The translations under genes and the position numbers were made by a program. The notes beneath the pieces are model-generated. The model had not been told where the DNA came from and did no database searches. It saw only the letters and a list, made by a program, of their open reading frames with translations. A stretch of 63,973 nt of DNA, filler included, from Circinaria calcarea (Eukaryota): NCBI GenBank assembly GCA_051942165.1. It is 3 parts of 3 records of this genome, joined end to end, with 100 filler letters (N's around TTAATTAATTAA, not from the genome) between each part and the next. Parts side by side here need not be neighbours in the genome. Positions count along the whole stretch, not along the records: positions 1 to 22,936 come from JAVECS010000126.1; 2 more parts are not named here. The stretch is one strand, 5' to 3'. The stretch's first letter is position 1; the number at the start of each line of letters is the position of its first letter. Positions 1 to 63,973 of the stretch are shown here, piece by piece.

Positions 1-1289
1 GCAAGCTCCAAGCCTCCAGAAACAGACTGGCACTCTCAGGGTGTTGATCTTGATATCAATACGCCAGCATCGTCCGTTATCTCTGATTCTCTCTTCAACA
101 TTGACCCAAGACTTCGCGACAACTCAATTTTGCCAGCCACCTCCACGCAATAATATATTGTATACTCCGATTTGGTAGATAGGCCTACAACGAGCTGTAG
201 CCATTGGACTTAGGATGCAACGCTATCCCTCAGACTTTTTCCATGTATCTCTAAGATTTTCAGTATCGTTAAAACTTATACGCATTTGATCAACTTGCAT
301 AAATCCAGGTGCGTTTAACCAAGTATATGAGAATTTATAAATTTCCTGCCGTTTGTGATACGTGTATGTAGTCGACTAAGTTCTATTAGCAAAATATGGC
401 CTTGTTCGCCTAATGTTTTGCTCGCCTTAATTAATCTTGGCTTGTTAAATATCTGGTGGGGAGTGATGTGGGCAATTCATAAAGGCAGTTACTATGGCGT
501 ATAGTATTCATACTATGCTATGGAAGAAGTATATAAGTCGTATAGTTCGCAAAGTGCAAAGGGCAGAGGAAAACTCTGCAAGCCACACTATTACTAGTGT
601 CCCAACCCCCTATTGGAGTTCGACATAGAGTTACGCATACGGAATGCTTGGCTCTATATTTAACATGGCTTTATTTTAGACAATTAATATTACAGTTTTG
701 TGCTTTAATAGGGAGATAAATTAAAAAAAATCTTTAACTTTTATTCCAGTGTATAGCGCGCTAATGCCTGACACGTAAGGCTTATATAGCTTCGGTTGAC
801 GAAGTAGTCAGTTTTAATATAATATATCAGGTGCTGAGTCTAGTGGCTATAGTTTCGGCTGCTATTTCTACTGGTTATTACTCCAGCTGCCATCCTGCTT
901 TTTTATAATTGCGTAATTATGCGTTTAAACTTGGGTATCATCTACATCCTAGGGCTACACGATCATGCATCTGTCTGGCAGTATGACTCTATTTGCTTTC
1001 TACGTAGTCTCATATCTGTAGGATAAGCTCATGATTCGGATAAGGGATATTTTTCGGCCTTTGTTCGCTGGATCTCGATTAGGGTGGAGAGGCCAAGCAG
1101 ATACAGCGACATTTATCTAAATATATCTGGAGGGCGGTGACAAATGTCACCGAAGAGCGTCCCGGAATGATTCCACCTCTTCTACATTAAGGAATCTTTG
1201 AACTCTCGTAAGTAGTAGGCGCCAGTTCTCCTCGCTAATGGGCCCATCTCGAAGCTGTTAAAGCGTTTGACGAAATTATACGCTAATGG

Positions 1290-4200
1290 AATCTTCGCCC
1301 TGCTGTCTCATTATCTTTTTAAAGGCAACAGACTTCGTAAAGGCGTGATATGCTTGCCGTCCAATATAATAAAGGGGTTTTGGAAGGAGCGGCCTATTGT
1401 AAAGCTACGGCGTCACTGTATTGTATCGATGAATGAGTGAGTTCTATTACAACTGCGTGTGTATGGTCTGCTATGCTGCGTGTGTAACGCAGCAGAAGAA
1501 TCTATCTATGTGTGTGGGCACGGGCGGAACAACGTCCGCCCGAGGATCTAACCGCAAAGGTTTGACACCTATCTTCGTATAGCGCAGTTTCACAAACAGG
1601 AGGCAATTAAGCGAAATTACCGAATAGAATAATATCGATGGTCAGGGAAAATCTGCCGAAGCCGCTTATCAATCCACGCCAATTGTGTTAAACCTATCAT
1701 AGATTTTTCATCTATAATCAGAAATCGACAATACTTTTAAGCTGGCTTGTAAAGCTGCCAGGGGGTTTTGTTGTAGCTGATCAAACTCCTTTCTAACAGG
1801 CAGTTTCAAGAGAGAATGCAATGTACAACCCTTAATGTTGTACGCAGCAACACCGGTAGGAGCACAACGTTGAACAGGGTCTGGAAGGTCTGCTTCCATA
1901 GCCCGATGCAGTAAATGCCGAAAAAGTAGATCAGTTAGATAAGACTTACCTGTTCCGGCCACCCCATCGCCATTTAGACCCAGCGGAGGTGGCCGATTCA
2001 GGGGTTCGGCGAGTTCATCTTCATACTACTTCATCACAGCATCGAAGGTCTTCCGCTGCTCCGCTTGGAGTGTATCTGGCGACAGTAATGCTCGAATATC
2101 TTCATCCGGCGGGTGTTCGATTTTGGCCGTTGCCAGAAATCCTTCCGGCGCTGCATATTGTTCATACTCCGCGGCATTGGCATTCCAATCGAAAGCCCTA
2201 TCCATATCACGTCCCCCTAGATCGTCCGGATCTTCTATTCTCGTACCGTCATTCGGCGCCCTTCTGCCGGCGAACTCCTCCCATGCCTGACGTTCCATAT
2301 GAGGCTCTCCTACATCCGATTGGTCCTCGAATTCATCCTCCTCAGAGTTATCTTCGGCTATAGGGTCCAGCGGGTCAGGGTCGTGTACAGGGCAACGGTT
2401 TTTACATAAGGTATAAGCTTCCCGATAGCTATCAACAGGTATAACACGGTTATCGGGACCTCGAAATTCTTCACGTAGATCTTTAATCTTCGTAAAAGGA
2501 TGGTGAAGCATAAGCTTAACCCGGCAGTAGTCTTCGTATTGCTCACCGGTTGGGTCTGCATCGTATAGCGGGAAGAGATTGATGATTCGAGGCGCAGCTC
2601 GTGGCCGGCGTTTCATTTTGGCGAAGTCAAAGTGCCGCAGCATATCCCATAGAGTTAGCCGTGGCCATTCCTGCATATTCCGGCCCATTGGCGTTCTATG
2701 GGTGATTTCCGGGCAACAACCTCTTCATTCTCAACCTCGAAACCAACGTTTTGCTCATTTGGCAGCCGAGCATCGAATGCTAAAACCGTTCGAGAGCCAT
2801 CTTGTAAGGGCAAGCCAAGCGTCAAATGGCATATCTCTTGGGCTGACCAATCCCGTTCGCTAATGAGGCTATTCATAAGCTTGGTGGTAATCGAGATAAG
2901 CGGATGAGTGGCGGAAGCGTGGCTCATCACGTTTTTCAGCATGGAGGTATACGTCGCCGACTTCGTTTCAGCTTTGCTGCAGTATTTGGCGATATATCGG
3001 AGCACTGCATCAGCACTAGTAGGAGGTGTCATATCTGTATTAGCCCCCCAAGCCATCGTACACAAAGGATTGTAGGAATTCAACAGCTCATCGTTTCTAA
3101 CCGGCTCGTAGAGAAAGTGCTTGCTATTCCGATCTGTACTAACGTATGCCTTTTCACTTAACTCCCGAGGGAATTTGAACCGGCACTTTGGTTCCGCATT
3201 CGCGCCAGAGCGTCCTCTCGGCTTCCTGAGGCAGTATCTAGTGGTGCAGACCGTGTGACGTTGAAACCGATTCAGAAGTGCTGTTAAATAATCCTTTGTA
3301 TTCGGCTGTTGGTCGAAAGGTAAACTGGAAGGATGTCTAGCGTCAGGACGTCGAGTCTGATCAGGATTGAAAGCCACGACTTTATCAGCCCAGTAAGCAG
3401 CGAATGCATCCTAGCTTTGATCGGTTCCCATATCCGGCTGAGGGGCGTCGTCGGACCAACCAAACCCATGTATATGACCACTACCCCTTGATTGCCATTC
3501 AAAGCGATACCAATGATCCTTAAGCCCGAACTTCGGCTTCAATACACGCTTGAAAAAAGAGCGGAATCGTCGATTTAGGTACTCCGCGGCGATATGCGGG
3601 TTTTTCTGCAGGTCAATCCTTGACTTCTTCAGCCTAGCCGTCTCGTCAGGGGTCGATTCTTGGTCATTGGCCCCTGGCATATGCTTCCGAAGGTCATGCC
3701 ATTGCAAATCGGCGGCGCTGAAGGTGAAAAAGAGGTTCGGACAACCTATATTTCGAACATAACTCTCGAGCTGACGACGTTTGCTGTTCCAGAACGGTCT
3801 CGTGCCTCGAAGCGTAGCTGCATGGCGGATGATTCTATCCACCAGATGGGTTTCATCATTGTCGTTCAATAGCTCTTTCAGTTCTTCGATAGTCAGGTTG
3901 TTCTCGGTCTGATTCTTCCTAGCAAAGAAAGAACCCTTTTTCCTTGCGGCATCACGCATTAGCCCGTTGAAAGCAACGTAGCGGAACCGTGGGTGCTGGG
4001 CAAACCGGCCATCTTCATACCGCATTAAATGTTGAATGTATTCCTCGTACCGAATAGTTCGTTGCCGGGGGACCTTGAAATCCGCCTGCCCATAGGGGAA
4101 AAGCGTAGGAAACGCCATACGCATTATAGGAATATCGTCCCATTCCGATATAGGGGTGGAGCGGAAATCCGGTGCTGTCAACGGTTGCGGTGCGAGATCC

Positions 4201-5701
4201 TGCCTCATACGTGCTGCCTCGGAATGCCTAGTAGTAAAATTCGGTACAACACCGGTCGTTTCAAGGTCTTGCTCGGGTTGACCATTGATTTCGGTGACGA
4301 TATCATTGATATCACTGATTTGGCCTTGATCGACGGCCTCAGACTGTTCTTCGATCTCCGGTATAAACCGCCGAACACTGCCATCCTCCGGAAGCCTGTT
4401 CAAAGCTTCATCATCGATAGTAATGTTCTGATAGTCCGGGTGATTCTGGCGTAGAAATCGTAGCCATGCCAGAATCGCTGAACGCCGAACCCGAAAGTCT
4501 CTTTCAAATTGGCGTTCGAGCAACGGCTGTTCCCCCTCGGCGGTGTTCCTAGAAGAAGGACGCAGAAGCACAACGTCAAGGTTGGCAGGCAGTAGGGGCA
4601 GGCGATCGTATAGCTTCATGGTATCCTGCATGAAATTGACCGTATGTCCGGAATACTTGTATTGATGCCCACGGACACGCCGAACCTGGACATGTACGTG
4701 AGCTCTGGCAATTAACATCTCTTCCGTCTGCGTCAGAATAGGCAAATGGGCGGGAACAGCACCCAATTCCATGTCATTTTCTCTGGAAATAAGCTTGACA
4801 CGATGCTCGGCTTGAGTGTTGTGCTGATCTTTGTTCTTATCTCTGTCTTTGCATCGATGGCAGACCCTGTCAGTGTCTAATTTCATGTCGAACCATTTTT
4901 CATGACAATGAGAGCAAACCTCCAGTTCCAATTGGTCCATATCATGGCGGAAATTCTCAGCCAGAATCCAGTCTACTGCAGGTATGGCTGGGGCAAAAGC
5001 GTCTGGATCCGCCAATCGTTGGGCTTCGGCAGCAGCTTCATCCAACTGTTCGTTGGCATCATTCAGCATTTGTTCGGCTTGAATAGCTGCAATCCGTGCG
5101 CGGTAACGTTGAGAAACACTCTGCTGATCACGGCATGTATCACACGTTGCATATTCTTCACCGTTCACAATGAACAAATGCCTTGGACGAGTATGATGAC
5201 CGTGTACACAGTATTTCATTTCCTCTTCCTCGTCACCACTATCAACAACGCAGTACACGCATATATTGGGTTCGCCAGCATGCCTAATCAAATCCTCCAA
5301 ACCACGCCGAACGCTGCACAAAGAGCAAACGAAGTAATGTCGAAGACCCCGGGGTGACTGCACCGCAGAGAGAGGATTTATAGAAAGAATACGCCGCAAT
5401 CGTTTCGGCGTTCTGCCAGATCGGGCGAGGAAGGCGAAAAAGGATGAGAGGTAGGATTGGGCTGGCGAGTAGGCCTTGTTGGCGTTGCAGGCAGCCGTGG
5501 TGGGTCAGGCGGAGGATTAGGTGGTAAGTTAGCTTCTTGAGAGGATGGTTGTGAGGGTGTATGGCCACGTTTTATCTGCATAGCTCTTCTTCGATTCTTT
5601 CGTTCTGCTGCCTCTTTGGCCTTGCGTTCCTCTTTCTGCTGTGGTGTTTCTTGACTATCTCTCTCCAGCCGGGCCTCTTTGCGACGTAGAGACCTAGCCA
5701 T
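1290..5701 (-). pseudogene. Helitron RepHel protein (N-terminal basic/Zn-finger region, DUF6570-like, Helitron_like_N, HUH endonuclease, PIF1 helicase), disrupted
   Basis: ORFs 5378-5701, 3411-5399, 2655-3377, 2026-2688 and 1708-1962. In-frame TAG stops at 3411-3413 and 2026-2028, frameshifts near 2690 and 1735, an LTR insertion at 1398-1567, and loss of recognisable helicase motifs below about 1290. Confidence 0.85.
1398..1567. mobile_element. Solo LTR (170 bp) inserted in the Helitron helicase
   Basis: TGTAAA...TTTGACA termini flanked by a perfect 5-bp direct repeat CCTAT (1393-1397, 1568-1572). Removing the insert and one TSD copy restores the helicase reading frame (LPPVCETALYEDRPLLPKPLYYIGRQAY). 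Confidence 0.8.
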
Positions 5702-6456
5702 CTATACGCCAAGTGCCAATCAAAAGGCAATAACAAAGACTTTAAAAAAAGGCCAGAATTAGTGATTGACGAATCCCCGTGGGTTACACACGTATTATAC
5801 CTAGAACAACGGAGAAAAGTCGCGTTTTTTGGGGGAAAAATTGCCAAAATCCATGATTTTTATAGCCCACGGATTAAGATTGGGCCGGAATAGCAAGCTA
5901 ATATCCTCGCCTTTTCAACCAATTAAAAGCTATAGAGGGGGACGGACATTTACGCTAGCTACATTTTTTCGCATGCCAAGTCACTATTTCATTTTTCAGT
6001 CTCCATTATTATTCTCGCTCGCTCCGCTCGCGGAATAAGTAGCGAGCTTGCCACATAGCAGTTCCACAGCCGTTTCATACATTTCAACAAGAGTAATCAA
6101 GTAGCACTAAGAGACAAGGCTTCTTTTGCCTAACTCACCATCCGCACCTACATGTTAGTCGGGCGAACATGCAGATCAAGCGGTGATTCCAATGTAAGGT
6201 AATATTTAGCCTTAACTACCCCACCAACTGAGAACGGATTGCAGCCAATCAGGCTTACAGCATGTAAAGTCTCGACTGAAAACCTATCACACCCTGGGAT
6301 CAGTAGACGCCAGCCTGCCCATACCAGCTGTCCTACGTGACACCATAAATGTACACACTTCTTATATACCTTATCAGAATAGCCAAAGCAGCGTGATAAT
6401 ATCCTCAGATGATATTTTCTAGGAACATCAAATCGATAGCAAGATAAAAACTACAA

Positions 6457-7690
6457 ATGACCGACCTGGAAGTAGCCATTGAAATCGCACGAGAAGCTGT
6501 TCATGCAACTCCAGAAGATCATCCTGACCGGGCAGGACTGTTAAACAGTCTTGGAAATAGACTTCGAGACAGATACTTAAGAACGGGAGCGATGGCTGAC
6601 CTCGAAGAAGCCATTCAAACTGCGCGAGAAGCTGTTCATGCAACTCCAAAAGATCATCCTAGCCGGGCAGGACGGTTAAACAATCTTGGAATTAGAATTC
6701 GAGACAGATACTTAAGAACGGGAGCGATGGCTGACCTGGAAGAAGCCATTCCAATTGCGCGAGAAGCTGTTCATGCAACTCCAGAAGATCATCCTGACCG
6801 GGCAGGACAATTACACAATCTTGGAGCTCAACTTGGAGACAGATACTCAAGAACGGGAGCGATGGCTGACCTGGAAGAAGCTATCCAAATTACGCGAGAA
6901 GCTGTTCATGCAACTCCAGAAGATCATCCTGACCGGGCAGGACGGTTAAACAATCTTGGAGCTAGACTTCGAGACAGATACTCAAGAACGGGAGCGATGG
7001 CTGACCTGGAAGAAGCCATTGAAATTGCGCGAAAAGCTGTTCATGCAACTCCAAAAGATCATCCTGACCGGGCAAGACATTTAAACAATCTTGGAGTTAT
7101 ATTTGGAGACAGATACTTAAGAACGGGAGCGATGGCTGACCTGGAAGAAGCCATTGAAATTGCGCGAAAAGCTGTTCATGCAACTCCAGAAGATCATCCT
7201 GGCCGGGCAGGATATTTGTACAATCTTGGAAATAGATTTGGAGACAGATACTTAAGAACGGGAGCGATGGCTGACCTGGAAGAAGCCATTGAAATTGCGC
7301 GAGAAGCTGTGTATGCAACTCCAGAAGATCATTTTGACCGGGCAAAATTATTAAATAGTCTTGGAGCTAGACTTGGAGACAAATACTCAAGAACGGGAGC
7401 GATGGCTGATCTGGAAGAAGCCATTGAAATTGCGCAAGAAGCTGTTCATACAACTCCAGAAGATCATCCTGACCGGGCAGGACTGTTGAACAATCTTGGA
7501 AATAGACTTGGAGACAGATACTTAAAAACGGGAGCGGTGGCTGACCTGGAAAAGGCCATTCAAATTGCGCGAGAAGCTGTTCATGCAACTCCAGAAGATT
7601 ATCCTGACCGGGCAAGACATTTAAACAATCTTGCAGCTAGACTTGGAGACAGATACTCAAGAACAGGAGCGATGGCTGACCTGGAAAAAG
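6457..7690 (+). repeat. Coding tandem array, 135-nt unit x9 plus a partial tenth
   Basis: Units start at 6457, 6592, 6727, 6862, 6997, 7132, 7267, 7402, 7537 and 7672, with very high nucleotide identity between them. Confidence 0.97.
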
Positions 7691-9474
7691 TTGTATTGTA
7701 TTATCAATCTGCTCTACACCAGTCGAACTCGCCCACCATCGCTCGCATATTAGCCGGCAAAGAGGTTCTTCGATTTTGTGTATTCACTTCTGACTGGCAA
7801 CAAGCTTATAAGGATTCAACTATTGCTGTTAATCTCATTCCAAAACTAGCATTACGATCACTAGAGAATTCCGATAAGCAGCATTTGCTCAGTATGGTAG
7901 TGGGCCTGGCCTGTAACCTAACTGCTGTAGCATTGCAAGTACAAGAAGCGCCGTCAGTTGCGGTAAAACTACTTGAGCAGGGACGCGGTGTACTGGCAAC
8001 ATCTCTCGAGGAAATACGGACGGATATACTCGATCTACAAGGAAGGCATCCAGAGCTAGCAGATCAATTTGTCAGCCTTCGGGACGAATTAGAGCCACCT
8101 GTCACGCGAAATAATACCCTTTTCACAGACGACAATCGCAAGTCTTCCTTGCAGGCGCGAGCAAGTCGGCGTTACGACGCAGGTAAAGAACTCGATAAGC
8201 TGATCTTCGACATTCGCAAACGACCTGGATTCAAGGACTTCTTGCTTCCTCCAAGTGAAAAAGAAATGCAGGCTGCTGCGAGGTGTGGCCCTATTGTCGT
8301 TATCAATGTCAGCGAGTACCGCTGCGATGCGCTACTCGTTGAGCAGCATCAGATACGGTCCCTGGCATTGCCCCATCTCAACAGCAAGGACATCGAGAAG
8401 AAGACACAGAGAGGCCGTCTCGGAAGTCGTGAAATCCTAGAATGGCTATGGGATGCTATTGCAAATCCGATCCTTGATGCTCTTGGATTCACCCAACCTC
8501 CGTCGGGCGAAAGCTGGCCACATGTATGGTGGATTCCTACGGGTCCCCTAAGCAAATTTCCTCTCCATGCGGCTGGGCGTCACGGCGAGGGCTCTACCCA
8601 AACGGTGCTCGATAGGGTCATGTCGTCGTACAGTTCGTCCATCAAGGCGATCATACATGGGCGCCGATCACGCATTCCAGAACCTACGCAATCGGTCCAA
8701 CCCCAGGCGCTCCTTGTCGCTATGAGGGATACTCCGGGACATCGTACGCTTCCTTCTGCAACGGATGAGGTAGCAATAGTACACCATCTTTACAAATCGA
8801 TGGCATTGGATCCTGTCGAGCCGGGGCGGCATAAACAAGATATCGTGTCGCAGTTACCGAATTGCAAGATATTCCACTTTGCTGGTCATGGCCGTACGCA
8901 CGAGTCCGATCCTTCCCAGAGCGATCTACTCCTAGAGGACTGGGAGAGTGACCGCCTCACGGTGGCTAATCTTCTAGAAATGAATCTCCGTGAACGGTCT
9001 CCATTTCTCGCCTACCTCTCGGCTTGCGGGACCGGTCGAATCAATGATGAGAGGTTCGTTGACGAGAGTATCCATCTAATCAGTGCATGTCAGCTGGCTG
9101 GATTTCGGCACGTTATTGGCACTTTGTGGGAGGTCGATGATGACCTTTGCAAAGATATGGCGAAAATCACGTACGAAGAAATAAAGGAAGGGATAAAGGA
9201 CGGGCGCATGACGGATGAATCGGTTTGTCGGGGGCTCCATAAAGCTACCAGGGAGCTTCGAGACCGTTGGTTAAGTGCGCCAGCGAAAACCAAACGCGGA
9301 CGCCGATCGGTCAGAGAAGCAATCACATTTTGGGCACAAAATGAGACCGAGACCCGGGGTGCATGTGATAGAGATGAGAGATATGGTAAATTGCCCAGAG
9401 ACGCTGATTTAGATAGTGAAGATGAAGAGACAGGGCCGACACACTGGGTTCCATACGTTCATTTTGGGGTGTGA
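6457..9474 (+). CDS. TPR-repeat CHAT-domain (caspase/separase-like) protease, 1005 aa, intronless
   Basis: Nine 45-aa TPR-like repeats, then a CHAT domain with PHVWWIPTGPLSKFPLHAAG, catalytic His (FHFAGHG), catalytic Cys (LAYLSACGTG), AGFRHVIGTLWEV and terminal WVPYVHFGV. Confidence 0.92.
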   Translation: MTDLEVAIEIAREAVHATPEDHPDRAGLLNSLGNRLRDRYLRTGAMADLEEAIQTAREAVHATPKDHPSRAGRLNNLGIRIRDRYLRTGAMADLEEAIPIAREAVHATPEDHPDRAGQLHNLGAQLGDRYSRTGAMADLEEAIQITREAVHATPEDHPDRAGRLNNLGARLRDRYSRTGAMADLEEAIEIARKAVHATPKDHPDRARHLNNLGVIFGDRYLRTGAMADLEEAIEIARKAVHATPEDHPGRAGYLYNLGNRFGDRYLRTGAMADLEEAIEIAREAVYATPEDHFDRAKLLNSLGARLGDKYSRTGAMADLEEAIEIAQEAVHTTPEDHPDRAGLLNNLGNRLGDRYLKTGAVADLEKAIQIAREAVHATPEDYPDRARHLNNLAARLGDRYSRTGAMADLEKVVLYYQSALHQSNSPTIARILAGKEVLRFCVFTSDWQQAYKDSTIAVNLIPKLALRSLENSDKQHLLSMVVGLACNLTAVALQVQEAPSVAVKLLEQGRGVLATSLEEIRTDILDLQGRHPELADQFVSLRDELEPPVTRNNTLFTDDNRKSSLQARASRRYDAGKELDKLIFDIRKRPGFKDFLLPPSEKEMQAAARCGPIVVINVSEYRCDALLVEQHQIRSLALPHLNSKDIEKKTQRGRLGSREILEWLWDAIANPILDALGFTQPPSGESWPHVWWIPTGPLSKFPLHAAGRHGEGSTQTVLDRVMSSYSSSIKAIIHGRRSRIPEPTQSVQPQALLVAMRDTPGHRTLPSATDEVAIVHHLYKSMALDPVEPGRHKQDIVSQLPNCKIFHFAGHGRTHESDPSQSDLLLEDWESDRLTVANLLEMNLRERSPFLAYLSACGTGRINDERFVDESIHLISACQLAGFRHVIGTLWEVDDDLCKDMAKITYEEIKEGIKDGRMTDESVCRGLHKATRELRDRWLSAPAKTKRGRRSVREAITFWAQNETETRGACDRDERYGKLPRDADLDSEDEETGPTHWVPYVHFGV

Positions 9475-9517
9475 TTTATCACCAAACTTGCTGCAGATCA
9501 ATTAATTTAGTAGCACG

Positions 9518-11535
9518 CTATAAGTCTATGTCCACGACATCTATATAAGTGCGAATAAAAAAGTTCAGTACAGCCCAGTCTTCCGATGAAGAACCACCGC
9601 CTTCTCGGCCGGGCCTAGTAATCGAGCTCTTCATGAATGATTTACCGAATTTTGGTAGCTCTAATAAGTCGAAGGAAGTCGGCTGAGCAGTGACGAAGAC
9701 CTCTATTATATCATCGCACTGACGATGCCCTTTCTCACATAATTCACGTGGGACCGTCATGGTGAGCTTCATGCTGGATATCACTGTAGAGCCTTGGCCA
9801 TCTTTTCCTGCAGGAATGACTTTGTGATTCGCGCGAAGAAGGTTCTTTACTTGCCAATGGGGTCCCATATCATAGATGTGGAGATAGAGATCCTTGCTTC
9901 CCTTATTTTCTATCACCAGCTTGGGCCTGAGATGTTTTTCCTCGTTGTGTTTCACTTTTACCAAAGACTCCGGCTGAAAGATCCTCCCGGAACAGTCGAT
10001 GATTTGAATGCTAAAAGACTCTCGAAAGGGAATTGCTAGTTCTTTGTTGGCTAGGTTCTTGGCCATTTTGAACTTCACCAAGTGCTCCATTAGATCATAA
10101 ATAAAGCTTGCGTTCGTCTGACCAAGCGTCATGGTTGGGAGATTGACAACCTTTGAGTCAAATTCATCGAGGACTTCATATTCGTTTCACTGTTCAATCG
10201 GATATGAAATGAAAACAGTTCTTCGTCTCTGCCAGCACTGGCACCTAATGACCGTCCTTGCAGAGCCATTAGCCACTCATTCTGATATGGAAGACTGGAA
10301 TCGAGTCTGATCAGAAAGGTCGAAAGGGAACAGCGATTAAGCACCGTTGCGATCCACCCTGTTCGGACTCGGACAGACGTGTCCAGTAGTTCGACATCCG
10401 AAACCAGAGCTCTGGCTTGGGTAACCTTTGCAAGAATGGGGTCGCTTTTTGATCCTAAGTCACGCTCAGCAGAAGCCCAGGGATGCACGGTAAACTGATC
10501 GCCATCATAAATGCCATGCGCCTGGCCAGCTCCTATTTGAAGGCTACCGTCTAGCTTTTTGATGACTGAAACTGGTGCCGAACACATTCCCGGGCTGGCG
10601 GGTCCGAAGAAGGAGAGGGTTTTGTTCCCATACAAAATGGGATTCTGTTCATTTTTGCGTGCCTCCTGGGTCTCCTGGAACCTGGCACATAAGTGACGGT
10701 AGATATTCTGCCGGCTTTCGCGCACATCGCCGAGGTTTTGAAGGCTCCTCAGTAAAAACCAGGATAATACCCCGTGCCGCTGCCCTTCTTCATCCCAGAG
10801 CTCTTTTGCGATTTCCGTGGGTCCGCATGCCGTGAGGATGGTGTAGCCATCCGGATGGACTAGCCAGTTTGGCAGCATGGAAGCATTTCGGTAAACCGGG
10901 CAACTGGCTTTGGTTTTGAGGCTTGATCCAGGGGCCAAACCATATGCTGCAGGAACCTTAGGGTCGTATCTGAGATACCGAGCTGAGGAATCGTCGCGCA
11001 TGACACTTCCAGAAAAGCAGCAGTCCAAAACAAGTGTTACCGTCAATTCTTTACGCACCATATCTCCTATCAAACTCGCCAACTCCAAGCCTTCGAGATA
11101 ACGAGGGTTGGTCCCCGTCGCTCCTTCGAGCAGCACCAGCGCTAGATCTCCCGTGGAGCTATTCGGAATCCTAGTGCCGTGTCCAGAATAGTGAATATAG
11201 ATGAAGTCGCCAGCTTTCGCTCGAGACGACATCTCCTTGAGACTAGAGGTTACATTGCCGTATGTTGGCCACAACTCTGGGCTCTCGTCCGGGCCAGACG
11301 ATTCCGACACTTGGGCTGGATGAGAAGAGTCCAATCTCTCGGCCTGGTGAGAAGAATTCAAGTCATTGGTTGAGGGCGCTGTGAATATTCGAATTTGAGG
11401 AGGTTTCGACATCCCTCTTAGGTATTTTCGGATGTCTCGAACATCTCGCACGCAGCCTTTCAAAGGTTTTTCTGGATAAGCATTAATGCCGATCAAAATC
11501 GCATAATGCGTGGCGTCAGCGTGCTGGTCGTCCAT
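9518..11535 (-). CDS. Caspase-like peptidase C14 domain protein with long C-terminal extension (about 672 aa if the frameshift near 10185 is corrected; may be a pseudogene)
   Basis: HYAILIGINAY..LKGCVRDV, catalytic His (YIHYSGHG), catalytic Cys (VLDCCFSG), LTACGPTEIAKE...HGVLSWFL. ORF 9518-10132 continues the protein after a single-base frame change (..NEYEVLDEFDSKVVNLPTMTLGQ..). Confidence 0.85.
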
Positions 11536-12399
11536 TGCTGTCCGAGTGAGTTCAGCCTCAGGGTGCTTAGGCAAGCGCAGTGCCTGACGGAGGAGCAACT
11601 GCAAGATTAAAGGGCAATGCTAAGCAGCTGTAGCAGCTTACTAACAGAAAACAGAGCCTCCAAAGAAGACGACTGAGCCGAATGATAACCGCGCCTGCAA
11701 AAGGCATCAAGATTCGGTAAGCCCTGCAGGGCGCGGGAAAAGGTACCATAGATTGATTGGGCATTAATTTGTGACAAGGCTACGAACACGAATTCCATAA
11801 ACTTGGGACAGGCTGCAAACTTCCGAAGCCTCGTCGTGTCACCACAGTCGACACGAACCATTAAGCTGCTTCCAATTCTTTCTCCTCGATCTCGTCGCCG
11901 TTCTTGACGGCTTGACCGCTTTCGAGACTAAGAGTGTATACTGCTGCAGAAGGCACAGTCGCAATGACAAAGGGTCCTTCGCGAGATCCACCACCAGAAA
12001 CGCGCAAATACACGTAATCTCCGACCGTAAATCTGCTTATCTGCGAGCTGTCTTAACGCGGTACGCCCTCTTTTAGGCTGGAGCTTGCGAACCTTCATAT
12101 ACGGTATAACCTGAGAGCGGCCGTCATCATCACAGAAGGTAATCTTAGGGCTTTGATCTCTGGTACCAGACGTGAATAACACGATCGACTGCACAAAGCT
12201 AGCATTGCTTACCCTTTAGATTCGGTCATTTTTTTTTAAATTTCCGCTCAGACAGTTTGGCCGCCGTGGATATCAGTTGAGTGACCAATAGTAACCTACT
12301 AAATCATCGTCCATGATAGTGCGGTCTGGAGGGTTCTTTATATACTTCCGGATACCTGGATTTGCTGCCTAAATGCCTTCTAAGACGCCTTATTCCTTC

Positions 12400-12445
12400 T
12401 GCATTTGGGCGTGTGATGCGCATGCATTTGGGCGTGTGATGTGCA
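12400..12445. repeat. 23-bp tandem duplication TGCATTTGGGCGTGTGATG(C/T)GCA in the divergent intergenic region
   Basis: Two adjacent copies with one mismatch. Confidence 0.85.
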
Positions 12446-12637
12446 TGCATGTGGCTTTGCTGCTGTACGAACAGGGTATGCCAGTTACTATCATTCTATC
12501 TCTTGTTGCCTTGATCCTGCGCCCACCTGGCTCGAAATGTGTTATATAAACCCAATTGATAGACCAGAACTCAGTCCCACTTATCTCGTCATGTCTCGCT
12601 GCTCTTTATTTGAAAGATTGCCCTCCAAAAGATTCAG

Positions 12638-13718
12638 ATGGAGTTTTTCAAACCGTGTCTTCCAATTCGGAAACCCTCAGAACCCCTTCTTACAGGTGAA
12701 AAGGAGACGAGACAAAGTACCGATACCTCTTTTTCTAGGAATTGCTGTACTGACCGTACCGAGTCGAGGCTTACATTCCTGGATATCCCCGTTACACGGC
12801 ACTCCTTTCAGCTCATACACCCTTCTTCTTGTGCCGCCGTTTCAACAGGCTCCGCGCTCGTCTCCTTCTATTGAAGCAGGACAAACTGTCTGTTCTTGAG
12901 CAGAGGCTTGACCAGATTGACGAGCAGGAACCTTTTCGTCTCTTCCTCGGCAAGAGCCGGTGCGATGCGAATGCGGACCGATGGTCTCTTTTGTCAGAAA
13001 TTGAATCTTGTCTGGCTGACTACGGTATATTGAAGAGATAAAAGTGAAGTGTTTAAATACTAACGAAATGTAGACCAATTTACGGAAAGGACTCATCGAA
13101 TGCTGGGTTGGGACCCCGCAAAGCCAAGAGATGTACGGAGCCTGCAAAACTGGTTGAATGGCACGGGTTGTCTCGCCAGAGAAGAAGCAGCATACCTCGC
13201 ACATGGCAAAGAGCTGATTTCTTTGGCTCCATCTGGTGATAGTGCTCTGCTGCATCTTGAAGTTTGGGTAGAAGAAAAGTTGATCCGTTTCTATCGAGGG
13301 TTCCGAAAAGTAAGAGAACTCTTACTTGTTAGAGCAAGCTAACAACCGAACGCAGAGCCGTCATTATAATGTCTCTATCGATGCGAACGTGTACCTGTAT
13401 TCTGGCTCTTTGATTAAGCGGTCTGCCAGAGTATTATTGTTATTCTTGATAACTTTCCTGTTGCTAATGCCAGTCGTCATTTGCAACATTATTAGCACTG
13501 TTTCAATTCGGATAATTATTATCATGCTATCCACGATTTCCTATCTGTTCATCCTCTCTGGATTAACCCGATCAAAGACGATAGAGTTGATCCTCGCCGG
13601 AGCAACGTGAGAAATTCCGTTTAGATATGATTAGTAACTGCCAGCTAATGCGACTAATATTAGATATGCTACAGTTCTCGTCGTTTTTATCTCTGGTACC
13701 CGTGGAATTTCGACCTAG
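12638..13718 (+). CDS. DUF6594-like fungal membrane protein (5 exons)
   Basis: Spliced product reads EAYIPGYPRYTALL..FFLCRRFNRLRARLLLLKQDKLSVLEQRLDQID..SLQNWL.. followed by three hydrophobic segments ending AGATYATVLVVFISG. Proposed introns: 12717-12763, 13025-13073, 13310-13355, 13607-13663. Confidence 0.8.
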
Positions 13719-13826
13719 GACCAAGCCAGGAGGGTACAAAAGCGGGCACGAGAACGAAGCATGGATTGTGCAAGATTCTTAAAGAATATATATTCGTTAA
13801 CGATTTTATTGACAATACAACAATAA

Positions 13827-15232
13827 TGTTGACAGGGTCGATCATAATTATTTAGTACCACCCTAGTCTGGTTCATAGCAATAACGAAACGATGAAAAGT
13901 GGTGATTAGGACTCCGTGTCACGAGTTCTCCGTGAGACATGGCTGCTCTCCTGAAAATTTCAACATTCCCCCCTGTGTCGAAAAGCATGTAATGGCTTCC
14001 CAAATGCGCAATTCTTATCTTTAAGACTACGATCTACTAGGTGATGTTATAATCGTTCACTGTCGAAGGCCTTTTCTGTTCTGCTTAAAGCGCGCCTACA
14101 CGAAACGTCTATTATTGCGACCGTCTTAGCTCCTTGGTCTCAGGTCGATTCCCTGTTGCGTCTCGAGAAGGACCTGCACCAATTTTAGCAGTACCTGATG
14201 GTCAGAGACCAAGTAGCTAATGCGTGAAATCTCCATATCCACACGCTAACACTTTCGCTCGCGGTTCCCGATCGAGGTCAAAAGCTTCCATGGCAGGCGG
14301 TCGCGTGTCCCCTCGGCAAAGGAGCTTGATATGCATAAGAACCGAGATAGGTCTGTCCAGTTCCTTTCATCCTAACTAAATAAGTGGAAGAGTTGGTATT
14401 GTTGATCTATCGCTTGCGCTCTGATGTATGTAACATATGCGTCCTACACATATGATACACAAAATTTCACCCTCCCAGCTGCAGCCTGGGCATCTTGGGT
14501 GTAATCCTGGGGACTTGAAATACTTATCCTAGATCTCCCTTGCTCGTGATTGAGTTTTTTCATCCATCTTTAGTTGTAGTCTAATACAGCACCACATCTT
14601 GATGGCTTCGGTAATCAGTCTCTCATCATGCAGCTCAAGAGTCACCTTGATTGCAGAGAGGAATAGATTGCTGTATGCCTTCCTGTTCGAGGTAGGGTTT
14701 CATTGCAATGAACTCACCCCCTCCGTCGCTCCGCCGTTTGGCGCTGGCGAAGCCGTATTGGTTTCGAACCATTGGAACGAATATCTTGACCTCTGCGAGG
14801 GCTTGACTCTTCTTAGCCATTGGTATGAACCATTGATGTCAACACCTGTAGCCATTGTAGCTAGCTTCCGTATGTCAGCTGCATTGAAATGACTCAGTCG
14901 ATGGTGCCATAGCTCCAAATTCGGCTTGATAGCCGTCTTGAAGCTGGCATGATTCAGGATTTCTTCAACCATATATCGTGTGGCGTGTGCTTTGCTCAAC
15001 GTCACACAGTAGAGATTGCCTGATTGTGCACCTTCTAGTGCAACCTCGCAGTCATCCAGCAAACGTAGTTATCCATTCTTTCCAAGAAAGCTATACCCTT
15101 TTGCTTCGAAGCTTCCAAGTGATAACAGGTTGCTTTCGAGCTCAGGGCAACAGTCGACCTCCTGATCGACGCCGTCGATTTGGGCGTGTAATGTGATGGT
15201 TCCGAAGCCAGAAGCTCTGATCTTAGAGCCAT
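13827..15232 (-). mobile_element. Truncated, degenerate Ty1/Copia LTR retrotransposon (GAG-pre-integrase/integrase fragments, PPT and putative 3' LTR)
   Basis: GNLYCV...LELWHHRLSHFN (GAG-pre-integrase) and RRSDGGGEF...LEQEGI (rve). On the minus strand a PPT (GGGGGGAA, 13973-13966) is immediately followed by a 139-bp TGTTGA...TCAACA segment (13827-13965). Confidence 0.7.
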
Positions 15233-15349
15233 CTGCGAGGTAGATGTCCTCGTTGCTTTAGATGGATGGTGTGAAATAATGGACGGTAATACAGGGTGGA
15301 ATAGGCTGTATTGGCTATGGTAACTACCAGTCTATGTGTATGGACTTCA

Positions 15350-16000
15350 CTATGGAATTATATAGCAGAAAACACATAGTAAGCACTGATATCCAAACCT
15401 TATACGGGGCAATTTTAGGGGAAATTCCTTCTAATACTTCGTGATAGGCTCTATGTGATATTATCGACCATGTGTATCTGCTCAGGTTTTAGAGAATGGC
15501 GAGGACGTTTCCCAGCCAGCGTTCAATTTGAGCGAAAACCGCAAATCAACCTTGTCATCCATCAAACCCCACTTACGCTCCTAACACACAAGCTGCGGAC
15601 AAAGCAGGTATCCTTTTAAAGTTGCCATTTTAATAGTACACCTACTTCCTCTCGAGCCTTTTCGCCGGCACCAGTACTCACAACGCCAGCGACATTCCGG
15701 CATACACCCTTTCTCCTCAGCTTCTTCGATCCCGCCCCTTTCCTCCCTATCCTGATAGGGGTCTTCAGGGCATCATACCACCGATGTTCTCGCCATTAAG
15801 ACCCGGTAACCCTGATCCACCAGCCTCAGCAGCTCCACCGAGAGGAAGGAAGAAAGCAGAGGGTGGAGGGGTGAAAGAGGAAGGGGGTGGAAGGGGTTCT
15901 TGTCGCTGTAAAGGGTCGTATGACAACAAGAGATATTCATGCGATAAAGGGGGTTTGAAATGCACTAGCAAGTGCCATAAAGGCTCTCTCTGCCCAATGG
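15350..16000 (+). pseudogene. Possible Ginger/KRBA2-SCAND3-type integrase remnant (C-terminal Cys-rich motif)
   Basis: CRCKGSYDNKRYSCDKGGLKCTSKCH resembles the CxCKxxCxxxRCxCxKxxxxCxSKCH tail of these integrases (two Cys codons read TAT). A frameshifted HKLRTK-GIL lies upstream; the catalytic core is not readable. Confidence 0.4.
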
Positions 16001-16035
16001 GAAGATGGAGATTTCAAGTCACAACCCGACCCGAT

Positions 16036-16260
16036 CGTCCTGACTTTCCATCCTGACTTCCATCCTAACCTTTCATCCTAACCTTCATCCTAACCTTCAT
16101 CCTAACCTTTTATTTTGACCTTTCCATCCTAAACTTCATCCGGAAATACCATCCTAATCTTCTATCCTAATTTCTAACTCAAATTTACCGTCCTGACTTT
16201 CGACACTGACCCCTCAATCTTAATCTGACTTATAAAATTAATCATCATCCTGACATGACG
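16036..16260. repeat. Degenerate 12-13-nt minisatellite (CATCCTAACCTT / ATCCTGACTT)
   Basis: About 10-12 imperfect copies visible directly. Confidence 0.85.
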
Positions 16261-18774
16261 ACAGCAACATTGGATGGCGGCTTATTATTCTGGTTTGCCA
16301 TCCCGATCCGCGAACTTGACCCTGTGTTCTGAACTACCATCAAAACTATATAACATTCGCAACTTCCGAAAGCGCCTTCAACCACCTCTAAGCCGTCAGT
16401 CGATTAGACGGCGACTTTGTATATCTGTTTAATAATTATAAACGGCTTTGATTAATTCAGGGTCTTCGAACCCGCAATATCCCAGAGAGGATACCAACCT
16501 AGTCATATCTCGGAAACTAGCCCATCTCGACGCGACGGCCACCTAGCCCATAGGTCAACCCGTCGAGAGTTACTGATCTATTATTTATGACTGGCGGACT
16601 TCACATAATAACTGCCAGCGTATAGAGGTCAGCGATGATCATGTAAGAACGCTATATATCGGAAGATGATCTCCCAGTGCATAAAATCGCGATAGCAAAA
16701 CTGACCATTACCACATCTAATACCTAGGAACCGCACGACGAAACTGCGAGAATGCCAAATGCCTCGGAACACCCAAGCCTGATCGAAGGCCAATACGAAG
16801 AAAGGAACCGTCCGGCTGAACCCCAGTAATAGATTGAATACCAGATCTTATACAGTCCATCGCGAATGCAATCCATCGCGAGTAAGGCACGACAAGAGCA
16901 CACTCTACCTACCAGATGAAGGGTTTAACCGCGGTCAAGACAGGAGCCGCCATCATATTTGTTCCCTATAGTGAGCAAGTTGAACAGGACAAGAGCAGGG
17001 CGCCAGGAAGGACTTATCGAACACGCTTCTCAGGCCAAAGGATTTTACTACTTAGGCATGGGCCGTGCCTACATTGCGATTCCAATTGGTTACCGCCGGT
17101 GCTAGCACACGTCAATCGGTCCAGATCTATCTCGAGTTTTCCGACCGATTGTGTAGACTCATCGCCCGCTGCACAGATCAGAAACATATCACAGGTACTA
17201 TATACGTTATGGATAGTGACAGGTCAATGTGCTCATCTTTATAAAAATACATCGATAAAAGTGTCTGAAGGAACCATTATCAGTACTCCGCGACACCGCT
17301 TACGTTTGGGAACAATCAAACGAGGAAAGAATAAGATGCTAACCGCGGTCAGACAACACGAAGCCTACGCCGACCTCGACAGTTCCTTAGGGAGTCCGAC
17401 AAGCCTACGCAGCACCATCCGCTTTCGACCAGAAACACCCTTAAGTGAACCCCTACAGCTAATCCTCACTGCGGTAAAGAGTAACGAATCAAACCTTCAT
17501 AGCTCTAAAAACACGGCGGATTTCTCGACCTTCACTCTTGCCATACCTATAAAATCAAGATAGGAAGGCTAGATACCGACCAGTAATTGCAAGAGTTTCT
17601 ACCGGCCGCTAAACCACATCTCGTAATGCCCCGGCCATCAACAGACCAGCAGACTTGTCTCGGATGGAACATATTTACAGATCTCGAGCTAGAGAAGCAA
17701 AAACATAGGACTAAAAGAACGTCGGAATCTTCGGCGTGCCAACGAGATCCTCTCATCCTTTCTATACACTATGGGGTCACGAATGGGACCACCCTTAATA
17801 GTTCCAAGCATGACGCTCGACTTAAGGCTTTCACGCAATGCCTCGCCAGCACATCAACACTCGATCAATAGAATGGCTTGAGCTATATTACCGGGTAGGT
17901 CGCTTTAGAGCACCAAGTAGGATATAATATCCAACCCGCGGGTCTCGGATCCCATGGCAGTCGGGACCACGAAAGGAAGGAAGCACAGGAGGCGATGCTC
18001 GGAACGGCTGCCACTGGTCAAAACTGGCTAACGTTATAAACCATACCGCGATATAGCACGATAATGCCCACAAAGGTAGTTACAGATTTCTAGAATTTAT
18101 GTCTTGAAGCATGGCAGGAAGGACATATCATCGCATCGATTTGATGTCCTAGATGAGTACGACCAATTACTTAAAGCTTTACACTGAATCAATGCTCGAG
18201 GAACATGATACTTTGCAGATTCTGAAGTGCTCGTTGCATGCTTAGATTGTAAAGGCGCGTGTTCACATATGCATGGCTAATCGCCAATCATCAGTTTCAT
18301 CACTGAGCCAGAGCCTCCTCGAATCCATCACAACTTTGAGATGAGCGAACCGTCGAACTATGAGTGATACCACAGCATCAATAAAAATTACAACAACCCC
18401 CAAGATCTGGTTACAGCGACATTGGCGTATGCAATACCATTAAGTTCTTTCCAATCACAAATCCATGTGCTCTACCCTGCATCTCTACATCTTCCTGCAA
18501 TCTTTACTTTCAACCCCTGTTCCGTTACTCATCACACGGCTTATCCTAGCAAAGCCTCATGCATCCCTCATCAAACATATATTATTCTCGGCCTGTGTAA
18601 GTCCCTCTATCAGATTGTTAATAAACAAACCTCACCAAAAATCTAATCAAAAACGCTAAACTTGTGGTACGCATCACTAACTAAACTCAGAATACCCAAT
18701 CACACATATCATTTGCTCACTTTACCTGAAGAATAACCTATTTATGCAGCATCGGCATCCTGACAAACGAACCT

Positions 18775-19085
18775 GACAGACGGAAGCGAACCGGCTGATT
18801 CGATTCCGTGGCTCCGACACAATCTCCTGACTTTCACCCGACGCGCAAAGTCAGGATACCTACCGACACTCTGCAATAAAGGACAGAAACGAACTGGCTG
18901 ACTCAAATCAGTGGCTTCAATAGAATCTTTTAACTTTCACTTGACGCGCTAAGTGAGATATCAAACGACAGCTTGCAACAACAGACAGGACCGAACTGGC
19001 AGATTCTAGTCTGTGGCTTCGATAGGGTCTTCTGACTTTCAACCACACGCGCAAAATCAGGATATTCAACGAGAACGTGCGGCTG
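18775..19085. repeat. About 102-bp tandem repeat x3, each copy with an internal inverted repeat
   Basis: CGAAC(C/T)GGC cores at 18787, 18890 and 18992. Copy 1 has a perfect stem TCCTGACTTT (18825-18834) / AAAGTCAGGA (18847-18856). Confidence 0.8.
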
Positions 19086-19177
19086 AATTTGCTCACTATT
19101 TATCTCCTCTACACCACACGTCAGCCTAGATCTTCTAACCTTCAAGATTATCAAGAACGAATCGTATCACACCAGAC

Positions 19178-22100
19178 ATGGCCTCTGAAGACGCGAAGTC
19201 CGACGACACGAAAGGAAAGAAGACTACGAGGACAGACCCTCCCCCAGAGATTGCCGAATACAGCACCGAATGGTACGATTGGTGGTTGGAACATTCTCCA
19301 AAGACTTGGCCAGAATGGCTTTCGAGAGATGGCTTGGGTCTCACCGCCAACTTGCTGAAGAATATCAAGAGCCGGGCAACAGGTCTCTTGACAGAAGAGG
19401 TTGCGGGCAAAAAATTGAAGGGCCACACTGCGCAGCTAGAGTTGAAGGCGGCCGACGACGAACTGGAGAAGGACTTCGGCAGCAGAGTCAAGGAGTTGAG
19501 GCCGTGGGTCACGCATGGCTTCAGACAGAAATGTTGGAGGGCCTTTACGACCCATCAGAAAGCCATGAGAACAAGACCTAATTCCAACCTATCGAAACTG
19601 TCCAGTACCAAGCCAATATATAGGCACAGCGATGATCAAAAGCCATCAGAAAAAGCATCCTCAAGCCATTTACCTGCGAAGATCGAAGGACCCAGATACT
19701 CGAACCAGTCCAAGGATCCCCTGAACCAGCCTACGACCTTTTCAAAACCTCGCGCACGCTCCAACTCATTTCCCCGTAGAAGAGCATTGCCTAAAGAAGT
19801 CCACGTCGAAGGCAGCTACTACGAATGGCCCTCTTGGAATGACACGCCTAACCGCGCCCCTGTGGTGCAAAAAAAGGGAAAAAGATCCTCGGTGGCCGCA
19901 GACCTCGACAGCTACAAAGACGATGAATCAAGGGAAACCGCACTAAGGTTCCACCTGCGTTGGAGTTTCGAAAACAAGAGGAGGAAGCTGATAGTGGAAG
20001 AAGAACAACAATATGGTACCACGGGAAGAACTAACATGATGCCTGAGCCAACAAGTAGCGAGCTAAACGAAGAAAGACAACAGCACGAACTAGTTGCAGT
20101 GAGCCAAAAGATGCAAGAGACTACGGATTTGACGGATGAAGAAAAATTGATTTTAGACGGCGTAGCGGAAGAAGAAGAGGTAGACGCGGAGACGTTGTAA
20201 GTCGTTATCAGCCCGAAAAAGACAGTGCGTGCTAAAATACACCAAAGGATGCAGTCCTTGCTCAACGGCACTAAATGTGAGCAGTGCGACCCACGACAAT
20301 GGAAGTTAACTGTCGATTTTTGGGGCTGGACGGAGGCAACCGAGAAGAGGATGCAAATGAGCCCGACCGCCGCCTTCAAGTTACCAGGGATGAAGTCAGC
20401 ACTCCGCAGTACTCAAATCCATGCTATCACGTGGATGTTGTACCAAGGCGCAGGTCTTTGTGGAGGTGGGTTCTTATGTGACCGAATGGGATTCGGAAAG
20501 GTTTGCTACCTATTCAGTATCATTACCTTCAAGACTCACACAATTGCAGACGATCGTTATCCTCGGCAAGATGAGAGTGGAATGGTTAATCGCGAAGGCA
20601 TGCATGGACGTGATCGCCACCGAAGACTCCGAAGGTCATAATGGTCACGCCCCACCCCAAGCAAGGAAAGACGTACGATACGCAAGGACATTACCGCAGT
20701 GCACGCACTACAGAAAACACGTAGTGCCTTGTCCTTGCTCTTCAGCATCACCTACATGGTTGCAACGAGGACAGACCGGTGCTAATGTGATTTTCGCCTC
20801 CAAGACACTTATCGATGTTTGGGTGCAAAATTGGCGCGAACATAATATGGGTACGAATGATGAAATGGTTTTGTTAATAGGGCATGAGACAAAGGCGAAG
20901 GGGTTTGAGAATTTTGGACGGAAACACGCGAAACTCCTTGTAACAAATAAAAAAGGAAGAAGTACATGGTTCCAGAAGAAGTTTGTGATCCTAACCACTC
21001 ATGAGTCCTATAATACCCACGTCATGAAATACTTCCAAGGGCTTAAGAAAAAGGAGGACGTTGATTTAAATACGATACCTCGCAATACTTCATCGGACTA
21101 CGACAGAATGGTTAAAAAATACGAAGAAGATATGCTCTGCCCGTTCAAGCCATCCAACACCTACTCAGATGAATTCCACAAAATGCACGCGGAGGGTAGA
21201 GGTTTGCCAAATCGTTTGAAGGCAATGCAGACGAGGACGTGGTCACCGAAAGTTTGGGGGCTGTCAGGGACGCCATTTAAAGACGGCCCGGGCGGGTTAA
21301 GAGGATATCTTGATGTCATGTATCGAAAGCAATGGGACACCGACGAGAAGTACATGCATCTAACTCCCACGGCGCTCGAGACTCTGCAAAAGAATATAGA
21401 CGCTGCAATCAAGGAAGCCAACACGCACCAGATCGTCGAATTGGGCCAGGTTTTCGAGTTGAGAGTATTACAAAGTTGCATGATCCGGAGGAATGAAAAT
21501 TCCGAGTGGTTTGGCAAGCCCGCACTGCCATTGCCCCCGGTCACCGTCCACGAGATCAAAACGCCCATCTCCATAGAGTTCAAGGAGTCGGTCGCGGAAC
21601 TGAATGCGGAAAGGCTACAAAAAATGCATAAGTCGATGAACAAGTTAAACGGCAAGCAGAAACGTAGCACCACTCTCTCGACTCTACCGTCCCTGGCGAC
21701 CTTTATCGAGCACTCAAGGGCACTGAGACATATCGCTGTCTGGCCCTACTTAATAGAGATGCTGCGGACGGAGTCAGTAACCCTTACTCTAGAGGACTTC
21801 CGAAAACCGAAGGACGCCCACTCCACTTGGAAAAACGCTTATGCTACGAACATCGGCACCCTCATGAAAACTTCTCCACGATTCAAAGGAGTAGTAAGGA
21901 CTATTAAGTCGTTGCCCAAGGATAAGGAAGGCAAAGAACGCAAGGTGGCCATATATTCAGATAACGCCGTAAGCGCAGGCATTGCATACGAGGTACTTAA
22001 TGCAGGAACTCCTATCCTCTGTTGATGCGTGACTCTTCTCGCTAATATACGCAGGCGTTTGAAAAACTGTGGCCAGGAAAGACAGCCTTCTTCAAAAGCG

Positions 22101-22459
22101 CAACGACAAATAAAGTCCGAACCAAGCTACGAGCGTGGTTCCAAGAGGAGTTAGATGAGGACGGCGAGTTGTTATACGCTCATCCTCCGAGATTCTGGAT
22201 AGGAACCACTGGAGTGGGAGCGGAAGGTCTGGACCTGCAGAAAGCCAGTGTCATTATGTTACTGGAGCCATTCCTCGATCCTCGAAATGAGCAGCAGGTG
22301 ATCGGAAGAGCTTGGCGGGGAGGCCAGGTGAATAACGTCCTTGTGTACAAGTTCTACAGTCCGGACGATGACACAGAAAAGGCCGTGAGGAATAAAGCAG
22401 ATAGAAGGGCCTTGTTGGAAGCATCAACTCACACCAAATTGGTGGAGGAAATTGATTAA
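19178..22459 (+). CDS. Divergent SNF2-family (SF2) ATPase/helicase, 4 exons
   Basis: LRSTQIHAITWM..GGFLCDRMGFGK|T (motif I), YSDEFH (II), WGLSGTPF (III), CMIRR, GAEGLDLQKAS..LLEP...NEQQVIGRAWRGGQ (V/VI). GT-AG introns at 20197-20247, 20501-20549 and 21993-22054 keep the frame open. Confidence 0.85.
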
Positions 22460-22721
22460 AATTAGTTAGTAAATATTTAATCAAAAACTGAACACCAAAT
22501 AGTATATTGCAAATTCGATCATCGAGTAGCCCGAGATAAGTTTACTAACCCGATAGCTCATCAAGAGGCCAATATTTTAACAGAGCCTAAAATAAAAATT
22601 CTTAAAACACTACAGCATGACCACAAGCCATAATAGCAAGCATATAGCCGGAGAATAGAGAGAATTATTAAAGAGCAAGATTGGTTTCTCGAGCAATGCA
22701 CGGTTTCTATTTCTAACCTCA

Positions 22722-22785
22722 CATTTTGACCGAAATCCTGACCCATTCTCTGACCCAGATCCTGACCCAGATCCTGACCGAAATC
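22722..22785. repeat. 12-nt minisatellite ATCCTGACCCAG (about 5 imperfect copies)
   Basis: TTTTGACCGAA ATCCTGACCCATT CTCTGACCCAG ATCCTGACCCAG ATCCTGACCGAA. Confidence 0.8.
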
Positions 22786-22936
22786 TCGCGGAGTCATAGA
22801 GCACATTTGTGGCGTGAGCGCTGGTAGGCACATGCCAGCAAAAGCCCAAGATAGAGTTTTGAGAGACGGGGCAAGATATCTAATATCATGGTTTCTATAT
22901 AATCTCTCGGTTCTTCATCAGTCCCCGCTTCCCCTC

Positions 22937-23036
22937 NNNNNNNNNNNNNNNNNNNNNNNNNNNNNNNNNNNNNNNNNNNNTTAATTAATTAANNNNNNNN
23001 NNNNNNNNNNNNNNNNNNNNNNNNNNNNNNNNNNNN
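22937..23036. other. Artificial contig linker (N44-TTAATTAATTAA-N44)
   Basis: All-frame stop spacer embedded in Ns. Confidence 0.98.
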
Positions 23037-23375
23037 CCCCCGCCCCGGGGGCTCCCGGATAAACCCCTTGTTAAACTGACTGTCGCGTTCCCAGTCCTCA
23101 TCCTCGGCTCCCTGCGATACTCGTCCTACATGATGCACCTCCAAGACCAGGAACGGAAACAGATGGCCAGTCTCGGCCCCTCCACGTCTACATCTACGGG
23201 GACGGGGACGGGGACGGGCACCGGTCGAGGAGCAGGGGGAACCTACACGGTGCAGTCTCGCGACACGGGTACGCAGACGGGTCCGCAGACACAGACACAG
23301 CCCGGGGGGGAAGCAAACGCCATGCTGGCGAGTATGGAGTCGGGCACGAGTCCCGCTTATGTTTCTTTGGGATAG
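23037..23375 (+). CDS. 3' end of an unidentified gene (5' part lost at the contig edge)
   Basis: Open frame from the contig start (PRGLPDKPLVKLTVAFPVLILGSLRYSSYMMHLQDQERKQ..) to TAG, GC-rich codons, low-complexity tail. Confidence 0.45.
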   Translation, partial: PPPRGLPDKPLVKLTVAFPVLILGSLRYSSYMMHLQDQERKQMASLGPSTSTSTGTGTGTGTGRGAGGTYTVQSRDTGTQTGPQTQTQPGGEANAMLASMESGTSPAYVSLG

Positions 23376-23381
23376 GATTGC

Positions 23382-23441
23382 ATAGGGATAGGGATAGGGA
23401 TAACGATAGGGATAGGGATAGGGATAGAGATAGGGATAGGG
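23382..23441 (+). repeat. (ATAGGG)n microsatellite, about 10 units, in an SSR-rich intergenic region
   Basis: Read directly; nearby (CGTTAC)n and (AATGC)n tracts. Confidence 0.9.
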
Positions 23442-23873
23442 AGAATATACCCCCCCCATTTTTTGGCTTTTGGCTTTTTGATTTTTTGCTTTTCGATTCA
23501 GGGGAAAACAAAAACTAAAAGAGTATCTATATGCAAATGCAAATACAAATGCAATGCAGTGCAATGCAGTGCCAATCTATCTAAAACAATACATATATGC
23601 ACCGTTACCGTTACCGTTACCATTACGTTTACAAATCAAATCTCATTGAGATGAGATTACCCAATATTACCCAATAACGGACGGCAGGACTTGGACCCAT
23701 GGACCCATGTAAGATTACGTACGGGTAAAGAGTAAGAGTAAGATAAATGTACCATCTGTTTGATTTTCCTCCTTTCTCCTTTCTCCTCCTCCTCGTTGCA
23801 CTCTCTCGTTTTGCCTACAAAACCACCAATCACAACCCAATCCAAACCAAATACAAATTACATTTGAAATTTT

Positions 23874-26425
23874 TCATGCCAGCAACCCAAACAGCAATGT
23901 TGTCCTCCTCCAGTACTCCGCCACCGCCGTGTTGACCCTCGCCCTCGACTCCACCGGCAAGCCCGGATGATGCTGCAGCCGTGCGTGCCGGAGCCGAGCA
24001 AAGGCATCCGTAGTCCCGGCGTGGTCGGCTTTCCCGACGACGAGGAGAGTGGCATGGTCGAGGTAGGCCAGATCAAACGCCTCTTGGATCTGGCAATCTT
24101 CTCGCTCCGCCGAGGGGGAGGGGGATGGGAAGGGGGATGGAGAGGAGGACTCGGGAGATGGCGGCGTTTGGCCATTGGGTAGATGATCGGGGGGCGTGGG
24201 CTGGGAATGATGATCATCATCATCATCAGGACCGTCATTACCGTCGGCGGCGGCAGGAGAGTCGCCCACTGAATGGGCGTTGCTCGGGGCGGAAAATACC
24301 TCGACTAGCGCTCCTCGGAGCAAGACTTTCAGGTGCCCGACGGCTGGCGGACTCCAGATATCCCGGCCCGCGTGCAGCATCTCCTTGACCAGCACGTGCA
24401 AGAGTCTAAAGGCCCAGCATGAGGGCATGGTGGGAAGTTCGGGGGTGCCTTCCCACAGCGCCCTCTGAGGTAGTCTATCACGTTTCATGGCCTTTGCGAT
24501 TCTGCCTCGGCTTTTGGGGAGGGAGGTTTGAATGACTGAAGTGGCGATAATATGTTGCAGGGTTTGGATAGAGGAGGGGCTGATATTGGGGATTTCCATA
24601 CTTGGAGGTATGCGCTGGTTGAACTCCCGCAGGATGCGGAGGAGAAAGACGGATTTGAGGGCTCCATCTCGGTCTTTTGTGAGGTTCGCCGCCATCTGGT
24701 CAATGGTCGTTCGCATAGTGGAAAGAGCTTCAGTGACTGCGCTTGCTAGTGCATCACTCAGCGTTTGTGGGTCAGTCTCGCTGAGTAAGGTGTTTCTCTG
24801 GTCAAAGAAATCGTCGTCCTCGTCGACATCATCCGGATCTTCCTCCCATCTCAGTTTCCGCAAGCCCTGTATGAGGGTTTCGAAAGCGTGGACGGTGTCT
24901 AGCCACGTTTGGCAACCTTGCAGTATTTCCTTGATCTGATCGTTACTTCCGTATACTCTAGTCCGAAGAGCCTCTATGAAAGGTCGAGCACCGTTTGAAG
25001 TATCCATATATATTACAGAATCGTCAAACATAAAGGGAGAGACACCTGAAACCCCAGGTTGCCATTCATGAAGCGTACGAGTCAAAGTTGAAGTGACTTG
25101 CGACAGTATGCTACATCGGTCTGCAATGAGGCAAGTGAGGCGGGTAGTGAAGGTCTCACGAAGGCTGTTAAGGACCTGTGGTCGATCGATCCCGGCGGCT
25201 TGGCTATGACTTGAGAACCAAAGCTCAATAGTTCTTCTTCGTAATTGAACAATAAAGTTGGGATCATCCATCGATCCAAGCAAATCGTGAATAATATCTC
25301 GATACTTCCCCAGCGTCGTGGAAGCCCATTGAGTCAGTTGCTGGTTGGCAGTTTCCACCTGCAAATCATCGTGTCGTATATAGGGTGTAAAGTTCTTGAT
25401 ATCTTCTCCAATCCATTCGTCGTGCACATCGTGATCCATCTCAACAATCGAGCGTACATCGGGACTGTTGAAGAATGGCGCAGCTTTCAGGTCCGATAAT
25501 GCGTCGGAGAGCTGGCGGGGAAAGATGGCCTGCGTGTCTTGAAGAGTACGAATCCATAGCTTCAGTGCCTGTAGCACGTTCCCTCCACCATCATCTCGCT
25601 TTTGCATATGAGCAAAAATAGCCTCAGATCGAATACGATGAAAGTGCCGAAGGATATCCGTGGTCGAAGAGCTGTTGGCAATGGAGTAAGCACACATAGC
25701 ATCCACAAGAGATGTACTCTCAATTAACAAGGTCTTGAATCGTCTGTCGATGCTCGCCAGTAGTTTCTGCCGTAGCCTCGCTAATCTCGTCCTTATAGCC
25801 TCGACGTAAGTATGTGTCTTCTGGTTCTCCGAGATTTTCTTGTGTAGTAATCTTGAGATCACCAGGACCTTGGCTGCTACCAACACTGATCCACCTTTTC
25901 TCAGCAGCCTGGAAATTACCTCTGGGCATTTCCGAAGGACGGCCAGTTGGGACGCGAACCTGTAATGCTCCCTATCTGCCACGATTCGTATCAGTCTGAC
26001 CATTCCATAAACTGAGCTGCCTAGGTCGACCACAGCACGCACCTCTCATTCTGGATTGCCCTTCCAACAAGCGCAGATTCGAACCACTCTTTTCCAGTAG
26101 CCTCATGTTGCATTTCCTTCCCACATCTCCCAAGTATGTCTCCACTTCGTGCATCTGCCCGTCCATTGCGATGATTGTTTCTGCAGTCCCCAGCAGCTCT
26201 CGGTAGCTGGCACTATCAGAAAGAGAGAGAGGAAGATCAGCATGACATTCAGGCGCATGTGGCCAAGGTAGACTGAACATACCCAACTAGCGTCCTTAAC
26301 TTTTCTCTGTTCCCAGCAATGTCATTGCGAAGCTGCTGTTCCATACGCCGTACAGTAGGGACAGGATATTGAAAGGCATCTTCCCAGGACGAGAAGGTTT
26401 TTGGGTCAGGAGCTTCAACCGCCAT
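23874..26425 (-). CDS. COG1: Conserved oligomeric Golgi complex subunit 1 (Vps51/Vps67 domain)
   Basis: N-terminus MAVEAPDPKTFSSWEDAFQYPVPTVRRMEQQLR..REKLRTLVG|ASYRELLGTAETII; C-terminus EYWRRTTLLFGLLA; two 5' introns. Confidence 0.85.
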
Positions 26426-26891
26426 TTCGCTGATTGCTCAGGAGGTGGTTGAGTATTGCATCAACTGTCGTGGTGACAGATGTATCCATACGAAGCCGGT
26501 GAGTAAAAGTCGTTGCCGAAAAAGTATTATAATGCTGGAGGACCCCTCACACAGGGTTCATAACTCATCGAATGATACAAGCCCTTGAACGTAAAAGAGT
26601 TCGGTCTAAGAACTCAATATAGGTAATAAGAACAGAGTACCCTTCATATGCAGATTCTCCCACCAGCAATTTGTGTACACCGGCCTCAATACGATAGGTG
26701 GTCCTATTGCTACAGTCTCGCTTAGCGAGTTATAGCGTTACTACAGATTAGGGCTCTACATGAGGCAGACAGGTATGAGTCTAACTCGAAATAGGACAGT
26801 AACATATGTATTATCTTGTTTTCATATACTATTATTTGGGTAACCCCAGAACAGAACACGCCATTCGAGGTTATACGACAATATGAACGCT

Positions 26892-29800
26892 TCAAGGCCA
26901 ACCGAAGATTTCGGAGATGCTAATCAAGTTCCAACGAAAGCCTCCGAGAGCAACCAGGATTCCAGCCAAGTCCACGACAAGGAGAACAGCCGCACCGGTC
27001 ATGAATCGTGGACTGAATATCCTGTACAGCATAAGATGTCGTCGTAACCAGCCGGCCCACATAGTAGTGGCAAGGTTGATGACTGCATAGTATGAGACAT
27101 GCGTCGCCATTGCCTTTACCACATCTCCAAGTAACCCTTGTTTCTTGGGTGGTTGCTTCCACAGAACCAAAAGTGGTACCGCAATAACCGTAAGTATCTG
27201 GGCGCCAAAGGTGTTCATGATCACAAACAAAGGCGACCATGGATAACGAATGGTCTTTAGGGGTACGAATGCAGAGTCCCATTGAATGCTCGAGAGCGTC
27301 GCTTGATGGCCAGTCTTGAAGAAATAGAAACTCCCCAATACCCCGAGTACAATAGGGCCAATTGCTGTCTGTGAGAGATCATTGGTATCAACAATTTCGA
27401 GCAATGCGAGGATTTGCCAGACGAGAAGACCAGTTGCGCCACCGCCCATCGGCTTTTGCAAGAGGATAACCGCAAGGACAAAGTCGCTAAAAAGGAGAAA
27501 ATACCGGGAGCCATGCACATTGGCATAACCGAGGATTGTGACTGCTTTTGGCTTTGCGTCGGCCGTACTGTTCGCGCCTGCGCCCGAAGAGGGGATTGTT
27601 TCTACTCGCACACAAGGACTGGCCCATAAAAAGGTGGTGGTCCCAGCAGCGAAAGCCAATCCGAGGACCGTTTGCGCAATTATAATTCTGGCGGCTTTAA
27701 GCTTGCCTTGATCTAGGGAGAGCCAATCTCCATCGTCCGCTGCATCGATTGTCCAATAAATTGCGGATCCTAGTAAGCCCAGTCTAAAGGCGAATCCGAT
27801 CCAAAAGACGGCCGATCCTTCGTATGACCTCGTGCCATAATAATAGGATCGGATGATGTTAGGAAGGATGATAGCTAAGGCATATGGAATCAATAGCTGC
27901 CATGTTGCAGATGTCGATGATGTTGCAGACGCATAGTAGGTAGATCTACAAAATGGCATTTGTTCTTCCCGGCACAACCTTGACAGCGAAGCTAATCGAG
28001 TAAGTGTTAAGAAAAGGAAGGACTGGTATACACCCAGTACACGATCCGCAGGAGTCAGCTGGCGTAAAGATGAGGAGAGCGCGAGGATTGCAAAAGTGCT
28101 TAGAAAGAATAACATGATTTCATCTTCCCATATAGTATACGAATTGGAAGCGAATCCTATGGACTGGCTGATTGTTAGTATAAATGCGAGGTAACCCCAG
28201 AGGGAACCGGGCAACGGAGAGCGTCCTCTCATCCGCTTCCATAGCCAAGGAACATATCCGGAAATACCACCACCTACTAGGCCGAGCGCGCATCCATCCA
28301 CGACTGATAGTTCGGGGATGACAATGCCCCCTAAGCCGCCGACCACGACTCCAGCAAAACTGCCTATCAAGAGTTTTGGTAAAAGCGCTGGAATGGCCTC
28401 TCCAGCATCGCCTGGTAAATATCTTACAAGTACGAGCAGAGCAACAAGAGCAAGGGAAAGTATCTCGATGCCGTGGAGCATGCTAGGTATATCGAAGCGT
28501 GCCCATAAACTGCGACATACTTTTAACGTCTCCCTTTGATATCTGGAGAAGGATAATGAAGCTACTCTAAAAAGAGCCATGTCGGGCTCCCTGGAAGTAA
28601 GCGAGTGCTTCCAGACTTTGTTAGCTTCGTTCCATAGTGACTGCGGTAGCGAAGTAGTATTCGCATCAAAGCCTCTGGCAATAGCATACTCATGCTGGTA
28701 ATTATGAATTTGTGCACCTGTAAGTGCACTGGCGGACGCCATCCTAGACCACTTCTCGCCACTACGTCCAATGAATGCCTCCTCGATAGGTGCTCCTAGA
28801 TTGTTGAACGGTATAGGCATACCCAAGAGTAAGGAAAGGGTCGGCACGAGATCGATTTGCCCTACAGGTCGGTTTTTGGCCGTGTTTGGAGGGTAGATGA
28901 ATTCTCGTTGGCTACGGCCAAAGATCCCCTTTTTGGAGTACATCCACAATGCTGCTTCGACTTCATCGTCCGACTCCCCTCCGTGGTCCCCTTTTGCGTC
29001 CATCCCATGATCTCCCATCACCACCAGTAGCGTTGACTCGTCGAGAGATCCAATCACTTTCCGCAGAACTTCATCCATTTGATGAAGCTTTGCAGCCATG
29101 GCCGAGTGATCAGGCCCATACCGGTGGCCAGCATGATCAACGCCAAGGTAATGAGCAATGATGAAGTCCCATTGAGTAACGTTAGCTGGGCTCAGTAATG
29201 GCAGCAGATGCTCTGTAACGCCATTATCGACCGTGTGGAGGTCCCATACATTGAACGAATCATAGGGATGACTGAGGTTTGCATTGAAATAACCCGGGAA
29301 CAACGATTGCCATGTGTCATCTCCGAGGTGGACGAGGGTCTTGTTCGCTAATCGAAGCTGATCAATTAAATTGTCTTCTTCAATCGCCGTGCCAGCAAAA
29401 TTCGATCCTGCGTCAATGAAAGTTGGTAGAGTCCCGGTGGTTAGACCTTTCAATCTCTGCAGCGTGGTGGTTGGAGGGTCGGCAATGAAGGGCAACAGGA
29501 AGGCATCATGAGGCGATGCAAGTGCAGTCTCATGGAGAACCGTAAGAGCGTTGTGGAAGTGGCGAGGCGGATCACCATAGGGCACAGTGAAGTCGTAACG
29601 AAGGGCGTCAATGATGACGACAACCGCCTTGTCGAAGGACTTTGGATACCAGCAGCCATGTACGTATGAGCCTTGCCGGTGACTGGCAATCGCCAACGGT
29701 GGATGAAGGCATTCGGATTTTCGATCCAGAACGAGACGGGTCAGGAGAAATCCCCGAGTAAAGAAGTAGATGCCCACAACGTGCAGTCCACTAGTGCTGT

Positions 29801-30024
29801 CAGCAAGCAGCAGCCAGGCATGTTTGCGGACCCACGACGCACAAAATCCATGAGAAGAATATCACCGTTGCCAGATGTGATGACTTGAAACGGTTAGCAT
29901 CCTTTGCTTCTCCCTCCCCTGGCGCCTTGATCTTTTCGGTTTTCCTCCTCTCGGCTTCTTTTTTGGCAGTCGCGTACTGCGCAGCAATACTTTGGTACTC
30001 GGAGCGCGTCTTGACATTTTCCAT
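26892..30024 (-). CDS. GPI13: GPI ethanolamine phosphate transferase 3 (PIG-O/Gpi13)
   Basis: FTRGFLLTR, IIDALRYDF, ADPPTTTLQRLKGLTTGTLPTFIDAGSNF, HYLGVDHAGHRYGP, GDHGM, multiple TM segments, LRRHLMLYRIFSPRF; one 5' intron. Confidence 0.95.
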
Positions 30025-30373
30025 CTAGCAGTAACAAATCAACAGAGTCGCATCAGCTATCAGTTATCAGTATACTCGCAGGTATGTGCTGAAGGCGTCG
30101 GCGCTGGACCGGCTCGAGGAACAAATCTGCCTCGGCCCGTGCAGTTGTATTCGAGGGCTAACCGGCATTTGGGTAGGGGTAATCAAGAGCGAGCGAATGG
30201 CTACCGACCATCCAATTAATCCAGCACAAAAGCCGTGCTAAGCCCACAAGCAACACTCGGGCAGAAACTTGTTCGGGGAATGAGGCACAATTACGTACGA
30301 CCGGACAGTACAAATCAGCTGCTAGGGAATTTCTGGCTACGGAGGTACACACTTTATTCTAAAATCGGCTTAC

Positions 30374-31550
30374 TTATATACTCACCACCTGCCCACTCAC
30401 ACTTATCGTTCCTGTGTACATCTGCCTTACGTCACTTGTCGTCCCCTTATCCGCATGGAACACCACCTTGCCCCCTTCCACCGAGACATCCAACCCCCCC
30501 GGAGCATAGAGACCCTGCGTCCCCGTAACCAGCAATGCCTTCCCAGCCTTCGCATATGGTTGGCCACCATTCCTTATCCCGTTTACACTGACGGCGTAGC
30601 TTGTGTCGTAGAGACTCCCGGAGTAACAATTACTGCTGAAAAACAGAATGTACATCCAGCCTCCTTGGGCCTGGGCGTTAGGCACGCGCACGAGACTGGG
30701 AGCTTCGACCAGAGGGCCATCGGCGTCGCCGCGGTGGAGAATGGGGAGTGGGGATCCGATCAGGGTGAAACCATCACGGGTGGAGACTTCCTGGAGCATT
30801 ATAGGCGTATCAACTAAATTGGGGCCGTTTCCATTTCCACAGTTGCCGCCAGGGCCAATGCTGTTGCCGTCAATTTTGTAAACAACGTATTGGCGGCCAT
30901 CGGAGTCAGCGAAGCCGGCTGGATCGATTGCACCGCCTTGGCTACGGGTTGGGGGAGTTAGCTGGATAAACATGCCAAAATGTGGAGGAGAGGAAAACGA
31001 TATCTGGCTCTCTTGGGGCGTGCTAGAGGAAACACCTACGAGGTGAGGCAGGCAATGCTGTTGTCGAGGGCGGTGTATGGCCCTTTGGCCGTCTTCGAAG
31101 TTGCAGCGCCAATGCAGTGGTGAGCTGGATCTTGCGTCGATACGGCGCTGTAGTACAAGACAAAAGTGCCATCGGCCTTGGGGTTCGAGACAATCAGTAC
31201 TTCCAGCTCATTGAACGCAGGATTAAGACAACAAGTACCAGTTGTACTACGTCCGGCGCCCAGACGTTAGCTCCTGTACTCCATTTCCCCAGCTGCGGCA
31301 CGGCGTCAAAACCCTCTATGACATTCCATGTGCTGAAGTCCGTCGAACGAGCTACCGGGACGTTTTTTCCGGCACTTCCTGAAGAGAACGCATACCAGCT
31401 GTTGTCGACCGGGTCTTGGATGATTGCAGGATCCGGAAAGTTCACGGAAATGACAGGGCCGCTGATGGAACGCTTCTTGAGGGGATGTTGGTTGGAGACT
31501 GAGAAGAGGAGCGAGACACAACAGAGAAGGAATGATTGGTGGTAATGCAT
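30374..31550 (-). CDS. Secreted glycoside hydrolase family 43 (arabinanase/xylosidase-like)
   Basis: Signal peptide, NFPDPAI, VWAPDV, GGAIDPAGF, GPLVEAPSL, APGGLDV; two introns. Confidence 0.88.
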
Positions 31551-32370
31551 AATCTCGGTTACTTCACAAGGATAACGGGTAATGTGCTGCAAGGCCAAGG
31601 GTTAATGTGTGCACATCAAAGCACTTGACTCCAGGTAAGGTATGATCGAGTGCTTTCCCTAAGGGAAAAGGGAAGGCAACAATGAGCTCTCTGGAGGGAG
31701 GCGGACCGTTGGGAGTGGAAAAAGATGTCAATGAGTGGAGATTGACAGATATATAAGGTATCTATATAACGGTAGAGACCTAGCAATACCAAGGATGACA
31801 TCATAGCAGGGGGCTGATGGACACGGCTGATGCCTTAGTCGAGGCCCAGCACGAATCATCGAGTCCGATGCAGAGAATTAGCAGACAGGGAGCTGATGTT
31901 TTCGGACGGGAGCAGCGTTAGGTTGACCGAAGTTAAAGGAGTGCGTTTGTTGGAGTAAGACGTGCCGTGCATTAGGCGAACCGGGGTTTCATGCTTCCCG
32001 ATAGGTTCCCGCGTGCCCCACAACGGACACCATCCCACAACAGGCAGAGCTTCTAATTCAGGCACGGCGACCGTTGGAGGAAAAGGAGATCATGTGTCGG
32101 ATTGAATACAGTAGAGTCGCGACTGGCACGCACATTGGATACCTTAGCCCCTCCCGTCCAGACGGCATGCCGTTCAGCTAATCGAGTTCTGCAGGAGGCG
32201 GCATTTGCTGATTCGGGGCAACTAGTTCCCGGAAGCGAGCGAATGGGACGACTACCTCAGTAATGATGGTGACCGTACTTCGCACGAGGATCCCGCCATG
32301 GCAGACCTTCTGATGATGCTCGATGATGATAGCAGATTGAGGACTTCCTGCGCATCAGACAGTTATAACC

Positions 32371-34963
32371 TTACGCAGTCCGCTCAATCTCCGCCTTTAC
32401 CCATTTCTCAAGCCCGCCACGCGCGATAATCTCTTGTACGTTCGGCGGCAACTCGCCTACTTTCCGACTCCAGGTCGCTCCGCCCTCGCCTTCTTGAATC
32501 TCCACCCTGCTCCGCCTCACGTCCCAGTGGAAGGTCCAGCCGGTCCTTCTTGTCAGGAGCTTCCCGGCTGTAGGCTTATTAGAAGGCGCAGGTGGCGGTG
32601 CATCGAGTGACTCCCGGTTCAACGACGGCTCACTAATATCCTTTTGCGAAAGCTCCGGAGGCACTCCGGAGAAAGTTTCTCTAAGTCTATGGATCAAACG
32701 AGGCAGCTCGACCCCCAGCAAAGCGTTGTTGATCGAGTTCCGGGAGAAAATATTCCCAAAGCTCCCTGCTACAACCATGGGGATTTTCTTCGCCAAGATT
32801 GCGGTAGCCGCTTGCTCTCTCGAACTTCCACAACCAAAGTTAAATCCGGAGACGAGGATATCTCCTTCTCTGGCAATTGAAGAGAAGGCGGCATCGTAAT
32901 TTGACATGCAGACGTCTGCCATCTTCTCGACGCCAACATCGTCTTGGTACGTGTACTTTCCGGGATAAATACCGTCTGTATTGATGTTGTCTGCATCGCA
33001 AAAAAGGATTTCACCGCTCACTTTCTCGGGAAACCCTGGCAGTACCTCAGTCAAGGATCCGTCTTCCCCCTTTTCCTCCGCCGGTCCTCCTTGAAGATCT
33101 TCCTCGGCGGTCTCCACGAGGCTATCTAATTGTCCAATCACCTTTTCCAGTGCTTCGGCGGCGGTGATCATCCTATCTTCTTCCTTGATTCCATCCCCTT
33201 CACCTCGAACAACCCCTGTCCATCCTTGCGGCTGTTTGTACCAGCCAGGACCAGAAATGTTACCATTCAAGGCGCTCGCAGCAACGACTTCGGGGCTTCC
33301 AAGGTAGGCTTTCGCGTCCGTCGAACCCATTCGACCTTTGAAATTACGGTTACTTGCACTGATTCCAACTTCTCCTGGTTCAAGTAATCCAGTGCCAAGT
33401 CCAATACAAGGGCCGCATCCAGCTGGCAATGGTCTCGCGCCTGCATCTAGCATCGCTTGCCAATCGCCTGCTTCTTCGGCGGCAAGCTGCTCTGGCATCG
33501 AAGCAGCCGCAATATAAAATTCCACCCCTTTTGCAATCCTCGGAATAGTTCCCCCAGTGTCTTTTGCAGCTTCCTTGAATACTTTGGCCGCTGCTGCCAA
33601 ATCGGAGGCACGCGAGTTGGTGCATGAAACAAGGTACGCTTTGTTAATTTTAACTTTTTGGGCTTCCAAATCCCTTAATGGGGTGGCAACCTTGACCGAG
33701 TTGGGACCAGAGACATAGGGCGACAAGGTAGATAGGTCGAGGTGTAAGTGTTTAGCATACTTGGCACCCTTATCGGCAGACAGAGGGTTGGCAAACAGGT
33801 CGTCTACTCGATCATGTGAGAATCGTTTATGCGTAGTAGCTTCTGTAAGCTCGGAATTCCTGTATAGAGCAGCTTCGGTAGCTTTATATCTTAACCACTT
33901 CTGAAGAATGGAATCAATAGGGAACAATCCTGTTAATGCACCCCACTGAAGTCTTGATCAGCAAACTTCTGTTTTGTACTGTAAACTCATCTAGCTCACC
34001 TCGGTCGTCATGTTCGCAATGCAAAGTCGATCATCAATCGGCAAGCTTCTCATCGTCTCTTCCGGTCCACTGAACTCAAGCGCGTGGTTGAGCACCTCGT
34101 CCTGGCTAAAGAGCCCACATAAAGCAACAATGACGTCTTTCCCGGTAACACCGACGGGTAGAGAGCCGGTGAAGTGAATCCTCGCCACTGGAGGTATCTG
34201 CCACCAGGTCCGGCCGGTAGCCCATATACTAGCTGCGTCTGTTCTGACAACCGCTGTGCCAAGGCATCCAATACCTCCATACATATTCGAGTGGCTGTCT
34301 GAGGCGACACAGAGAGTCTAAGCCATCAGTTAGAAGATGCAACCAGACAAGGCCCGGCTTCACCTACTCCAGGCCAAGCGTAACCTTCTTCGACCATAAT
34401 TTGATGCCCTATACCTCGGCCAGCGGGGTAGAAATCCACATGTTGCTGCTTCGCAAACTCCTCGATCTGTCTATATTTCTTTAGATTCGACTCGCTGTTG
34501 TTCTGAACATCATGGTCCAGCGTCAGGACGATTTGCTGCTTGTCTTTGATAGTGGATGCGCCTATGGACATGAATTTCAATGCAACGGGCCATGAGTTGT
34601 CGCTTGCCGAATCAGTCCCAAACCAAAGCTTACAAGAGAAAGCTCCACTCACTGTGTCATACATCGATGCGGCGAGAGCGTTACGTAGTCACCGGCTCGC
34701 ACAAGTTTGTCCTTGGCAAGCCCCACGGAGTATCTTTGTACAATCTTTTCTGTCAAGTTTTGGGGAACAGCTGGTGCGGTCTTGAGAGACGAAAGTACAG
34801 CGGCCGATGATGGGTCTTGGAGCTGCGAATGAAACACATCTTGCCGTTGATGTGGTGTCGCAGTATACCGCCGTGGCTTATGATTCAGTGAAATCCGTAT
34901 AGGGGGAGGTCTCGGGGGTTTGCACCTCAGCAGCAGAGCTCTGGAGCGCCCCTGAATCTTCAT
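32371..34963 (-). CDS. LYS4: Homoaconitase, mitochondrial
   Basis: [77 protein letters not shown]; three introns. Confidence 0.96.
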
Positions 34964-35516
34964 CAATCATTCCAACTTGTAAAAGCACGAATCTCGTAGG
35001 GGTCGTACCAGCATCTTCCTCCGCTACTTCAGCCCTCACACATGTCTGCTCTTCTGATAGGTGGCGGGCAAGATGCGAAATCGCAAATCTATGAAGCGGG
35101 TTTACATTACGCCGAGGATTTAGAATACCGCTCTTTACGGATCACAGAGTAGTATGGGACGAATCGGGGTTTTTATGGACTGGTCGGTTAGGGTTTCCTT
35201 ATTTCCGGATTACACAAACTTGACGCATGGATTAACCATGTGAATGTAGGTTTGTTGTAGCTGGCAGAAGGACAATGTAGTTTTCAGTACACATTACTCG
35301 AGACTAGGCTGCAGAAAGTTGGTTGCCGGGATACGAATTGAATATATTTAATTTTACAATATCTCAATTTGTAAATATAGGTACTGAAATCGGGTAGCTT
35401 CGCAGCATTACCCAATTTATGGGTGATTGATCCGGTTGAATGGGGTATTTCTCTAGCAACGTTGACCACTTGTTGGATGGTTCCTAAATGCCTCTGTAAT
35501 TCACGAATCCAGAGGA

Positions 35517-36769
35517 CTACTTTGGGTTGCACGACTTCACAGATCGACCGCCTAATACAGCTTTCCACGTACACGTCTCGAGTTCATTGGCTGAGTTCGT
35601 CCAAGCTTCCGATTGCTGGAAGATTGTAATGTTAGCATGCGGCGGAAGAGTGTTCAATCCACTGAGACCACTCCGCCTCCTGCTTCTGCGACCGCCGATG
35701 TGCTTCAGTTGAGCTCCGAAATAAGCCCTGCCTCCCTGAGGTGGCTGGTACGGGTGTCGAACGCAGACATTCATAAGGGTCGTTAAAGCGGCTCGGATTT
35801 GCTCCCAGGCAACAGTTAGACTTATGGTAGCAGATATGGCAAACACACAGCTGTTCGAGTGGATAAATGTAACCCCTGGTCCGACAGCAACTGTATCCGA
35901 TGCCGGACCAAGCTGATCCCACTCAATCCGGGAGCAATCAGCGGTAGCTGGACTACCTAGGAGATCATCACATTCATATGTCATCTCACCTTGCGGGGGT
36001 GGCGAGACATGTCGATACCATGGTGTCTGGCCACCTCGGATCATAGTCATAGATTGGCGGCGCCAGTACTCCGAAGTGGATTCAGCGTGTCTTTCAGCAA
36101 AGCTCCCGTCCGGCAAGAGACGAGATGCAATGAGGTTACCTGCCGAGAGGGCAAACGGGACTTCCGGATCGGTATTACCAGGAGAATGGCCACGAGCGCT
36201 CCGGCCGCTAATACTAACCGTAAGGAATGATGCATCTGATGGAATAGGCCGGAGGAGATTTGTTTCAGGTGCCATGCTCCAATCAAGCAGATGCGTGAAG
36301 TGGTACGTCGCAAAGCCTCCGACCGCTGATTCCAACACGCACCTTTCGTAAACGTATATAGCCAGATCACGGAGTTCAGCCGGAGACGCCGAAATCATCG
36401 GACGACCAGCATTACCCCCTACTTCAATTTTCAACGCGCAATCACCTGAAGGCAGTCAGTTTCACCGGTTTTTATAGGAGGCTGTACAGAAAGGAAGCAG
36501 CAATGCCACTAACCTCTAGCTTTTCTATACGGTAGATTGAAAAACCCAGGAGAAGATTGACCGAGATTTGCTGTCGTGTAAGGCAGCATCTCTTCTCCGG
36601 ATGGGAGCGTCTCTATAAGATACCGGCAGTCTGCAGGTACGCTCAATCTACCGTAAACGGGGTCGCAGACATGGAAGTCGGGATAGGGAAGACCGGGTAT
36701 GGAAGGCGCCAAGGCCATGATGTTGATTGAAAGACAAGGGAAGAAGCGCCAGCAATCAAATCCCATCAA
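35517..36769 (-). CDS. Hypothetical secreted Cys-containing protein (2 exons)
   Basis: Hydrophobic N-terminus in exon ~36509-36769, GT-AG intron, then a 305-aa ORF with two Cys-patterned halves. Confidence 0.65.
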
Positions 36770-37719
36770 GCATGTAAAGCAGTCTTGGAAGACGGTTGGG
36801 CCTCCTGTTCGAGGCAGAATAGTCCTCTCTGAGCTCCAGACGGCCGAGAACTTCGATACTGCAGGCAGTGGCCATGATATGGGAAGAGCCTCTGCAAAAG
36901 GCGTTTTAGTTCATATTCCTATGATATGCCATCTTGTTGGCGAAGTCCACCTCTCCGTTGGCCAGTGCCGTTACAATCATTGAAGGCCGCTTAGCAGGTT
37001 CTATCGATCTTCGCTTGGGTTGTTTCCAAAGTGATGGTCTTGTTGAGTTCTTAAAGGATAGACGTCGGCTATTCTGACACATGAAGGAAACAAGAGAGCG
37101 CGGCGAACGAGGCAGTGGTGGGGGTTGCGCCGACCCACGTGATGCATTGATCTATCGAATCGCCACTTATCCTGACTATAGTATCATGGTGAACCCCTTC
37201 ACTCGCTCCTTGTCAGAAAGTATGCGCAGAGATCTTATGTTGAGGCTGCTGCTTAGTGTGCTTCGGCAATCGGAACCAAACATGCAGTCAAGATCTTTTA
37301 CGGCACGCCGAGCATGTGTGAGTGTGTCAGGCAGAGTACAGACAGCTCGGTGTGCGCGAAAGATAAATCAGGGTCCGTACTCCGTATTCTATAATAGCGT
37401 GGCAATCAGAATACTATATTCACCAGTAATCGAGAACGCCAGTAACCCGCCGAGGCCGGAGGCAGTCCTTGGAGTCATCGTTTTTCGCCAACTAGCAAAG
37501 TCTGGATTTCAATACCATCAACGTTGGTCTCTTTACAACATCTTTGCGCATACTCTCGCACTATCTCAAGCGTTCGATCAAGATCAAGGTTCTGTTCTCA
37601 ATCCATCAGCATTGTTCTTTACATTGTACAGCGCATGACTCCAAGCCCTAAGACCTAAGCTACCCTTTTTCGCTGTTGCTCTACCATTCCTCATTTTATA
37701 TTTCCGCCTGATAGTCAGG

Positions 37720-39141
37720 ATGCCTACTCGAGAGGAAATTACCTACTTCGGCGCAGGACCGGCTCCCCTCCCAACCCCCGTCCTCGCTGCAGGAGCCCAG
37801 GCGTTTTTGAACTACGAAAACACAGGGCTTTCGTTAGCCGAGGTATCCCATCGTTCGCCTCTCGCAAACAAGATTTTGGCAGATACCAAAAGCGCCCTGA
37901 GAACTTTCCTGGAAATCCCTGACACGTATGAGATTATTTTCATGCATGGGGGCGGGACGGGCGAGTTTAGCGCCGTTGTCTTCAATCTCGTTGCTGTCTG
38001 GGTGGAGCAGAGGCGGAGGCAAGCAGAAAAAGAGCTCGGTGGAGATGAGGAAAAGGTGCTGGAGAGGGTGAGGAAAGAAGTCCGTGAGGATCTAAGGCTG
38101 GATTATCTGGTCACCGGATCCTGGTCACTCAAGGCATCTCAGGAGGCTGCCAATCTCCTTGAACCACTAGGGGAAAACTTCACGAATGTTGCCGTGGATG
38201 CCAGAAAAGATAACGGCGGGAAATTCGGCAAAATCCCAGATGAAGGCACCTGGAGCCTGACCCCTACAAGGAAAGAAGGAGGCAAAGGCAGTGCCTTTGT
38301 CTACTACTGCGATAACGAAACCGTTGATGGGGTAGAATTCCCCTCTTTCCCGAAATGCCTGGAGCCGCAATCCCAGGATGAAGAAGATGAGCGCCTCATT
38401 GTTACGGACATGTCTTCCAATTTCATCAGCCGCAAAGTAGACGTCTCCAAATACGCCGTCATCTTCGTGAGTTCCCGAACCCGTTGTCTCCACACCATTC
38501 CTCTCCCCTTCCCCCCCCCCGCCCCCCAAAAAATCGAATATACCCACCTAGCTTCTAACCCTCGATAGGGCGGCGCCCAAAAAAACATCGGCATTACCGA
38601 CATCACCCTCGTCATCCTCCGCAAATCCCTCCTCGCCACCACCCCTCCCCCTTCCTTCCTCCACGCCGTCGGCATCTGGTCCCCGCCCGTAATCTTCCAC
38701 TGGCCCACCATCGCCAAGAACAACTCCCTCTACAACACCCTCCCCATCTTCAGCGTCTGGATCGCCGGCCAAGTCCTCCGCGCCCTCCTCGCCCTGCACT
38801 CCCCTTCGCACCCGACCTCCCCCATCGTCGGCCAAGAAGCCCTCTCGGCGCAGAAAGCGAAGATCCTCTACGATATCCTCGACGCGAATCCCGACGTCTA
38901 TCAGGTGTGTGCCGACAAAAATGCCCGGAGCCGCATGAATATCTGCTGGCGCATTGCCGGCGGGGACGCGGCCAAGGAAAAGGAGTTTCTCGAGGGCGCG
39001 GAGAAAAGGGGCTTGCAGGGTTTAAAGGGCCATCGGAGTGTGGGCGGCATCAGGGCGAGCAATTACAATGCCGTGTCGGTGGAGAATGTGAGGAAGTTGG
39101 CCGAGTGGCTGGTGGATTTTGCGCAGCCGCCGATGACTTGA
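37720..39141 (+). CDS. SER1: Phosphoserine aminotransferase
   Basis: YFGAGPA, EVSHRS, YYCDNETVDGVEF, DMSSNF, F|GGAQKNIG (PLP lysine; intron ~38467-38568), SLYNTLP, GLKGHRSVGGIRASNYNA. Confidence 0.96.
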
Positions 39142-39412
39142 GAATGAAGGGGGATTTTTTGAGCGTTTTGCCAAGGGAAATCGGAGAGGAGGGGTAAGAG
39201 GGGTGGGCAGAAGTCCTTCCTCAACGAAGGAGGTTGACGATATATTGCTTGCATGTGTTTAAAAGTTGTCATTATGTATTACTGTGGTCATGATGGAATC
39301 GCTTGCAGAGATAAAGCCCATCATCAAGTCATCCACACATCTCATCATTCATATCTACATTATAAGCTTACAATACCAACGTATCTACCGCCAAAAATTC
39401 TCTCCCATCGAA

Positions 39413-40778
39413 TCAGAGCACCCTCCTCGGATCCAGCGCGCCAACGTTCGCGCTCTTGGCTTTCCCGTCAAACACAAACTCGGATATCAGTTTCCCCGTC
39501 GCGGGTCCATTCTGGATACCCCAACAGGTGTGCCCCGCGGCCATCAGCAGTCCTTTCACCCCAGTCTCGCCGATCAAAGGTCCTGCGCTGGCGCCTTCAA
39601 CGTTCGGGAGGTAGCAAGCCTGACGGGCGGTAACCTCTCCGTCTCTCATCTCATCTGATATAGATGCGACATAGTTGATGATATCTTGGCATCTCGCATC
39701 GTCTGTTTCCACGTCCGCAGTGGTGGGTGGTAGCGGTACCAAGGTATCGCCTTCTCCGCACGCATAGACTTCGTTGTTCGGCCGCGCGTATATCTCCGGC
39801 GTTACGCGCTTGCTGTGAGATCGCTTCGACTTGGTGGATTCGCCGGTACGTCCAAAGTCGGCCGGAAGGGCGATTTCCGTAAATAAAGCATAGGCCGATA
39901 CGGGTCTCGAAGGGCGAATGGTGACACTATGGGCTCGTAAGGCTGATATAGGGGCTGATGGGTACACGGATTTGGTCCAAGGTCCAGCCGAGATAATCAC
40001 ATCTGTGGCGGGTATGGTATGATCTTCAGAATCCTCCTTGGCTTTATAAGTGACAGATTTGACACCGTCTCCTGACTTTTCAATATTCGTCACGGTGCCA
40101 AGGACAACGTTGACACCCTTTTCTTCTGCGAGCGCTGCCATTGAGGTGGTGAAATGGTATGGATGCACCTGCGCAGTCGTGTCTGGGTCGCCCATCTCGT
40201 CGTAGCCGCGCACACTTTCCGCGGCAAACCAGTCCAAGTCTTTTGGGATGCCCGCTGCCCTCAAAGTACCAATAGCTTGCTTGCTTCTTTTCTCTAATGA
40301 TACCGAACCTTCAGTTCCTTTTACGTCATTTTTACCATTGCGCTCATCCAGAGTTCGGCCCTTTGCAGTCAATTGCCCGCAGTGAATCCGGCGATAACCC
40401 CACCTCTCGGCACCGTTATGTTCTTTGGCTAACTGGGCGTGAAGTCGATAGCTGAGAGGTACTATGTTGCTTGGATATGCTAAATGAGTGAAATATTAGT
40501 ATCTGAATATACTTCGGGCCATTGACTTGCAGTACCCCAGAGAGCGAGCAATCCCCCTGCCTTTCCGGATGCGCCGCCAGCAATCTTCGAAGCCTCAAGC
40601 AGCGTGATTTTATGTTTTAAGGGGTCATATAGAGGATGCCGAGTTAGGAAGTAAGCCGTAGTGCAGCCAATGATTCCCCCACCTGATCTTCTTTGTCAGT
40701 ACCTTTATGCACCTCCTAGAACAGTGGTGGCGGCGAACCAATGATGACTATATCTCGCTGTCCTGATGTGATAGACAT
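39413..40778 (-). CDS. FAD-dependent oxidoreductase (DAO family, Tda3-like)
   Basis: DIVIIG|GGIIGCTTAYFL dinucleotide-binding motif, ASGKAGGLLA, AQVHPY, GHTCWGIQNGPATG; two 5' introns. Confidence 0.9.
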
Positions 40779-41119
40779 TATGAACAGGGTTTAAAACTTT
40801 AAATCTTTCAGAGATTAAGATAAATACTAATATTTTACAGGACTGTTGCTGTGGACAATAGTGAACTCGGCTCTGAATTTGCTTCGTATGTGGCGTGAGA
40901 AAGTAGAGCGATGGGCGGGGTTTCACAATACTCAATACTGATAGAGCTAAGATAACATTAAAGTTTCGGTTAAATTAAGGTTCAACGACTTTTAGGGCCC
41001 TGACGTTTGGATAATACTGTAGATTGACGACTCTCTCAAGAGTCTGGAACATAACTTTGCAACAGTCCTTATGCGAAGACTCTGTTCTTTTTCCAAGGTC
41101 GAAGCCTTCGATTTTGGAG

Positions 41120-43330
41120 ATGGAGGGTGAGAGTAGGGGCTTCCGTGAGATTAAAGTCACCGCGAATTCTTCTGTCCACGGAAAAATAAGGGTGAGATAT
41201 ATCCTAAAGGCTCAGGCTGATCCCATTGTACCCACTGATCTTCTAGACAGTTTTCTCGGTAATGATGGTAATGTTTGGGCATGCATTCCACCGAAGCTAA
41301 GAATATTAAAGGGACGACCAAGAAGCTGCTCCCACACCGGTCCCGTGGCGGAATAACTTGGTAGGTGCTTCTCGTTGTGGAGATTATCTCGACAGTTAGA
41401 TCTTATGGTTACTAGACCGCACTTTCCCACCGTTTCAATTTGTATCTCGTTGCATACATTGATCAAATACATGTCTACGCACCACAGTTTCCAAGCCAAG
41501 TGCTATCATCTACGCCTGAGCTAGTCCTTGACCTCCCAGCTTCTCGTCCAGGTCTCTCTGGCTATTTGGATCCGAGTAAGCCTCATGCAGTCAACCATCT
41601 CGTTGTCGGAGATCTTGGAGAAGAGGAAATTGTGGTGGTTTCCTGTGATGATGGCGACGTCATTGCGTATACGATGCGTTCGGTTTCGAACAGTATAACA
41701 GAAAGGAAATTAGGAGAACCCTACGGAAAACCGTCTCTCGCCGATCTCAGGCCTTTCTTCATACAAAATGTTATCCGGAGTGCTTGGGGCCTTGCCATTC
41801 ATAAAAGCGGTCGTATGATTGCAGTTGGTGCAAATTCTCATAACGTCACTGTCTTTGCTTTTGCACTCCGTCAAGGAGAATCCGGCAGTAGTGCAGAATG
41901 TTCGGACGACGAGTCCGAGTTAAATGGCGAGAGTGATCTTTTGACATGCAACGATGATGTTGACTGGAATCCTATTGGAAAATCTTCTGAGCCCCCTGGT
42001 CGCTCAGTTCGCAATATCGTGATTACTCTAAGTGGACACCATGCAAACATACCCAGTGTCTGCTTTTGTAATTCGAAAGACGATCCAGATGGTCGTTATC
42101 TTGTTAGCACGGACATTCGCGGCACTATATTATTATGGGATGTTTGGGCGCAAATCCCTATTGTGAAGCAGTCGATGGCTGGAGCAAATCATCCCACAAT
42201 TTTCGGGTCTCTTGAGAAGTAGGTTAAATATATGGTAACCCCTATGTTTCTTTCCCTGCATTAACTCTGGTTTCAGGTACAGCTGGGGCGTCTTGTGCAT
42301 AGGAGCACAATCATTTCGACTCACTGAAGGGGATGAGGAGACTTTTGGGTGTAAGCCAGAAACAGTTAAAAGCTGCTGGGACGTTTCTGGCAGTCGGACA
42401 AATATTAGAGATTCATCTGTCTGGCATCCATCATTTTCCCAGTTTACTTCGGTGCCCGGACTGAATACTGAAACAGAGGACGAAGCATCTCAAGGATCTA
42501 ATGGCCAACACGAAGAGTCTAACGGATCCGGGGACTCAGCCAACGAATCTGGTGAGCTGGATTGGTTAGATGAGGCAGCGGACTGGCTAGATGAAGCGGA
42601 TGAGGAGGGTGAAACAGACTGGGACTTGAATGTAGAAGTTGCTGCTGGTCCTGGTCTCGGCGACTCTCTGGAGCATCAAGGCGAATCGTTGGTCGTTGGG
42701 AGGCCTCAGCCAAACTATGAGGGTTGCGAACGGGCGGCTTGGGCTCAGAGTAAAACGCTACAAGAGACCGGCCAAAAGCCCAACAAGCTGAACTTCAGTA
42801 TTTTGTATACCTCCGACACGGAGATTTCTTTGTTTCAAGACCCATTCAAGCAAGCTAACGTTACCATGACGGATCCTCTCTTACAGCACATTCCGCCAAA
42901 TCTCACTTGGTTATCTAATTTTAACAGGATGAATATGCTTCTTCAAATTCCCGAACTTGGTATCGTAATTGTCGCAAGTCAGAAGGGTCGAGTAGCACTC
43001 TTAACGCTCACTCGTATGAGGGGGAGCCAAGATCGTACTCTTCGAATTGACTGGATTCTACCTTTTAAGAGTCAAGAAGAACAAGGGCTTCGACCCAATG
43101 CACCCTTGCTGGGCATTGCGGTGGGACCAATACAGGGAAGAGAGCTCATTACTCAAGGACTAGGTAGTGAATCTCCCTATGAAAAGGATTCATGGAGGGG
43201 AGTCGAATCTTCAAGGAGATATAGACTCCTGCTAACATATTTCGACCACACTATCATGTCCTATGAGCTTGAGCGTTCTGCTAGCGAAAGGCAAAGAGTC
43301 GGTATGGAGGAAGAGCTACTGGTCTTCTGA
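41120..43330 (+). CDS. CRT10-like WD40 protein (start approximate)
   Basis: WRNNL|TALSHRFNLYLVAY, PHAVNHLVVGDLGEEE..CDDGDV, SAWGLAIH, NIPSVCF, QIPELGIVIVASQKGRVALLTL. Confidence 0.8.
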
Positions 43331-43581
43331 TGGGGAATATGTAAGATATTTACTAACGGTTGAATGAATCATGAGTTTACACATCTAATACGGAATCACG
43401 TTCTCTGGCTTAACTTGGTTACAGGGAATTGAGCCGCTTAAAAAGACAGAAGTCGCAGATACCTAGACAATTGACATCAATAGGAGGGGAATGCTACTTC
43501 AGGATGCACCTGCTATACCAGCAGTAGTCGGGTATCCCTGGTTCCGCGCTCTTCGTTTCCCGGTATGGCCACTGCCGCGCG

Positions 43582-44429
43582 CTACTCATGCTTTGTCCAT
43601 ATTTTACTAAATTCTTTATCTTTACCATCGATTCCTCTCCTCCGCTTTCTCTTCGACTCCCATTCTCTCCATCCTGCTTCCACCAGATCTTCTTCAACCG
43701 CGAGATCACGGATTCTCAAGGCCCTACACACATATAAGTCCAACACCCAATGCAGCCATCCCGTACTTCTGAACCATTCTGTGATGGTAAACCACGCCAC
43801 AGCTAAGACAGCGCCAGCAGTGCATCCCACGAGCACTTGGCGAGGAGTATGGTAATTGAGATATATGCGAGAAGCCGCAACAAGGACAGCCATTATGACG
43901 CTCATCAGAGAGACCACAGCACGAGGGAGCAGTGGTGTGGGCGAGTTTGAAGGGGGAGAAGTGGAGTGAGAAGGGGGTAAGGCGTGCCGATAAAGGAGAA
44001 ATAGGGTGAGTGAGACCGAATAAAAGGCGAGGAACTGCGCGTGAGAAGAAGGCATGCCATAACCCTTGCCATTCATTTCTATAACGTAGATATCCGTCAG
44101 CTGTTTTTTGCTAGAGCTACAGAAAGGGTGGGGGCATACGTCTTGGCCTCTCCTCTTTAATAAGGCGCTTCAAGGCGAAATTCAAAGCTTCACAACCCAT
44201 CTGGCCGGCGAACATAAGGATCACCTCGACCTCACGGGTGGCCCAGATTAAGGTGATGTAGGTAACGCAGAGGCCTTGAGGGACCAAGGCCAGGTATGCG
44301 CAGAGATATGATATAGGGTCGGCGGGGTTCTGTCACCATGGGTCAACTGAATGCGGCCGAACCAATCTATTAGAGACTTACGTAGTGGACGTGTGTCAGG
44401 GACAAGGAGGCGAGCGGAGCATCGTCCAT
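43582..44429 (-). CDS. CAX4: Dolichyl pyrophosphate phosphatase (PAP2 family)
   Basis: MDDAPLASLSLTHVHY|NP.D, KRLIKEERP, GYGMPSSHAQF, SRIYLNYHTPRQV; two introns. Confidence 0.9.
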
Positions 44430-44621
44430 TTTCTTGCCAGCAAGAATGAAGATGCTCCTCTAGATTTGATAGTAAGATTACTGGGTATGCTGCCCTCGAC
44501 TCCTCGAAGTTCCAACGACTGTCCGGCTTATCGGTGGTAAGATGCCGCTTTTACCGGTTCATCCAGCACTAGTAAAAGCGGCTCTCGAAGTCGATGTATT
44601 AGCTCCAAAGGGGTGGCACTA

Positions 44622-45643
44622 TATACACACCCCTAGTACCTACATGCACACCCCAATTACCATAATTGCACCCCCCCCCCCAATTAGGCAATAAAAAAGA
44701 TTTTTTTGGTATATCGAGGGTCTAGGTTAATATCACGTGACCTGGGCCTTTATTTATTCCGTGATTAAGAACAGGTAATAAGTCTATATTACGGGTTCAG
44801 CTTAGCGATATATAAAGGTTTTTAAAAACCCGAAAATTCTATATCACGGTATATATTATTTCTACGCAATAATAAGCTCTAAAATCACTATATTTATTTA
44901 TTAAAATCATGAATTTCGGGCGTAAATTGGCATGGATTTTTAATTTAAAAACCTTGATTTTTAGGATTGCGCCCGTATGGTAAAATTAAGATTTACGCCT
45001 CATAATATAAATTATATACTACGCGCGAGCTGCTTCACGTATAAGGGCGCTGCAATCCTTGGGGCCTATTAAAGAATATAATAGGTCCCGATTGATAATA
45101 GCACGGTTATATAGGGTGTAATTAAACTATTGCCCTAGGCTCAATATAAAAGGAGTATATTGAACTCGTTATGGTTCTATAAACATGCTATTCTAATAAA
45201 CGGGAATAGCCTATTTATATAATATCGTGTTCTTTTTATTCACCCTGCTCACCTTATGAGCATACTAAACAACCGGAGCAGCACGTTTATTTTACTCATC
45301 TTACTCACCTCATGAGCATACTGAGCAACCGGATCGGTGGTTACCCCGCTCCGGGTCTAGTCTTAACCGAGCCCTAGTACATGCTATGGTGCTGGCGCCA
45401 TAACATCACGATTGTTATATTGTTGATCTCCAGCCTCCACCACGTAAATAAAGGATTCTGTTTAAGCCATATCTAAGTTAATAGAAGATCTATGAGTGGC
45501 GTAGTTTTTAATATTTATTTACATACGAGCGTGGTGCGTTGATATATAACATATTTTGTTAAACTACTGATTTTATTACCTAATCGGGGGGGTGTGCAAC
45601 TATGGTATTTGGGGTGTGCGTGTAGGTACTAGGGGTGTGCATA
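44622..45643. mobile_element. Non-autonomous TIR DNA transposon (MITE-like), about 1.02 kb, about 75-bp TIRs
   Basis: Left end TATACACACCCCTAGTACCTACATGCACACCCCAATTACCATAATTGCA.. matches the reverse complement of the right end (TATGCACACCCCTAGTACCTACACGCACACCCCAAATACCATAGTTGCA..). AT-rich interior with no ORF. Confidence 0.9.
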
Positions 45644-45743
45644 NNNNNNNNNNNNNNNNNNNNNNNNNNNNNNNNNNNNNNNNNNNNTTAATTAATTAAN
45701 NNNNNNNNNNNNNNNNNNNNNNNNNNNNNNNNNNNNNNNNNNN
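45644..45743. other. Artificial contig linker (N44-TTAATTAATTAA-N44)
   Basis: Same all-frame stop spacer as at 22937. Confidence 0.98.
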
Positions 45744-46109
45744 GATGGATCAATCGTTCCTGCAAGTCAGCCTCAACAGACCAAGGATGTTATCAGAGGC
45801 TGGATTAGCGGCTTGGGAGCTTGGGATCTGGCAGGGCTTGAACGAGCAGTCCTGGCAGGGAAAAGCCTCTGTGTAGCTGTCAGACTGGTGGTGGAGTGGA
45901 GCGAAAATTTTCATGACCTGCGCCAGGCTTTGCACCAAGAGCAAAGAAGCAAGAGGTTCGGCATTGAAGAGGCTGCGGAGGCTTGCAGTCTCGAGGTGAG
46001 GTGGCAGACTGGCATGTGGGGCGAAGTCGAGGATACTCACGATGTGGAGAAAGAAGATTTAGGTCGACAACTTGGTAGCGTCATCCTAGTGGTTGGGGGA
46101 AGGGCTTAG
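45744..46109 (+). CDS. ATP12: Mitochondrial F1-ATPase assembly chaperone, 3' part
   Basis: LAGLERAVLAGKSL...AAEACSLEVRWQTGMWGEVEDTHDVEKEDLGRQLGS. Confidence 0.88.
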   Translation, partial: DGSIVPASQPQQTKDVIRGWISGLGAWDLAGLERAVLAGKSLCVAVRLVVEWSENFHDLRQALHQEQRSKRFGIEEAAEACSLEVRWQTGMWGEVEDTHDVEKEDLGRQLGSVILVVGGRA

Positions 46110-46651
46110 AGACGCTATGACAAGCACAAGCTTACTCACAGTCCAACCTCCCAATCACACATCTTGTCCAAGCCTGAAAGAATTCACTTTCGGAACTCGC
46201 CGCCAGAGCATGTCGGTTTAGGATTGTAATAACTGTTCATGATCCCGCAATTACCTTACTGCAATCCTTCGGTTGAGATTCTCTGCTGATTCCCAAATGT
46301 ATCATCATCATCATCCAACGCGCTGATATCGAACTGGATATATAGGTGGAGAGGAACTTGAAACAAGGCTTGATCTCGGCTTCTGTCCGCGATCTACAGT
46401 AGGGTCAATCTCCTTAAATCAAAACTTATTGAGGAGTGGCCTCTGGCATGCTGAGAAGAACCAAGAACTCTACCATCGCTCTCGTTGTTTGGACCGATTT
46501 CGATGGGATGACCTGGCTACGAAAATTGACCGTAGCCATCCGTGGTGGCTCATCAGATCGTGGTGACTCATCAGATAATGGCTCCTGTGATTTCGACTTT
46601 GGAGAGACTCCAAAACCCTCGACCACCGACGACTCGTAACAAGTTCTAGGA

Positions 46652-47770
46652 TTGCCGCCTTCGTACTCGCCGCATGACCTAAAAATGCTAGACACGAAGC
46701 CTATCCTAAGTCGTCAGCAATTTCTCTTCCCGCTGCTGGATGAGAAGCACGATAATATCCAGGTTTCTTTTACTACGCAGGTCCCTAAAGCTGTTCTTCG
46801 ACGGATCACCAGGTATCTCAGTTGGGTCGATCAAACCTGCTTGGCTCGAACGAGTAAATACTTCTACAACGCGCTTCAAAGCCAACGTTGGGATCCGTCA
46901 GGGATGCCTCAAACTCAGGCAGAATACTTGCTTGTGCGATGTCTGTGTCAAAGAGATGACCCGGCCCATCCATCATGCGCTGACTGTCATGATATATTTG
47001 CGAGGGCTGTTGATGCTCTTAGCATAACCTACGCGACTCCAGCTAACGGATGGTCCTTCTTATTGTCAGGCGATCCTTATGCATCGACATTCGGGCGCCG
47101 AATTTTCAGACATTTGCTACCTCAGTGTTTGGCATCACCGAATGGATCGATCCAGCTTACCCGTGGACGTCAAAACTAGGTTCAATCCGACCGGATCGAG
47201 GTTGATGTTCGCCTTCTACATATTGACCGCAAGGCAGTGGTAGTAACTCGGCAGATGATCCCGGAAAAGAACGTATACGATGCAGCAGCTGAGCAATACT
47301 GTGGCCAAACCACGCTGACGCAACTCTTTACCGGCATAGTCGTTCATTTGTGTGTTCATCTAAAGATCACCAATCACAGCATTACCCAACTCTGTGCTTG
47401 TACCCTTGAACATAGGTATGGGATCCCTTGTGTCAAGTGTGACTAACCGCTCTGCTGCACGTGCTGCAAATCAGAAATGGAGAAGTCCAGAGAGATCCTT
47501 CCAGACGGGCGGAAGAGCCTTGTTATCACCACTTGGCGAAATCTAAGTCGACTGGATGACTCACCAGTGGAACGCGCTATATGGAAGGCACAGTGGATGA
47601 AAAACACGACAAGCATGGATTTAATTGCAAGGTCTGCTCTATTGCGGAGCCAACTTCGAGCGGTCGGAGGCCCTCCGGTGGTTCTGGAGGAACGAGGACT
47701 GAAGTTCTTGATATATCTCGGTCTCAAAGTCTCGGTGGATGATCCTAACCGCTGGGCTAACATTCCATAA
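46652..47770 (+). pseudogene. F-box-like protein, fragmented
   Basis: F-box-like TQVPKAVLRRITRYLSWVDQTCLARTSKYFY followed by Cys-rich segments spread over three frames (46652-47179, 47237-47446, 47477-47770). Confidence 0.55.
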
Positions 47771-50129
47771 AACCCGTCTATACCCATGTTATCCTCTTCG
47801 TCCTTGTCCCTGCACTTATACCGTCGACTACTTCTACTTCCCAGAAAGTAATGATTCGTCCGCAGTTATAAATATCTCCGTATCCTTGCAGTTATGACCT
47901 TCACTGCTTAGGTCTTTAAAGGGATATCGACAGACCTCACTAGCCCTCCCTTCATACTACACCCACTCCATCACGTCAACCCCCAACCCCCGATGTCCTC
48001 CTCAATCTCTCATCCACTTCCTGTATCACCTCCTACATAATTTCCTGCCTCCTTCTCCTTTCCGTCCTTCCATTGTTTCCTCGCAAAGGAGTCCCAACCT
48101 CCCCATTCCCCCAATCCCGATAAACAAATCGCAGCTCCATCCCCAGCTCCTAACCTCCTATTCATTAGTAGATCCCCCTTATTCATACAGTTTGGGTAAC
48201 TGGCAACACTGCTGGCGGCTATGAGGCCAGATTACAGCGGAGATGGAAAAACATGGGAATGGGTAATTAGAGGTGACTAACTGGGAAGGGAAGAATAGGG
48301 AGAATAGGAAATCCGAAGCCGCCGCTCGCAGTCGAGGCTGGTACGCAGAAGTCCTTGTGGGTGCTTCGTTCTTACTACAATATAAATCAAGTCTTTTGTT
48401 TCAGGTATCTATACTTTCAAGGCTTCTAATTGATTTGGTGAAGCTATGATTCCTATGTGAGGGGTCTTCCAGTATTGTTTTTTCGTTTCGGCAGCGACTT
48501 TTGTGCACCGGCCTCGATTAGGCCATGATTCGTAGAGGGGTGAACACGGCTGTATGTTACAGTTCTATGCCGGCATGACACTCACGTTTAGTAAAGAGTG
48601 GGAGAGGAGCTGAGCATGCTAGAGCATCGCAAATAGCATGAAAGGCTAGACTACTATGGTATGGGAATAGCTTGTGTGAGTCGGTGACAATGAATGTACG
48701 AGGGGTGCTCCGTTTCCACTACTCGTTGATCGAGCCTTTGGAGCGGGACTTACCGTTCGAGGTCTCTATTCAATTTGACAAGCTATAATTTCTGTGTGAG
48801 GGGCCCTCCAGTATCATACTGTTGTTTTCGGCAATGACTTCTGCTCATCTGCCTCGAAAGCAGTTTCTTACAACACCAAAAGGCCTGTTTGATATTATTT
48901 ACTACGTCATAGAGTTTGCCTCTTCATATCCTGCGAATCCCTCTGGAAGAGAACTTCACCCACTTTGGACCTTGTAGTGAATTCGCGGATCGCATTCACT
49001 AATGAATTCGTCCAGTCATCCTGCAACTCAAGGCCCAGCTCCCTTCTCCCCCCTCTCCAAATTTTTTAGACATCACCCACATCACTTCGAACTACATCTT
49101 CCTTCGCAAGTCCACTTCTTGTATCACATATGTACTTTCTTGTATATAAAAGGATGTGCATGGTCTTCTTTCACCTTCATCTTGTCATATATCCCACGCC
49201 TGCTCCCAAATCGAGGCCTGTCTCAATCCCAATAACACCGATGGCTTTTTATATGTGATCACAACCAATGCCAAGAGTACCTTCCTCGTGGAATATAATC
49301 TGTAAACGTTCTCTTTAGTCGCCCTTACGTTCCATTGTCCAAGGTGCATCAGCTTCTTCATGGTAAATAGTCTAGCAAAGAAGCACAATTATTGCGCTTG
49401 GTTTTTTCGACGAACTTGGACGTTCTAGACGCCCTCCGACACTTCTCGAATCAGCTAGAAATCCAGCAGGATCCTCTTTCAGCCTGGTATCCTGAACGTT
49501 CTACGAAATGGTACATTAAGCTAGGACAAATCCATCCATCGATCAACGCCCCAAAGCAAGCTAGGAGCAACGCCCGCTTTGGATAGCTTTGATGAGTACA
49601 TCACGATCTACGGTTATGGTGCGATTCAGGAATACGAAGTTGGCAAGGCTGAAGCTAACGGACTGAGCACCATCAACTTGTAAGTTCGTTGTTCCAGGCT
49701 TTAGTGACAAATACCACACCGGATTCCTTGAAAAGCCTGACAACTTCATAGTTCGTTTCGAAGTCAATCCGTTGCTATATATATGAGATCACAAAGCGGC
49801 CTTTTTCCAATTGGATTCGTACTCCGCGCAACACTGCATGACTTTTCTATGCAAAGCGGGTATTTCTTGTCATTCTCCTTTCTGAAGGTGACGCTTTCAC
49901 TTAGCAATCCTGCAGTGAATATATTCCTGCTGTATATCCCGCCACTTCTTGCCGTATATAACATATGAAGGAGGCGTTCATCCTCTGGATTGATGGGGAT
50001 TCTGGCTGACATGTATATGTGAAATAATGAAAACATGAATCACCCTGGGCACATCCTCGTCTGCGGTGTTCCCAGCCTTCACCACCCCGCCCCGCGTCAG
50101 TTGACGCTTGCCGAACATCGCTTACGCGC

Positions 50130-50310
50130 CTTACCCTGGCGCCGCGATTATTTCGTCAATAAAATCATTCAACTTTTAGATATGCGTGGACAATACCGGC
50201 AAGCGGTACTTATTGTCGAAAGAGGGGATATGGCGGCGTTGCCGTGTGATCGTTGTGCCAGCACTACTGGCGAAAGGACTTTTGAAGGGTGTTTCTTCGC
50301 GCCGGGGCGT
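50130..50310 (+). pseudogene. DUF3716-like fragment
   Basis: QAVLIVERGDMAALPCDRCASTTGERTFEGCFF resembles the fungal DUF3716 pattern. Confidence 0.5.
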
Positions 50311-50419
50311 AAGGCAATAAAAGTGCTGCGTGAACGGATTATTAGACTGGCCAATGTGTGGAACATTGCTGGCGCCTACACCCCGTATATCTGATGATTG
50401 AAGCTGAAAATCAGCTTCA

Positions 50420-51267
50420 CGGTATTCTGTTTAGCAACAGAATACCAATGGATTTGTAAAGCAGCTTGCTCTTTCGTTTTTCTACCGATGGAAGCTATTG
50501 GGCCATCTATCGGCCATATATATTTACGGTACAATATCGAATGGTCGATATTATCGCCAACATCGTCTCGAAGATTTTCTACGCCGGTCAAATTGAAAAT
50601 GGCACTGGTACTGATGTTGCATCTCGCCCGAGATCACAGGGAATCTGCAAATACTTCAGAATAGGGTATAAAGCTGACATTCCCACTCTGCTGCTCAAGC
50701 TCGACGGTACGGCTGTAAGAGGTAGTACCCGCTTTTTGTACAATTTCGACAGCGCTTCCGTCGTCCTCAATATGATCGACGATATGCTTGCCAAGCATAT
50801 TGTACGAGCTGAACATATGGTTGTCCTCACGTTCTACAAGGCACAGTATAAGCTCTACTGATAAGCTTTGAGAAATATTCCTCTTGCTAATCCCAACGCT
50901 GGAGATATTTGTGTCATGTACAACACGGCACCAGAGGATATACAGATTCGTACTGTGGAGTCCATGCAAGGCAGTCAAGCTGTGTTCATCTTTCTCAATT
51001 CTGTCACTGATGGTAAACTCGGGTTTATACGCAACCGCAATCGCAACCCGCGTCATAGGGTCAATGTCTCAAGCAATGGACGGCATGGTCATCGTTGCAG
51101 ATTTTAACTATATCATGGAACAGCCAAGAGGTCAGCGCAAACGGATCTCTATCGTTTTCAATGAGTTCAAAAGCCTCGGATTCGAACGCAAAACCAAGGA
51201 TACAGCTCGCAGCCAATATCTCCCTTGTTTATTTTTGCGTCAAGGCCTTGGCGAAGTCGAACAATAG
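50420..51267 (+). pseudogene. UPF1/DNA2-NAM7-like SF1 helicase C-terminal (AAA_12) remnant
   Basis: FTVQYRM..IANIVSKIFYAGQIENG, VVLTFYKAQ, IRTVESMQGSQ, LGFI..RVNVS; internal stop at ~50859 and frameshifts. Confidence 0.75.
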
Positions 51268-52544
51268 CAAGATGATCAATCAGACGGTGAAGAACAACAA
51301 TATGGTAGTGCCTAGGACCAAGGTTAGTCTTTCTCACAGGCAGTGACAGCTTCTACCGCCATGCGGCCAAGAACCGAGATCCCCATGACAAGAGTCGCTC
51401 GACTGCTTCTTTGCCGCCTGTGTCTAGCACACTTGCTCGACTGCAAGTCAAAAGGGAGAAGAAAAAGGCCGGGAAAGATCCCCATCTCCAGATGATGGCA
51501 CCAGCTGTTCATGCTGGCAGCGAACATTCTAGTACTTCAACAACCCCAATGGTAGCGCGTCATCCAGGCTCCGAACAAACTGGGAGCGGACCATTTCCAA
51601 ATGGCGGCGAAGCTCTCGAATCTGGAGGACCGCACTGCAGTCATTAAGAAACTCGTCCAAGCGGTACAGGTTAATGTTTCACGGCGGCAATTTCCCTGAG
51701 GAACCACTCGCGTCTCCTGCTTCAAGAAGACAACTCGATGGATAAACACATTGAGCAGATGGCCGACAATGAATTTTTCTGGTGCCTGATGGAATGGTTG
51801 AAGAAGTAGTTTGGAGAAAAAGGTTAGAAGAGTGATGCTCAAGCTTTGACGGAGCTCGATGCGAGGAATAGACTTCAGTTGATCGAGAAACCATGGGCCA
51901 GATCTCTATCATGCTTGGGGATTCGACTTATTTTACGTCCAGCGGAACTCCTACTTCCTATGGCGAAGTCCCCTCTACAAACTCTGTCGAAATCCCCTCT
52001 ACGAACTCTGTCGAAAATGCTGCTACGATCTCTGGCGAAGAAGATGCTGCGACCTCGAACGAAGAACATTCAGAGGAAATAGCATGGGAAGATCGCGCCG
52101 CTGAGTCTTGGTAGAACAGAAGCTTGTGCCATGAAGTTAGCCAAACCACAACGGTGGTCGGGAAGATCTCCGTTGGTGTCAGACCTGATGAATATTATCG
52201 TCAAAGCCTACAACCAGCTATAAGGATCCGTTCATTCGTGGTTGAAAGCGGGCATGACTAAATTAGTCAATATGATGGGGGTCTTGGTATCTTTTATATA
52301 GCGAGTCAAGGAAGTTGGGCGGGTGGGTCGATTGGGGGATTGAAAGTATATGTATATAGTCTAAGCTGCTGCTTTCAAGTGCCAGATGCTAAAAACTACC
52401 GTGTGTTTCATGCTGTGATTCGATAGAGTGAACGGAGCGCAGATTGTGACTTTCGGCATCGGAAAAGTTGCAAAGCAAACCTTGAAACACCCATTAAGTG
52501 TAGGTGCCTTTTCTCTACGCAGATATTATCCTAGTAGCCCGTAC

Positions 52545-54626
52545 TCAATCCGCCCGTTTCCGAAACCAAACCCTCGTGCTCTGATATGGCATTCGGAACG
52601 TCTCCCAGGAGAAATGCCGGCGCGCCTGGCCATCCTCCAGGCGAAAGTCAAAGTTCCATAACAGATGAGCGAGCGCCATCTTCATCATCAGGGAGGCATG
52701 GAATCGGCCTGGACTATAGAGCTCTTTCTATTAGCGGCTGCACATCTGGGGATGCAGGCTTTCAGGCATCAGAGACGTTCCGAGTGAACGGGGGCTTACC
52801 ACGCCAAGGAACCGTAACCCCACACTGGGAAATGCGCCGAGACGTCGGTGAATTTACTTCTTTTGGTGCCAAGGGTAGCTTTGGAGGAGGCAAAGCGCCG
52901 TCCATCGAAAATGGAGGCATCAGGGTGATGGGCTTCGTCGTGCATCAGATCGTATGATGAAACACAAGCCATTTTGCCGACGGGAACGTGGGGCCCTCCG
53001 CCGGAAAAGGTAAAGGGCTTTAAAGCTTTTCTGCGAATCGCGACTAAAGACCAACTTAGCTGTTGAGCCATGATGGTCGCTTATATGGTTTGGGTCCAAC
53101 GAGGCTTACGGGTATCTAGAGGATTGACTCGAACGGTTTCTTTAATGAAACTATCCAAGAACGGTAGCTTCTCGAGGTTGGTATAGTTTAGGTTCGTTGG
53201 ATCCCCGACTTCGGTGCGTAGAATCTCGATGTATTCGGGACGGGTGCATAGCTCGAGCAGAACAAAATCAAGGTTCTGTCCATGATTTTAGTAGCTATGA
53301 GCAATGATAGAATGACTGGTCCGTACCATCCATGGCTGATGAGCAGCAGCAAACCATACACCAAGAAGGGCCTGTGCAAGGACTTTGGGTGTCCAATAAT
53401 TACTTCCCTTGGATAACTCTGTCATGCTATAAGCAATGGTATGCTTCATCTGAATCAGCGAGATCTATTCGTATATTCATATGGATTGGTAACTTGCCTG
53501 CTTCAAATCATCTGACTCGTCCCATTTACTTTGGTCCGGAACCATTATAGATATCAAACGTTTAAGTAAAACATTCATTGCCTGACCACGTCTAGTAATG
53601 ATGGCATGCACAAGCCTATCAGTGTCAATAATGAGACTAACGTAGTCTACAGAGGCATAAACACACGGTGCAACAAAATTAGGGGTAACCTGAAATGCGG
53701 CCATGGAAGATACCATGTTTGCCGGATAGCGAAGCAGTGCCGAGGAGAATGTAGGGTCGCTTGCTTATCAGGGATTAGATACGTATCTACAGGTGGAAGT
53801 CTGCATCCAAGTGTTGGCGAGATTACTTACAGATATGTTCTCCGAAGAAGGCTAGGCCCATCATGCTCGACATTACTTTTCGTATGGTTGGCGCGAGGCG
53901 AACAGACGTCCAATCTGTTTTACAGAGGGTTTAGCATGGGTCCGCCCTTTGGCTCGACGAACTTACTACCATGGGCCCTTCCCAACCCTAATTCAGACGA
54001 GAAGGACTGTTCAAGTCTTGCCAGTAGAAAAGGGTAAAGAGCCGAGAGTTGGGATGGCCCATTGACTTGGAGAACCCGTCCAAAAAGTCGAGGTTTGGCT
54101 ACGTTTTGTTCGTTGTGATCAAACTTGTTCATTGTATATTTGAAGCCGAACATCTGCTCATATATTAGCATAGGAAGAAAACCTCAACGGCTTAACCTAA
54201 CATCAGCATAGATGGCACGCTGCGACAGCTCTGGGGCCTCGCTCAATTCCGCAATGTGTTTTTTGCTAGAGACTACCACTAATCCCTTTATAGATCTCCA
54301 TGGTCGATAATACTTCCCCGAGCGCTGATGAAAGTTAGGATTACACCAAATCAATTAATCGGTCTCAAACTCACAAAATCCTGACTAACTGTAGCGAAAG
54401 TATCGAGAAGGGTGTATAGCTGATTCGTGCAGCTGATGATACCGGATATAAGGCTTTTTGTAAGAGTTATGATGTCCTATGTCGCGAAGTTAGATACTAT
54501 CAATCTCCACGAGTGACGGGAAGTACGAACAGGAAGTATCAGCACATAGAACTCAAATAACAAAGCAGATAGAAGCATGCCTCCAAACACTGGGTACAAA
54601 ATGACATCTGAAACGCTGTCCATCAT
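52545..54626 (-). CDS. Multi-exon cytochrome P450 (intactness not confirmed)
   Basis: Hydrophobic N-terminus, GVWFAAAHQP (I-helix), LDSFIKETVR (ExxR), FDGRRF, WGYGSLAC|PGRFHAS heme motif split by an intron. Confidence 0.8.
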
Positions 54627-56108
54627 AGCGAAAAGGCATGAGAAAGCTAAGGTCCTTCTCCGTGTTTGCAGAAAGCAATGCAGAAAGCCAGATAGAACAA
54701 ATAGTTACATTTTAAAACAGGGAAACGCTCCTGGTAGGTAGAGCTATGCTTTAACCATAAAAAGGGCTACACTCCATAAAGCGTTCGAGACCGCGGCAAA
54801 GCTTTTACTCTTCGGCCACAACATTGCAGTCGGAGAAGTGTGCAGCTGACGAGTTATGAGCCTGATCTTCATGAAAGCGATAAGCTCCCGTGGATCGGGT
54901 CCCGCAAATTATGAGAAAATTACTTCGCCTCTAAAATACAATGTCATACAACATATGGCGTGGATGCGCGCTGGTAACAGATCTTATGTATCGCACCCTA
55001 AATATTCAGTGTGAGATAAGGGTTATCCCCAATTATCCACAAGATTTACTCACCTACCACCCTGTATGTACTCTGTACTCTAACGCTAGCCTTCTGCCCA
55101 CCCCCTGTGTTGTCCACCAGGCAATGTATCGGGCTTAGTTGTTTGCCTCATTCCGGCTCGTTTCGATCGACTTGAGTATGCCACCTCAGGCGAGCAAGAT
55201 GTGGCATTGCAGATACGTTGCATATGGTCCAATCTTTGATATCCGGTTCATTGCTCTGCATATACGAGTTTAACTACTATGCACAGCACAAGCTAAGGTA
55301 GGTTTGGTTGCTCGCTGGAGCAAAATCTCTCGCTGCACGTGCTTGGGTCCTGAATTTCATGGAGGTCTAGATATCGCTATGCATCGGCACCGCCGCCCGT
55401 ATGCAAAAATTTGAAACACAAAGGCTCTCAATTACCTCATGTCATCAATCTAACGGCCTTCTGGTTACAAGCTCAGCAGTGAAATTGTAAACTACACACT
55501 TTTCAAAGCCAGTGGCCGAGGTAAGACTAAAGGGTAAGTGGAAGCAAAAAACGCCCTGAGCGTTCCCTAGTGAACAGCAAGGTTGCAACCTTTCCAGACT
55601 TGTTGGTTGTTGCATCGCCCTTTCGATCCTGGGCCTTGTTGGTTGATCGCATCGATAACAAATTTTATTTCCTTACTATATTCTCCTCGCCGCAGCCTGT
55701 AGCTGCGATTTCTTTCTCATGGTACCCTCTACGCTGCATTGGCCAATCACATTGTGGATAGTAGCGCTCAACGAACACCCCCAAGGTACGATCAGCACGA
55801 GCCTTTCTGCATCACGTAAACAAGCCCGGTGGGGATACTGCAACTCATTATTACATACCATTAGCACTAGGGAACCTTCTCATGCTACGCCGATAGTTAG
55901 AGAGATACATCGGGCACACAGCTACTTTTACTTGTTTGGAACATTACGAGATTAAGCCAGATCTACCATCTCGTCCTCTATTCTTTCTCCTTTTCCCGTC
56001 AATTGCACGAGCCTTCTTCGGTCTCAGCGTATTCCAAGCTATTTACCACCTTACCCTCCCTTTCCTCCTTATTACGATCACAAGTCAGATTACCCTGATC
56101 TAAGTAAT

Positions 56109-57652
56109 ATGTCTTCTATTCCTCCATCACAGCTGGAGCTCCCGGCATCGCGACCACCTCCTGGCATAACCGCTAACATGGGCAATCCCAGCTCGAAAGG
56201 GCATGTCTTGGTTATTGTATCATCAATCTCGTTCGCGATTATGATGATTTTTGTTTGCAACAGAATATATACGAAAAGCTTCATATCACGAAAGCTTACT
56301 TGGGATGATGGTGAGTTTTTATGGGCGCTGCTTATTAGATACTTATAGTAATATAGGGACCTGTCTACTTGCTACAGTATGTTAAGCATATTAGAAATAA
56401 TCTCAGATTTTGAAACTCGTCTAGCTTTTCACAACTGCTTATTATATTCTACTCATGATTGGTAAGTTTTAACTCTGTGGCTTATTTGAAGGGGTCTGGA
56501 ATTCCCGATATTTCGATATTAACATACCTTAGGTGCATATCGTTTCCATATTGGGGTTCATCTCTGGGACCTCACATTAGGGCAATTTCTAGACACGGAG
56601 CTTATTATTGTAAGTACTTTATATATTGCGGGTTCTGTTATCGCAAAATACTAGCTAAATGCTTATGGTCTAGACGAATTGTTTACTCTCGATTTTCCAG
56701 TGCCTAGGATTAGGGTTCATCAAAATCACTTTTTTTATTTTCTATCTCCAAATCTTTAGGCCTATAAAGAGCCTTAGACTAGCTATTTGGCTTGGTGGTG
56801 TGTTTACTGTACTGGTCTACCTTGGCTTTACTATTGCGTGGATTCCGCTTAGCACGCCTGAACCTGGAACCAGTTGGCAATCACACTTTCTCGGTCCCGT
56901 GCAGGCGAAAGCTTCCGCCTTGGATTTCCCATTACCGGTAGCCGGCTTGGTAACTGACTTATACATATTGATACTCCCTCTCATAGGTATATACGATCTT
57001 AAACTCTCAGTGCGCCGCAAGATTGGGGTGGCCATGGTTTTTGCAACCGCAATAGTGTTGGTCCTCCCTTTTTGCATTTAATATACAGATTATGTTTCTA
57101 ACTAGAGTATCTAGAGCGGTGGTGGCGTCTATTCTCCGAATTGTATATACCTTTCCTATCGAACACGATCCGTTCAGCGACCTTACGTACAATCTCATGC
57201 CCATTTACCTTACCATGTCAGTCAATCCTGGTTACCCTTAACCTTCCCACTTCTGAACACATCCCAGTGTCGTTGAAATGACCCTCGGTGTCTCCATTGC
57301 CTGTATGCCCACCTTCTCTCAGATGCTTCATCACACCTTTCCCCCACACAAAACGTTTCGATCCCGCGGGACTTTTGACCTTGGCTTTCGATCGTACCCG
57401 AAAGGCTCCTCAGGCGCTCGGCTCGGCTACAGGAATGAGCTCCCTAACCCAGGTAGCACGTACGCTGGCCATTCTGGCACTTTCCTTGAGGCCAAAGACC
57501 AGGACCCCCCGGCGTGTTTGGAGCATGAAGTCGGGCACGTAATGCCGGTGCAAACTTACATTAGTGGCCGATCCAATTACGACGTTGATGAATATGGCGT
57601 GCATCTCCAGTACGAGCTGCGGCAGGAATCGCATGAGAGTGCCAGTACTTGA
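56109..57652 (+). CDS. PTH11-like / fungal rhodopsin-domain integral membrane protein (multi-exon)
   Basis: PPPGITANMGNP, RIYTKSFISRKLTWDD, TDLYILILPL..IYDLKLSVRRKIGV..VFAT, VEMTLGVSIACMP. Confidence 0.85.
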
Positions 57653-58295
57653 GGGACAACGGCGGGAAAAGGCTCGGTGGTGGGAGGGAAATCGTCGGAG
57701 CTGATCTAGCTTAAAAGGGTTTGCCTAATAATTCCACAGCGAGCACAATATCGAGATTGTAGATTGCTTACGCTTTGCTGCTTTTTCCCCTTACAAAATC
57801 CAGATTGCACATGAGAGTTGGGAGCAAATCTCCAGAGGCTCGGGAAAATGAAAATCTCGCTTATTTCCACGAATAGACGTGTAAATTCTCACTCTTTTTC
57901 CAACTCCCGTGAAGAAAACTGCTATTGGATTCGGGTGGAGATGACTAGTATTTCCTATAGAAATTCCCCAAACATTCCGGGGGATCGTCTAATTAATTAT
58001 ACAATATTGAGGAGAGAGCTACCTAGATGGAGATGTTATGGAATGCTGTGCAAAAATATTTCCATCGACCGCGCCAGCTCGCGGAGATTGCTGCTTATGG
58101 AGATGATAGGGCCGCACCACGTAGTAGACGGAATAAAAAGATTGCTATATACTTTATGGATTTCGGCCTCATCATAGCTGGCGAGGTTTACAACGATCAT
58201 AGGTCACTTTATTTACGACGAGACAGTCGGAGATGAGGTAATGGAATTCGTTGCTAAGTCGTCCCAACATCCCGAATGCTGTTTCGCCGAAGCGG

Positions 58296-59940
58296 TTAGC
58301 CCGATTCTAGTACCCATGATACTCCTGCCTCGCCGTTTCGAAAATCCCACTTCCCATCCCAACCCTCTCTCTGCCGAAACACGACCTCTACATCCGCTGC
58401 TGGCGGTGGTATTGATCCGAAGAGGCTCAGTTTTGGGTTCGGTATTGCCCACGTCCCACCCATGGGCAAGATCTCAAACCGCATAATCAACATTGCCACG
58501 GTTGCCAGCACCTCCGTCGTCGCAAACTGGCGCCCGGGGCAAATAAACGGCGCACCGCCAAAGGAGCGGAACGCCAGTGGGTGTTTTTTCTTCTTCCTAT
58601 CCTTGGATGAATCCACGAAGCGATATGGATCCATACGAGCGGAATCGTGGCCCCAATAATCCGTGTGGGCGTGAATGATGTCGCCGGGAATCTGCAAAAG
58701 GGAACCTGCCTTCAGGAGGTAAGTCTTGGTGCCGTCGGTGATGGAGGTATCCGACTCAACAAAGCGGGAAACAGAAAAGGAAGTGCGCGTGCGGAGGATC
58801 TCGTGATAGACGGAGAGGAGAAGAGGGCATTTCCGCTTGAGGAGACCCATGTCGATGTTATGCATGGGGGATGAGGCGTTAGGTGATGGAAAGCTCTCAG
58901 TGGTGTGGGCAAGCTCGCTGCGGATAGAGAACAGAAGTGTGGGATCCGACAAGATCCGGCTGAGGGTCCAGAAGGTGGTTGGGATGGTGTTGTTCAAAAC
59001 GCCGATGATAAAAGGCACTTCAATTAAAGCGATCTCTTCTTCGCCCAGGCCGTAGCTAGCTGCGGATTGCCATTTGAAGTACGCGAGCGCGGAAGCGCGT
59101 TTCTGGCTTCCGTTTCGGTAGTATTGCGTAAACGCTTTTGCGACAACATCTCTCGCCGCGAGACCTTTCTTGACAGCGATTTTCGGTAAGAAATCGTTCA
59201 GCAAGACACTGACGTTCTCTTCAAAAGTCCTATCAGATGGTTAGAAGGCTCTAGGCTTTCCCGCGCGACCAACTTACCAGAAAGCACTCTCAACTGCCAA
59301 GTCGTCGAATGGATTATCTGCACCGTAAATCGCTTTGGTAGTACTCTGTGTAATTAGATGTCTGAGCCAAGCGTGTAACTTGCAGTGCCCACTGCCACTC
59401 AGCATAACCTCGTCGGTCATGCTCTTCAAACACTCCAGCATAGGCACATTCAGGGCGTCAACATCCGCTTGACGCAAGGTTGCCTCAACGCCCGTGATGG
59501 TGTCTTCTGCCAATCCAGTTCTCCCTTGGTGCTTGGTGAAAAGCTTGACTTGCTCTGGGGGAAGGCCTGATACCTTCTCTGCCGTCATAGTCAGGAATGG
59601 GAGAAAACTGAAAGCTTTGGACTTTTTCTGAATTGAGCTGACAAGGTCCAGCGAGGTAACGACATAGAATTTCTTATTGAGAAGTCCGGCAGTGAATATG
59701 GGCAATTTATGCTTATAACTGTACTCCTATCAGCGTATGTGGCGATACAGCACTTGAGGCAGCAGACTTGACTTGTACCCAGTAATTGGCTCCATAGCGC
59801 AGTATACCGATGGCATGACCAATATAAGGTATTTTAGCCGCAACAAACGGAGGCTCGCGTGGATCGATCTGAATTGCGAGAAGATTATAGATGATGTAAC
59901 CTAAGATGCTGAATAGCAACACCAGCAGTATAGGTTCCAT
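58296..59940 (-). CDS. Cytochrome P450 (CYP7/prostacyclin-synthase-like group), 3 exons
   Basis: DPREPPFVAAKIPYIGH, NTIPTTFW, SVYHEILR, DPYRF, FGGAPFICPGRQFA. Confidence 0.9.
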
Positions 59941-60564
59941 TATCGTAGAATGAGTAAATAGCTACAAAGTGGAAGAGTCGAAAAGCTGAGGCACCCCCCT
60001 AATACAGAGATCTAGGTAAGATACCGTGTACACGGAGTAATATAGAAAGTTTCACGGTATCAGTACTAAGACCTAAGTAATAGAATCTGCATGCACCCAG
60101 CCGCATTCCATAGCTGCAGCCGAGTAATCACGTTATCGCCTACCTGCAGATTAGATTTGAGAAGGTGGGTGGTCAGCGAATATTTACATGGACTAGGACC
60201 ACTTGCGTATGCGCGAATGTTTGAAATCTATAAACAAATCTGCTTCTCATATTATGCATGTATGCCGCAGAGATATCAATTACATTAGCGTATTCTAATG
60301 TTATCATTGCAGCCCTTACACAATCGCCCATGCCATTTTAGAGTTTCGGGAGAACGATGCTTAAACCTGTTGATAGGTTCTATGCCGCAATTGGCACTGT
60401 CCTCTGGATCTGAAATGAGAGAAAGAGCGAGCCGAGTTCCAATTCCGCTATTCTGCTAAAATTCATCAGTGACTGGAAGAGCAGTAGGATATGTATAATA
60501 TGGTAGATTGAACTGTCGCAATACAAGGCAAATCTTCAGATCGCGTTTCCTGGAAAGCGCGTCC

Positions 60565-61647
60565 ATGATGGACAGCGGTATACCGCAGGATGAAAATCTA
60601 TCCGTCAACCCAGATATCGATTCCAGGTCAATCACCGCGGTCAATTCTCCGTCCACCCCCTTGAAATCTAGAAAGTTCGACGAACTACCTCCTGCCTCTG
60701 CTGGAAACGCTTCCTCGCACTCGACTTCCTGGGGAATTTTCTTATTACAACTACCATTGTAATGCTGCTACTTGCCCTGCAGTGGGGCGGTACCACATAC
60801 GCTTGGGATTCGGCGCGAGTCATCGGCCTACTAATCGGAGTGGGGGTTGAGGGACTGCCTTTTCTTGGGTTGGGAGTGTTCTCGTGGCGTGGACGCTGTG
60901 ATACCTCTAAGTATTATTAGCCAGAGATGAGTTGCTGCCAGCTTTGGAATGTCATTTTGCCTCGCCGGTGCTACCCTGATTCATTCATATTATCTTCCTT
61001 ATTCGTTCCAGGCTGCCAGGAGCCGGTCAGCAGTGGAGTCCGCTGTGGACGTCGTTCCTTATGTAGCAAGTATATTTGTCCTAGCAATGCTTTCTGGAAT
61101 CGTTACCAAAACTGGTTATTTTACGCCACCGGCGCTGGTTGGGGCTTTGGTGAGCACTATTGGCTGCGGGCTACTAGGTAGCCTTCGATTGGATACACCC
61201 ACAGCTAGATGGACTGGTTATAAAACACTCGCAGCCAGTGGTATCGGCATGGCAAGTCAGCATTGAGTAGTGGCGGCACAAGCTGTTTTGCCAGCCAAAC
61301 ATCTTGCCATTGGTTCAACATTAATTATCTTCTCGTAGAGCTTATCCGGCGCCGTATTCGTCTCTGTTAGTAACAGTTTATTACGCAATGAGCTCTTGAA
61401 AGGTTTCAAGCAGGCGGAGCTTCTCGGCGTGGACATATCTAAGCTTCTGGAGGTTGGTGCCACAGAGATCAAAGCGTTGGTACTAGTGCAGCAGCTACCA
61501 ACCATACTAGGTGTGTATAATAATGCGCTGGATAAGATAATTGCTGTTGCGATACCCCTGGCAGGACTAGGGGTTTTCTACGCATTGTTTATGCAGTGGA
61601 GGAGGTTGGAAGCAAAGGGTATTCCTGGTGAAGATACTCCTGCGTGA
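60565..61647 (+). pseudogene. MFS drug:H+ antiporter (DHA2, AflT/GliA-like) pseudogene
   Basis: LQWGGTTYAWDSARVIGLL, TKTGYFTPP, AAQAVLP, VYNNALDK, MQWRRL. In-frame stops at 61264-61266 and 61336-61338, frameshifts, and the N-terminal TM half is missing. Confidence 0.85.
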
Positions 61648-63973
61648 AATTCTCTTAGGGCGCACCGATCAGACATTTGGGCACCTAGAAAAGTCTCTTG
61701 CTTCTGGAGCATTTTCATTAGCTGCTCATAAAAGGCAATCACGCACACCATCAAGCGTGAGGATAGTATAGGAACTGACCCAATAAAACAAACTGTCTTC
61801 TTACGCTGAGCATTAGCTTGCAGAAAATGCCCTAATACCTGCGCCCGGACAAATGAGCCTGTAGCTTACGAAAAGGTAGGTGTTTCGCGACCTACTTATT
61901 GCAAAAGAAAAGTACCTAGTCTGATGCATTCTGTCATCACATAGTGCTTGCATAGTCTCTCAGTCTCGATGATTGAGTCGTCGGGAGAAAGCAGTAGTGA
62001 AAGGTGATGCTTCTGATGGACCATCCAGCAAGTCTGCATGACCATGCTGTATAACTGGCGTAGCTGAAGGGGGTCGGCTGGCGGTAAAAGAAGACCTGGC
62101 TTAAGGAGGCTTAAAGTGGCGAGCTGGAAAATAAAATCGTCGTGGCATGATATTAGGTGCTCAAGGTATGAAGGTAATAGGCCTGATATGTGAGCATCCC
62201 ATCCTTCTCTCCTTCTAACTATAGAGGCAAGTGTTGGGCAGCAGAATGTATGGTGGTATTTCTACCTAAGTATGTAACTAAAGAACTATCTATGCTACGA
62301 AAAAGTGCTTTTATGGTATGTGGAAGTGTTAAGCATGGACCTCCTAAGCAACACATGCCTCGGTAAGCCCTATGACTTCCAACAGCAAGGAAGTACTTAA
62401 GGTGACCCTTCTTCCTGCAGTCCGAAACAGAATGCACAATGACCTTACCTATGCTGTTGCTGGCAAAAATTGTAACATTCGAGGGTGTGGAGGCCTTCAG
62501 GCAGAGTTCTTATGGACATCTAATACGTCCACTAAGACCGCGTCAAGGGTACTTGATAAAAGCCCGACCATGCTATGGGCGGTATGATGATAGCAGAGGC
62601 CATCCCCCACCATAAGTTTGAGCGCCCATGGAACGTCAATCTATGGATTGAATTGCAAGAGCAGCGAAGGAGACCAGAGGCAGGATATGGGGAGGATGAG
62701 GAAAGAAACTATAAGGAATGTCAGATACAGGAATGTGCTCCGTTCAACAAGCTTGCCAAGGAGTAATACGTCAAGTTCGACATAGCCCGAGGGGTTGACG
62801 CTGAGAATGGAATGCTAAAAGGAGATGGACTACCAGACCATACTATTCAATTGCAAGAAATATCACAGTGACAAAGGCAAAGAAGCGGGGAGGAGAACAT
62901 TATCACCAAACCAAAGACATGTTGGGAAGAAGATACTACCAACAGAGATTAACTCCGACCCACCATTGTATACATACAAGCAGTCCCTTCCCCTTATAAA
63001 CCTAGACGTAGAGACATATGTAAAGCTCTCCATCAAACCTACCGTATCACGTACAGCCTGGCAGGCTGAAATCTCTGCGTGAGGGATCAATCAAGTTGCT
63101 CGCACCCGAAACCTATTATAAATTTATACCCCACAACTCGAAATCGCGTAGGGAATTGTGCAATAAGATTCACCATAGAGTGCTGAGCAGTTATCGAAAA
63201 AAGGTAGAGACTAATCTGTTCAGCAGAGGCAGCGCAAATAATATCAATATAATCCATATGATTTGCTGTCGGGGGAAGGAGTGATGATTAGCCGAGCCCT
63301 CGGTCCGATAAGGGTAATCTCCGCCGATAATCCCCCGCACTGGAGGAACACCTGTAAATTCTTTATATATTCAAATAAAATTCTTCAATTCAAGTTCCTA
63401 TACGATGCACGTGCCTGCGTGGCGGTGAGGTTATCTTTCCATTTACCGCAGTCTTCGGCTAATCCCCATTGTAGCAGTGGTAACGCGGTACGTGGGTTCG
63501 ATTCACCATGTCGAGTAATTGATCTGATGTGAAGTAGTCGCACTTGTAATGCGAAGATCCCTAGGTAAATGCTCACAGAATTGACTTGTTGTATTGACAG
63601 CTGACCGTGATACGAGTTCAATTCTGTAAATTACGCCAATTCTCGTAATTTATTCCTATTCTAATATGACATTCAGGGGCGGAGGCAATTATCCACTGGG
63701 AATTTCCAATTTTTTATTTTTAATCATACTATGTGTGGATCACGTGTCTTGCTACCCGTTCGGCTACTGCTTTGCCTATCGGAAAATATGGCACTACAGT
63801 ACAATATCTCAGTTTACCAGGCTGCAATAGTGTACAAGGAGAACAACTTTTATGGATTTATATTACATCTTACTTTGTGCTGCTTCCTAACACACAACTA
63901 CAAATTCTACTCAAACAGTATAAAGCAGAATGGTATCTCAAATAACACCCCCTCACCAAATGCCGCTATGCCA

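Follow-up and report, generated by a model that had tools for sequence, protein, structure and literature searches.

The window, by which we mean the whole stretch of 63,973 nucleotides from the lichen fungus Circinaria calcarea (GCA_051942165.1) that was analysed, contains a group of four neighbouring genes: a TPR-CHAT protease gene, a metacaspase-like C14 protease gene, a small gene and a DUF6594 membrane-protein gene (Table 1). A sequence-only reading of the same DNA had described this group as a trio. It rightly placed the two protease genes tail to tail, 43 nt apart, and the Helitron and Copia remnants that it saw on either side are both real by Pfam, the Copia piece being short (Pol_BBD lies above the Pfam cut-off, E 5e-07, and gag_pre-integrase below it, E 3.9e-05). 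What it overlooked is the 87-aa gene. The DUF6594 gene (PF20237) is present as claimed, but its supposed head-to-head arrangement with the caspase gene is interrupted by this small, conserved gene with three exons. Hence, the cluster is a quartet and not a trio.

Table 1. Features of the gene cluster and its surroundings, in positions of the window.
Feature	Position	Strand	Details
Helitron-type transposase remnant (context)	1711..5399	-	Helitron_like_N + DUF6570 at 3411-5399; PIF1-like helicase piece 1711-2025
TPR-CHAT protease gene	6457..9474	+	one exon, 1005 aa, intact (ORF + Pfam)
TPR-like unit array	6463..7690	+	9 units of 135 nt (45 aa), Tandem Repeats Finder
CHAT (clan CD) protease domain	8431..9339	+	residues 659-961, PF12770
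Spacer between convergent stop codons	9475..9517	.	43 nt; CHAT stop ends 9474, caspase stop 9518-9520
Metacaspase-like C14 protease gene	9518..11535	-	two frames: 11535-10129, then 10186-9518
Frameshift site in C14 gene	10185..10187	-	three-A run; homologue frame needs four (vs P0002, P0003)
Small gene, 87 aa	11861..12229	-	exons 12229-12213, 12159-12093, 12040-11861; introns 53 + 52 nt
DUF6594 gene, 293 aa, intact	12638..13718	+	exons 12638-12716, 12764-13024, 13074-13309, 13356-13606, 13664-13718
Short Copia-type remnant (context)	14700..15257	-	gag_pre-integrase 14700-15068; Pol_BBD 15069-15257

The first gene joins a repeat array to a protease domain. In Pfam, TPR_10 matches nine stretches of the protein (E 2.6e-52), TPR-S is matched as well, and the CHAT domain scores 114.1 bits (cut-off 24, E 1.1e-32). 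The columns of the dyad, His811 and Cys857, are invariant in an alignment of 30 homologues, and 2932 relatives were found at E ≤ 1e-3 among 8000 scored candidates. The TPR-like units share 89% mean pairwise nucleotide identity, and by a per-codon count their variation clusters at unit positions 26 and 32. CHAT genes that neighbour caspase genes elsewhere have between 2 and 16 units, which are present in 27 of 29 such genes. An array that is near-identical, variable in length and hypervariable at few sites bears the hallmarks of a sensor, as in fungal immune-type repeats. Pfam finds no SAVED domain in the protein; its sensor part is the TPR array. One could also think of a fungal NLR (STAND) receptor. 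We reject this identity because the protein has no central NACHT or NB-ARC domain: at E ≤ 0.01 Pfam gives TPR-type and CHAT families only.

The second gene contains a Peptidase_C14 domain (PF00656; E 3.6e-16, 60 bits with the cut-off at 21.4, in the ORF at 10129-11604 on the minus strand). The family HMM matches the gene in two parts, with 628 bits over model positions 1-441 and 254 bits over positions 437-646; homologues of about 650 aa have a contiguous reading frame. The window gene lacks one base within an A-run, so that this copy of the cluster may have lost its activity, provided that the gap is not an error of the assembly. In one contig of a close relative (run X1, depth 2.9) an extra T follows position 10184, i.e. 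the missing base is present. In both protease families His and Cys are invariant (30 homologues each), and the caspase ORF of the window contains the motifs SGHG and DCCFSG, both of which are invariant among the homologues.

Modelling of the homologue P0002 suggests that the C14 protein has a metacaspase fold in its N-terminal half and a beta-rich C-terminal half. Residues 7-316 of the model match Arabidopsis metacaspase 9 with Z 25.5 (rmsd 3.1, 248 aligned residues), and a Foldseek match of the model has an E of 2e-12. Arabidopsis MC4 (Z 25.1) and the bacterial orthocaspase-like protein GSU0716 (Z 24.7) are similarly close to the N-terminal 316 residues, whereas animal caspases, at about Z 18, fall below the type II metacaspases. 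With the latter the fungal protein shares the His-Cys dyad. It differs from them by about 330 extra C-terminal residues in beta-rich domains, nor does it belong to the canonical type I metacaspases of fungi. Asp174, two residues ahead of the second Cys in the DCC motif, is invariant in the family; we take a residue in this position to line the basic-P1 pocket of metacaspases. Since the closest folds are metacaspases and Asp174 is invariant, we predict that cleavage probably takes place after basic residues, Arg or Lys.

The splice model of the small gene has its first donor set by hand to GT. A 63-aa piece of the gene has tblastn matches in 35 of 80 loci, its product has 98 relatives at E ≤ 1e-3, and annotated homologues are 83-92 aa long. 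No relative was detected in Pfam or among solved structures. The DUF6594 gene has four GT-AG introns (47, 49, 46 and 57 nt) and a stop codon at 13716-13718. Three reading-frame pieces within 12754-13610 match PF20237 (E 3.7e-18, 1.4e-09 and 8.8e-10) and cover positions 1-86, 94-155 and 155-232 of the 238 in the model; their scores, 66.7, 38.7 and 39.3 bits, all exceed the cut-off of 30. With the subfamily HMM, the spliced product reaches 482 bits. The DUF6594 proteins of the cluster form one particular subfamily. Judging from the model of a homologue, which is poor (pLDDT 63) and shows three long C-terminal helices, they appear to be helical in the N-terminal part and to end in three membrane helices. 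No known pore-forming fold was recognised in this model. We found no mention of DUF6594, or of this gene cluster, in the literature searched.

Do these genes belong together? We surveyed metagenome loci of the caspase family, after dereplication, for partners within 10 kb. The HMMs were trained on relatives of the window genes, and all counts refer to these subfamilies. The fungal origin of the contigs was inferred from introns and similarity. Many contigs are short, and the best measure is given by the 18 loci that are flanked by 5 kb or more on either side. Of these, 14 have CHAT, 15 have DUF6594 and 14 have the small gene; 12 have all three partners, and 2 have no partner (L003 and L008, where the caspase stands alone). 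For all 45 dereplicated loci, the window excluded, the corresponding numbers are 30, 30 and 31, with all three in 22. Ten loci with only distant caspase matches yielded none of the three partners. Pfam confirmed CHAT, DUF6594 and C14 in all four loci checked. As a control, any other ORF family is common to at most 2 of 46 representative loci, and no fifth conserved family turned up among them. Therefore, the linkage is that of a cluster and not of extended synteny. Annotated genomes carry the cluster as well, with adjacent locus tags in Clarireedia jacksonii (005585 for CHAT, 005586 for the caspase, 005587 for DUF6594), Monosporascus (000954 and 000955), Cadophora (014763 and 014765) and Trizodia (003400 and 003401). 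In Clarireedia and Monosporascus the adjacent tags include those of the CHAT and C14 genes.

The four-gene cluster is kept together across Pezizomycotina, and by the locus counts its juxtaposition is far above chance. The co-localisation that the sequence-only reading had proposed to test in other fungi does recur, in metagenome loci as well as in annotated genomes; a conserved orientation, which it had also proposed to test, does not, since gene order and orientation vary from locus to locus. Looking at the window alone, where transposon remnants flank the cluster and one gene is broken, one could argue that the genes are chance neighbours in a gene-poor, transposon-rich region and have no functional link. 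Four families that occur together between unrelated flanks in 12 of 18 well-flanked loci contradict this explanation, as does the recurrence of the set in a number of annotated genomes that belong to different classes, and we regard it as extremely improbable.

A set of four genes conserved in this way suggests a protease-driven pathway of cell death or defence that has yet to be described. By analogy with described systems (Clave 2022; Steens 2023), we infer that the TPR array would sense non-self, that CHAT would activate the caspase and that DUF6594 would act as effector. First, a trigger bound by the TPR array would release the CHAT protease. Second, CHAT would cleave and thereby activate the metacaspase-like protease, as initiator and executioner. 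Third, this second protease, probably specific for Arg or Lys, would have two targets, DUF6594 and the small protein, the latter as a regulator or inhibitor. Fourth, DUF6594 would damage the membrane or signal there, in the place that gasdermin takes in other fungal CHAT clusters. A pathway of regulated proteolysis for cell death or defence, running from TPR-CHAT through C14 to the small protein and DUF6594, has in our estimation an even chance of being what the cluster encodes. The most specific version, a gasdermin-independent, pyroptosis-like two-tier cascade of filamentous ascomycetes with TPR-CHAT as initiator, the metacaspase-like protease as executioner, a small regulator and DUF6594 as membrane executioner, is tentative and may well turn out to be wrong. 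If it is true, then DUF6594, a large fungal family without literature, would be a new class of cell-death effector, and the CHAT-to-caspase cascade of bacteria would have its first eukaryotic counterpart encoded in a gene cluster.

The gene trees agree with only part of this cascade. Comparison of the three trees, which the sequence-only reading had proposed, gave congruence for caspase and DUF6594 (Mantel r 0.84, a value that none of 2000 permutations attained; 8 of 16 splits in common), but not for CHAT, neither with the caspase (r 0.33, reached by 20 of 2000 permutations; 2 of 16 splits) nor with DUF6594 (r 0.18, reached by 278 of 2000). Hence, the sensor protease is exchangeable, swapped rather than co-evolving with its neighbours. 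The congruence of the other two could reflect shared species history alone. It is conceivable that caspase, small protein and DUF6594 form the functional core and that TPR-CHAT is an exchangeable or optional neighbour, without an obligatory cascade from CHAT to caspase. CHAT could then be one of several upstream sensors, or another immune-type gene in the same fast-evolving region. It may indeed be optional, because it is absent from 4 of the 18 well-flanked loci, two of which (L026 and L039) retain DUF6594 and the small gene. CHAT neighbours also split into two score groups, one at 500-1000 bits and one at about 300 bits, and in L001, L002 and L005 an intact caspase has a CHAT remnant as its neighbour. 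Yet CHAT does occur within 10 kb in 14 of these 18 loci, a frequency to be set against the control families, and most arrangements place it directly next door, in convergent or divergent orientation. Moreover, immune systems are expected to turn over their sensors, which is compatible with a cascade. We consider a core without CHAT unlikely and continue to favour the pathway that starts at the TPR-CHAT protein.

The small gene and DUF6594 are usually paired: of the 28 loci in which both occur, 26 have them side by side and divergently oriented. Such a pair brings to mind a selfish or allorecognition element (toxin-antidote, incompatibility or drive), in which DUF6594 would be the toxin, the small protein the antidote and the proteases would remove the antidote. 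The genomic surroundings, which differ in every locus, and the position of the window cluster between transposon remnants would suit this idea. The cluster is retained down to about 28% caspase identity, though, which indicates long vertical retention and makes a selfish element very unlikely in our view.

Proteolysis need not kill. DUF6594 or the small protein could be processed for signalling, trafficking or a stress response, similar to protease-gated sigma/anti-sigma modules and unrelated to cell death or non-self recognition. Metacaspases have roles other than in cell death, and DUF6594 lacks a known pore-forming fold. The second protease of the bacterial analogue, PCaspase, also cuts a sigma factor (according to the available text of 10.1101/2023.06.23.546230). 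Against such a non-lethal role stand the immune-type features of the TPR array, the turnover of the sensor gene seen in the trees, the unrelated, transposon-bearing surroundings of the clusters and the frequency of disrupted copies (the caspase in the window, L004, L018 and L034; CHAT in L023). Such traits would be expected of dispensable conflict genes more than of housekeeping genes. Non-lethal processing seems improbable to us for these reasons, about as improbable as a core without CHAT, and we return to the cell-death or defence pathway.

The closest fungal parallel to this pathway comes from HET-Q2-like/gasdermin clusters such as Q2L-6/Q1-6 of Podospora anserina, where, as far as the available part of PMC8851545 describes it, a TPR-CHAT protein cleaves the gasdermin encoded next door. 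These too are small fungal clusters with a protease beside its presumed target and activation by proteolysis, as proposed here. To count as one of them, a cluster would need a gasdermin (HET-Q1 homologue) gene less than 10 kb from the protease gene, whereas Pfam finds no gasdermin in ORFs or ORF pieces of at least 75 aa at 1-24500 of the window. The partners here are instead a second clan-CD protease, a small protein and DUF6594. The length given for Q2L-6, 1005 residues, is that of the CHAT protein of the window.

For the two-protease relay the parallel is bacterial. In Haliangium ochraceum, SAVED-CHAT cleaves and activates PCaspase, which then cuts a small inhibitor and other proteins, with an abortive phenotype (available text of 10.1101/2023.06.23.546230). 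That cluster (SAVED-CHAT/PCaspase/PCi/PCc-sigma) likewise unites genes for a sensor-CHAT and a C14 protease, as do 14 of the 18 well-flanked loci here, and its small protein gene lies between the CHAT and C14 genes. It differs in its cA3-binding SAVED sensor, where the fungal cluster has a TPR array, and in its partners, a sigma factor and a kinase as opposed to a membrane protein. PCi is described there as CI-2-like; for the fungal small protein, Pfam and the solved structures gave no relative. The likeness seen between the two clusters lies in the protease folds and in composition. The discussion in the same source also treats the type III-E Craspase (Csx29 with Csx30, Csx31 and CASP-sigma), in which the TPR-CHAT protease Csx29 cleaves the product of a neighbouring gene after sensing. 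Craspase differs in being bacterial and RNA-guided, with a single protease and unrelated substrates.

A caspase-family protease as immune executioner is found in type IV Thoeris, where it is paired with a TIR protein, degrades cell proteins and is called arginine-specific (10.1101/2024.10.24.620036). As far as the available text of that source goes, this system is bacterial and activated by a small molecule, and it has neither a CHAT protease nor a membrane partner. A separate observation concerns the C-terminal part of the C14 protein, which has structural look-alikes in bacterial 'caspase family' proteins (Atlas; TM by query 0.68-0.73), with a DUF4384 share of just 13-22%; we record both figures as a lead only.

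Our results show that the genes around the caspase are linked well beyond the window. We sampled 80 metagenome loci around caspase relatives, with up to 10 kb per side, and searched their six-frame translations with HMMs for the caspase (A1), the CHAT region from residue 440 (A2), DUF6594 (A3) and a small protein encoded by a fourth gene (A4). After collapsing loci at a caspase-gene nucleotide identity of 90%, 56 groups were left, the window counted among them. Loci with a caspase of at least 300 bits were taken as family loci (n=45, window excluded). Within 10 kb, this full set, which contains many short contigs, has CHAT in 30 loci, DUF6594 in 30, the small gene in 31, all three in 22 and none in 6. 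The sequence-only reading had set co-localisation within this distance as a test, and among the 18 loci flanked by 5 kb or more on each side all three partners are within it in 12 (CHAT in 14, DUF6594 in 15, the small gene in 14, none in 2). The 10 loci with distant caspase matches only have no CHAT, no DUF6594 and no small gene, hence all three in 0 and none in 10. HMM assignments were borne out by Pfam in all four loci checked. In a control that compared all leftover ORF pieces with one another, no additional family reached beyond 2 of the 46 representative loci. The surroundings are unrelated; just these four genes travel together, and their linkage is conserved.

The conserved orientation that was also expected did not hold up, as gene order and orientation differ between loci. 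The most common arrangement (seven loci) has CHAT divergent from the caspase, followed by a convergent small gene and then DUF6594. The window's own arrangement (DUF6594, small gene, caspase, then convergent CHAT) is seen in three four-gene loci and several more incomplete contigs. In 26 of the 28 loci that have both a small gene and DUF6594, the two are divergent neighbours; the caspase is a median 270 bp away from the small gene and 1244 bp from DUF6594.

The cluster is also found in annotated genomes, on the basis of three protein searches in which matches for different genes fall on contigs of equal size with neighbouring locus tags. Clarireedia jacksonii has three tags in a row (005585 CHAT, 005586 caspase, 005587 DUF6594). 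Cadophora has DUF6594 at 014763 and the caspase at 014765, and neighbouring tags also occur in Monosporascus (000954 and 000955) and Trizodia (003400 and 003401). Among the 120 matches listed per search there are at least 12 caspase/CHAT pairs on equal-size contigs besides the window's own, and 9 of 69 DUF6594 matches lie on a contig equal in size to that of a listed caspase. But there are counter-cases, namely Hypoxylon crocopeplum and a Mollisiaceae genome, where the DUF6594 and caspase matches listed come from contigs of unlike size.

One protein match from Trizodia sp. (P0268, 1103 aa) carries DUF6594 at residues 22-264, then TPR and then CHAT. If real, it would be a fusion linking the DUF6594 and TPR-CHAT families. 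A natural fusion was considered, but the DUF6594 part ends precisely where its last exon would begin and lacks that usual final exon, and for this reason a merge of two adjacent genes in the model is more likely.

The gene trees tell two different stories. Caspase, CHAT and DUF6594 are all present in 24 loci, of which 19 entered the trees; L031 and L046 were left out as no caspase sequence was extracted, L051 and L053 for a CHAT below 450 aa, and L044 for a DUF6594 below 200 aa. The congruence looked for among all three genes was found for caspase and DUF6594 (Mantel r 0.84, reached by 0 of 2000 permutations; 8 of 16 splits in common). CHAT disagrees with both, with r 0.33 against the caspase (20 of 2000 permutations; 2 of 16 splits) and 0.18 against DUF6594 (278 of 2000; 2 of 16 splits). 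Caspase and DUF6594 are passed on as one unit, though shared species history alone could explain their agreement. The incongruent CHAT tree shows real turnover: the CHAT gene next to them has often given way to a different member of its large family. CHAT is broken into five pieces in metagenome locus L023, and CHAT remnants lie next to the caspase in L001, L002 and L005. One rival view makes three genes the core of the cluster and the sensor optional. Caspase genes have decayed too, being interrupted or internally deleted in L004, L018 and L034. L059 contains two caspases and two CHAT genes (3263-14763 of that locus). Like L059, the loci L032, L047 and L069 each pack a pair of caspase-family genes and a pair of CHAT genes into 20 kb, which suggests that the module was locally duplicated in these loci.

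Features of the cluster locus and its surroundings in the window
Feature	Position	Strand	Product or match
Helitron-type element	1711-5399	-	Helitron_like_N, DUF6570 and PIF1-like piece
PIF1-like piece	1711-2025		
TPR-CHAT ORF	6457-9474	+	1005 aa
Second open frame continuing the C14 ORF	9518-10132	-	
Peptidase_C14 ORF	10129-11604	-	Pfam, E 3.6e-16; SGHG and DCCFSG motifs
63-aa frame piece of small gene	11864-12052	-	
DUF6594 gene	12638-13718	+	five exons; GT-AG introns of 47, 49, 46 and 57 nt; 293 aa
Long open frames	19139-22459	+	353, 146, 543 and 137 aa
Open frame	23874-26045	-	723 aa

At the window locus itself, 43 nt separate the CHAT stop codon from that of the caspase; the ORF ends bear out what was first read from the sequence. 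The caspase gene is broken: its frame changes at an AAA run (10185-10187, minus strand), where the frame of the homologues needs one base more. These homologues (P0002 at 68% identity, P0003 and P0045) are about 650 aa long and contiguous across the junction. A public model of the window's gene (P0001, 599 aa) spans the break via an intron and thereby loses about 70 conserved residues, which are contiguous and conserved in all homologues we looked at. Related DNA is present in one public sequencing run, X1, whose Logan contigs are 85-99% alike (share 0.07); among the runs listed there is no RNA run with related sequence. One X1 contig (depth 2.9) has a T inserted behind 10184, which is the missing base. 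Therefore, the break is specific to the window's assembly or strain, and may be a real mutation or an assembly error. Another single X1 contig (depth 3.3) has a 10-base insertion at 11996, in the last exon of the small gene. It would shift the small-gene frame, and may be real or a contig error.

The small gene was recognised from the 63-aa frame piece, which sits between caspase and DUF6594 on the caspase strand and matches 35 of 80 related loci (tblastn). With two introns (53 and 52 nt) and a start at 12229 it gives an 87-aa product; setting the first donor by hand to the canonical GT made the product one residue longer than the 86 of our script. Among 1.84 billion representatives searched, 98 relatives were found at E <= 1e-3. 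Most have 50-90 aa, and they align in their C-terminal 60 residues. Annotated members, all called 'hypothetical protein', come from Colletotrichum, Xylaria, Imshaugia, Nemania, Trichoderma and Rhexocercosporidium. The C-terminal core is conserved, preceded by an N-terminal tail with an acidic stretch and then Gly/x-Arg. Every Pfam family was matched in at most 1 of 37 members at E <= 1, PDB sequences gave none below E 0.06, and all Atlas feature matches stayed below 0.9 with no convincing cluster. Profile comparison with the caspase family gave a probability of 3.3%, and complex prediction for a caspase homologue and a small-protein homologue, made without alignments and with chains from different organisms, scored 0.02 and 0.01, which weighs neither way on whether they bind.

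The catalytic residues of the proteases are intact across the families. In the 1005-aa protein Pfam matches nine TPR_10 stretches (E 2.6e-52), TPR-S, and CHAT at residues 659-961 (E 1.1e-32). The TPR array repeats a 135-nt unit 9.1 times, with 89% matches and without indels. Differences between units pile up at positions 26 and 32; of the pairwise differences there, 58 are nonsynonymous and 2 silent. The neighbouring CHAT genes of other loci have 2 to 16 units (detected in 27 of 29). Such repeat variation is sensor-like.

For the caspase we modelled the intact homologue P0002 (pLDDT 74.9, pTM 0.61). Residues 7-316 resemble Arabidopsis metacaspase 9 (Z 25.5), metacaspase 4 (Z 25.1), GSU0716 (Z 24.7) and MALT1 (Z 20.6), with animal caspases lower at about Z 18. 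Low-confidence loops follow the catalytic Cys (179-181 and 203-230), and nearby are the invariant arginines R183, R189 and R219, which we infer to be candidate processing sites. The C-terminal 330 residues are beta-rich, with Atlas structural look-alikes in bacterial 'caspase family' proteins. Structure matches in this half are weak (508-660 Ig-like/beta-sandwich, Z about 8; 320-405, Z 9.8), as is FlgT_C (4 of 30 members, best E 0.0038), and DUF4384, with a share of 13-22% in Atlas clusters, is a lead only.

DUF6594 (PF20237) was matched by Pfam in three pieces in three frames, and the spliced product reaches 482 bits against the HMM of its closest relatives. The model is all-helical with three long C-terminal helices and of low confidence (pLDDT 63.4, pTM 0.39). 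A wide structure search gave nothing beyond generic helical hairpins, and its best Z of 8.3 falls in a range regarded as uninformative for helical models. Most cluster-type DUF6594 proteins have a short extension N-terminal to the Pfam domain with a conserved Leu-Pro-x-Trp-x-Pro-Ser (A3 columns 38-60), which could be a docking or cleavage site.

What could these proteins do together? In Podospora a gasdermin is cleaved by the TPR-CHAT protein of the adjoining gene, and 19% of fungal gasdermin genes are near CHAT genes (PMC8851545). In Haliangium, SAVED-CHAT cleaves and activates PCaspase, which cuts a small inhibitor, a sigma factor and unrelated proteins, with an abortive phenotype (10.1101/2023.06.23.546230). 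The first system has the sensor type in common with our cluster, which has a membrane protein in gasdermin's place; the second shares the two-protease logic and a small protein. Combining both precedents, TPR-CHAT would be sensor and initiator protease, the C14 caspase the executioner protease, the small protein a regulator or substrate, and DUF6594 the membrane effector. Who cuts whom at every step, and the outcome of the pathway, we infer. The same genes could instead form a non-lethal processing pathway or a toxin-antidote element.

Regulated cell death in fungi has so far been attributed to two sorts of pairs, gasdermin/protease and HeLo/amyloid/NLR. Protease-effector modules clustered in fungal genomes are already known, as are protease cascades of bacteria. 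Our four-role reading would add a third kind of module, a widely conserved cluster in which an unstudied family of membrane proteins is joined to two caspase-type proteases. It would be the first functional handle on DUF6594 and on the unnamed family of about 85 aa, a compact four-gene system for the initiator-to-executioner step in a eukaryotic microbe, and would strengthen the analogy between the immune gene clusters of bacteria and those of fungi. DUF6594 is named nowhere in the roughly 8.4 million papers and preprints searched. No account of a CHAT/C14/DUF6594 cluster turned up in this literature, although supplements, such as the datasets of PMC8851545, could list such neighbours. In two reviews (PMC12881547, PMC10197012) the passages found on CHAT mention it solely with gasdermins or NLRs.

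The rest of the window (56 kb) has no further match to any of the four cluster HMMs. The mobile-element flanks are as first described: an ORF with Helitron_like_N and DUF6570 and the PIF1-like piece lie at the left, and a short Copia-type remnant at the right. Since Helitron_like_N, DUF6570 and the PIF1-like helicase piece are in separate frames, the Helitron-type element is probably degenerate. Metabolic and housekeeping-type genes are recognisable from about 26.9 kb onward. The 723-aa open frame is without Pfam match. The four long open frames on the plus strand have just two matches, Helicase_C (E 5.6e-07) and, weakly, SNF2 (E 0.0083), and are possibly a decayed or intron-split helicase gene.

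Follow-up and report, generated by a model that had tools for sequence, protein, structure and literature searches.

Homogenised TPR repeats with variable positions in a predicted groove of a NOD-less TPR-CHAT protease of Circinaria calcarea, and its conserved C14 and DUF6594 neighbours

What kind of protein keeps nine 45-residue repeats closely alike while letting them differ again and again at the same few positions? The gene that raises this question lies in a stretch of 63,973 nucleotides from Circinaria calcarea (assembly GCA_051942165.1), hereafter the window, where the ORF list gives an unbroken ORF of 1005 codons at 6457–9474 on the plus strand. The original prediction described it as a receptor, reprogrammable by recombination and fused directly to a protease. 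We consider it probable that the nine repeats serve for sensing or regulation, as the N-terminal domain of a NOD-less fungal TPR-CHAT protease, with units that are homogenised yet groove-diverse, and with the products of neighbouring genes as the likely partners. The hypervariable-groove pattern is a trait of the whole gene family, and the gene in the window is therefore a good example of it rather than a new principle.

In the product, a TPR_10 array is joined through a helical linker to a CHAT protease, as defined from the ORF list, Pfam and a full-length AlphaFold2 model (mean pLDDT 84.3, pTM 0.82; pLDDT about 94 across the array). Nine units of 135 nt occupy 6457–7671 (+), delimited with TRF, the translations, nhmmer and DSSP on the model. 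They are followed at 7672–8430 (+) by a degenerate tenth unit and a linker that is helical and free of repeats (from residue 406 to about 658), placed by nhmmer, the model and a sequence alignment of relatives (A1). The CHAT caspase-fold domain, recognized by Pfam and Foldseek, extends over 8431–9339 (+), residues 659–961. Pfam scores on the 1005-residue ORF are 173.9 bits for TPR_10 over nine stretches, 47.2 bits for TPR-S and 114.1 bits for CHAT (PF12770), the last against a gathering cut-off of 24. No match to NACHT or NB-ARC was found by Pfam anywhere in this ORF, which upholds the predicted direct fusion of a TPR array to a protease without such a domain. The reading frame opens at 6448, with a stop codon at 6445–6447 just before the first ATG (6457); the frame is thus closed 9 nt before the ATG, and neither repeat remnants nor an extension of the ORF were found upstream of the array.

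Tandem Repeats Finder detects a single array at 6463–7690 (period 135, 9.1 copies, 89% matches, zero indels), and with nhmmer the full units number exactly nine, with no further copy over the window. Of the tenth unit, the first six codons (MADLEK) alone are retained before it diverges, and it matches the profile at the first 16 positions only. Past the array, the model has helices at residues 406–610, and this stretch up to the CHAT domain is well conserved in alignment A1. According to DSSP on the model, each unit contains a helix B (in-repeat 2–17), a loop (18–24) and a helix A (25–43); two helices per unit and nine profile stretches identify the repeats as TPR_10-type, and the units would stack as a TPR superhelix. 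Nucleotide identity between the units averages 88.7% (range 83–93%) and amino-acid identity 78% (maximum 87%). The units had been described as nearly identical even at synonymous sites; they are indeed alike, but the wording is somewhat overstated because the synonymous difference is 0.106 per site. The nearest relative of every unit (9/9) is another unit of the same array, and the unit identity to the closest other array (L002) has a mean of 76.5% and a maximum of 83.0%. The window units have thus undergone concerted evolution, being closer to each other than to the units of related genes. Unequal crossing-over or gene conversion inside the array would keep them alike.

A young tandem amplification, or a repeat mis-assembled in a short-read scaffold, would leave the pattern functionally meaningless. 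The window contains four runs of 44 N's and its scaffold looks short-read-built, and the nine units are given here in the number and order of the assembly. When one related metagenome run was compared with 5400–13700, it yielded short contigs only, 85–95% alike, with several bins uncovered; one contig passes directly from 7008 to 7687 and leaves out 678 nt, about five units. This joint (depth 2.9, a side of 30 letters) is too weak to be taken as a repeat-number polymorphism, but it shows that assemblers are able to follow other paths through such arrays. Such an artefact or recent expansion is nevertheless highly improbable, as the ORF is unbroken across the nine units with no indels, the units differ by 7–17%, enough to distinguish them, and homogenisation to a similar degree, with variation at the same positions, is seen in at least 18 of the 54 arrays scored at independent metagenome loci.

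Cut from 6457 in 135-nt steps, the units show exactly the residues first listed for in-repeat positions 27–28, 30–31, 34–35, 37 and 41, all of which fall within the predicted long helix of the model. These eight codons of the 45 carry 19.5 of the 42.5 minimum non-synonymous changes in the window (binomial p = 9e-6, a post hoc value because the eight sites were picked from the same data). The clustering is real: in all of the 17 other homogenised arrays, taken from metagenome loci, pN at the eight codons exceeds pN at the other 37. The NG86 dN/dS in the window is 2.24 at the eight codons versus 0.74 at the remainder. Variants at the eight codons are mostly common to several units (12/19) and include eight transversions, while those elsewhere are mostly singletons (28/34) and transitions (27/34). 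RIP was considered as a source of variation and gave no clear signature, since away from the eight sites a CpA/TpG context is found for six of the 19 variants that are C>T or G>A (counted by eye).

A dN/dS above 1 had been predicted for the listed sites, and this holds for some of them. Per-position omega was obtained from simple column-wise counts, not codon models. In the window alone, position 28 is the only one singly significant (omega 7.8, p 2e-4), and positions 34 and 35 have p of about 0.06. In 16 pooled arrays, omega is 2.1 at position 27 (p 7e-8), 1.85 at 28 (p 2e-5) and 1.6 at 34 (p 0.001); positions 35 and 38 are marginal, whereas the values for 30, 31, 37 and 41 (0.58–0.99) do not exceed neutrality.

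These values bear on the view that homogenisation is mechanical and that exposed helix-A positions vary through tolerance, that is, concerted evolution with relaxed constraint rather than selection by a ligand. The values no higher than 1 at four of the listed positions are in line with it, as is the omega of the whole array, which is about 1.09 for the window gene and 0.67 when the arrays are pooled. Among the 17 other homogenised arrays, dN/dS at the eight sites exceeds 1 in only six and lies below 1 in 11. In a close pair of loci that represents alleles or species (L001 and L003, 15 units each in the same order), the overall differences number 45 non-synonymous and 29 synonymous, and 11 of the 45 fall at the eight sites, not a strong concentration. 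Relaxed constraint does not, however, readily account for the pooled excess at positions 27, 28 and 34, nor for an omega above 1 at the eight sites in seven of the nine most homogenised arrays (window included). Variation at exposed positions of helix B is far lower than at those of helix A; Arg, Tyr and Trp are abundant at positions 28 and 35; and the same positions are variable in actinobacteria. Altogether, we regard relaxed constraint as an unlikely explanation. In the preferred reading, the exposed residues of helix A would stay diverse between units, chiefly at in-repeat 27, 28, 34 and 35, and in relatives also at 38.

The listed sites had also been assigned to one face of a helix. The helical-wheel variability moment is significant in the 16 pooled arrays (p = 0.0024), where it points 128 degrees off the hydrophobic moment, but not in the window alone (p = 0.26). 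The closest solved relatives of the array by sequence are the TPRs of KLC1/2 (E 1.9e-9), with which it aligns with the LNNL motif in register. The cargo-contact residues described for KLC1 in the available text of PMC6214655, K340, N343/N301/N259, N344/N302, V305/L347, L348, R266 and K309/N351, map through this alignment to in-repeat positions 27, 30, 31, 34, 35, 37 and 38. The alignment supports a placement of the variable sites on the exposed side of the long helix that probably lines the groove, as originally expected; the concave-side position is derived from KLC and not from measured exposure. Because the diverse residues line the ligand groove of the nearest solved TPR, each array would represent a composite binding surface.

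The likeness to KLC1 and KLC2 (PDB 7ai4, 6fuz and 3edt) includes a common DHPD...LNNLG...Y motif. Cargo peptides of KLC bind in the concave groove, and their contact residues, as far as they are given in the source cited above, align with the variable positions. The window unit is 45 residues long, compared with 42 for the TPR_10 profile and the KLC spacing, and its three extra residues sit in the loop after helix B. Unlike the window protein, KLC has six diverged repeats, no protease and another biological role.

The absence of a NOD domain and the position-specific variability recur throughout the family. A search with the array alone retrieved CHAT proteins in 115 of the 120 rows listed, none with PF00931 or PF05729, and 119 of the 120 listed array relatives have no NOD domain. 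The exception, P0252, carries an NPHP3_N P-loop part and a winged-helix domain ahead of TPR-CHAT; among the C-terminal matches, P0064 carries NACHT_N only. Most relatives have diverged units, and only eight of the 97 scored proteins reach a mean of at least 0.69. In five actinobacterial arrays, the top variable positions are 27, 34, 24, 28, 35, 37 and 38, and their profile correlates with the fungal one (Spearman rho 0.71). Repeat number is equal in five of five very close locus pairs and different in three of three moderately close sister pairs.

The CHAT domain retains both residues of a presumed catalytic dyad: His811 in FHFAGHG (codon 8887–8889, +) and Cys857 in YLSACGTG (codon 9025–9027, +). 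They are assigned from the motifs FAGHG and SACG, and across alignment A1, with its 72 sequences, the conservation of each is at least 90%; we take them to be catalytic from the His-Gly motif of caspase folds. A Foldseek search of the PDB with the full-length model gave as best match Csx29, the TPR-CHAT protein of type III-E CRISPR (8eey_B, E 2.9e-14), and also separase (9hn5_A, E 4.2e-12). The top matches to these two proteins have E values of 2.9e-14 to 1e-11 and a probability of 1.00, at sequence identities of only 12–14% and TM-scores of 0.24–0.45 (target-normalised) and 0.31–0.35 (query-normalised). Both resemble the window protein in that a caspase-fold protease comes after a helical or TPR part. 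Csx29, which belongs to ‘Craspase’, differs in its few and diverged TPRs and in its regulation by an RNA-guided complex; the window has no CRISPR context.

CHAT proteases fused to repeats have been published already, as have TPR arrays of high conservation, and the novelty of the locus was overrated at the outset. Dyrka et al. 2014 (PMC4986451, in the text available) describe fungal NLRs whose highly conserved TPR repeats vary at sites on the concave side. The HIC TPR arrays of NB-ARC/NACHT NLRs of Podospora anserina (the available parts of PMC4986451 and PMC13449251) share with the window TPR_10-type units that are alike, concerted evolution and variable sites on the concave side, a side that is predicted for the window; in the NLRs these sites are positively selected. 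By contrast, the window gene has no NOD domain, its repeats are N-terminal and its CHAT effector is C-terminal. At 78%, the mean amino-acid identity of its units falls short of the 85% that the available text of Dyrka et al. (PMC4986451) sets as its threshold for high internal conservation, and is at the edge of the 80–100% range stated in that of PMC13449251.

NOD-less fungal proteases fused directly to TPR, ANK or WD40 repeats and controlling gasdermins are reported in the available portions of PMC8851545 and PMC12881547. In Podospora, the TPR-CHAT protein Q2L-6 (Pa_6_6610), with its CHAT domain at residues 701–1005, cleaves the neighbouring gasdermin Q1-6 (Clave et al. 2022, PMC8851545, text available in part). 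The window protein is likened to this HET-Q2-like protein by architecture, not by sequence: it also ends at residue 1005, the numbering for Q2L-6 being that of the available text, and its gene is likewise clustered with presumed downstream partners. It differs in that its conserved neighbours encode a C14 peptidase and a DUF6594 protein, and the available text of PMC8851545 does not mention repeat homogenisation or variable sites for Q2L-6. Another CHAT protein, the hetB incompatibility determinant of Aspergillus fumigatus, is described in the accessible part of PMC11138114. We infer that the TPR-CHAT protein of the window may bind a ligand, become activated, cleave substrates and have a role in cell death or immunity. 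Fungal immune-like receptors have been studied mainly as NLRs; NOD-less sensor-proteases would use the same strategy of near-identical repeats and a diversified groove, and this strategy is a permanent feature of a family that numbers more than 2000 proteins and is common to fungi and actinobacteria.

The gene context, a conserved fungal C14 and DUF6594 cluster, is a more novel result than the repeat pattern. A metacaspase-like C14 peptidase gene lies convergent to the TPR-CHAT gene at 9518–11604 (−), as delimited from Pfam (Peptidase_C14, 60 bits), the reading frames and homologues. It is split here into ORFs of 491 and 204 residues by a frame break near 10184–10187, whereas in relatives it is a single uninterrupted ORF; the cluster may thus be non-functional in this genome. 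The fold of the homologue P0122 resembles metacaspases, GSU0716 and MALT1. The C-terminal part is beta-rich, and for the last 204 residues an Atlas lead suggests DUF4384. The DUF6594 gene follows at 12754–13610 (+), divergent from the C14 gene, as three exon-like pieces that match profile positions 1–86, 98–155 and 155–232 (all three by Pfam); the C-terminal part of its translated product is hydrophobic.

A C14-family gene occurs within the fetched flanks at 43 of 80 related metagenome loci. Among the 35 loci flanked on each side by 5 kb or more it is present at 20 and absent at 15, and the loci without it include one clade of 14 in a quick tree. DUF6594 accompanies 23 of the 43 C14-bearing loci and none of the 37 others (Fisher p 2e-8). 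In Cudoniella, Clarireedia and Monosporascus, the TPR-CHAT and C14 genes have consecutive locus tags. No C14 gene was found within 8 kb at 14 actinobacterial TPR-CHAT loci. Pfam gave no gasdermin match among ORFs of at least 60 residues at 1–20 kb of the window, a search in which fungal gasdermins may be missed, and none in 42 neighbour ORFs at five loci of the C14-less clade.

The conserved C14 and DUF6594 neighbourhood would also suit an array whose groove binds a partner encoded in the cluster (a C14 or DUF6594 peptide) or the protein's own linker, and which serves as an autoinhibitory or assembly scaffold rather than a sensor of foreign or non-self ligands. The helical or TPR parts of the nearest fold matches, Csx29 and separase, hold partner proteins and point in the same direction. 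A conserved partner would not, however, be expected to favour contact diversity from unit to unit or an omega above 1, and the variable positions are the same in the actinobacterial relatives, beside which no C14 gene was found. At one locus (L018), moreover, C14 and DUF6594 are 69% and 87% identical to those of the window, yet the CHAT domain is only about 51% identical. We judge a scaffold of this kind to be quite improbable. In the sensor or regulatory reading, the neighbouring products, the metacaspase-like C14 protease and the DUF6594 membrane protein, would be likely partners, in contrast to the gasdermin known for Podospora Q2L-6.

A literature search on DUF6594 (PF20237) and on CHAT with caspase/metacaspase clusters found no paper on such a cluster. 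It is conceivable, and is proposed here tentatively, that TPR-CHAT, the DUF6594 membrane protein and the metacaspase-like C14 protein, whose C-terminal part resembles DUF4384, make up a three-gene module of Pezizomycotina, not described before, that acts in cell death or immunity. A repeat-diversified, NOD-less sensor-protease would then start a cascade of two proteases with a membrane protein at its end, in parallel to the gasdermin clusters, and the 45-residue TPR-CHAT part would be shared with actinobacteria. The conserved association of TPR-CHAT genes with a second caspase-fold protease, and with a membrane protein of the DUF6594 family, offers a concrete candidate pathway, relevant to the many TPR-CHAT genes without an adjacent gasdermin. 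It also gives a first functional lead for DUF6594, a family on which the literature search found no paper.

Two further observations concern individual loci. As seen at L018, the TPR-CHAT gene beside a closely related C14–DUF6594 pair may be a distant paralogue in the other orientation. At L043, the C14 domain next door was missed by tblastn and detected by Pfam.

The TPR-CHAT gene occupies a single, intact open reading frame of 1005 codons (window 6457–9474, plus strand), which is closed by a stop 9 nt upstream of its ATG. Pfam assigns to it TPR_10 in nine stretches (173.9 bits), TPR-S (47.2 bits) and, over residues 659–961, a CHAT domain (114.1 bits) that includes the conserved residues His811 and Cys857. 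Tandem Repeats Finder locates the array at 6463–7690, with a period of 135, 9.1 copies, 89% matches and no indels. Cutting the frame every 135 nt from the ATG onward yields nine units of 45 residues; a tenth keeps MADLEK alone and is divergent thereafter, and no extra copies or remnants of the unit were found elsewhere in the window. The original prediction that a modular sensor is fused to a protease largely holds. The TPR_10 array and the CHAT domain share one reading frame. Intron-containing fragments of aconitase and P450 genes mark the surroundings as fungal, and remnants of Helitron and Copia elements are also present. The Helitron remnant (1711–5504, minus strand), about 1 kb upstream, consists of Helitron_like_N, DUF6570 and a PIF1-helicase piece spread across several ORFs.

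Homogenisation of the array is real. Unit against unit, nucleotide identity averages 88.7% (83–93%) and amino-acid identity 78%, with a maximum of 87%. The nearest relative of each of the nine units is another unit of the same array; compared with the units of L002, the metagenome locus carrying the closest other array, mean identity is 76.5% and the maximum 83.0%. The units had been described as identical even at synonymous sites, which is a bit too strong because they differ by 0.106 synonymous differences per site. Units are old and diverged in most relatives, where mean unit identity lies mostly at 0.25–0.45; of the 97 family proteins in which four or more units were scored, only 8 reach a mean of at least 0.69.

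The residues originally read at in-repeat positions 27–28, 30–31, 34–35, 37 and 41 match the nine translated units exactly, and the unit comparisons likewise bear out an array with recurrently variable positions. Using the Nei-Gojobori method over 36 unit pairs, dN/dS (omega) is 1.09 across the whole unit; it rises to 2.24 at these eight codons and falls to 0.74 at the 37 others. Column-wise minimum-change counts place 19.5 of 42.5 non-synonymous changes at the eight codons (p = 9e-6, post hoc). Variant states there are common to several units in 12 of 19 cases and arise by transversion in 8 of 19, whereas outside them 28 of 34 variants are singletons and 27 of 34 are transitions. Position 28 alone is individually significant against the pooled synonymous rate (omega 7.8, p = 2e-4), while positions 34 and 35 reach an omega of ~3.4 (p ~0.06). 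Position 41, where Leu (TTA) and Ser (TCA) alternate in the window, shows the same alternation inside the arrays of the nearest relatives (L002 and L001/L003), and more distant arrays have E, K or Q; unit exchange may have carried along an old dimorphism that the closer arrays share.

The same codons were analyzed in a metagenome scan that covered 80 related loci with DNA, 54 of them with at least four clean units and 18 with at least 74% nucleotide identity between units. Among 17 homogenised arrays outside the window (L064 left out as identical to L062, the near-duplicates L001 and L003 both kept), non-synonymous diversity was higher at the eight codons than at the remaining ones in every array, and omega at the eight exceeded 1 in six. 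Minimum-change counts pooled over 16 arrays, with L003 and L064 left out, lie above the neutral baseline at positions 27 (omega 2.1, p 7e-8), 28 (1.85, p 2e-5) and 34 (1.6, p 0.001), and are marginal at positions 35 (1.29) and 38 (1.33). The predicted excess of non-synonymous change over all eight sites thus holds for position 28 in the window and for 27, 28 and 34 in the pool, but not for positions 30, 31, 37 and 41, with pooled values of 0.58–0.99; each remaining position is at or below 1.05. These counts provide partial evidence that the variable sites may be under positive selection. At the protein level, the entropy profile of the window array is correlated with the average profile of seven further homogenised arrays (rho 0.43, p 0.003), and positions 28 and 35 make frequent use of Arg, Tyr and Trp.

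A full-length AlphaFold2 model of the protein, computed with an alignment of 72 relatives as input, has a mean pLDDT of 84.3 (~94 in the array) and a pTM of 0.82. Each unit forms a helix at in-repeat residues 2–17, a loop at 18–24 and a long helix at 25–43 that holds all eight variable sites. In the PDB the model best matches Csx29 (the type III-E CRISPR TPR-CHAT protein) and separase. Among solved structures, the TPRs of kinesin light chains are closest to the array by sequence (E 1.9e-9), and their LNNL motif aligns in register with it. According to PMC6214655, the cargo peptide of kinesin light chain 1 (KLC1) lies on the concave surface and is contacted by K340, N343, N344, L347, L348, N351, N301, N302, V305, K309, Y313, N259 and R266. 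By alignment these residues map to in-repeat positions 27, 30, 31, 34, 35, 37, 38 and 42; residue letters were checked for V305, K309, Y313, R266, K340 and N343/N344, and the register of L347, L348 and N351 is an extrapolation by the 42-residue period. Six of the eight sites would therefore correspond to groove contacts in KLC1. When the 16 arrays are pooled, a helical-wheel test supports the proposal that the variable sites occupy one helical face (p = 0.0024, at 128 degrees to the hydrophobic moment); for the window array alone the test is not significant (p = 0.26).

Unit-number changes occur among the relatives. The number is equal in five of five very close pairs (L001/L003, L056/L060, L065/L067, L066/L072 and L023/L025) and differs in three of three moderately close sister pairs (L002 14 vs L007 10, L035 9 vs L046 7, L020 10 vs L027 6), so that unit number changes but fast shuffling is unsupported. 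L001 and L003 keep the order of 15 units at ~96% identity unit by unit, and are separated by 29 synonymous and 45 non-synonymous changes, 11 of the latter at the eight sites. The array could plausibly be reprogrammed by recombination. The related rock-metagenome run X1 yielded short contigs only, 85–95% alike, with one weak joint that skips 678 nt. Base changes from the window (5400–12050) to the X1 contigs number 77 C>T and 66 G>A against 28 T>C and 38 A>G, a bias that is RIP-like or reflects AT-biased divergence in the relative.

Homogenised arrays with variable positions are the norm in the TPR-CHAT family, which is large and spans kingdoms. A search with the C-terminal half found >2000 relatives, essentially all of them Pezizomycotina proteins annotated as 'CHAT domain-containing' or 'TPR repeat', with 1 to 22 units each and a usual period of 45 residues. 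CHAT proteins made up 115 of the 120 matches listed for the array-only search, among which neither PF00931 nor PF05729 was present. The TPR module is occasionally joined to other parts: in the related protein P0252 an NPHP3_N P-loop part and a winged-helix domain precede TPR-CHAT, P0290 has a HET domain where CHAT would stand, and P0064 carries NACHT_N only, without NACHT. The array search also recovered actinobacterial TPR-CHAT proteins with ~50% identity to the fungal array. The period is 45 in 13 of 14 actinobacterial loci, and one array has a mean unit identity of 0.70. In five such arrays the most variable positions are 27, 34, 24, 28, 35, 37 and 38 (rho 0.71 vs the fungal profile). The shared unit length, identity and variable positions fit an old shared origin or a transfer between actinobacteria and Pezizomycotina. 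Loci L081–L093 (Streptomyces, Nocardia, Frankia and others) have 45-residue TPR-CHAT units in partly homogenised arrays.

The window array follows a published principle. It is established for fungal NLRs that their TPR, ANK and WD40 repeats are highly conserved internally, vary under positive selection at sites on the concave side and are polymorphic in number (PMC4986451; PMC13449251). Direct fusions of a protease domain to repeats of these kinds are likewise described, among them TPR-CHAT proteins encoded beside gasdermins, and Podospora Q2L-6 cleaves its own gasdermin (PMC8851545; PMC10197012; PMC12881547). The hetB incompatibility determinant of Aspergillus fumigatus is reported as a CHAT protein (PMC11138114).

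The most worthwhile aspect is the conserved cluster of TPR-CHAT, C14 and DUF6594 genes. A Peptidase_C14 gene (9518–11604, minus strand; Pfam) lies tail to tail with the TPR-CHAT gene, and a DUF6594 gene in three exon-like pieces (12754–13610, plus strand) lies head to head with the C14 gene. Of the 80 related loci, 43 match a profile of the C14 family; among the 35 whose flanks extend 5 kb or more in both directions, the count is 20. Many share the convergent layout, with gene ends 50–400 nt apart, and the locus tags of the TPR-CHAT and C14 genes are consecutive in three named genomes. DUF6594 pieces occur at 23 of 43 loci with C14 vs 0 of 37 without it (Fisher p 2e-8). In a quick tree of the CHAT domain the link is scattered save for one clade of 14 loci without C14, and a C14 neighbour is absent within 8 kb at all 14 actinobacterial loci. 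Within a limited collection, no literature was found on DUF6594 (PF20237) or the three-gene cluster. Pfam, which may miss fungal gasdermins, detected none in window 1–20 kb.

The predicted fold of P0122, a C14 homologue, has a metacaspase-like domain followed by beta-rich domains, and for the last 204 residues of the window C14 protein Atlas indicates DUF4384, as a lead only. The window gene is split into ORFs of 491 and 204 aa by a frame break near 10184–10187, in a short A/T run, whereas its relatives have one unbroken ORF of about 640–690 aa. A related metagenome contig has one extra T at this point; the break in the window could be a true frameshift or an artefact of assembly. Locus L018 holds the closest relatives of the window's C14 (69%) and DUF6594 (87%) genes; the TPR-CHAT gene beside them is a distant paralogue, with a CHAT domain ~51% identical and a reversed relative orientation, which suggests that the sensor-protease partner is exchangeable beside a stable C14-DUF6594 pair. 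Copia-type fragments (gag_pre-integrs and Pol_BBD; 14703–15331, minus strand) lie just past the DUF6594 gene, and the cluster thus has transposon remains on both flanks.

Farther along, window 16001–24000 displays a strong strand asymmetry (AT skew 0.11–0.22, GC skew down to -0.16) that coincides with long ORFs without a Pfam match (19178–20200 and 20421–22025). Four runs of exactly 44 N, in two pairs with 12 nt between (22937–22980 and 22993–23036; 45644–45687 and 45700–45743), are probably scaffold joins or masked stretches.
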